Positions 1-32,000 of a stretch of 32,000 bases of DNA are shown one piece after another (the first letter of the stretch is position 1; each line of letters opens with the position of its first letter). Under the pieces are notes generated by a model. That model did no database searches. It was not told where the DNA came from and saw only the letters and a list, made by a program, of their open reading frames with translations. A program made the translations under genes and the position numbers. The DNA is taken from contig NC_008312.1 in assembly GCF_000014265.1 (NCBI RefSeq), forward strand, positions 5,790,001 through 5,822,000. Direction: 5' to 3'. This DNA comes from Trichodesmium erythraeum IMS101. Lineage in GTDB: Bacteria > Cyanobacteriota > Cyanobacteriia > Cyanobacteriales > Microcoleaceae.

Positions 1-519
1 TAGAGTAGGTAAAGATCCTGTTCTTTCAAGAGCAGAAAAGCTCTCAAGAGGTATCCAGTTTCCATGAGTATCTAACCACCCCATTTTTTGTGAGTTATTA
101 ATACCTACCTGATTTTTGAATTGAGTAATTGCAACAGGACGTCTTTCTATAATCTTAATATTTAAACTTGGGGGAAATAAACGACGGCTAATTCTTGCCT
201 TAGCAATTGGACTCTGTGACTCTAAATTCTGAGCTAATATTTGTGTTTTAATTACCCAAAGAGACTGAGGATAATCTAAAGAAATTAGAGACAATATTGC
301 TCGGTCTGAAAGCAATTGATTACCTTCTACGGTTAATTGCTCTTGTTTAGTTATTAGCCAAATTGGTTGAGTAATTGCCCAAAGTAAAGCTGCACCTAAA
401 CCACCAACTGCTAGTACTTGCCATACTATAACTAATAACTTTAAACGTCGTTGAAGCCGTAATTTTTGTCTACGACTTACTAAATCTGATTCAGAAACTG
501 ATCCAATATTATTAGCCAT
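1..519 (-). CDS. ftsQ: Cell-division protein FtsQ/DivIB, N-terminal 173 codons (3' end lies beyond the window start)
   Basis: Absent from the ORF track because it runs off the edge. The reverse complement from ATG (519-517) reads MANNIGSVSESDLVSRRQKLRLQRRLKLLVIVWQVLAVGGLGAALLWAI, a basic stretch plus one TM helix. It continues ...LTVEGNQLLSDRAILSLISLDYPQSLWVIKTQILAQNLESQSPIAKARISRRLFPPSLNIKIIERRPVAI, a POTRA-type FtsQ pattern. The frame is open through all 173 codons to position 1. Confidence 0.7.
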   Translation of the reverse strand, partial: MANNIGSVSESDLVSRRQKLRLQRRLKLLVIVWQVLAVGGLGAALLWAITQPIWLITKQEQLTVEGNQLLSDRAILSLISLDYPQSLWVIKTQILAQNLESQSPIAKARISRRLFPPSLNIKIIERRPVAITQFKNQVGINNSQKMGWLDTHGNWIPLESFSALERTGSLPTL

Positions 520-1030
520 TTACTTAGAAGATATCTATAAAATAAATATTAAAGGGATACTCAAAGGCTACATTTTTTGGTTCACACCAACCATAGCAGC
601 TTACTATCAAGTTTAACTATTAATTTACCCCTAGCCCACTCTAATAGAATGTTTCATCTAAAATGGTGTGTGGTGAAAGATTTTTAAATACATTTCACAG
701 CTTAAATTTTAGCTGTCAATACTCAGGATACAAGTTTGACACTAAGCTCTAGTGTTGGTCCACTAGAAGAATAAATCGTTTTAGCTATCTCTGTTTACTA
801 AACTATATTAATTTAAACCTCACTGAGAGCTGATGGCTAACAATAGCAAACTCTAAAAAAGTAGTTGTTAAATTCAGTATAAATGTTTCATAACTCCCAT
901 CAATTAGAGCTTACTGAAAAAATACTTTGGTAAAGGCACAGAATAGGTAATATTATGTCCAATTGAATCTTTAGACTTTAAATTTAATCTTTGTACTTTA
1001 TATTAAGTAGCTCGGAATATTTGTTAAATA

Positions 1031-1959
1031 TAGTCTATTTAACTTAAGAATGAAACAAAAAGAGTGTAAGATTGAACAGAGAAGATATGGGAGTATAAAT
1101 CATAGCTTATAGTTTAGATTTAAGACAAAAAGTAATAGTAATAATAGAACATAGCGGTAGAGTCACCAAAGCGACGTAAGTGTTTGGAATAGGAATAGCG
1201 TCAATGTACAGATGGCTTGAGAGAAAGGAGCTGTCAGCAACAAAGGTAAAATATATCTAGCATTCGCTAGATATAAGAGAATTGTCAATAAATTGACAAG
1301 AAAATCCAGAAACTAGATTAAAACAGAAAGCTGAAAAATACTGCAATTTTTAAGGCTATCAAAAAAATGAAAATAGCCAGAAAAAAAAGAAGTACGTTAT
1401 TGCACAAAGTAGTAGATAATAATGGATAAAATATTATGATGATTTACCGAAATTAATCAAAATATATGGGGTTACAAGTTTAGTATTGGTTTTGGAGTTA
1501 GGACTTGAATAATTTCTAAATTGTATTTATGTGTGGTAAAAAAGGGGGAAAAATTTATGGAGATAGGCAAGGAAAGAGGAGAAAAAGAGAAAACTTAGTC
1601 CCTGGTAGAAGAAAAGGAAAAAAAGATTTAATTCCACCAATGATATTCACAGAAAGTTTGAATACAGAAGATTTTGAAGGCTGGTTATCAATATATTTAT
1701 TACCATCATTAACCATCACATCAGTTTTGATTATGGATAATGCACCAATTCATCGAAAAACAGTGATTAAACAAATAGTTGAAGATGGAGGTTATCAGGT
1801 CATATTCCTCCCTAAGTATTCTCCTGATTTGAATAATATTGAACATAATTTTAGTGCCTTAAAGAGAGCCAGAATTTATGCTCATTCAAATACACCCTTA
1901 GATGAAATCATCCGTGATTATTGTGTAGTTTAATGTCTCATTCTTAAGTTAAATAACTA
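1031..1959 (+). mobile_element. Decayed ISY100/IS630-family insertion sequence (~930 bp) with terminal inverted repeats and TA flanks
   Basis: The left end 1031-1057 (tagtctatttaacttaagaatgaaaca) pairs with the right end 1934-1959 (tgtctcattcttaagttaaataacta) as inverted repeats, with one mismatch and one 1-nt indel. TA lies immediately outside both ends (1029-1030 and 1960-1961), as expected for an IS630/Tc1 target duplication. The size matches the short ISY100-type IS630 members. Confidence 0.8.
1087..1933 (+). pseudogene. IS630-family DDE transposase, inactivated by stops and frameshifts
   Basis: ATG at 1087 is followed by a stop at codon 4 (MGV*). The frame continues IIAYSLDLRQKVIVIIEHSGRVTKAT* .. 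SMYRWLERKEL (HTH region), then shows many stops and frame changes across 1180-1528. Only the last 134 codons remain open (track ORF 1529..1933). They carry the DDE_3-type signature LIMDNAPIHRK ... FLPKYSPDLNNIEHNFSALK. Confidence 0.8.
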
Positions 1960-2468
1960 TAAGTTAGAGACATTACATAGAACATTTGTAAGAAAGACTT
2001 AAGTTAAAAAAATCTCTAAAAAAAAAGGATATTAATAGAGATAACCGCTCTTTTATGAATAAGAGATGTTCTTTTTAAGCTACTAGAATAGTATAATTAA
2101 CATTCACAATTATGTACTTTTTTTCTACCCTTAGTAGTTAGAGTCAGGAATCACCAAGGGAATCAAAGATACTTACCACAAAAAGTTTTTTAATGGCTGA
2201 TTATCCGGATATAAGATAAGGGGAGATGAGTAATAACTATACTATCTATTTATTTATTTTTCGTCTTAACTAACGGGAAAAATATCAGTAAAAATATCAA
2301 TTTTTTGAGCCTTCTTTAGTAATTTTCTGACAACTGATAATTGATTATTGCAGGGTGAGGATAATCTATGGTTTTACCCCTAGGTATTGACATACCCCTT
2401 GTATAGATTCAAAGAATTCAGGAAAATAGTACTAAGCAACATTACACAATATTGCTTTTTATTTATAT

Positions 2469-3836
2469 ATGGAGGTAAAAAAACTCTTGAGTAAATTAGA
2501 CTTAATTAGATTTTATAAAGCTTGTAATCCAAGCAAGACCTTGATAGTAGGAAATGCAGAAGATCAGCAATATTATATAGATTTTGCCAGTGTTAGAGGT
2601 AGCGATATAATTAAAGAATTAGAAAGAACTATAATACTATTATCAGGAAATCAGCCGACTTGTCAACTATTTACAGGCCACATAGGTTGTGGTAAGTCTA
2701 CCGAATTATTTCGACTTAAAGATAAATTAGAAAAACAAGGATATCATGTTGTTTACTTTGAGTCTTCAGAAGACTTAGATATGGGAGACGTAGATATTAG
2801 CGATATTTTGCTAGCGATTGCTCGTCAAGTCAGTGAAAGCATGGAACAAGCTAAAATTCAAATCAAACCAAGTTACTTCCAAAAGTTATTTGGTGAAATA
2901 TCAGAACTGTTACAAACTCCCATAGAACTTTCCGCAGAAGCAGAGCTATCTGTTGGTATTGCTAAAATTACTGCTAAAACCAAAGATTCCCCTAAACTAC
3001 GTTCTCAGTTAAGACAATACCTCGAACCCCGAACTAGCACTATTCTAGAATCAATCAATCAAGAATTATTAGAACGTACCAATATAGAGCTCAAGAGACG
3101 AGATAAAAAAGGACTTGTTGTGATTGTTGATAATCTAGACCGTGTAGATAACTCACCCAAATCTTGGGGACGTACTCAACCAGAATATTTATTTGTAGAC
3201 CGAGGCGAGCAACTCAAAAAACTCAACTGTCATGTCGTCTACACAATTCCTCTTACATTAATGTTCTCTAATGATTATGGCAGATTATCTAGTCGATTTG
3301 GAGTGAAACCAAAAATATTACCAATGGTGCCTGTACAGATTAGGTCTAAAAAACCGACAATAGCCCCAAATGACTATGAGACAGGAATAAAATTATTACG
3401 AGAAATGGTATTAGCTAGAGCTTTTCCAGAAATACCATCCCAAAAACGTCTAGAATTTATTCCCGCTCTATTTGAAACTTCAGAAACCCTTGATAGACTT
3501 TGTCGAGTTAGTGGGGGTCACATGCGAAAACTGTTAATGTTGCTCTATAGTTGTCTGCAACAAGAAGATCCTCCTTTTTCTAGTGAATGTTTAGAAAATG
3601 TGATTCAGGAATATCGAGATGATCTAACTAGAGCTATTACTGTTGACGAATGGGAGTTGCTATTTAAAGTAGTACAAAATCAAAGAGTAACAGGAGAAGA
3701 AGAATGCCAAGCTTTACTCAGAAGTATGTTTGTTTTTGAATATCGAGATCGGGATGGTCATTGGTTTGGAATTAATCCATTGTTGGCAGAAACTAAAAAA
3801 TATGCTAGTTGGGTTAATAGTAATTATCAGGAGTGA
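2469..3836 (+). CDS. Stand-alone P-loop NTPase (KAP-like Walker B, AAA+/Orc-Cdc6-like lid, winged-helix-like tail); no sensor or effector domain
   Basis: 455-codon ORF with an ATG start. Walker A is GHIGCGKST (aa 70-78, nt 2676-2702). Walker B is GLVVIVDNLDR (Asp at nt 3129-3131). There is a sensor-2-like VSGGHMRKLLMLL and a C-terminal WELLFKVV...FVFEYRDRDGHWFGINPLL segment. It is co-oriented with the giant STAND gene and lies 108 nt upstream of it. Confidence 0.75.
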   Translation: MEVKKLLSKLDLIRFYKACNPSKTLIVGNAEDQQYYIDFASVRGSDIIKELERTIILLSGNQPTCQLFTGHIGCGKSTELFRLKDKLEKQGYHVVYFESSEDLDMGDVDISDILLAIARQVSESMEQAKIQIKPSYFQKLFGEISELLQTPIELSAEAELSVGIAKITAKTKDSPKLRSQLRQYLEPRTSTILESINQELLERTNIELKRRDKKGLVVIVDNLDRVDNSPKSWGRTQPEYLFVDRGEQLKKLNCHVVYTIPLTLMFSNDYGRLSSRFGVKPKILPMVPVQIRSKKPTIAPNDYETGIKLLREMVLARAFPEIPSQKRLEFIPALFETSETLDRLCRVSGGHMRKLLMLLYSCLQQEDPPFSSECLENVIQEYRDDLTRAITVDEWELLFKVVQNQRVTGEEECQALLRSMFVFEYRDRDGHWFGINPLLAETKKYASWVNSNYQE

Positions 3837-3944
3837 GGGAATAGGGAATAGAGTTTTAAACTATATATGTATATATGTGAAATAATTTCCCGACATGACT
3901 GAGGGGGTCAAAGCTTTGCTCCAATAAAATCTTAATCTTAACTT

Positions 3945-6900
3945 TTGACTTTTAAATTTCCTATGGAACCTTTAAAATATCCGGAAGAAAGTATTATTTA
4001 TAATAAGCGATCGCTCACAAGATTGATGAGATCTGTCACCATTTCTCAGGGACAGTTTTCGTTGATTTTAGCCTGCTGTAACTACCAACACTTCCAGCAA
4101 AGAATGATGATGGAAGTGAAAAAAATGTTATCAGTAGAACTGCAAGAAATAGTATTATCAAAAACTGTCACTACTCTTTATACAACTATCGATCAACAAT
4201 TAGAAAAGTTCCCCGAAGCTCCTGCAGTAATGATCTTAAACTTAGATAAAGTAGAAGCAATAGATGAACTACTAATATCGACTAATCAGGTAAGAGACGA
4301 ATTTAGGAAAAAATTTAGCTTTCCTCTAATTTTGTGGATTACAGATAAATTATTGGCTAAACTAATTAGATTAGCACCTGATTTTAAAAGTTGGGCAGCA
4401 GCTACAATTAAATTTGAGTTTGCGACTTCCGATTTAATACATTTACTAAAAATGGCAATAGATAGTTATTGGATAAATGAATCGGCAAATGAACAACAAC
4501 AATTAATAAAATCATCATCAAATTCTACAAAATATAATTTTTTAGTCCCTAGTTTTCTCGATCAATCTAATTGTTATTATGGTAAGAAGTTATCTCAAAA
4601 TAAACATCAAGAAATTCAATTAGCTTTCAAAGATTTAAAAGAACGTGAACAGCATTTAGAAACAACTCTTAAAGCAAAGATAGAATTTATTATTGGTCGA
4701 GATTACTTCTATAACAACAATATAGATTCTGCTCTCGAACATTATCAAGAAAGTCTAAATTTATGGGAGTATAAAATTGGGTCATTAGAGTATCCTAAAT
4801 CATCAATAATTAGCGAGAGGTTTATCCTAGAACAAAAAGGAATAGTTTTATATAATATTGCCTTGTGTTATTATCTGCAATCTACCCAAAACCCCTTAGA
4901 TAATTATCAAGAATTAGAAAAGGCAAAACTGAAGCTTGAAGAATCAAAACAACTTTTTGAAGAAGTGAATAATTTTGTCTTGGTAGCTGAGGTAATTACA
5001 ACATTAGGACAAGCTATAAAGCAGATGAAAGCTTGGGGAGAATTAGAAGCTATTGCCTTAGAAGGACTACAATTACATCACAAATATGGAAATGATTTAC
5101 AAATAGCACAAGATTATGGTTTTTTGGCAGAAGTTGCCCTACAAAAATCCAATTGGGTTGAGGCTCAGAAGCTATCTGAAAGAGCCCTTAATATTTTGTT
5201 TTATGCTAAAGATATAACATTACCAACGGAAAAAAATAAATACCTGTTATTATTAGCAAAAAGTCTCAAAAATTTATATCGTCAAGCAGAAGCTATTGAG
5301 TATTTAGAAATTGCCGAGTTAACAGAGCAAGAGGCAATTAAAAATAGTTTGAAAACTCAGGAAAATAGAGACCCAAAACTTTACATTGAGCTGTTAACGG
5401 AGTTGGGATCACTTTATTATAATCAAGGAAAATATTTACAAGCATTTCGCTTAAAAAAAGCTCAAAGAAAAATTGCGCATCAGTACGGACTTTTAGCTTT
5501 TATTGGCGCATCTCAGTTACAACCACAAAAACAAAGTTATATCAAAGAATCATTAGATTACCAAAATACTTTACCCTCAGAAATAACTGCTTCTGGTCGT
5601 CAAAAAGATATTAATAATCTCCTGGAAAGAATAAGTCGAAATGACTGTAAATTAACAATTATTCATGGTCGTTCTGGTGTAGGAAAAAGTTCTTTAGTTA
5701 ATGCTGGATTAATACCAGCTTTAAAAAATATTAGTATTTCAGCACGAGATACAGTACTAGTAGCAGTACAAAGATATAATGATTGGCTAGAAGTATTAGC
5801 ATATTCTCTCAATAAATCATTACAAAAAAAATGTAAGTTGCGAAATAATAATAATCTCTTCAAACTCAAAAAAGATTATATAAAAAATCAAGAATCAATT
5901 TTTTCTATAAGAGGAAAAAATTTGAATTCAGAAGTAGAAAAAACTTATGATTCTGAACTTAAAGATGAATTTCAGTGTATAGAATCATGTGTTATAGCTC
6001 AATTAAAAAACAATTCAGAGAATAATTTATTAACAGTAATAGTATTTGATCAATTTGAAGAATTTTTCTTTTTTAACAATAGTAGTGAAGATAGAGAAGT
6101 TTTCTACAGATTTATATGTAATTGTCTAAACCTACCCTTTGTGAAAGTAATCTTATCTATGAGAGAAGATTATTTACATTATTTATTAGAATGGGACTTT
6201 ATCAGCGATCTAGATGTTATTAATAATAATATCTTAGATAAAGATATCCGTTACCATTTAAGAGATTTTTCTAGAGAAGATGCTTATACTGTTATAGAAT
6301 GTTTAACAAAGAGAGCTAAATTTAATTTAGAACCTCAATTGATTGATGTAATTGTTGATGGTTTAGCAGATGAAAAACAGCAAATTCGCCCAATAGAATT
6401 ACAAGTAGTAGGAAGTCAACTGCAAGAAGAAAAACCTCAGATTCAAACTTTAGATCAATTTCAAAAAAAGTTTGACATTAATCCAAAAAAAGCGAAAGCA
6501 AAACTAATAAAAAATTTTTTAGAGCAAGTAATTATAGATTGTGGTCAGGAAAATGAAGAAGCTACTATGCAAGTTTTATTTGCACTAACTAATGATAATT
6601 TAACTAGAGCTACTCGTACAAAAAAAGAGTTATTAGAAATAGTAAAAACATGTATAGAAACAAGTTTTTTAGTAAATGTTGATTCTAGTAAATTTGTCGA
6701 AAATCAAATTAATTATAATGAAAAGATAGAAGGATTGCTAAATTTAATTTTAGAAATATTAGTAGATTCAGGATTATTATTTATTCGGCAAGAATGCAAT
6801 GAAAAAAACTACCAGCTAGTTCACGATTATCTAGTAAAACCAATCCGTAAAAGGTTTGACTTAGAAAATAGATTACAGCAGGCTGAGGTAGAGATAAAAA

Positions 6901-9539
6901 ATGCTGAAATTGCTAAAAACAAGGCAGAAACAGATAAAATAACTAGCCAAGCAAAACTAAATATACTTTTAAAACGACAACTAGCAGTAGCAATCCTGGG
7001 AATTATATTAATGTCAATGTCAACTATTGCTACACTGGGTTTTTGGCAGAAAACAAGATTTCAAAAACAAGTAGCAACTGCTCAAAAAGAGCGTGCAGAT
7101 ATTAATAGCATGACTGCTTTTTCAGAAGCATTATTTTTTTCAGGTTATAAATTTGATGCTTTGATAGAAAGTATTAAAGCAGGTAAAAAATGGCAAAAGA
7201 TAAAACAATTATTAGGAGAACAAAATCTCTCAAATGATACAGAATATCGAATTGCAGCTTCTCTTCAGCAAGCAGTTTATGGAGTGAACAAATATAACCA
7301 TTTGGAAGGACATAATAATATAGTTTGGAGTGTCATCTTTCATCCTGAAGGAAACTTAATTGCTTCTGCTAGTGCAGATAAAACTATTAAATTATGGAGT
7401 CGAGATGGCAAATTACAAAAAACTCTAACAAATCATAAAAATAGGGTGAGCAAAATTAGCTTTAGTTCGGATGGGAAATACTTGGCTTCAGCTTCCCATG
7501 ATTCCACAGTTAAAATTTGGGATCTTCAGCAACTAGAAATGAAACCTCTATCTCTCAAGAGTCATAGTGATTCGGTGGTAACAATCAACTTTAGTCCGAA
7601 TAATAAAATGTTAGCATCAGGTTCACTTGACAAAACTATCAAAATTTGGAACTATACGGGCGTATTACTTAGAACAATTAGGACTAAATCAGTAGTTAAA
7701 TGGGTTAGCTTTAGTCCAAATGGAAAAATGATTGCTGCTGCTAATGCAAATGGAACTGTACAGCTGTGGAATCTTAATGGGAAGCTTTTGAAAACCTTAA
7801 AACATGGAGCTGGAAATCATAATTACCCAGTTTACAGTGCCAATTTTTCTCCTGACGGTAAGAGAATGGTGACAGCAAGCGGAGATCAAACAGTCAAAAT
7901 TTGGCGTTTTTTCAGAAATATACCGATTTTAGAAAAAACAATAACAGGACACAAAAAACAAGTTATCAATGCCAGTTTTTCTCCTGATGGAAAAATAATA
8001 GCTTCCTCTAGTACAGACAAAACTATCAAAGTTTGGCAGCTAGACGGAACCCTCTTGAAAACTTTTTCGGGTCATGGAGACACAGTTACTCAGGTTACTT
8101 TCAGTCCTGATGGCGAAACTCTGGCTTCAGCTAGCTATGATAAAACTATTAAGTTCTGGAGTCTCAAAAACGATTCTCTAAATGTTCTACAAGGTCATAA
8201 ACATAGAGTTCTTGGTGTGAGTTTCAGTCCAGATGGTCAAATCTTGGCTTCTGCATCTCAAGACAATACTATTAAATTGTGGAGTCCCACAGGTAAGTTA
8301 TTAAATAATCTTGAGGGGCATACTGATAGAGTAGCAAGTGTTAGTTTTAGCTCAGATGCTCAGATTCTTGCTTCTGGTAGTTATGATAATACAGTAAAGT
8401 TATGGTACCTCAATTCTCCAAATCAAATCTGGAACTGGAAATTCCTTGAAGATCCTAAAAGTTGGCAATTGTTAGGCAAAAATCATCAGCTTTTTACTCT
8501 CAAGAATGAAAAAAACAAGTTATATTTAGTAGAACAGGTAAAGTTTTTAGAGAATTTTTTGTCAACTAATTTAAATTGTTTTCTAAATGCGAGGAGTTTT
8601 TGTCTTGTTCCCTGGGGAAAAATTACTTCCTTCTTTCCTAGAAATTTTTCTTTACTGCCACGTCAGTTTCTTGAAGAACTAAAATACCAAAGTTGGTTTG
8701 AGATCGCTGCCGATAATCAAGTAAAAGTTCAATGTAGACTTCTACAGTGCTTGCAAAATGAGATCATAACTGTTGGTGTTGATTGGAATTGGAACACAGA
8801 TGATTACTTGATTGATTTTACCTCTAAAAGTATTAATCTTATAGGACATACTGATAGTTTGCTGAGTGTTAGCTTTAGTCCAAATAATCAAGTTATTGCT
8901 TCTAGTGGCAAAGACAAAACGATAAGGTTGTGGAACCGGGAAGGTAAGCTGCTGAAAACTTTAGTTGGACATAATGAATGGGTTAGTAGTGTCAGTTTTA
9001 GTCCTGATGGCAAAATACTCGCTTCTGCTAGCGATGATGGCACCGTCAAACTATGGACTCAAAAAGGTGTGCTTTTAAAAACTATTAATGCTCATAGTGG
9101 TTGGGTTTTGGGGGTAAGTTTTAGTCCAAATGGTCAGGCGATCGCTACAGCAAGTTATGATAATACGGTTAAGCTTTGGAGTCTTGACGGTGAGTTGCTC
9201 AGAACTTTTTTGAAGGGTGCTAGCGATAGTGTTACCAGTGTGAGTTTTAGTCCGGATGGTCAGGCCATTGCTTCATCTAGTTATGATGGTAAGGTTAAGC
9301 TCTGGAGTCTTTATGATGGTAGTTTATTAAAAACTTTGAACGGTCATCAGGATAGTGTGATGAGTGTAAGTTTTAGTCCTGATGGTAAGTTGTTAGCTTC
9401 TGGTAGTAGAGATAAAACTGTAATTTTGTGGGATTTGGCTTTGGATAGTTTGTTAGATCAAGGTTGTAGTTGGGTTCGTGATTATTTACGGACTAACCCT
9501 CATGTTTCTCAGAGTGATCGGCAACTTTGTGAAAAATAA
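3945..9539 (+). CDS. Giant multidomain STAND NTPase: degenerate P-loop-like N-domain, TPR-like repeats, nSTAND1-type NTPase, coiled coil, one TM helix, 14 WD40 repeats
   Basis: 1864-codon ORF. Walker A is IIHGRSGVGKSSLVNAGLIPAL (GRSGVGKS = nt 5667-5690) and Walker B is LLTVIVFDQFEEFF (Asp at 6048-6050). TPR-like helices span about aa 230-520 (for example DSALEHYQESLNLWE and LGSLYYNQGKYLQAFRL). The hydrophobic helix is LAVAILGIILMSMSTIATLGFW. There are 14 units of the form GH..V.SVSFSPDG..LASAS.D.T[IV]KLW, and a C-terminal tail LALDSLLDQGCSWVRDYL. The track start at 3945 is TTG; the first in-frame ATG is 3963 (MEPLKY...), so the true start is uncertain by 6 codons. Confidence 0.9.
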   Translation: MTFKFPMEPLKYPEESIIYNKRSLTRLMRSVTISQGQFSLILACCNYQHFQQRMMMEVKKMLSVELQEIVLSKTVTTLYTTIDQQLEKFPEAPAVMILNLDKVEAIDELLISTNQVRDEFRKKFSFPLILWITDKLLAKLIRLAPDFKSWAAATIKFEFATSDLIHLLKMAIDSYWINESANEQQQLIKSSSNSTKYNFLVPSFLDQSNCYYGKKLSQNKHQEIQLAFKDLKEREQHLETTLKAKIEFIIGRDYFYNNNIDSALEHYQESLNLWEYKIGSLEYPKSSIISERFILEQKGIVLYNIALCYYLQSTQNPLDNYQELEKAKLKLEESKQLFEEVNNFVLVAEVITTLGQAIKQMKAWGELEAIALEGLQLHHKYGNDLQIAQDYGFLAEVALQKSNWVEAQKLSERALNILFYAKDITLPTEKNKYLLLLAKSLKNLYRQAEAIEYLEIAELTEQEAIKNSLKTQENRDPKLYIELLTELGSLYYNQGKYLQAFRLKKAQRKIAHQYGLLAFIGASQLQPQKQSYIKESLDYQNTLPSEITASGRQKDINNLLERISRNDCKLTIIHGRSGVGKSSLVNAGLIPALKNISISARDTVLVAVQRYNDWLEVLAYSLNKSLQKKCKLRNNNNLFKLKKDYIKNQESIFSIRGKNLNSEVEKTYDSELKDEFQCIESCVIAQLKNNSENNLLTVIVFDQFEEFFFFNNSSEDREVFYRFICNCLNLPFVKVILSMREDYLHYLLEWDFISDLDVINNNILDKDIRYHLRDFSREDAYTVIECLTKRAKFNLEPQLIDVIVDGLADEKQQIRPIELQVVGSQLQEEKPQIQTLDQFQKKFDINPKKAKAKLIKNFLEQVIIDCGQENEEATMQVLFALTNDNLTRATRTKKELLEIVKTCIETSFLVNVDSSKFVENQINYNEKIEGLLNLILEILVDSGLLFIRQECNEKNYQLVHDYLVKPIRKRFDLENRLQQAEVEIKNAEIAKNKAETDKITSQAKLNILLKRQLAVAILGIILMSMSTIATLGFWQKTRFQKQVATAQKERADINSMTAFSEALFFSGYKFDALIESIKAGKKWQKIKQLLGEQNLSNDTEYRIAASLQQAVYGVNKYNHLEGHNNIVWSVIFHPEGNLIASASADKTIKLWSRDGKLQKTLTNHKNRVSKISFSSDGKYLASASHDSTVKIWDLQQLEMKPLSLKSHSDSVVTINFSPNNKMLASGSLDKTIKIWNYTGVLLRTIRTKSVVKWVSFSPNGKMIAAANANGTVQLWNLNGKLLKTLKHGAGNHNYPVYSANFSPDGKRMVTASGDQTVKIWRFFRNIPILEKTITGHKKQVINASFSPDGKIIASSSTDKTIKVWQLDGTLLKTFSGHGDTVTQVTFSPDGETLASASYDKTIKFWSLKNDSLNVLQGHKHRVLGVSFSPDGQILASASQDNTIKLWSPTGKLLNNLEGHTDRVASVSFSSDAQILASGSYDNTVKLWYLNSPNQIWNWKFLEDPKSWQLLGKNHQLFTLKNEKNKLYLVEQVKFLENFLSTNLNCFLNARSFCLVPWGKITSFFPRNFSLLPRQFLEELKYQSWFEIAADNQVKVQCRLLQCLQNEIITVGVDWNWNTDDYLIDFTSKSINLIGHTDSLLSVSFSPNNQVIASSGKDKTIRLWNREGKLLKTLVGHNEWVSSVSFSPDGKILASASDDGTVKLWTQKGVLLKTINAHSGWVLGVSFSPNGQAIATASYDNTVKLWSLDGELLRTFLKGASDSVTSVSFSPDGQAIASSSYDGKVKLWSLYDGSLLKTLNGHQDSVMSVSFSPDGKLLASGSRDKTVILWDLALDSLLDQGCSWVRDYLRTNPHVSQSDRQLCEK
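6981..7046 (+). other. Predicted single transmembrane helix inside the STAND protein (aa 1013-1034)
   Basis: A 22-residue uncharged hydrophobic stretch, LAVAILGIILMSMSTIATLGFW. It is preceded by a K/E-rich coiled-coil-like segment (AEVEIKNAEIAKNKAETDK...LLKRQ) and followed by QKTRFQKQ. Confidence 0.6.
7302..8408 (+). repeat. WD40 block 1: nine tandem WD40 units
   Basis: Nine consecutive units are readable in the translation, running from LEGHNNIVWSVIFHPEGNLIASASADKTIKLWS to GHTDRVASVSFSSDAQILASGSYDNTVKLWY. Confidence 0.9.
8409..8837 (+). other. In-frame 143-codon non-WD40 insert between WD40 units 9 and 10
   Basis: The translation LNSPNQIWNWKFLEDPKSWQ...CRLLQCLQNEIITVGVDWNWNTDDYLIDFTSKSIN has no GH/WD periodicity. 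It contains no stop in 143 codons despite AT-rich DNA. It is bounded by tggaactggaa (8430-8440, WNW) and tggaattggaa (8784-8794, WNW). Confidence 0.7.
8838..9434 (+). repeat. WD40 block 2: five tandem WD40 units
   Basis: The units run from LIGHTDSLLSVSFSPNNQVIASSGKDKTIRLWN to GHQDSVMSVSFSPDGKLLASGSRDKTVILWD. Nine plus five gives 14 units, enough for two 7-bladed propellers. Confidence 0.9.
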
Positions 9540-9586
9540 AATTATGGGGAATAGAGAATGAAAATTAGTATTTAACTGTCAGGTGT

Positions 9587-10135
9587 TTATAACTTATAGC
9601 TCAAAGTGCACTCTAGAAAAGGGGTTAAAAAATAATGTTTAATATGGCATCATTTGTGTATAGAATTAATTCACAATGAAAACTACTGCTCCTGACCATA
9701 ATTCTGGTAGCAAAAAATGTTCAATAAATAGAATGAAGTTCTTTATTATCTATTGAATTATTTATTGTCATTAGTGCTACTGCTTATTTCATATTTGTTA
9801 CAGCAATTACTTTAACTTTTTGACCTTGATAAAATACCTTATTTTCATATATCCTAGTTTTCTTAGCATGAGCATGCATCAGTTCTTGTTAAACCAGAAT
9901 TATACGAGTTTCATCTATAAATACTAAATTTTCTGTACTAAATTTTATGGGTCTATATATTTTACCAATTTTTTCTTCTTCTTCTCTCAATTTTTTTACT
10001 TTTTCTCTCCTAGCTTGGCTAATAAAGTAATAGTCGTTGTTATCTATTGATAAATGAAACCTCTTTACAATTTCTCAAGTACTTGCTGTTAGTATCTTTA
10101 TTGGAGCGATCGCCAGCTCTTCCAAATAGTAATTC
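9587..10135 (-). pseudogene. IS630-family transposase relic (heavily decayed and deleted)
   Basis: Minus-strand translation gives ..LAIAPIKILTAS*EIVKRFHLSIDNNDYYFISQARREKVKKLREEEEKIGKIY..STENLVFIDETR (VFIDETR = nt 9904-9924, the first DDE Asp region). It continues ..HAHAKKTRIYENKVFYQGQKVKVIAVTN.. and ends LTPFLECTLSYKL* (9587-9628), which corresponds to LNPIE..W..LK. Several stops and frameshifts are present. Confidence 0.55.
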
Positions 10136-10165
10136 TAGATAGTGATTTTTTATGTGATGAATAAG

Positions 10166-10328
10166 TATAATACTATTTCTCAAAAAATTTTGCTATAGTC
10201 AAATTTTCTATTTCTAAATACTATTTATTGATGCAGTTTTTCTTTGGTAAAAACCTCTGTTATTTTTCTAGTTATTTTTACTACCTTCCAAAAATAGAAT
10301 AGCATTACTTTTGAGAAACAGTATTATA
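10166..10328. mobile_element. MITE-like element (~163 bp) with 20-nt terminal inverted repeats
   Basis: The segment 10166-10185 (tataatactatttctcaaaa) matches the reverse complement of 10309-10328 (ttttgagaaacagtattata) at 19 of 20 positions. It lies directly beside the 5' end of the IS630 relic at 9587-10135. The interior has no ORF. Confidence 0.45.
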
Positions 10329-10917
10329 ACAATTTTAGAAGTGGCTGCTGTAGAAAAAATAATATCAGGCAATGGTTTTTAGATGCTCATTTGTAATATT
10401 TTTTTTCAAAATAGTATTAGACCTCTCCAAAAATGCCAATTTTAGAACGGTGGGGCAAGGGTTTGAGAACCCTTTCTGGAGATGTCTATTACAGACAGTT
10501 GCTATTCACTTTTACTACTTTTACAATTTTTTTTATGATTTTATTTTCCTGTATAAAGTATAATATTTAACAATATAAATACTCTGATTTTTAATCAAAA
10601 CAAAGCACCTTTTTTTTGAATAACTTTTTCATAATATGAATTTTTATCATGATACTCCAAATATTTTTATTATCCTGATTAAATATAATACAAATATTCT
10701 TTTTGAGATATTTTTCAATTCTCTTTCTTGACTAAATCAAACACTATATGGATTATTTTTTTGTGTTAAGTATTTCCCCACCTTAATATCCTTTACCCCC
10801 TTAATTTTTTTTATTTTGCCAACTTTTTTTGTTATTTTTTTGAATAAAATGTGATTATATAACTGCATTTTTTTCTTTATTCTTCCTTCTACCTTCAAAT
10901 AATAGTTAACAAGTGAA

Positions 10918-11685
10918 ATGAACGATAATAATATACAAGTTTTACCAGAAATGAGTTCGGTTTGGCAGGAAACATTAAATTGGCAGCCAACAGTAGAGCA
11001 AAAACAACAATTTCAGAAACTTTATGAGTTAATTATTCTAGGAAATAAAAAGTTAAATTTAACTAGAATTACTAAACCCGAAGAGTTTTGGGAAAAACAT
11101 CTTTGGGATTCCCTGAGAGGAATTAAATTTATCTTAGAAAATAAAATACATTGGTCAGAAGAAAAAAAGGTTATTGATATTGGAACAGGTGCTGGTTTTC
11201 CAGGATTACTAGTTGCAATTATCCTACCTCAATATGCTGTTACTTTACTAGATTCAACCCGCAAAAAAATTAGTTTTATTGAAAATATTTTAACAGATTT
11301 AAACATCAAAAATGCTTTAACTATAACTAATAGAGTTGAACAAATTGGTCGTCTCTTTAAATATAGAGAAACTTATGATATTGGTCTTTTGAGGGCTGTT
11401 GCATCTACAGTAGTATGTGCTGAATATGCTTTGCCATTACTAAAAATAGGTGGAATTGCAATTTTGTATCGAGGAAATATAACAACTGATGAACAGGCTA
11501 ATTTACCAGAAGTTGTCAAACTTTTGGGAGGCAAAATAGAAAGGATTGAGGAATTTAAAACTCCCTTAAGTAATAGTATTCGTAATTGTATATATTTACG
11601 GAAAGTAGGTAAAACTCCAATAAATTATCCGCGTTCAGTTGGTGTGCCTAATCAAAAACCTTTACTTAGTTTAAAAAAAATCTAA
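10918..11685 (+). CDS. rsmG: 16S rRNA (guanine527-N7)-methyltransferase RsmG (GidB)
   Basis: 255-aa ORF with LNLTRITKPEEFWEKHLWDSL, the SAM-binding motif VIDIGTGAGFPGLLVAI, and LLDSTRKKISFIE. Order and spacing are typical of GidB/RsmG. Confidence 0.9.
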   Translation: MNDNNIQVLPEMSSVWQETLNWQPTVEQKQQFQKLYELIILGNKKLNLTRITKPEEFWEKHLWDSLRGIKFILENKIHWSEEKKVIDIGTGAGFPGLLVAIILPQYAVTLLDSTRKKISFIENILTDLNIKNALTITNRVEQIGRLFKYRETYDIGLLRAVASTVVCAEYALPLLKIGGIAILYRGNITTDEQANLPEVVKLLGGKIERIEEFKTPLSNSIRNCIYLRKVGKTPINYPRSVGVPNQKPLLSLKKI

Positions 11686-11765
11686 AAATTTGCTAATATT
11701 ATGTCTGCTTAAATATTCATCATATTTGTGAATATAAGTAATACCAATTTGAAAAAAATTTCTAC

Positions 11766-11971
11766 ATATTATTGCTTGGGTAGGTTGGGGATTAGAGTAA
11801 AATTAAGAATAATATATAATTAGTAATTATGCTAAATTCAGTGCACGAATGGAGGCTTATTGCTTACTAAATATTATTGGTTGGGTAGGTTGGGAATTAG
11901 AGTAAAATTAAGAATAATATATAATTAGTAATTATGCTAAATTCAGTGAACGAAGGGAGACTTATTGCTTA
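11766..11971 (+). repeat. Two tandem copies of a ~101-nt unit (period 105 nt) in the rsmG downstream spacer
   Basis: Copy 1 (11766-11866) and copy 2 (11871-11971) differ at 5 positions. The shared core is ttgggtaggttggg.attagagtaaaattaagaataatatataattagtaattatgctaaattcagtg. There is no ORF on either strand. Confidence 0.85.
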
Positions 11972-12382
11972 GGTAAGGAAGAATAGTGAAAAAGATTTAG
12001 AAAAACCAGCTTTTTATAACCTAATTTAGTATTATTTATTAGCAGCATTATACTATATAGGCTTTAAATATAAACCATATTTAATCATAACATTGGTGTT
12101 AAAAAAAATGTATTCAACAGATAAAATAATTATCTAAAATTATCATTTACTATAAGTAGGTAGGCATCAAAAAAACTTAGCTATATTAATATTTATACAC
12201 TAACGATAAACTACTCCACACAGGTAACTTGAGGTAAATTTACATCTTCTTAAATAGGGATAAATTTAAGACCAATTACTTAGTATTTCTGTAATCTATA
12301 AGGTATAGAAATATCTCCCGTCAGAAAATTATCTAACGAGAGATTAGTTAAATTTAAATATAAAAATAGGTTTTTTTAGACT

Positions 12383-12817
12383 CTAATGATGATGATTATT
12401 CGGACAAGCTTGCAAGTCTTGACTCATCAACTCCTCACTTTTTACCTTTTGGGTTTCATCTACAGCTTCTAAACCAACCCAATTATTAACAATTTCAATA
12501 TCAAATCCCACTTCTCTACGCTCGCCTACTTGTATTAGAGGACGACGGATTAATAATGGGTCGTTGAGCATCATTGTTAGAGCAGTTTCTCCATCAATTT
12601 TTTCAGGAACTACTTCTCCAGATTTAACTTTTGGAGCAGCTTTATTAAACCACTCTGCTACTGGGCGATCGCCAAAAAATAAACGTAAATTATCTTTTGT
12701 CCAAGGTTCAGTCAACAAATTATGAGCTTCTAATTGATGACCTGCTGCTTTTAACAAAGTCTTTTGCTTTGTATTGTTTTTGCAACCTGGTTTTTCATAA
12801 AAAATTACCTTTGCCAT
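12383..12817 (-). CDS. ArsC/Spx-family thioredoxin-fold protein (resembles the nitrogenase-associated ArsC-like subgroup)
   Basis: 144-aa ORF starting MAKVIFYEKPGCKNNTKQKTLLKAAGHQL, a beta-alpha start with a single Cys as in ArsC/Spx. It also contains ..PVAEWFNKAAPKVKSGEV.. and PLLIRRPL. The C-terminus is a CPNNHHH tail. Confidence 0.75.
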   Translation of the reverse strand: MAKVIFYEKPGCKNNTKQKTLLKAAGHQLEAHNLLTEPWTKDNLRLFFGDRPVAEWFNKAAPKVKSGEVVPEKIDGETALTMMLNDPLLIRRPLIQVGERREVGFDIEIVNNWVGLEAVDETQKVKSEELMSQDLQACPNNHHH

Positions 12818-13088
12818 TGTCTTATATCCTCAGCAGTTTTTTTGGTAATTTTTTAATCTTAATACCTGATTAAATAGCAAATTGTAAGCAATTATCAAAA
12901 AAAATTATTCTTATGTATGATATAATTATATATTACAACTTTAAACAAAAGTAAATATTTATCAAAAAGAAAATTTATATAGTTATACCAGTTTGATAAA
13001 TGTTTCCTAACAATTGTAGAGTATCTTGAGTGGGCATCAAATTATTCATATTATTGAGGGATAATATATGCCATCTTCCTGTGTTTTT

Positions 13089-13685
13089 ATTGCTTATTCT
13101 TTTGATGAAGTTTTCCCTATTTATCCAAATCAAAATTGGAAATAATTTTCTAATATAACGGAAATAATTAATCAATTATATGATAGCAAAATAAGTCCTA
13201 TTGCTAGCCACAGTATTTTTTTATTAGGAACAGTTTGCCAACAAAATAAAAACTTGAGTAAGTTTGCTTGAATTCCCAAAAATTATTTAAATTTTGAAAA
13301 TTATGATTGTATTTTGTAATTAGAAAATCTTCACTGATATCAATCTGTTGACATTACTATTGCTAGTGACAAAAATACACAACTTTTACATCATTTTTTT
13401 GAACTAAAAAAAAGTAAATTTCCTGAGCAAAGCTTTAGATAATCTCTGAAAATATAGCAACTTTCACCCATAAATGAGGTACTATATCTAATGATTCAGC
13501 TATCAGCTTCTGATATCAAGCATGAAAAAACAATATTATGCAATGCTTTACCCAAGTGAAGCTTCAATTCTTAAGTGATTAACACGTTCCCAATAGCTTT
13601 TTGATAACTAGTACCTCAAAATTGTGTTAATTTTAGATTTTGTTTGAGGAGCGTTGTCTGCCATTTCTCTACTTACTTCCCCTGC
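13089..13685 (+). pseudogene. Probable IS630-family relic (very decayed)
   Basis: IAYSFD (13089-13106) resembles the IAYSLD N-terminus of the element at 1031-1959. SASDIKHEK..CNALPK (from about 13506) resembles YSPDLNNIEH..SALKR. The 3' part (13542-13685) is homologous to the 3' part of the better-supported relic at 14865-15368. Confidence 0.3.
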
Positions 13686-14179
13686 TGGTAGTATTTATAG
13701 GTAGGTCTCCTAATTAAGAAAGTGTAATAATTAGTATGAGATATCTCTAAATTTCCCACCACAAAACTTTATTGTTTAACAATTCAAACTAGTGGTTCTT
13801 GTGCTTTAATTTCAGGGTTATTTTATTCTTGAGGTTAAATGAAGCTTTGAGTAATTGGAAGACAAGGGCGATCAATATTATTTGTTTATATTTAATCATT
13901 TGTGAAGAATAAAGTGGTAAAACTATCTCTAAATCTTGGGTTTGTCTGTTCCAAAAATTAGAATGAAACAGCCGTTTCAATATCAATTCTATGGTTAAAA
14001 ATCTAATGGTTGCTTTATTCACTAAAAAGCTGATATCTGAATGCTTACAGTATAATTTTCTGAATTAATCTTGAAATACCCATATCAAAATAATGAGGCA
14101 GGATAAATTTGAGTTAAAAAATTAACAAAATAAAATCCTGTTTATCAATTCTGCTGGGAGTATATTTCAAATAAAATTT

Positions 14180-14863
14180 ATGATTAACCAAATTATGAAA
14201 ATAGAAGAATTATTAAGGCAATATGCAATAGGAGAAAAAAATTTTAGTGGCCTATACTTACAGGAAGCACATTTACTAAAAGCTAATTTAGAAGGTGCTA
14301 ATTTTTTTGAAGCTAACTTAACAGGTGCTAACCTCAGTCAGGCCAATCTCAGTCGAGTAAATCTGGCCAAAGCGAATCTGACTGGAGCAAATCTAATTGG
14401 AACTGATTTAAGCGAAGCAAACTTGTCGGACACTCTTCTAGTAGGAGCTAAATTTAACAAAGCCGATCTAACAAGGGCAAAACTTATCAGAGCAGACCTA
14501 AGTTGTGCTGACTTTAGCCAAGTTAATATGGTAGATGCTGACCTCTCAAGAGCTATTTTGTATGAAATAGATTTACATGGAGCTAACCTATATGGGGTCA
14601 ATTTCCGACGAGCTATTCTTAACAAAGCTGACTTAATTGGCGCTAATCTTATTAGAGCTAATATGACTGGAGTAGACTTAATTGAAGCAAATCTAACAAG
14701 AGCAAACTTAACAGAGGCTATTTTAAGCGGTGCTGATTTAAATGGGGCAAGTCTTTTGGGTGCTAATATTTCTGATGTTAATTTAGTTGGAGCAGCTCTT
14801 CAAGCAGTAATTATGCCCGATGGTACAGGTTATGAAGAAATTAGCACATCTATTCAAAATTAA
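14180..14863 (+). CDS. Pentapeptide-repeat protein (cytoplasmic type, no signal peptide)
   Basis: 227-aa ORF. From about aa 25 to 205 it is continuous A(D/N)LxG-type pentapeptides (ANLEGANFFEANLTGANLSQANLSRVNLAKANLTGANLIG...). Confidence 0.9.
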   Translation: MINQIMKIEELLRQYAIGEKNFSGLYLQEAHLLKANLEGANFFEANLTGANLSQANLSRVNLAKANLTGANLIGTDLSEANLSDTLLVGAKFNKADLTRAKLIRADLSCADFSQVNMVDADLSRAILYEIDLHGANLYGVNFRRAILNKADLIGANLIRANMTGVDLIEANLTRANLTEAILSGADLNGASLLGANISDVNLVGAALQAVIMPDGTGYEEISTSIQN

Positions 14864-14864
14864 T

Positions 14865-15368
14865 AGATTATCAAGTTATTTTAATATTGAGTTCGATGGA
14901 CTAAACAAAGCAAAAAAAAAGGGGGCTCGAATTAGTTTAAAGAAATATTTACTCAGCCTACTAATGATGACTGATATTGTATAATTTTTAGACATTACCT
15001 AAATTTTTGGTGACATTGATGAGTTTTGCAAATTATTTCAACACTATTGGCAACAATAGTTGCAACTCTCCTCCTTACCTGGAGAATGTCACTGTCATCT
15101 TAAGTCTCATTAATTAGCCATAATAAAAATGCTTTTCTCATATTAATTTCTCCCAATTCTCAATTCCCTAAAATATTTCCACAGTGGGTATTTACATAGA
15201 CCAGAAAAATTTTTATTCCTTAATAATATTAAGTATGAGAAAAGAATGCTTTTTGGACTGAAACTTTAATTATTAAGTAACTAACACGTTCCTAATAGCT
15301 TTTTTTGATAATAAAAAGCCAAAAGCGTATTAATTTTATAAGTTTTTACTTACTTCACCTACTCCCCT
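14865..15368 (+). pseudogene. 3' half of an ISY100/IS630-type element (relic)
   Basis: Colinear with IS copy 1031-1959 from its aaaaaaggggg tract (14917-14930 versus 1546-1558). The pieces are IIFRHYLN (matching MIFTESLN), DEFCKLF..LQLSSLPGE (matching the F..WL..LLPSL region), VTVILSLIN*P at 15088-15120 (matching TSVLIMDNAP) and FLFLNNIKY at 15219-15236 (matching LNNIEH). An IR-like sequence ttaattattaagtaactaac follows. Stops and frameshifts occur throughout. Confidence 0.6.
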
Positions 15369-15540
15369 ACTCCCCTGTTCAATAAACTATAATAAACATT
15401 TATTCAATTGGTGTAATTACTAGATTTGGTGATTAATATGGTATAGTTAATGAGGCAATTTTTTTTTTGCTTGTTCTCTATGCTTTGACTTGCCTTTACT
15501 ATTCTCTACTGCCTAATATCCTATTTTTAAATATTTAAAA

Positions 15541-16308
15541 ATGAGAGTTAAAATTTTTTCCGCTGTTTTAGTTTTTACTACAGTTTTTCCTAATCTTACA
15601 GCCATTGGTGAAAATATCCAACATACACAAAGATTATTATCTAGTAAACAATGTCCTAATTGCGAACTAATAGGTGTTGGTTTGGTATTGGCAAATCTTC
15701 AAGGTGCTAATCTAGAGGGAGCTAATTTAAGTGGAGCTAATCTCAGTCGTGCAAATTTAACAGGTGCTAATTTATCTGGTGCTAATTTGGCTGGTACAAG
15801 TTTATTTGGTGCAAATTTAACAGGGGCAAATTTATCTGGTGCTAATTTAGCTGGTACAGATTTAAGAAGTGCTTATTTAACAGGTGCTAATTTAACAGAT
15901 GTTGACCTAAAAAATGCTTTTTTGTTAGGTGTTGTAGGAATGCCATCTAATATAGGTGAAGCTGAAGATTTTTATCGGTTAGGAATTGCAGAAGCAAAGG
16001 CAGGAAATTATAAAGATGCTGTTAGATATTACAACCAAGCTATTAGTATGAAATCAGATTTAGCAGCTGCTTATTTTGCTAGAAGTATGTCTCTTGCTGA
16101 CCTGGGAAATCTTAATGCAGCTATTGCAGATGCTCAAAAGTCTCGGGATATTTTTGTTTCTAAAGGTAGTAAAGAAGGTGAAGAATTATCACAATATTTG
16201 GTTGAAATTATTGACCTACGTTTGAATCCTCCAAAACCAGAAAAACCTAATCAATTTGTACACGCTATTGGTTCTTTACTTCCTGCTTTATTAAGGTTGG
16301 CGTTTTAG
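15541..16308 (+). CDS. Secreted pentapeptide-repeat protein with a C-terminal TPR-like module
   Basis: 255-aa ORF. The N-terminal signal-like segment is MRVKIFSAVLVFTTVFPNLTAIG. Pentapeptides follow (ANLQGANLEGANLSGANLSRANLTGANLSGANLAG...). The protein ends with TPR-like helices (YRLGIAEAKAGNYKDAVRYYNQAISMKSDLAAAYFARSMSLADLGNLNAAIADAQKS). Confidence 0.85.
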   Translation: MRVKIFSAVLVFTTVFPNLTAIGENIQHTQRLLSSKQCPNCELIGVGLVLANLQGANLEGANLSGANLSRANLTGANLSGANLAGTSLFGANLTGANLSGANLAGTDLRSAYLTGANLTDVDLKNAFLLGVVGMPSNIGEAEDFYRLGIAEAKAGNYKDAVRYYNQAISMKSDLAAAYFARSMSLADLGNLNAAIADAQKSRDIFVSKGSKEGEELSQYLVEIIDLRLNPPKPEKPNQFVHAIGSLLPALLRLAF

Positions 16309-16360
16309 TATGGTTTTTTGAAACTCAATTTTTTTTGTTTGGCTTTGGTGAATGGTGAAT

Positions 16361-16389
16361 GCTAATTATTAGGAATTAGCACAGTTTTT
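16361..16389 (+). terminator. Possible intrinsic terminator after the pentapeptide/TPR gene
   Basis: A perfect 7-bp hairpin, gctaatt-attagg-aattagc (16361-16380), is followed by acagtttttg. It lies about 50 nt after the stop at 16308. The stem is AT-rich, so it is weak. Confidence 0.3.
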
Positions 16390-16789
16390 GTTTCCCTCCG
16401 ACTAAGGGGATAGAATTTAGTCTGAGTTCTGAGAATTTAACATGATTAAATTTTATACCTATTTCTTGATGAAATTAACATTAAAATTTCTAACCCAACA
16501 AATACAATATAATCCAATTAAAACCAGCTCTAATTATAGTGTCAATATCTGAAATAATAATAGTTCAAAAATATACCATATATAATGGTACTGCGTATAT
16601 CCGAATTGTAAACTGTTGAGCATTTTAATTATGAACACAACTGTTGTGGAATGCAACAGACAACAGGCAAGAGAGAAGACAAAATCTAGATGAAATTGCA
16701 ATTAGGGAATTATGTAAAAAATTAAGCTTCTTCTTCTTTACTTTATAAATTAGCTATACTCTAGGAAATAGAAATTTAACCTAATCTAT

Positions 16790-17896
16790 TCATGGTAAAA
16801 AACTACTAGTTAGCTTTTTAATTGCAGTATTAGCAATATCCGCATAACGCATTTCTCCACACATAATTTTACTCATTACTGTAGTAGCTGCTGGTAACTT
16901 AACCCCCACTTTATAAGCTACCTTAGGAAACCGATAAAATGCTCCTGCTAAACGACCCGCCCAAGCCATATCTGTACCCCATTCCTCATTAACTATCTGA
17001 GTGTATTTTTTCAGAGCATCCCCATTACCACCTAAAGCTTCATCTATAGCTTCAGCGGCTTTGACACCACTAAAAATTGAAGGGCGAATTCCTTCTGCTG
17101 ATAAAGGGTCTGATAAACTTGCTGCTTCTCCTGCCAATATCGCATTTTGAGTATGAAGATTTTTCTCTCCATCCCATAGAGAAATATAATGTTCTAATAA
17201 TTGATTTTGACTTACATTTACACCAATTTGTTGAACGTATCCCATCAAATCTTTAGATAGATTTTTGGATTCCCCGCCCCTAAAAGTCGCAATACTAATA
17301 GAGCAGGAATCTGCTTTGGGGAAACCCCAAATATTACCATTTTTAACTGAACCAAATTCAAAGGTAGCTTTTTTATTTGACTCATTTAATGGTGCTTCAA
17401 AAACTAGACTTTGCCGTTTTTTAGATTCTTTAAAACCTAACCATTTAGACATTGGTCCTTTGGCTCCATCAGCAGCAATTAAATAACGACCAACAACAGG
17501 TTCCTTAATTGTTTTAACTTCCCAAGAATCACGTTTAAATTCAATACCTGTAACTTCTGTTTTGTCTCTTAATTCTGCACCTTGTTCTGTAGCTTTTTGG
17601 ATGAGAAAATAGTCGAAAACATCTCGTTTTACCATCCACATAGGAACGGGTAAATCTGCTTCAATAGGGTCTTCTAATTTCCATGTATAACGAATTTTAT
17701 TAACCTTGAGAGAAATAGCTGGAGTTAAATCAAAGTCAAACCATTGAGCGATCGCTGGAGATACCCCACCACCACAAGCTTTAACTCTAGGGAAAGATTC
17801 CTTTTCTATCACTAAAACAGAACGTCCTTTCTTAGCCAAATGATAAGCTGCTGTACTTCCTGCTGGACCTGCCCCTATAATTATACAATCAAACAT
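16790..17896 (-). CDS. Geranylgeranyl-reductase-family FAD-dependent oxidoreductase
   Basis: 368-aa ORF. The N-terminal Rossmann/FAD motif is MFDCIIIGAGPAGSTAAYHLAKKGRSVLVIEKE, followed by KACGGGVS. ..LIAADGAKGP.. and LAGEAASLSDPLSAEGI are typical of this family. Confidence 0.85.
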   Translation of the reverse strand: MFDCIIIGAGPAGSTAAYHLAKKGRSVLVIEKESFPRVKACGGGVSPAIAQWFDFDLTPAISLKVNKIRYTWKLEDPIEADLPVPMWMVKRDVFDYFLIQKATEQGAELRDKTEVTGIEFKRDSWEVKTIKEPVVGRYLIAADGAKGPMSKWLGFKESKKRQSLVFEAPLNESNKKATFEFGSVKNGNIWGFPKADSCSISIATFRGGESKNLSKDLMGYVQQIGVNVSQNQLLEHYISLWDGEKNLHTQNAILAGEAASLSDPLSAEGIRPSIFSGVKAAEAIDEALGGNGDALKKYTQIVNEEWGTDMAWAGRLAGAFYRFPKVAYKVGVKLPAATTVMSKIMCGEMRYADIANTAIKKLTSSFLP

Positions 17897-18253
17897 TTTT
17901 TATTACTTTGATACTGAAATTTTTTCTAATTTCCTAGAAGAGGAAAAAGTCAGTTAATTAGAGGCAGTTTCTAATAGATATAGATAAATAATTGACTTAC
18001 TTAAACTATCTATAAAACTACCCCCTATAAAAGTTACGAGTCTCCAATTTCCCATGATTCTATAAGATACTCAATTTTGAATACCTTGTGGATTTCAAAG
18101 AATGAAGCAACTACAAATATTAGAGTTATGATTAATTTCATTTATAGCAAGTAACTTATCCATGGAGACTGATTTTTATTTCCCAGATAATTATTTAATA
18201 AATAATAGCTAATAGTTAATAGCTGATAGCTTTTTTATCTGTGGTATTTTTTT

Positions 18254-18802
18254 TTAAACTGTAGTCATATCCTTCTCTTTAGCAGCTAGTAACTCATCTA
18301 TTTTGGCAATATATTTATCAGTCTTCTTTTGAACTTTGTCTTGCAAATCTCGTGATTCATCTTTAGAAATATCACTATTTTTTTCTTGTTTACGAATTGA
18401 ATCTACCGCATCACGACGAATATTCCGGATAGAAACTTTCCCCTCTTCAGCAAGTTTTGCTGTTTTTTTAACCATTTCTTGACGACGTTCAGCTGTTAGT
18501 GCTGGTATATTTAACCGTATAATAGACCCATCATTGTTAGGAGTTAAACCAACATCTGACATATTAATAGCTTTTTCAATCAAGCCGAGACTGGTTTTAT
18601 CATAAGGTTGAATAGTAATTGTACTAGCATCTGGGATGCCAATATTTGCCATAGATTTGAGTTGAGTTGGGGATCCATAATACTCCACCATTACTCTGTC
18701 CAAAAGAGAAGCATTAGCTCTTCCAGTTCTAACAGTATTGAAGGAATTTTTAGTCGCTTCAATAGCTTTTTGCATTTTCTCTTCAGCTTCTTTTAGATTC
18801 AT
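18254..18802 (-). CDS. frr: Ribosome recycling factor
   Basis: 182-aa ORF with [30 protein letters not shown] and [16 protein letters not shown], all canonical Frr. It lies downstream of pyrH, as in most bacteria. Confidence 0.95.
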
Positions 18803-19517
18803 GAAAACCTCCTACAATAGTTCCAATTTTTTCTCCCATAACAGCTTTACAGATATTACCCGAAACTGAAAGGTTAAATACAATAATTGGGATATTATTT
18901 TCTTTACAAAGAGCGATCGCCGTACTATCCATCACCCGTAAATCTAGAGTTAATACTTCCCCATAACTTAGGGACTCGTACCGTTTGGCCTCTTGATTCT
19001 TATGTGGGTCAGAATCATAGACCCCATCGACTTTGGTAGCCTTAAAAATTACCTCTGCCTCAATTTCTGCTGCCCTCAGAGCAGCAGTAGTGTCAGTAGT
19101 AAAAAATGGATTACCAGAACCTGCACCAAAAACTACCACTCGACCTTTTTCTAGATGGCGAATGGCTCGGCGACGAATATAAGGTTCGGCCAATTCCTGC
19201 ATAGCAATCGCTGTTTGGACCCTTGTTGGTACCCCTACTTGTTCTAGAGCGTCCTGTAAAGTGATAGCATTCATCACAGTGGCAATCATACCAACATAAT
19301 CTGCTGTGGCCCTGTCCATTCCCTTAGAGGCTGCTTTCACCCCTCTAAAAATATTACCGCCTCCAACAACAATTGCTATTTGGATTCCTGTGGCCGCAAC
19401 TTCGGCCACTTCCTGAGCAATACCTTGGACTACCGCTGGGTCAATGCCATAGCCCAGACTACCCATCAAGGCTTCGCCACTTAACTTGAGCAAAACCCGT
19501 TGATAAATTTTCCTCAT
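18783..19517 (-). CDS. pyrH: UMP kinase
   Basis: 244-aa ORF with [39 protein letters not shown] and [19 protein letters not shown]. Its stop overlaps the frr start by 20 nt. Confidence 0.95.
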
Positions 19518-19649
19518 AATGTGAATGCTTTCTCAACTAAAGTTGCTTCCACAATACGATACCAGTTGAGTTACTTTTTTTAAGTATCTTAAAATTTTTG
19601 ATAATTACAGCAGATTGAGTAATTAATTTAGTATGTCATAATTCATAAC

Positions 19650-19890
19650 TTAGAATTTGTAAGGATCACGAAACTCCTTACTCAATTTATAAGGCCCTAA
19701 AAATTCAGAAACTAATAGCTTCTGTCCTAGAGATAGTTAATACCTCACCCTCAAGAAGTTGAGCGATCGCCCCACATAAATAAGCAACTTTGACTATTTC
19801 GAGCTAATTCAAATAATCGTCCATTAAAGCACCATATCGTAAATTAGCCAAAAATTTGGTTTAAAGCCCTGCCCGACTATTAAGGGACTT
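19650..19890 (+). pseudogene. Possible 3'-terminal fragment of an IS630-type element (same subtype as the relic at 29640-30606)
   Basis: The segment 19851-19868 (aaaatttggtttaaagcc) is the exact reverse complement of 29656-29673. Similarity extends to ...t.a.gggac.t on one side. The string gttaatacctcaccctc (19736-19752) resembles gttaatatcctaaccttt, the reverse complement of 29750-29767. There is no intact ORF. Confidence 0.3.
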
Positions 19891-20072
19891 AGGGAATTAT
19901 TTTTTTCAATAATTATGTTTCAATTCTAATAAATTATTGGTCTTGAAAATCTCTATTCTAGTTGTTTAATTCATACATTGAGTGAATTTACTTCTAGACA
20001 TTGATTACTCAAAAAAATGAGACAAACAAATTAAAAATTTTCTAAGTATTTAGCTAAATACTGATCATCTTT

Positions 20073-20984
20073 CTACCAGTCTTGAGCTAATGCTTGATAA
20101 CCAACAAGTTTATAAACTAATTTTGCTGCAGTAAACTCAGATACTACCGAATCAGTAATTGGAGCCAACTCCATAATGTCACAACCTAATACTTGATATA
20201 ATTCAAATATTCTTCGTAAAAATGTAGTTAAAGAATACCAATTTAGTCCTCCTGGTTCTGGTGTGCCAACTCCAGGAATTAATGTTGGGTCAATTCCATC
20301 TAAATCTATCGTTAAAAACACATTTTTAGTCTGAATACTAGAGATTACTCTTTCCATCCAATCTGGCTGAATAGCTATTTCTCTTGCTTTAAAAACAGTT
20401 AAATTTTTATCCTTTATTAAATCAGCTTCTTCTTTACAAATTGCCCGAATACCTATTTGTACCATTGGTAACCCCATCTCAAATATCCGCCGCATTACAC
20501 AGGCATGATTATATATTGAACCTTCATATTCATATCGCAAATCTCCATGAGCATCTATTTGAATCACGGTAAAAGGTTCATCAAAATATAATTTTTTATA
20601 AGCTTTTACTATCCCATTTGTAATACTATGTTCTCCACCTATAGCAATCACAAACTTTCCATCACTAACTAATTTTTCCACTGTTTCTTGAGTTACTTTT
20701 AGCATATCTAATGGAGTAATTTTTTTTCCATTACGAGTATCTGCTATAGGTTCGTGAGTATAGATACCAACTTCCAAACCTGTTTCCCTATCTAATTCTT
20801 CGTCATAACATTCTAACTGTTGAGATGCATTTAATAATACTGCTGGACCATTAACACAACCTCTTCTATAAGTAGTAGTTGCCTCATAAGGAATTGGTAC
20901 AATTACTACTTTAGCGGTAGTGTAATCTGGCTCAATTTCTGAACCAATGAATGGTAGAAGCAAGGTAGAGTAAATTGTTGACAT
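20073..20984 (-). CDS. speB: Agmatinase / arginase-family ureohydrolase
   Basis: 303-aa ORF with the arginase-fold metal motifs IGGEHSIT, IQIDAHGDLR, LTIDLDGIDP and DIMELAP. The exact substrate (agmatine or another guanidino compound) cannot be determined from sequence reading. Confidence 0.75.
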   Translation of the reverse strand: MSTIYSTLLLPFIGSEIEPDYTTAKVVIVPIPYEATTTYRRGCVNGPAVLLNASQQLECYDEELDRETGLEVGIYTHEPIADTRNGKKITPLDMLKVTQETVEKLVSDGKFVIAIGGEHSITNGIVKAYKKLYFDEPFTVIQIDAHGDLRYEYEGSIYNHACVMRRIFEMGLPMVQIGIRAICKEEADLIKDKNLTVFKAREIAIQPDWMERVISSIQTKNVFLTIDLDGIDPTLIPGVGTPEPGGLNWYSLTTFLRRIFELYQVLGCDIMELAPITDSVVSEFTAAKLVYKLVGYQALAQDW

Positions 20985-21221
20985 TTTTTTGACTATATTA
21001 ATTTTCTAATAAAGGTCTAAAAACTGATAGAATTTATCTGATTATTATAAATGTTAAATACGACTTACCTCATATCAATAAATAACTTAAGTATGTAAAA
21101 GTTGAGCTTGAATGAGTAAAAAACAAAGTCTCAACTTTCCCCTTTTTCCCCTTTTCAGGGGATAAAAAGAATAAGAATAAACTTCCGTCTTTTAAGCATA
21201 AGCTTTCGTCGGTACTGATAA

Positions 21222-22115
21222 TTGATAACTAAAATGATGACTACAAAAAGTTGGACATGGCGAAGCTGGCCGATATGCTACCAAAGCCAAGGAGAAGAGG
21301 GACCTCCTGTGATATTAATACATGGTTTTGGAGCTTCTTTGGGGCATTGGCGCAAAAATATTCCTGTATTAGCTGCAAGCTGTCGCTGTTATGCTATTGA
21401 CTTACTTGGTTTTGGTGGTTCAGCTAAACCTACCCCAAATCAAGATGTTACCTACACATTTGAAACCTGGAGTCAACAAATTAGTGATTTTTGTAGAGAA
21501 ATAGTTGGGGCCCCTGCTTTTCTTGTCGGAAATTCTATTGGTTGTATTGTGGCAATGCAAACAGCAGTTGATCATCCCAATATTGTTTTAGGGGTAGGAA
21601 TTATCAATTGTTCTTTGAGGCTTCTACACGAAAGGAAACGATCTAATCTTCCTTGGTATCGTAGTCAAGGAGCATCTTTACTACAAAACCTATTAAAAGT
21701 CAAGTGGATAAGTCAGTTATTTTTTAACCAGTTGGCGACAAAGAAAACTGTTAAACGAGTATTATTACAGGCATATAAACGTTCTGAAGCGGTTACTGAC
21801 GAATTAATTGATTTATTATTAAAACCTGCAAAAGATGAGGGAGCAGTTGACATTTTTGTTGCTTTTACCGGTTATTCTCAAGGACCTTTACCGGAAGATT
21901 TATTACCCATATTACCCTGTTCAGCCATAATTTTATGGGGGGAAGAAGACCCTTGGGAAAATATTGAATTGGGAAAAGAATTTGCCAATTTTAAAAATGT
22001 AGAAAAATTTATTCCTTTGCCTGGAGTTGGCCATTGTCCTCAAGACGAAGCACCAGAGTTAGTCAACCCTATTTTACAAGAATGGATATTAGAAAAGTGG
22101 GAGTCTAAAGTTTAG
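21222..22115 (+). CDS. Alpha/beta-fold hydrolase
   Basis: 297-aa ORF with the oxyanion region VILIHGFGAS, the nucleophile elbow GNSIGC and the catalytic His region PGVGHCPQDE. The track start at 21222 is TTG; in-frame ATGs at 21234 and 21237 are likelier starts. Confidence 0.85.
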   Translation: MITKMMTTKSWTWRSWPICYQSQGEEGPPVILIHGFGASLGHWRKNIPVLAASCRCYAIDLLGFGGSAKPTPNQDVTYTFETWSQQISDFCREIVGAPAFLVGNSIGCIVAMQTAVDHPNIVLGVGIINCSLRLLHERKRSNLPWYRSQGASLLQNLLKVKWISQLFFNQLATKKTVKRVLLQAYKRSEAVTDELIDLLLKPAKDEGAVDIFVAFTGYSQGPLPEDLLPILPCSAIILWGEEDPWENIELGKEFANFKNVEKFIPLPGVGHCPQDEAPELVNPILQEWILEKWESKV

Positions 22116-22419
22116 TTATTAGATGATCAAAATTTTTGATATTTACATTGATTTTGATTGATAAAAAAAATTCAGATACTATCTGATTATAATTAATATA
22201 AGTCAAGACTTATCCAAAGACAATATATAAGTATGTATGGTTGTCGAGAGCGATAGTCAAAAAATTATAGCTATCCCCGAGTTTTCTCTATCTTACAAAT
22301 TGATAAAAACTTAAACAACTGTCATTTTAATTCTCGGATATCTTAGTTCAGAAACTAGATATTTATATCAGAATTTATGTTTCAGTTCATCAATAGTTTA
22401 TTACCCATAGATATGCCAT

Positions 22420-22611
22420 TTATTTTGAAATAATTCCACACGAACATAGCATAAGTAATGTGGTTTTTTTGAATTTTTTTACGACGACATTGGCAAAATT
22501 AAAACCCTCGCGTGTTATTTGATTTCTCTGTCTGTGTAATTCCTCAACTTTCCACCTAAAGGCAAATCTCAAACTCAATTTTTCCGTACTTTCATAACTG
22601 ATTTGTAGCAA
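22420..22611 (-). pseudogene. C-terminal fragment of a DDE transposase (IS4/IS701-like Y..RW.[IV]E motif)
   Basis: The 63-aa ORF reads ..SLRFAFRWKVEELHRQRNQITREGFNF... This resembles the conserved Y-x2-R-W-x-[IV]-E-x2-[FH]-x2-[LI]-K-Q-x-[TL]-G block that ends IS4/IS701-type transposases. It is isolated in a 950-nt gene-free stretch with no upstream catalytic domain. Confidence 0.35.
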
Positions 22612-23073
22612 TATATTCTGCTGAAGTTTCGGAAACAGTATGCCAGAATAATTTGACCTTTTTATATTACTGGAATTTCTTTAAAATTAATCATCTTTCC
22701 TGATGCTAACTCCCACTTATTCCATTTTAATTATTAACAGTTTTTGATATTTTTTAGACCAACACTATCCTCTAAAGGTGAATATCATAAGAGTATCTTG
22801 ATGTAAGTTATGTCAGTAATAAAAATCTAAAATCAATGCTGAGTAAAGTTGATAAATCCTGATGAATAAAAATGCTTTATAAAAAAAATTAAGTCTCAAT
22901 TCTTTTTTTTTCAGAGAATAAAAAAAATAAAAATAAATATTTTAAGCCTCTGACTTAAGTAATTTTTAGTATTAACCAAAAAATGCAATTTAATATAATA
23001 ACATAGTTACTATGTCTAAGCTTAATAATTTTTCAATATATTGAGGCATAAATATAGTGACTCATTTAGAGTT

Positions 23074-25104
23074 TTATAAGCCAGATTTATTATGCTTTGC
23101 TATTAGATTTTCAAATATCTCTAAGGTTTTGAGAAGAGAAGTTGATGAGCGAAAAGCTTCTTCAGTAAGTTCTATTTTTTCTTCAGGTTTATCAAATGTT
23201 TCATCAGCCAGTAATGTTAAAGAGCCAATAATTGTGTTGAGAAAACTACGAGCGTCATAAGATGCTTTAGTTAAAACCTGCTGGTCAATATATTTATCCA
23301 GTTCAGACTGATTTCCAAACTGTACATAATAGAGATTTCGATAGTAACCATTTTCTTTTTCTAAAAGTTCTGAATGAGTACCCATCTCAACTAATTTTCC
23401 CCGATCTAAAACAGCTATTTGATCAGCATTTTGAATTGTTGAGAGACGGTGGGCAATAACTAAAACTGTGCGATCGCGACTTAATTTATCAATAGCCTCC
23501 TGCACCAAACGTTCAGAAACTGTATCAAGGGCACTAGTGGCCTCATCTAAGATTAATATTTCTGGATTTTGCAATAAGGCCCTAGCAATAGCCAATCGTT
23601 GTTGTTGACCTCCCGAAAGCATAACACCGCGATCGCCTATTTCTGTGTCCCATTGCTTAGGCAAGTCCATAATAAAATCATAAGCATTAGCTTGTCTAAC
23701 CGCATCAATAATTTTATCCTCTGTAGCATCAGGACAAGCATAAATAACATTATTTTTGATAGTATCGTTAAACAAATAAGTATCTTGACTAACAATACCA
23801 GTTTTCTTCCTGAGACTATTAATATCAAACTCACGCAAGTCAATGCCGTCTATAGTAATAGAACCAGAAGTAGGGTCATAAAGTCTTGGTAGTAGATCAG
23901 CAAACGTTGATTTACCTGCTCCTGAAGCTCCTACTAATGCCAAAGTTTTACCTCTAGGTAAGGATATATCAACATTTTGGATAATTAAATTATCATTACC
24001 TGGATAAGCGAAGGAAATTTTCTCAAAATGAATTTTATTTTTCACTTCATGAAAAGGTATAAAACCTGTTTTCATAATTGGTTTGTTATCCCTTCTCCAT
24101 AAGTCTACAGCCGTATTAAAACTAGCAACACCCTTAGCAATTGCATTACGACTGCTATTAATTTGAGATACAATAGGCAGTAAGCGAAATAGAACTAAAA
24201 GATAAGTAAGTAGGATAGGAGAAGCATTTGTAATTTGATTGGCAAATAAATATCTACCTAATAATAGAATACTAATTACCGTAATCATGCTTATCACTTC
24301 ATTGACTGGAGCTATTAATGCTGAATTCATTTTTTCTTTCAGTGCTATATCTTCTAGGGAAAGCATTAATTTTCTTAACTGTTTATATTCTCTATTTTCA
24401 CTATTTACTGATTTAATTAACCGAATACCAGTGAGAACTTCAATAACCTTTATGTAATATTTTTTTTGTTCCTGATTTAAAACCACTCCAAATTTCTTTG
24501 AACGACGAATAAATAGCTGATTAATTACTGCTATAAAAACTACCAATAGAGAAGAAATTAAAGTAAGCTGCCAAGAAATAGAAATTAGTATGCTGACAAA
24601 CAAAGAAAGAATTATCAACTGAGTTACTAGATTAATATAACCATTAATAGTTTGGGTGCATTGAGCTGTATCTGAACCTAAACGTTTTGTTAAATCTCCA
24701 ACTTTGACTTTTGTGAAAAAATCTAAATCACTATCCATTAATGTTTGGAACATTTCTGATTTAATATTATTTGTAAGACTACGATCAAAAACTACCATCA
24801 ACAAACTTCTTAAATATGCCGTTAAATTTTTCAGAACAATAGTGAGTATAACTACTAAAAGCATTACGATAAGGCGATAATTTTCTGGAACTCCTTCAAA
24901 AGGATATAGTAAAAATTTAATTATCGGCGGAGAACCTGTAATCTCAATTTCTTGCCCAGAAATTTGTAATAATATAGGTACTATTAGAGTTGTATTAACT
25001 CCATTAAATAATCCGCTAGCAAATCCTAATATAATATTTCCAATAACTTGAAAATTAAACGGCTTACGAAGAATAAATTTTAATATAAATTCTTTTCCAG
25101 ACAT
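23074..25104 (-). CDS. ABC exporter, fused permease and ATPase (MsbA-like type I exporter) with an extra 80-aa C-terminal HisKA-like tail
   Basis: 676-aa ORF. About six hydrophobic helices occupy aa 20-320. Walker A is GASGAGKST (about nt 23906-23932), the signature is LSGGQQQRLAIARAL, Walker B is ILILDEATSALD and the H-loop is VIAHRLST. The canonical NBD ends near ..YYRNLYYVQF, and 80 further residues follow (23077-23316). Confidence 0.9.
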   Translation of the reverse strand: MSGKEFILKFILRKPFNFQVIGNIILGFASGLFNGVNTTLIVPILLQISGQEIEITGSPPIIKFLLYPFEGVPENYRLIVMLLVVILTIVLKNLTAYLRSLLMVVFDRSLTNNIKSEMFQTLMDSDLDFFTKVKVGDLTKRLGSDTAQCTQTINGYINLVTQLIILSLFVSILISISWQLTLISSLLVVFIAVINQLFIRRSKKFGVVLNQEQKKYYIKVIEVLTGIRLIKSVNSENREYKQLRKLMLSLEDIALKEKMNSALIAPVNEVISMITVISILLLGRYLFANQITNASPILLTYLLVLFRLLPIVSQINSSRNAIAKGVASFNTAVDLWRRDNKPIMKTGFIPFHEVKNKIHFEKISFAYPGNDNLIIQNVDISLPRGKTLALVGASGAGKSTFADLLPRLYDPTSGSITIDGIDLREFDINSLRKKTGIVSQDTYLFNDTIKNNVIYACPDATEDKIIDAVRQANAYDFIMDLPKQWDTEIGDRGVMLSGGQQQRLAIARALLQNPEILILDEATSALDTVSERLVQEAIDKLSRDRTVLVIAHRLSTIQNADQIAVLDRGKLVEMGTHSELLEKENGYYRNLYYVQFGNQSELDKYIDQQVLTKASYDARSFLNTIIGSLTLLADETFDKPEEKIELTEEAFRSSTSLLKTLEIFENLIAKHNKSGL

Positions 25105-25167
25105 TGATATTTTCCTAGCCTCTAAGATTATATTCTTTCAATTATTACGATTTTTAATATCTCTTGT

Positions 25168-26355
25168 TTAAACTTTGATTAAGTCTGATAAAATAGTAGC
25201 CATAGCATCAATACTATAATATTTAATACATCTTTCTCTAGCCTTAATACCTTTAGAATTTGCTGCTTTTAAATCATTAAATATTAATTCAATTTGTGCT
25301 GCTATTTGTTCAGGAGAACTAGGTTCGACCAAATAGCCAGTATCACCTAAAATTTCGGGAATATCACCCACTTTTGTTGCTATAATTGGCTTAGACATTG
25401 CCATGCCATCTGTTAGTTTTAATGGAAATTGTGCCTTAGCTTCGGGAGTATCTCTTTGAGGAACCACTATTATATGGGCGGCAGCTACAATTTCTGGCAT
25501 GACTGTAGGTGGATGCTTAGGCATTTGAATAATTCTGAGTCCCCATTTTTCTTTTAATTGATGATCATAATCATCATAAGGACTACCACCTACAATTACC
25601 AATCTTAAATCTGGCTGATTGAGTTTATCTAAAGCCATTAAAACATCCTCAACTCCTTTATATGGTCGGGGAGCTCCTGGAAACATCAAAATTCTATAAC
25701 CACCCAAGCCATAATGAGTTCTACTTACCTCTGGATCGTACTTATGAGGGTCAAATAAATTTGTATCCTTACCATTTGGTAAATAAATACCACCAAAACG
25801 TTTTTTGAGAAATTGATTGTGTAGAGTAACCTGGTCTGATTTTGAGACCAAACTTTCAATCCATTTTAAATAGAAGGGATGGTCTGGTTGTCTTAATGCT
25901 CCTTCTGGCTTCAAAATGTCTCTAGCTAACTGTTTAATACTGGGACGATATTCCCAATTATCTCCTCCATGCCAACTTAACTCCCAATCATCAATATCTA
26001 AAAATACTGGGCGACTAGTCTGTATTTTTTTGATTAGGGCTAAACCAAGACTACTTGGTTTAAGTTTATAAGCATAAATAATATCTCCACTAATTTTTTC
26101 TAATAATTTTTTAGCAGAAAGTAAAAATCCTGGATAATATTTGTTGGTATAGTTTGTATAAATAGGAACAATGGAGATTTCTGTTTGACTAGTACTAATA
26201 CTTATGGGTAAACTTGTATCAACAAAGCCTAATATTTCTACATCACATCCAATCTTTTTTAGAGCTTGAGATAATAAAAAGGGACGGACAGCCCCTCCCC
26301 ATCTACCTGCTCCATTGCTAGATAAGTCGCTAGCTATTATAGAAATTTTCACCAA
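25168..26355 (-). CDS. GT-B fold glycosyltransferase (GT4-like)
   Basis: 395-aa ORF starting VKISIIASDLSSNGAGRWGG. The C-terminal half has LVIVGG.. ..AAHIIVVPQRDTPEAKAQFPLKLTDGMAMSKPIIATKVGDIPEIL, a Glycos_transf_1-type nucleotide-sugar binding region. The start is TTG at 26355 or GTG one codon later. Confidence 0.85.
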   Translation of the reverse strand: MVKISIIASDLSSNGAGRWGGAVRPFLLSQALKKIGCDVEILGFVDTSLPISISTSQTEISIVPIYTNYTNKYYPGFLLSAKKLLEKISGDIIYAYKLKPSSLGLALIKKIQTSRPVFLDIDDWELSWHGGDNWEYRPSIKQLARDILKPEGALRQPDHPFYLKWIESLVSKSDQVTLHNQFLKKRFGGIYLPNGKDTNLFDPHKYDPEVSRTHYGLGGYRILMFPGAPRPYKGVEDVLMALDKLNQPDLRLVIVGGSPYDDYDHQLKEKWGLRIIQMPKHPPTVMPEIVAAAHIIVVPQRDTPEAKAQFPLKLTDGMAMSKPIIATKVGDIPEILGDTGYLVEPSSPEQIAAQIELIFNDLKAANSKGIKARERCIKYYSIDAMATILSDLIKV

Positions 26356-26904
26356 ACCTCTAACCCTCCAAATTATGGGTTAATAGAATAATTATTCTAA
26401 CTACATATAATAGCGATCGCCATTTAAAATAGATATGTAATATTGTCTGAAGTGTATAGATACTCTAGCTAAAATCTTTCTATATATCTACTTTTTGTAA
26501 CTCCAAAACTCAGTCTCATATTTATTTATAATTTCCCAAAGACACCATAGTAATTGCTATTAACAGATATATATATTGATTAACTCTTATTAAATTAAAT
26601 AGTAAATAAAAAATTAACAATACCTTTATTTAAGGTTAAAGCTATTAAACAGATTATATTGAATTTCCGAAATATTTTAACTGTCTTTAAGCCACCCTGT
26701 TACTTTCGAGACATTGAGACATCAAACTAAAAGTCCTTATGTCATCCCATAGAAAATTGTTAATAATTCCTACCCCACGGAAATAAAATACTACAGATAG
26801 CGAGAGACCCTAGCCTAAAACCTCAAGCAATAAATAAAATATTGCCACATCAACAAATATACTTCTCAATTCTTTCCATAACAAATTGGATAAATCTAAA
26901 TTTG

Positions 26905-27705
26905 TCATTTAACAAATCTTAAAGTTAATAAGTGTTGTAAATATTCTACATATTGTTTCCAGGTAACTTTGCTTTCTCCTCCTAGTCGTTCTTGGAAAAC
27001 ATAACCTACTTCTGAAACAGAATAAATATTACCTCGGCCTAAAACTTCAATTAGGATTTTGTATCCTACCGGGCTCAGAGTTTGGCCAGCGATCGCCTGA
27101 CGATTGACCATAAAGTAGCCGCTCATGGGGTCAGAGACTCGCCCTATTACTTCAGGTAAAATAATTAATCCCAAAAGTTGAGCCCCACGAGACAAAAATC
27201 TTCTAACTATATTCCAGTCACTAACCCCTCCATCATCAACATGACGACTAGCCACTACTAAATCAAAACCTTTTTCCATTTCTGCTAATAGTTTTAAAAG
27301 AGTTTCTAGAGGATGTTGTAAGTCAGCATCAATAACCCCTAATATTCCTCCTTTTGCTACTTGCCAACCACGAACCACTGCGGTAGAAAGTCCTCTTTCT
27401 TTTTTTCTACACATTACCCGGAGTTGGGGGTATTCTCGTGCCATGTTCTGAGCTATCTCCCAGGTTAAGTCTGGGCTATTGTCATCTACTATGATTAACT
27501 CATAAGCATTAGGAATTTTAGTATCTAATATAATGGTTATTTTTTCAACAATTGTTGGTAGATTTTGACTTTCTTTATATGTAGGAATAACTAGAGAAAG
27601 TTTAATTTCTGGGCTACCTGGTTTTGTCGTCTTATTTTCTATAGTTGAAACCTTTAATAAACCAGTTGGCACTGTTAGTAATAAGTTTGGTTTACTCCTT
27701 ATCAT
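26905..27705 (-). CDS. GT2 glycosyltransferase, polyprenol-phosphate mannosyl/glucosyl-transferase (Dpm1-like) type
   Basis: 266-aa ORF with LSLVIPTYKESQNL, ELIIVDDNSPDLT and GVIDADLQHP (DxD), then SRHV..GG. This is the GT-A layout typical of dolichol-P/undecaprenol-P sugar synthases. Confidence 0.85.
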   Translation of the reverse strand: MIRSKPNLLLTVPTGLLKVSTIENKTTKPGSPEIKLSLVIPTYKESQNLPTIVEKITIILDTKIPNAYELIIVDDNSPDLTWEIAQNMAREYPQLRVMCRKKERGLSTAVVRGWQVAKGGILGVIDADLQHPLETLLKLLAEMEKGFDLVVASRHVDDGGVSDWNIVRRFLSRGAQLLGLIILPEVIGRVSDPMSGYFMVNRQAIAGQTLSPVGYKILIEVLGRGNIYSVSEVGYVFQERLGGESKVTWKQYVEYLQHLLTLRFVK

Positions 27706-27997
27706 TAATTGATTTTATTTAATTTTTCCTAGCTTAGTTTTAGTCAATAATATCAAAAACATAAAGATTTTTTTGACTCTTCAATCCTCATATTTACTTT
27801 AATGTTTTAGTTCATCTGACAGCAAGTTAGGTGGTAATTAGGCTACAAACATTAAGATGTAAGATATATATTTGTATTATTGTCATATTCTCACCACCAA
27901 TGAGTATAGATAAAGATGAAAAATGCTTTCAAAAGATTAGCTCAAATCACAAATTTAATTGTAGATTGTATATTTATTCATCAAATTAAGATAAATA

Positions 27998-28210
27998 TTA
28001 ATTATCATAAATTAAATTAATTTTACCCATTTTAATCAAATCAAATATCTGATTAATTTTGCTTCGTTCTTCATCTGTTATTTGTTTGCCAGATAAAATT
28101 GAGGAAGTAAGTTGTAAGTGTTCCTGACGATTAAGTTTACCCGATGTCATAATTCGGTTCACCATTTGATTGATTGTCACCTTTGGTTTATTTTGTTCAC
28201 TCCATAACAT
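27998..28210 (-). CDS. Small hypothetical protein (70 aa)
   Basis: Stand-alone ORF in its own intergenic slot with non-repetitive, balanced composition (..LNRQEHLQLTSSILSGKQITDEERSKINQIFDLIKMGKINLI). I recognise no family. Confidence 0.4.
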   Translation of the reverse strand: MLWSEQNKPKVTINQMVNRIMTSGKLNRQEHLQLTSSILSGKQITDEERSKINQIFDLIKMGKINLIYDN

Positions 28211-28498
28211 AAATCACTTGTATATAAATTTTTTATCTATTACTGTATGTATAATAATACATATAAGTACTATGAAGTTAATAATATAACAGTCCCCAGT
28301 GTAGTTGTACAGAAAATATATTGAAATAGGGAAAAAAGTAATAAGTTCAGAGTTTTGATGTATAGCAGATATAAGATTAACGTGATAAAATTAAATAATT
28401 AAATTCCTCCCAGCTTGTTCCCTATCATCTGACTAGTTATCCCTCTAAATTTCCCGACAACGAAAATATTTGGTTCGGAGATATTAAATTTAGTTTTT

Positions 28499-29272
28499 AT
28501 GGACATTTATAGATTACCAGCACTTTCAGACAACTATATTTTCTTATTGCATGACCCAAATCAAAATATTGGGGCTGTAGTCGATCCTGCCGAAGTTAGG
28601 CCAGTAATAGACAAACTAGAATCCTTGGGAGCTGAGTTGGTGACTATTTTTAATACTCACCATCATTTCGATCATGTAGGTGCTAATAAACAGTTAATCC
28701 AAAAGTTTCCCCAATTGAAAGTTTATGGTGGAGTAGAAGACCGAGGCAGAATTCCTGGACAACAAGTATTTTTACAGGAAGGCGATCGTGTCCACTTTGC
28801 CGATAGAGTAGGAGAGGTTTTATTTGTTCCTGGCCATACAATTGGCCATATTGCTTATTATTTTCCTTCTGTAGCTTTTGGGGAAACAGGAGAATTATTT
28901 TGTGGTGATACTTTATTTGCTGGTGGTTGTGGTCGTTTATTTGAAGGTACACCAGCCCAAATGGTAGATTCTTTGAACAAATTACGCAACTTACCTGACA
29001 ATACTCGAATATGGTGTGCCCATGAATATACTTTAAAAAACTTACAGTTTGCGATAACCGTTGATAAGGACAATACTGATTTACAATCTCGTTGGGCTGA
29101 GGTTAAGACAGCACGTGGTCGTAATGAAGCAACTGTACCATCAATGATAGGTGTAGAAAAACGCACAAATCCTTTTCTGCGCTGGGAGCAACCTGCCCTA
29201 CAATTAGCAGTTCAAAGTCAAGATCCAGTACAAACTTTCGCTCGTCTGCGAGGAAGGAAAGATAGATTTTAA
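28499..29272 (+). CDS. gloB: Hydroxyacylglutathione hydrolase (glyoxalase II)
   Basis: 257-aa ORF with the metallo-beta-lactamase motif [12 protein letters not shown], plus [27 protein letters not shown] and C-terminal NPFLR. These are canonical GloB features. Confidence 0.9.
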
Positions 29273-29639
29273 CTCAAGGTTTTGATATATTCCTGGGGTA
29301 AACGTGCGGGGCAGTATCAAGAAATAAGAATTCAAATTTCAACAAGTCTACTTAAATTAAATTGCTATGACTACATCAAAGTATTAAGAATTTTCCTCTC
29401 CCTAAGCGTTTATTCTATTTCAATAATCTGTTTCTGTATCCCCTACGATAGAGTTGAAACATTCAAAAAACTTTGGTTCTCTGGCACTTGTTGCTTAGAA
29501 CCTTTCTGACTAAAAGCATTAGGTGTAGTAAACCCCATAAATCTAGTTTAATAGTTGCAAACACTATATAATAGTAGCTATATATTATAGGCTTTTAAAG
29601 CTGTTTCAGACAAAAGTAATTTTTTTATTGCAACAAAAA

Positions 29640-30606
29640 GTCCCCCTAAAAGCTCGGCTTTAAACCAAATTTTGCGGTAAGGAATTGGATTTAAAGGAAG
29701 GAATAGGTCTCATCACATTTCCCCTTTACAGAGTTTAAAAATCGAAGCAAAGGTTAGGATATTAACAAAAACAGCATACATCAACTCTATCTTGTTAATC
29801 TTCTATTGTTCCTTCCTAGGGACATTGCATAAGAGCGTCCCTACTGACTCAGTTTTTAATGGAAAAAGCAATAATGTTCTATTTCATTTAACTCAGGAGA
29901 ATATGTTGGTAAATATTTAATGTAGGGAGGTTGCATCAAGGTGTCCGTAATGATTTTATTAATTCTCTAATTTTTGGGGACTTGTCAAAGCTTGCATTTT
30001 CTCATACTACTAATTGTCCTTTTTTTGATTCTAGTAATAATTTTTCTGCTAACCATTTTTCAAAAAGTAAATAATTACAAGAAACCTCAAATGTTAATGG
30101 AGTAAATAATTTTTCCTGATACAAACCACTTATAGTACTTAAATAAAGAATTCTTTTTCCTGGCTTGAAATGATAATATCTTTATTGATCGGTTTATATA
30201 TTTTTAACTATAATCTTCTTCCTTTGTCAATTCCAGGATTTCATCTACCCCTCTTGCTCCCCTAATTTGTCTATCAAAGTAATTGGGACGAAAGCTCTGC
30301 CTTGACGAAATGTTTTTGGAGGGTTACTCACTTTCATAACCTTACAAAAACAACTTATGGATTCTAAATTCTGAGTTATAAATTCTGAGTTCTGACTTAT
30401 TTTTAGAGGGTTGCTCACTCCCATATCATTACAAAAACAACTTCTAGCTTCTTGAGTTTTGATGATAGCATTGTCTTTTGTTTTCTGCGAGCTTAGCTTA
30501 GGTTTTACATATTAAGAGGATAGTATATCAAATGGAGGTAAGAGGTGGGAATTATTACCACTTCCTAAGAGTATCCCACTTATGGGTCAGGTTTTAAAAC
30601 CATTTT
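29640..30606 (-). mobile_element. Decayed ISY100/IS630-type insertion sequence (transposase pseudogene about 29740-30510)
   Basis: Minus-strand translation starts at ATG about 30510. It gives KPKLSSQKTKDNAIIKTQEARSCFCNDMGVSNPLK (HTH region), then ..RGVDE/NPGIDKGRR (DE.GID), ..PLTFEVSCNYLLFEKWLAEKLLLESKKGQLVV*ENASFDKSPKIRELI (about 29957-30001, matching VVMDNASFHK) and ..YLPTYSPELNEIEHY (29875-29912). Multiple stops and frameshifts are present. The overall length is about 0.95 kb. Confidence 0.6.
30313..30443. repeat. Tandem duplication (period 87 nt) inside the IS relic
   Basis: The segment 30313-30356 (tttttggagggttactcactttcataaccttacaaaaacaactt) matches 30400-43 (tttttagagggttgctcactcccatatcattacaaaaacaactt) at 38 of 44 positions. 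A short aaattctgagtt doublet lies between the copies. On the minus strand both copies encode an SCFC..M.VSNP.K HTH-like segment in the same frame. Confidence 0.8.
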
Positions 30607-30850
30607 ATTATTCAAAATTAACAAAAATTATTGTAAGCATTAAGATTTTTGGTACCTTGAGTATGTATAAATAAGTAAGGTTTGATTAACAACATAATTA
30701 TATTAGGCAACTAATTTTGGCTGTGAAACCAATCCTGGTTTATTTTAAAATGTCAAGACTAATGTTAATATTGAAATATTTATTAAGCAAAATGTTAAAA
30801 ATTGTAAAGAGTGTTAAGATTAGCTTAGAATAATAAACTAATTTAGAAAA

Positions 30851-31168
30851 ATGCTAAACCCTAAATTACCAGAGCCAGACTTACTTAAAACCTTACTGCA
30901 GCCTTTATTAGATGATTTTAGGTATTGGTTTGAATGTTCCCGCGAGTTATTGGAGAGAGAAAAAATTCCTTTTCTAAGTAGCAGTGAACACTTAGACTTA
31001 CTTAATAGGGTAAAGCAAGCTCAACAGGAAGTTAATACAGTACAAGCTCTTTTTCAAGCAACTGGAGGTCAAGTTGGGGTAGAAACTACAATGCTTATGC
31101 CTTGGCATAAGCTACTAACCGAATGTTGGCAAGTTGCGATGAGGTTTCGCAAAGAGCAATCTAGATAA
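30851..31168 (+). CDS. Conserved cyanobacterial hypothetical protein (105 aa; I recall this as DUF2605-like, unverified)
   Basis: ATG-started ORF with non-repetitive helical sequence (LLKTLLQPLLDDFRYWFECSRELLEREKI...MPWHKLLTECWQVAMRF). It sits isolated between non-coding stretches. Confidence 0.55.
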   Translation: MLNPKLPEPDLLKTLLQPLLDDFRYWFECSRELLEREKIPFLSSSEHLDLLNRVKQAQQEVNTVQALFQATGGQVGVETTMLMPWHKLLTECWQVAMRFRKEQSR

Positions 31169-31579
31169 AATGTAAAATTATAATTAAATTTAGTCCAAGC
31201 CTAGAAACTGGAATGATGATCGCAATTCTATATGATATTGCGAGCTTTACCAGACGAGGATAACAGCAATAATTTAAAAATATGATGCCATAAAGATTGA
31301 AAGTGGATAGCTTTGAGAAGGTTAGATGTTAAATTGAATATTTTGAATCATTCTGAACCAAGAAGTATGTTGATGTTACTTTTTAACAGGAAATAGCTTT
31401 GAAGTTGATATTGTTAATCTATAGTAATGACACTGTTTCTTATGAAAAGAATGATGAAATATCTACATAAGACAACTTCTGCTAATAAAATTTATCTAAA
31501 GTCAAACTAATAAAATCATAAAAGCTGTTTTATTTAAAAAAAAATTACTGAGTAGCTATTTAGCTTTGAGGAAAACACT

Positions 31580-31897
31580 ATGTTACATCTGCTTTATATT
31601 TTAGCCTTCACTACTATTGCTGTTTTGGCTGTTCGTAATTTAATCAGTAGTCTATTAACAGTGGGACTTGAGTCTCAATCTTTGTCCTCGAAACGAGGGT
31701 GGTCTACTCCTGAGCCTTCTTCTCAGTCTAGTAGAACTCCACATCCAGAACTATTAGATGAATCTGGGAATTTTATTGATGAACCTTTGTTAGTAATGCG
31801 CTCTGTTAATGTACAAGAAGCTCGTGAAAAGTTGGATGCCATTTATAATTCCCAGCTTGGTTCCAGTGGTGAAACCCAAGATGAAAAGAGAAAGTGA
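31580..31897 (+). CDS. Small membrane-anchored hypothetical protein (105 aa; I recall this as DUF2973-like, unverified)
   Basis: The N-terminal TM helix is MLHLLYILAFTTIAVLAVRNLISSLL. A Ser-rich linker follows, then the conserved-looking block PHPELLDESGNFIDEPLLVMRSVNVQEAREKLDAIY. Confidence 0.55.
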   Translation: MLHLLYILAFTTIAVLAVRNLISSLLTVGLESQSLSSKRGWSTPEPSSQSSRTPHPELLDESGNFIDEPLLVMRSVNVQEAREKLDAIYNSQLGSSGETQDEKRK

Positions 31898-32000
31898 TTA
31901 GCATAAAATTAATAAAATGTCAAATTCTTGCTATTAGTTTGTTGCAAAAACTGATTACTAGGGAATATTTAAAAGGCTCTCAATATAATCTTTGATGTGG

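Follow-up and report, generated by a model that had tools for sequence, protein, structure and literature searches.

Bacterial STAND or NLR-like NTPases are now read almost wholly as fast-turnover antiphage or suicide devices; in contrast, a two-NTPase STAND cassette holds its place beside the cell-division genes ftsQ-ftsZ in cyanobacteria from Trichodesmium to Nostoc. The question raised by the Trichodesmium erythraeum IMS101 copy of this cassette is whether it is a defence device at all. The copy lies in a stretch of 32,000 nucleotides, termed the window here, and a preliminary description of it, made from the sequence alone, proposed an accessory immunity or cell-death module in an IS-bracketed insert. 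Between positions 2469 and 9539 there are only two long open reading frames, both on the + strand, the coordinates of which (Table 1) confirm the co-oriented arrangement with a 108-nt gap that had been described. A terminator scan of the + strand of the spacer gave no terminator-like site, which is a weak negative, a promoter scan gave signal no better than that of shuffled sequence, and Rfam searched against the whole window matched no family.

Table 1. Features of the two-gene locus and its flanks (positions counted from the first nucleotide of the window; aa, residues of the encoded protein).
Feature	Position	Strand	Remarks
ftsQ, 5' part	1..519	-	First 173 codons, runs off the left window edge; divergent from gene 1
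DDE_3 transposase fragment, 134 aa	1529..1933	+	Pfam PF13358, E=7e-23; in the enlarged ftsQ-gene 1 intergenic region
Gene 1	2469..3836	+	455 aa, ATG start; soluble STAND/ORC-like ATPase (NBD, helical lid, winged helix), no repeats or effector
Gene 1 Walker A GHIGCGKST, aa 70-78	2676..2702	+	Invariant across 58 aligned homologs
Gene 1 Walker B VVIVDNLDR, aa 217-225	3117..3143	+	KAP-like; D221, N222, L223, D224, R225 invariant
Gene 1 SGGHMRKLL, aa 348-356	3510..3536	+	Sensor-2-like; S348, G349, G350, H351, R353 invariant
Gene 1/gene 2 spacer	3837..3944	+	108 nt
Gene 2	3945..9539	+	1864 aa, TTG start; predicted membrane-anchored STAND NTPase
Gene 2 N-domain, aa 1-195	3945..4529	+	AAA+-like alpha/beta fold without Walker A (pseudo-ATPase); AF2
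Gene 2 TPR-like helical repeats, aa about 240-530	4662..5534	+	TPR_12 E=5e-6, TPR_1 E=2e-4
Gene 2 nSTAND1 NTPase module, aa 551-896	5595..6632	+	PF20703, E=9e-29, 101.7 bits against a cut-off of 27.1
Gene 2 Walker A GRSGVGKSS, aa 575-583	5667-5693	+	
Gene 2 Walker B VIVFDQFEEF, aa 698-707	6036-6065	+	
Gene 2 predicted single transmembrane helix LAVAILGIILMSMSTIATLGFW, aa 1013-1034	6981..7046	+	Kyte-Doolittle 2.27 over 19 aa
Gene 2 WD40 block A, aa 1121-1490	7305..8414	+	About nine repeats by length; Pfam WD40, beta-propeller models
Gene 2 in-frame insert within the WD40 region, aa 1491-1630	8415..8834	+	Lineage-specific; no Pfam match
Gene 2 WD40 block B, aa 1631-1835	8835..9449	+	About five repeats by length
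rsmG (GidB methyltransferase)	10918..11685	+	PF02527, E=4e-47; downstream neighbour, context only

The product of gene 1 is identical to a Logan-derived protein, the 90% cluster of which includes T. erythraeum IMS101 ABG52818.1. Its three motifs are at the positions first reported for them, and SGGHMRKLL sits in the helical lid (helices 338-365) of the AF2 model, which as a whole (pLDDT 88) is an NBD-helical-winged-helix module with Apaf-1, CED-4, ORC/Cdc6 and PAB2304 as its best Foldseek matches. The STAND class of Leipe, Koonin and Aravind (2004) is reportedly defined by a P-loop NBD with Walker A/B, followed by helical and winged-helix domains and C-terminal sensor repeats. Gene 1 has the NBD-HD-WHD order by AF2 and Foldseek and, since it is without superstructure-forming repeats, it can be regarded as a truncated, sensor-less member of the class; in other words, it is the bare NTPase module that had been supposed, with neither repeats nor effector in Pfam or in the model. 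Homologs of gene 1 are often labelled KAP NTPases in databases, and the protein has a DNLDR-type Walker B; its score is only marginally above the cut-off of the KAP family PF07693 (22.7 bits against 20, covering profile positions 21-165 of 293 only, with AAA_22, ATPase_2 and NPHP3_N scoring close to it in Pfam). KAP proteins, however, are said to be typified by transmembrane helices within the P-loop domain. Structure model and sequence inspection agree that such helices are absent from gene 1, the insert between its Walker A and Walker B (aa 100-215) being a soluble helical bundle in the model and polar or charged by inspection, and the overall modelled fold is nearer to STAND/ORC. When solved structures were searched by sequence with the gene 1 profile, no match fell below E=0.2.

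Met7 of gene 2 aligns with a nearly invariant methionine of its homologs, such that translation probably begins at the ATG at 3963. The anatomy first read for this protein, namely a degenerate N-domain, TPR, nSTAND1, one transmembrane helix and 14 WD40 repeats, holds by Pfam, AF2 and hydropathy, and GRSGVGKSS, VIVFDQFEEF and the hydrophobic helix are where they had been placed. The AF2 model of aa 1-190 (pLDDT 84 overall, > 90 over aa 20-160) has the Sir3 AAA+ domain, ORC and clamp loaders as its best Foldseek matches, at E about 1e-4. The idea that this N-domain is a decayed copy of gene 1, which came from comparing LNLDK with DNLDR, was rejected when hhalign of the family profiles gave a probability of 1%. 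The TPR matches are weak, consistent and under the Pfam cut-offs, and homologs have precomputed matches to PF13424, as they do to the nSTAND1 family PF20703; a sequence search of solved structures with the nSTAND1 region gave nothing below E=0.2. As expected of the STAND class, C-terminal repeats are present, with 14 WD40 stretches in Pfam in addition to the TPR. Across 64 pairs, SGVGKS and FDQFEEF do not vary, and the alignments show both NTPase sites of the pair to be intact and invariant. Full-length orthologs were taken from genomic loci, since the word prefilter had limited the homolog search with the N-terminal half of gene 2 to 45 proteins, all of at most 929 aa.

A charged helical stretch precedes the predicted transmembrane helix, and almost every full-length gene 2 ortholog has a hydrophobic segment at the matching place, with that of Nostocales being weaker (KD about 1.5-1.8). 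Because a single helix is predicted, the two WD40 propellers would face the periplasm (or the thylakoid lumen), a topology which is predicted from hydrophobicity alone; the charges flanking the helix do not discriminate orientation. The 140-aa insert in the WD40 region is present in a Trichodesmium MAG and in Okeania loci; in the next relative (locus L006) the stretch is unalignable, and about 85 nt lie there between the flanking alignments. It was considered as a MITE or IS and rejected as such, as it has no terminal inverted repeats or target duplications and is flanked by WD40 self-similarity only.

Whether the two genes belong together is a matter on which gene order in other genomes is informative. 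In 72 of the 80 related loci, the gene directly 3' of gene 1 is a gene 2 ortholog in the same orientation; the remaining eight comprise two in which the flank is too short and six in which other genes take that place. The preliminary description had named loss of synteny in other genomes as the finding that would count against its proposal of a functional unit, and this degree of retention sustains that proposal. Distance matrices of the two genes agree, with a Pearson r of 0.94 and a rank correlation of 0.46. The pairs fall into a type I lineage, which includes the copy in the window, and type II pairs, which form a separate clade in both gene 1 and gene 2; the two pairs of one Nostoc genome are 62%/55% identical to each other, and orthologs between Nostoc species are 97%/92% identical. 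The comparisons show that the pair has been inherited and duplicated as a unit. It is very improbable, in our estimation, that the genes are mere neighbours with independent functions and a coincidental association with ftsQ-ftsZ. The six loci where gene 1 has no adjacent gene 2 could be taken in that sense, as could the variable spacer, which is long in Microcoleus by ORF coordinates, but type I, type II and plasmid lineages all keep the pairing, even where identity has dropped to about 51%, in Acaryochloris there is a 4-nt overlap between the two genes, and independent fusions join the gene-1-like module with nSTAND1/TPR in both orders (proteins P0307 and P0316). Together with the duplication of the pair as a unit, these synteny data largely refute independence. 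In Anabaena variabilis the orthologous pair consists of ABA21462.1 and the 1661-aa protein encoded next to it, and from gene order we infer that all3856/all3855 are the orthologs in Anabaena PCC 7120. Named matches are almost entirely from filamentous genera, and we take the pair to be the T. erythraeum copy of an ancient module of two genes that occurs in filamentous cyanobacteria.

Upstream of gene 1, and divergent from it, FtsQ (POTRA_1) is found in 59 of the 80 loci and FtsZ in 57. This linkage spans Trichodesmium, Okeania, Lyngbya, Microcoleus, Tychonema, Laspinema, Kastovskya, Nostoc, Fischerella and Iningainema, and is also seen in complete genomes of Trichormus variabilis; the other neighbours of the pair vary between orders. 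The linkage is thus conserved in the manner of a dcw-type cluster, and the comparison shows the type I lineage to be fixed divergently next to ftsQ-ftsZ. Type II pairs are located away from ftsQ-ftsZ, and no third conserved component or effector was found near them, their neighbours being unrelated housekeeping genes that include glycolate oxidase subunits, acetyl-CoA synthetase, rpoC2 and a kinase. In the window, the translation of the ftsQ fragment matches a Trichodesmium MAG FtsQ that bears the FtsQ-type POTRA domain PF08478, and the fragment has 84-89% identity in blastn to four loci (L001-L004). The interval from ftsQ to gene 1 is ~1.95 kb, whereas ORF coordinates put it at roughly 0.1-0.9 kb in the majority of other genera. 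It holds the only IS-related sequence found near the pair, the DDE_3 fragment 5' of gene 1. There is no ORF of at least 80 aa between gene 2 and rsmG, and the flanks (ftsQ, rsmG and an arsC-like gene) are collinear with Okeania, in the case of rsmG with the Okeania locus L003. The supposed bracketing by IS elements is thus reduced to one transposase fragment on one side, and what had been taken for an accessory insert is a vertically inherited block (ftsZ and ftsQ in one direction, gene 1 and gene 2 in the other) that is common to Oscillatoriales and Nostocales.

The degree of constraint on this block likewise tells against a fast-evolving antiphage module. Against the Nostocales and Microcoleus orthologs, gene 1 has identities of 65/73%, FtsZ of 69/73% and FtsQ of 46/54%, by which measure gene 1 is conserved to the same degree as FtsZ; WD40 block B has 63/66% (range 62-66%). 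dN/dS is 0.10-0.15 for gene 1, 0.18-0.31 for WD40 block A and 0.12-0.13 for block B, with only the 140-aa insert near neutral at 0.6-0.8. On these sequence measures block B is the best-conserved part of gene 2, which is the opposite of what an arms-race sensor would be. Known immune sensors are variable and patchy in distribution. Rather than the variable, patchy and diversifying sensor of nSTAND1 counter-invader systems, the WD40 blocks here have dN/dS of 0.12-0.31 at a stable position. The stable ftsQ-ftsZ block, the FtsZ-level conservation of gene 1 and the constrained WD40 region together, therefore, argue against a fast-evolving antiphage module in the case of this copy.

The wider family is of another character. 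Distant paralogous pairs occur on plasmids, namely Acaryochloris marina pREB2, Nostoc pNsp_c and Calothrix NIES-4101 plasmid4, with the pairing retained at 51-63% gene 1 identity. Acaryochloris is a unicellular genus, with a plasmid copy of the pair. These cassettes are like the present pair in their two-gene order and, in the case of the Acaryochloris partner of gene 1, in the N-domain/TPR/nSTAND1/TM/WD40 architecture; unlike it, they are carried by mobile replicons, have toxin-antitoxin, integrase, NACHT or TIR genes around them (on pREB2, between HicAB, RelE, integrase and NACHT genes) and have no ftsQ-ftsZ linkage. The Calothrix version is a three-gene variant which differs further in its extra gene-1-like-TIR protein and in having no WD40 part. 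Some gene-1-like modules are also fused to TIR (P0337, P0347) and to CHAT+TRADD-N (P0364). Fusions of these kinds, or to nSTAND, make the wider family a conflict-type one, in keeping with the conflict-system character first ascribed to it.

No effector domain was found in gene 1 or gene 2 by Pfam, NCBIfam or PADLOC, which is in agreement with the first reading of both proteins; NCBIfam gave sub-threshold GTPase and P-loop matches only. Effectors or adaptors of the TIR, caspase, death-like or EAD kinds are absent from both proteins and from the conserved neighbours of type I and type II pairs, and occur in paralogs only. In PADLOC, gene 1 has weak matches to PDC-S20 (3e-7) and mad8 (3e-5), and gene 2 has a sole match, HEAT-ARM_XIII, on its WD40 repeats, beyond which no Avs, bNACHT or other defence HMM matched it. 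These weak P-loop or WD40 matches leave the pair outside any named system, as had been thought. At the N-terminus of gene 2, where an Avs protein would have its effector, there is none, and the model has a pseudo-AAA+ fold there. The homolog search returned no phage homologs. The pair is not described in the literature that was searched (on ftsQ/ftsZ/WD40/STAND in filamentous cyanobacteria, on nSTAND1 and on protein families of multicellular cyanobacteria), nor are all3855/all3856 mentioned in it, and the pair appears to be uncharacterised. SepT/All2460, which has P-loop neighbours, is a different locus.

It remains somewhat unlikely, though worth weighing, that the pair is an old and fixed copy of an Avs-like innate-immunity or abortive-infection STAND system, in which gene 2 would sense a conserved invader- or damage-associated signal and gene 1, or an unlinked metacaspase or TIR protein, would execute arrest or death. 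It was among the counter-invader systems of multicellular bacteria that the nSTAND1 clade was defined (PMC8195603), and the TIR and CHAT/TRADD-N fusions, the conjugative or mobilisable plasmids that carry paralogous pairs beside toxin-antitoxin, integrase, NACHT and TIR genes, and the weak PADLOC matches of gene 1 all speak for such a role. Set against these are a gene 1 conserved like FtsZ, a distal WD40 block with dN/dS of about 0.12, a chromosomal position that is stable across orders, and the lack of effectors, of defence HMM matches to gene 2 beyond its WD40 repeats and of phage homologs in the searches above. Of the accessory immunity or cell-death module first proposed, in other words, the conflict-type family and the lack of a named system stand, while the accessory part gives way before the fixed position, the FtsZ-level conservation and the constrained WD40 repeats.

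Fixed locus, constraint and conflict-type family, taken together, lead us to read the pair as a conflict-type STAND pair turned core cellular switch, rather than as an antiphage island. In its general form, that of a fixed and probably exapted two-NTPase membrane switch with a conserved, probably self-derived cue and an output that may be division or cell fate, this reading has in our judgement about an even chance of being right. Gene 2 would be a bitopic membrane STAND protein with its pseudo-AAA+/TPR/nSTAND1 part in the cytoplasm. Binding of a conserved, probably self-derived ligand would lift autoinhibition and allow nucleotide exchange and oligomerisation of the nSTAND1 module, by analogy with Apaf-1 or Avs, whereupon the N-terminal platform of the gene 2 oligomer may recruit the gene 1 ATPase and template its assembly. 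In the plasmid paralogs, such a gene 1-type assembly would switch on a fused TIR or caspase-like effector by proximity; in the effector-less chromosomal copy, the gene 1 oligomer itself would be the output, most likely acting on an endogenous process. The candidate process is control of division, septum or cell fate in the filament, possibly including regulated cell death, to which the sole lead is the ftsQ-ftsZ linkage. The division link thus rests on gene order, which could reflect a frozen accident or shared regulation alone. A more specific form of the reading is offered as a tentative possibility: early in the history of filamentous cyanobacteria, a STAND pair of the immune-receptor type would have been domesticated, becoming a nucleotide-gated regulator of cell division or cell fate that senses the periplasm and is locked to ftsQ-ftsZ.

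The same adjacency to ftsQ-ftsZ, along with the predominance of filamentous genera, the predicted membrane anchor, the large propellers and the strong purifying selection on all domains, might also suit a non-signalling assembly or scaffold machine. Here the ATPase pair would build or anchor an envelope structure of filamentous cyanobacteria (septal junctions, gliding apparatus or septal peptidoglycan), with the WD40 propellers as a periplasmic scaffold. We hold this to be decidedly unlikely, given that both NTPases have a STAND or ORC-Cdc6 switch architecture rather than that of a processive motor or chaperone, that family relatives bear death or immune effectors, and that no structural envelope genes beyond ftsQ and ftsZ are conserved nearby.

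Were the pair a switch acting in division, septum integrity or cell fate, it would be a new component of the poorly understood cell biology of cyanobacterial filaments and, as regards division or cell fate, a clear case of the exaptation of an immune-type switch. As a domesticated regulator it would constitute a 'multicellularity' module that had so far escaped recognition, a bacterial counterpart of apoptosome/NLR machinery put to use for development and not defence. If it is immune instead, it would be a fixed innate sensor of unusual age, the WD40 receptor of which is predicted to be periplasmic.

With respect to known systems, Avs (AVAST) proteins are STAND NTPases with C-terminal repeat sensors which presumably oligomerise on ligand binding. 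Gene 2 has the same combination of STAND NTPase and C-terminal repeat sensor, but it matches no PADLOC Avs model, has no fused nuclease, protease, Sir2 or TIR, and its WD40 sensor is predicted to be extracytoplasmic and is under strong purifying selection at a locus outside a defence island. A second comparison is with the nSTAND1 clade of STAND NTPases with WD40/TPR in multicellular bacteria (Kaur, Iyer, Burroughs, Aravind 2021, eLife 70394, PF20703). Likeness to these systems is seen in the central NTPase of gene 2, which scores far above the PF20703 threshold, in its C-terminal WD40 repeats, in the multicellular cyanobacterial hosts, and in the TIR, CHAT and TRADD-N borne by gene 1 relatives, as by nSTAND1 systems. 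The differences are that the N-terminus of gene 2 is pseudo-AAA+ plus TPR with no effector or adaptor, that a transmembrane helix is predicted between NTPase and WD40, that gene 2 comes with an obligate partner, a second and bare STAND-like ATPase, and that the type I copy, far from being variable, shows high conservation and a fixed position beside ftsQ-ftsZ.

Apaf-1 and CED-4 are the best structural matches of the gene 1 model in its NBD-HD-WHD region, and gene 2, like Apaf-1, joins a STAND NTPase to two WD40 blocks of propeller size. Here, however, NBD-HD-WHD and WD40 are split over two proteins with an NTPase in each, the pair has a predicted membrane anchor and no CARD or death-fold adaptor, and sequence similarity is negligible. 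Two STAND NTPases also cooperate in paired sensor/helper NLRs (plant pairs; NAIP-NLRC4). By analogy, gene 2 bears the sensor repeats and the sensor-less gene 1 could be templated into an oligomer; the likeness is one of analogy only, with the STAND fold as the only homology seen, and the helper-like gene 1 of this copy has no effector. Finally, PcdA of S. aureus is a McrB-family AAA+ NTPase that was co-opted from a restriction system into division-plane selection and binds FtsZ (PMC10602043). Although it is of another AAA+ family, is a single protein without a membrane sensor, and has a demonstrated division role where that of the present pair is suggested by gene order, PcdA sets a precedent, in that a defence-type AAA+ NTPase has there become a conserved factor of cell division.

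The two genes constitute a two-gene, two-NTPase STAND unit that is kept together, and one lineage of this cassette is fixed beside ftsQ-ftsZ under housekeeping-like constraint. A scan for gene 1 relatives, with one genome per species, returned at least 593 loci, and at 72 of the best 80, which were fetched, a gene 2 ortholog lies directly 3' on the same strand, matching in all segments (N-domain, TPR, nSTAND1, linker with hydrophobic helix and WD40). At the other eight, there is either too little flank (two loci) or other genes take this place (six). The gene-neighbourhood check proposed in the preliminary description thus finds a syntenic pair. Moreover, when the flanking ORFs of the 80 loci were clustered, only two other families proved to be shared across orders, both upstream and divergent, namely an FtsQ-type POTRA protein (59/80) and FtsZ (57/80). 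This arrangement, with ftsQ and ftsZ reading away from gene 1 and gene 2, occurs in Trichodesmium, Okeania, Lyngbya, Limnoraphis, Microcoleus, Tychonema, Laspinema, Kastovskya, Nostoc, Fischerella and Iningainema. The taxa covered are those of the 80 top loci, out of at least 593, and of the named proteins that scored best; unicellular Acaryochloris has a plasmid copy.

Complete genomes of Trichormus (Anabaena) variabilis have hflX-grx-gshB-ftsZ-ftsQ, then gene 1-gene 2 and, further on, psbO. From this order and the locus numbers of Anabaena PCC 7120, which we take to be all3854 for psbO, alr3857 for ftsQ and alr3858 for ftsZ, the orthologs of gene 1 and gene 2 in that strain would be all3856 and all3855, neither of which is mentioned in the literature searched. 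The function of the pair is directly testable in Anabaena. In many Oscillatoriales loci a DndE-family gene (DNA phosphorothioation; 2406-2807 of fetched locus L001, with a counterpart so placed in about 25 of them) lies just past ftsZ/thiD, and an adjoining ORF of ~680 aa (2-2035 of locus L006, about 15 loci) has, by eye, the look of an SMC/DndD-type ATPase; there may be a DNA-modification or defence cluster on the other side of the division genes.

Pairs adjoining ftsQ-ftsZ, including the window copy, are here called type I. At 12 loci the pair lies elsewhere, amid unrelated housekeeping genes (type II); the gene 2 copies of these pairs make up a clade of their own, and their gene 1 copies fall into groups of their own. 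Within one Nostoc genome that has both types, identity between the pairs is 62% for gene 1 and 55% for gene 2, the values for type I orthologs across Nostoc species being 97% and 92%. The gene 1 distance matrix follows that of gene 2 (Pearson r=0.94, rank correlation 0.46), in part as an effect of the species tree. In plasmid copies from Acaryochloris, Nostoc and Calothrix (51-63% identity) the large partner again follows, with the two types of ORF overlapping by 4 nt in Acaryochloris, and in two representative proteins of the wider family (P0307, P0316) a gene-1-like module is fused to nSTAND1/TPR, in both orders. Since pairing persists at family level, the sequences strongly suggest that the two proteins act together. 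One Coleofasciculaceae contig (L032, 9023-17254) contains two pairs in tandem, the second gene 2 being cut by the contig end.

Features of the window and the basis of each assignment
Feature	Position	Strand	Remarks
ftsQ, N-terminal 173 residues	first 519 bases	-	sequence comparison
DDE_3 transposase fragment, 134 aa, truncated	1529-1933		ftsQ-gene 1 spacer; Pfam
Gene 1	2469-3836	+	455-aa ORF
Gene 2	3945-9539	+	1864-aa ORF, TTG start as listed
In-frame insert in gene 2, about 140 aa	8415-8834		aa 1491-1630, interrupts WD40 region
Tandem repeat, two copies of a 105-nt unit	11762-11971		94% identical; ORF-free stretch just 3' of rsmG
ORF resembling pentapeptide-repeat proteins	14180-14863		ANLxG-type repeats, read from translation
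ORF resembling pentapeptide-repeat proteins	15541-16308		as preceding; apparent signal-like N-terminus, TPR-like tail

The two co-oriented ORFs, 108 nt apart, are found exactly as claimed in the preliminary description, with every motif that it quoted in position, and its domain anatomy is borne out by Pfam and by AlphaFold2 models. Gene 1 matches only generic P-loop families in Pfam (AAA_22, ATPase_2, NPHP3_N and KAP_NTPase, E about 1e-5 to 1e-7), and its model (pLDDT 88) is a module of NBD, helical lid and winged helix, matched best in structure by Apaf-1, CED-4, ORC/Cdc6, TnsC and PAB2304, an archaeal ATPase. The protein is identical to a Logan-derived protein, and its 90% cluster holds T. 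erythraeum IMS101 ABG52818.1. Gene 2 contains nSTAND1 (PF20703, E=9e-29, aa 551-896), 14 WD40 repeats and weak TPR matches, and aa 1-240 are modelled (pLDDT 84) as a five-stranded AAA+-like fold without Walker A, with the inactive AAA+ domain of Sir3, ORC and subunits of clamp loaders as nearest matches. Gene 2 probably begins with the ATG at 3963 rather than the TTG at 3945, because Met7 aligns with a near-invariant methionine of homologs. PADLOC gave weak PDC-S20 and mad8 matches for gene 1 and matched gene 2 in its WD40 repeats only; neither PADLOC nor NCBIfam returned anything specific for either protein. The claim that neither has a recognisable effector also holds, no effector domain being found in either by Pfam, NCBIfam or PADLOC.

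What does not hold is the description of the surroundings as an IS-bracketed insert. The pair is followed by rsmG and then an arsC-like gene, and the whole run from ftsQ to the latter is collinear with Okeania, such that the pair is not an insert of this kind; a single DDE_3 fragment has lengthened the ftsQ-gene 1 spacer, now about 1.95 kb, and if ftsQ and gene 1 share a divergent promoter it could interfere with it in this strain. Pentapeptide-repeat genes also border several paralogous pairs (locus L076, Acaryochloris pREB2 and a Nostoc UHCC 0302 plasmid).

An exhaustive profile search for the gene 1 family gave 381 representative clusters at E<=1e-30, and a search of phage genomes yielded no homolog. 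Some of the relatives 40-55% identical to gene 1 carry a C-terminal TIR (P0337 from Nostoc, P0347 from a Calothrix plasmid), others a second STAND NTPase or, in P0364, an N-terminal CHAT + TRADD-N. On Calothrix plasmid4 a gene-1-like gene is followed by a gene-1-like-TIR gene and a 1300-aa partner with N-terminal extension, N-domain, TPR, nSTAND1 and transmembrane helix, without WD40; this region (L085, strain NIES-4101, 1-16502) is dense in conflict-type genes, which encode two TIR proteins that stand alone, a GUN4-domain protein and a WD-repeat protein besides the three-gene variant. On Acaryochloris pREB2 the pair lies amid HicAB and RelE toxin-antitoxin genes, integrases and a NACHT gene. 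The 1844-aa partners on two Nostoc plasmids (L086, L087) are labelled 'ribosome assembly protein 4', which looks like a misannotation from the WD40 repeats. Because relatives carry TIR and CHAT + TRADD-N, and plasmid pairs adjoin toxin-antitoxin and NACHT genes, the gene 1 family is one of the conflict-type NTPase systems known from multicellular bacteria (PMC7159879, PMC8195603), with the gene-1-type module as the effector-bearing one. The plasmid paralogs sustain the main rival to the interpretation favoured below, namely that the window pair serves as an immune or suicide sensor, fixed and of exceptional age, whose effector acts in trans or is gene 1 itself, a reading which we regard as rather unlikely.

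To be set beside this is the constraint on the pair, the pattern of which is the opposite of that expected of an arms-race receptor, whose sensor repeats would vary most. Walker A and Walker B of both NTPases are invariant among aligned homologs.

Median identity to the Trichodesmium proteins, and dN/dS
Protein or segment	Identity, Nostocales	Identity, Microcoleus-type	dN/dS vs Trichodesmium MAG	dN/dS vs Okeania
Gene 1	65%	73%	0.15	0.10
FtsZ	69%	73%
FtsQ	46%	54%
Gene 2 N-domain	40%	51%
Gene 2 TPR	37%	41%
Gene 2 nSTAND1	41%	53%	0.46	0.33
Gene 2 WD40 block A (aa 1121-1490)	46%	49%	0.31	0.18
Gene 2 insert (aa 1491-1630)			0.81	0.59
Gene 2 WD40 block B (aa 1631-1835)	63%	66%	0.13	0.12

The insert is shared by the loci of the Trichodesmium MAG and of Okeania, the stretch being unalignable in L006, the next relative. 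It matches nothing in Pfam, lacks MITE-like ends and evolves nearly neutrally (dN/dS 0.6-0.8).

Between its NTPase and WD40 repeats gene 2 has a hydrophobic segment of ~20 residues, preceded by a charged helical stretch and similarly placed in almost every full-length ortholog (Kyte-Doolittle 2.0-2.4 in Oscillatoriales, about 1.5-1.8 in Nostocales). Should this segment cross the membrane a single time, the WD40 propellers would lie on the opposite side from the ATP-dependent domains, in other words in the periplasm or lumen; the flanking charges do not decide its orientation.

We see an even chance that the window pair is an exapted switch. Gene 2 would be a membrane sensor of a conserved, probably self-derived ligand, and gene 1 a recruited module forming the output, such that the effector-less chromosomal copy would act on an endogenous process, for which the sole lead, from gene order, is control of division, the septum or cell fate. 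Already known are the individual domains and the broader class to which they belong (nSTAND1, STAND-WD40, conflict systems of multicellular bacteria). Undescribed in the literature searched are, foremost, the deep conservation and ftsQ-ftsZ linkage of the pair, and with them the obligate association of gene 2 with its bare STAND/ORC-like ATPase partner, as well as the pseudo-AAA+ N-domain of gene 2 and its predicted membrane-split architecture. A precedent is provided by PcdA of S. aureus, a defence-type AAA+ NTPase co-opted into FtsZ-linked division control (PMC10602043), the division link of the window pair being one of gene order.
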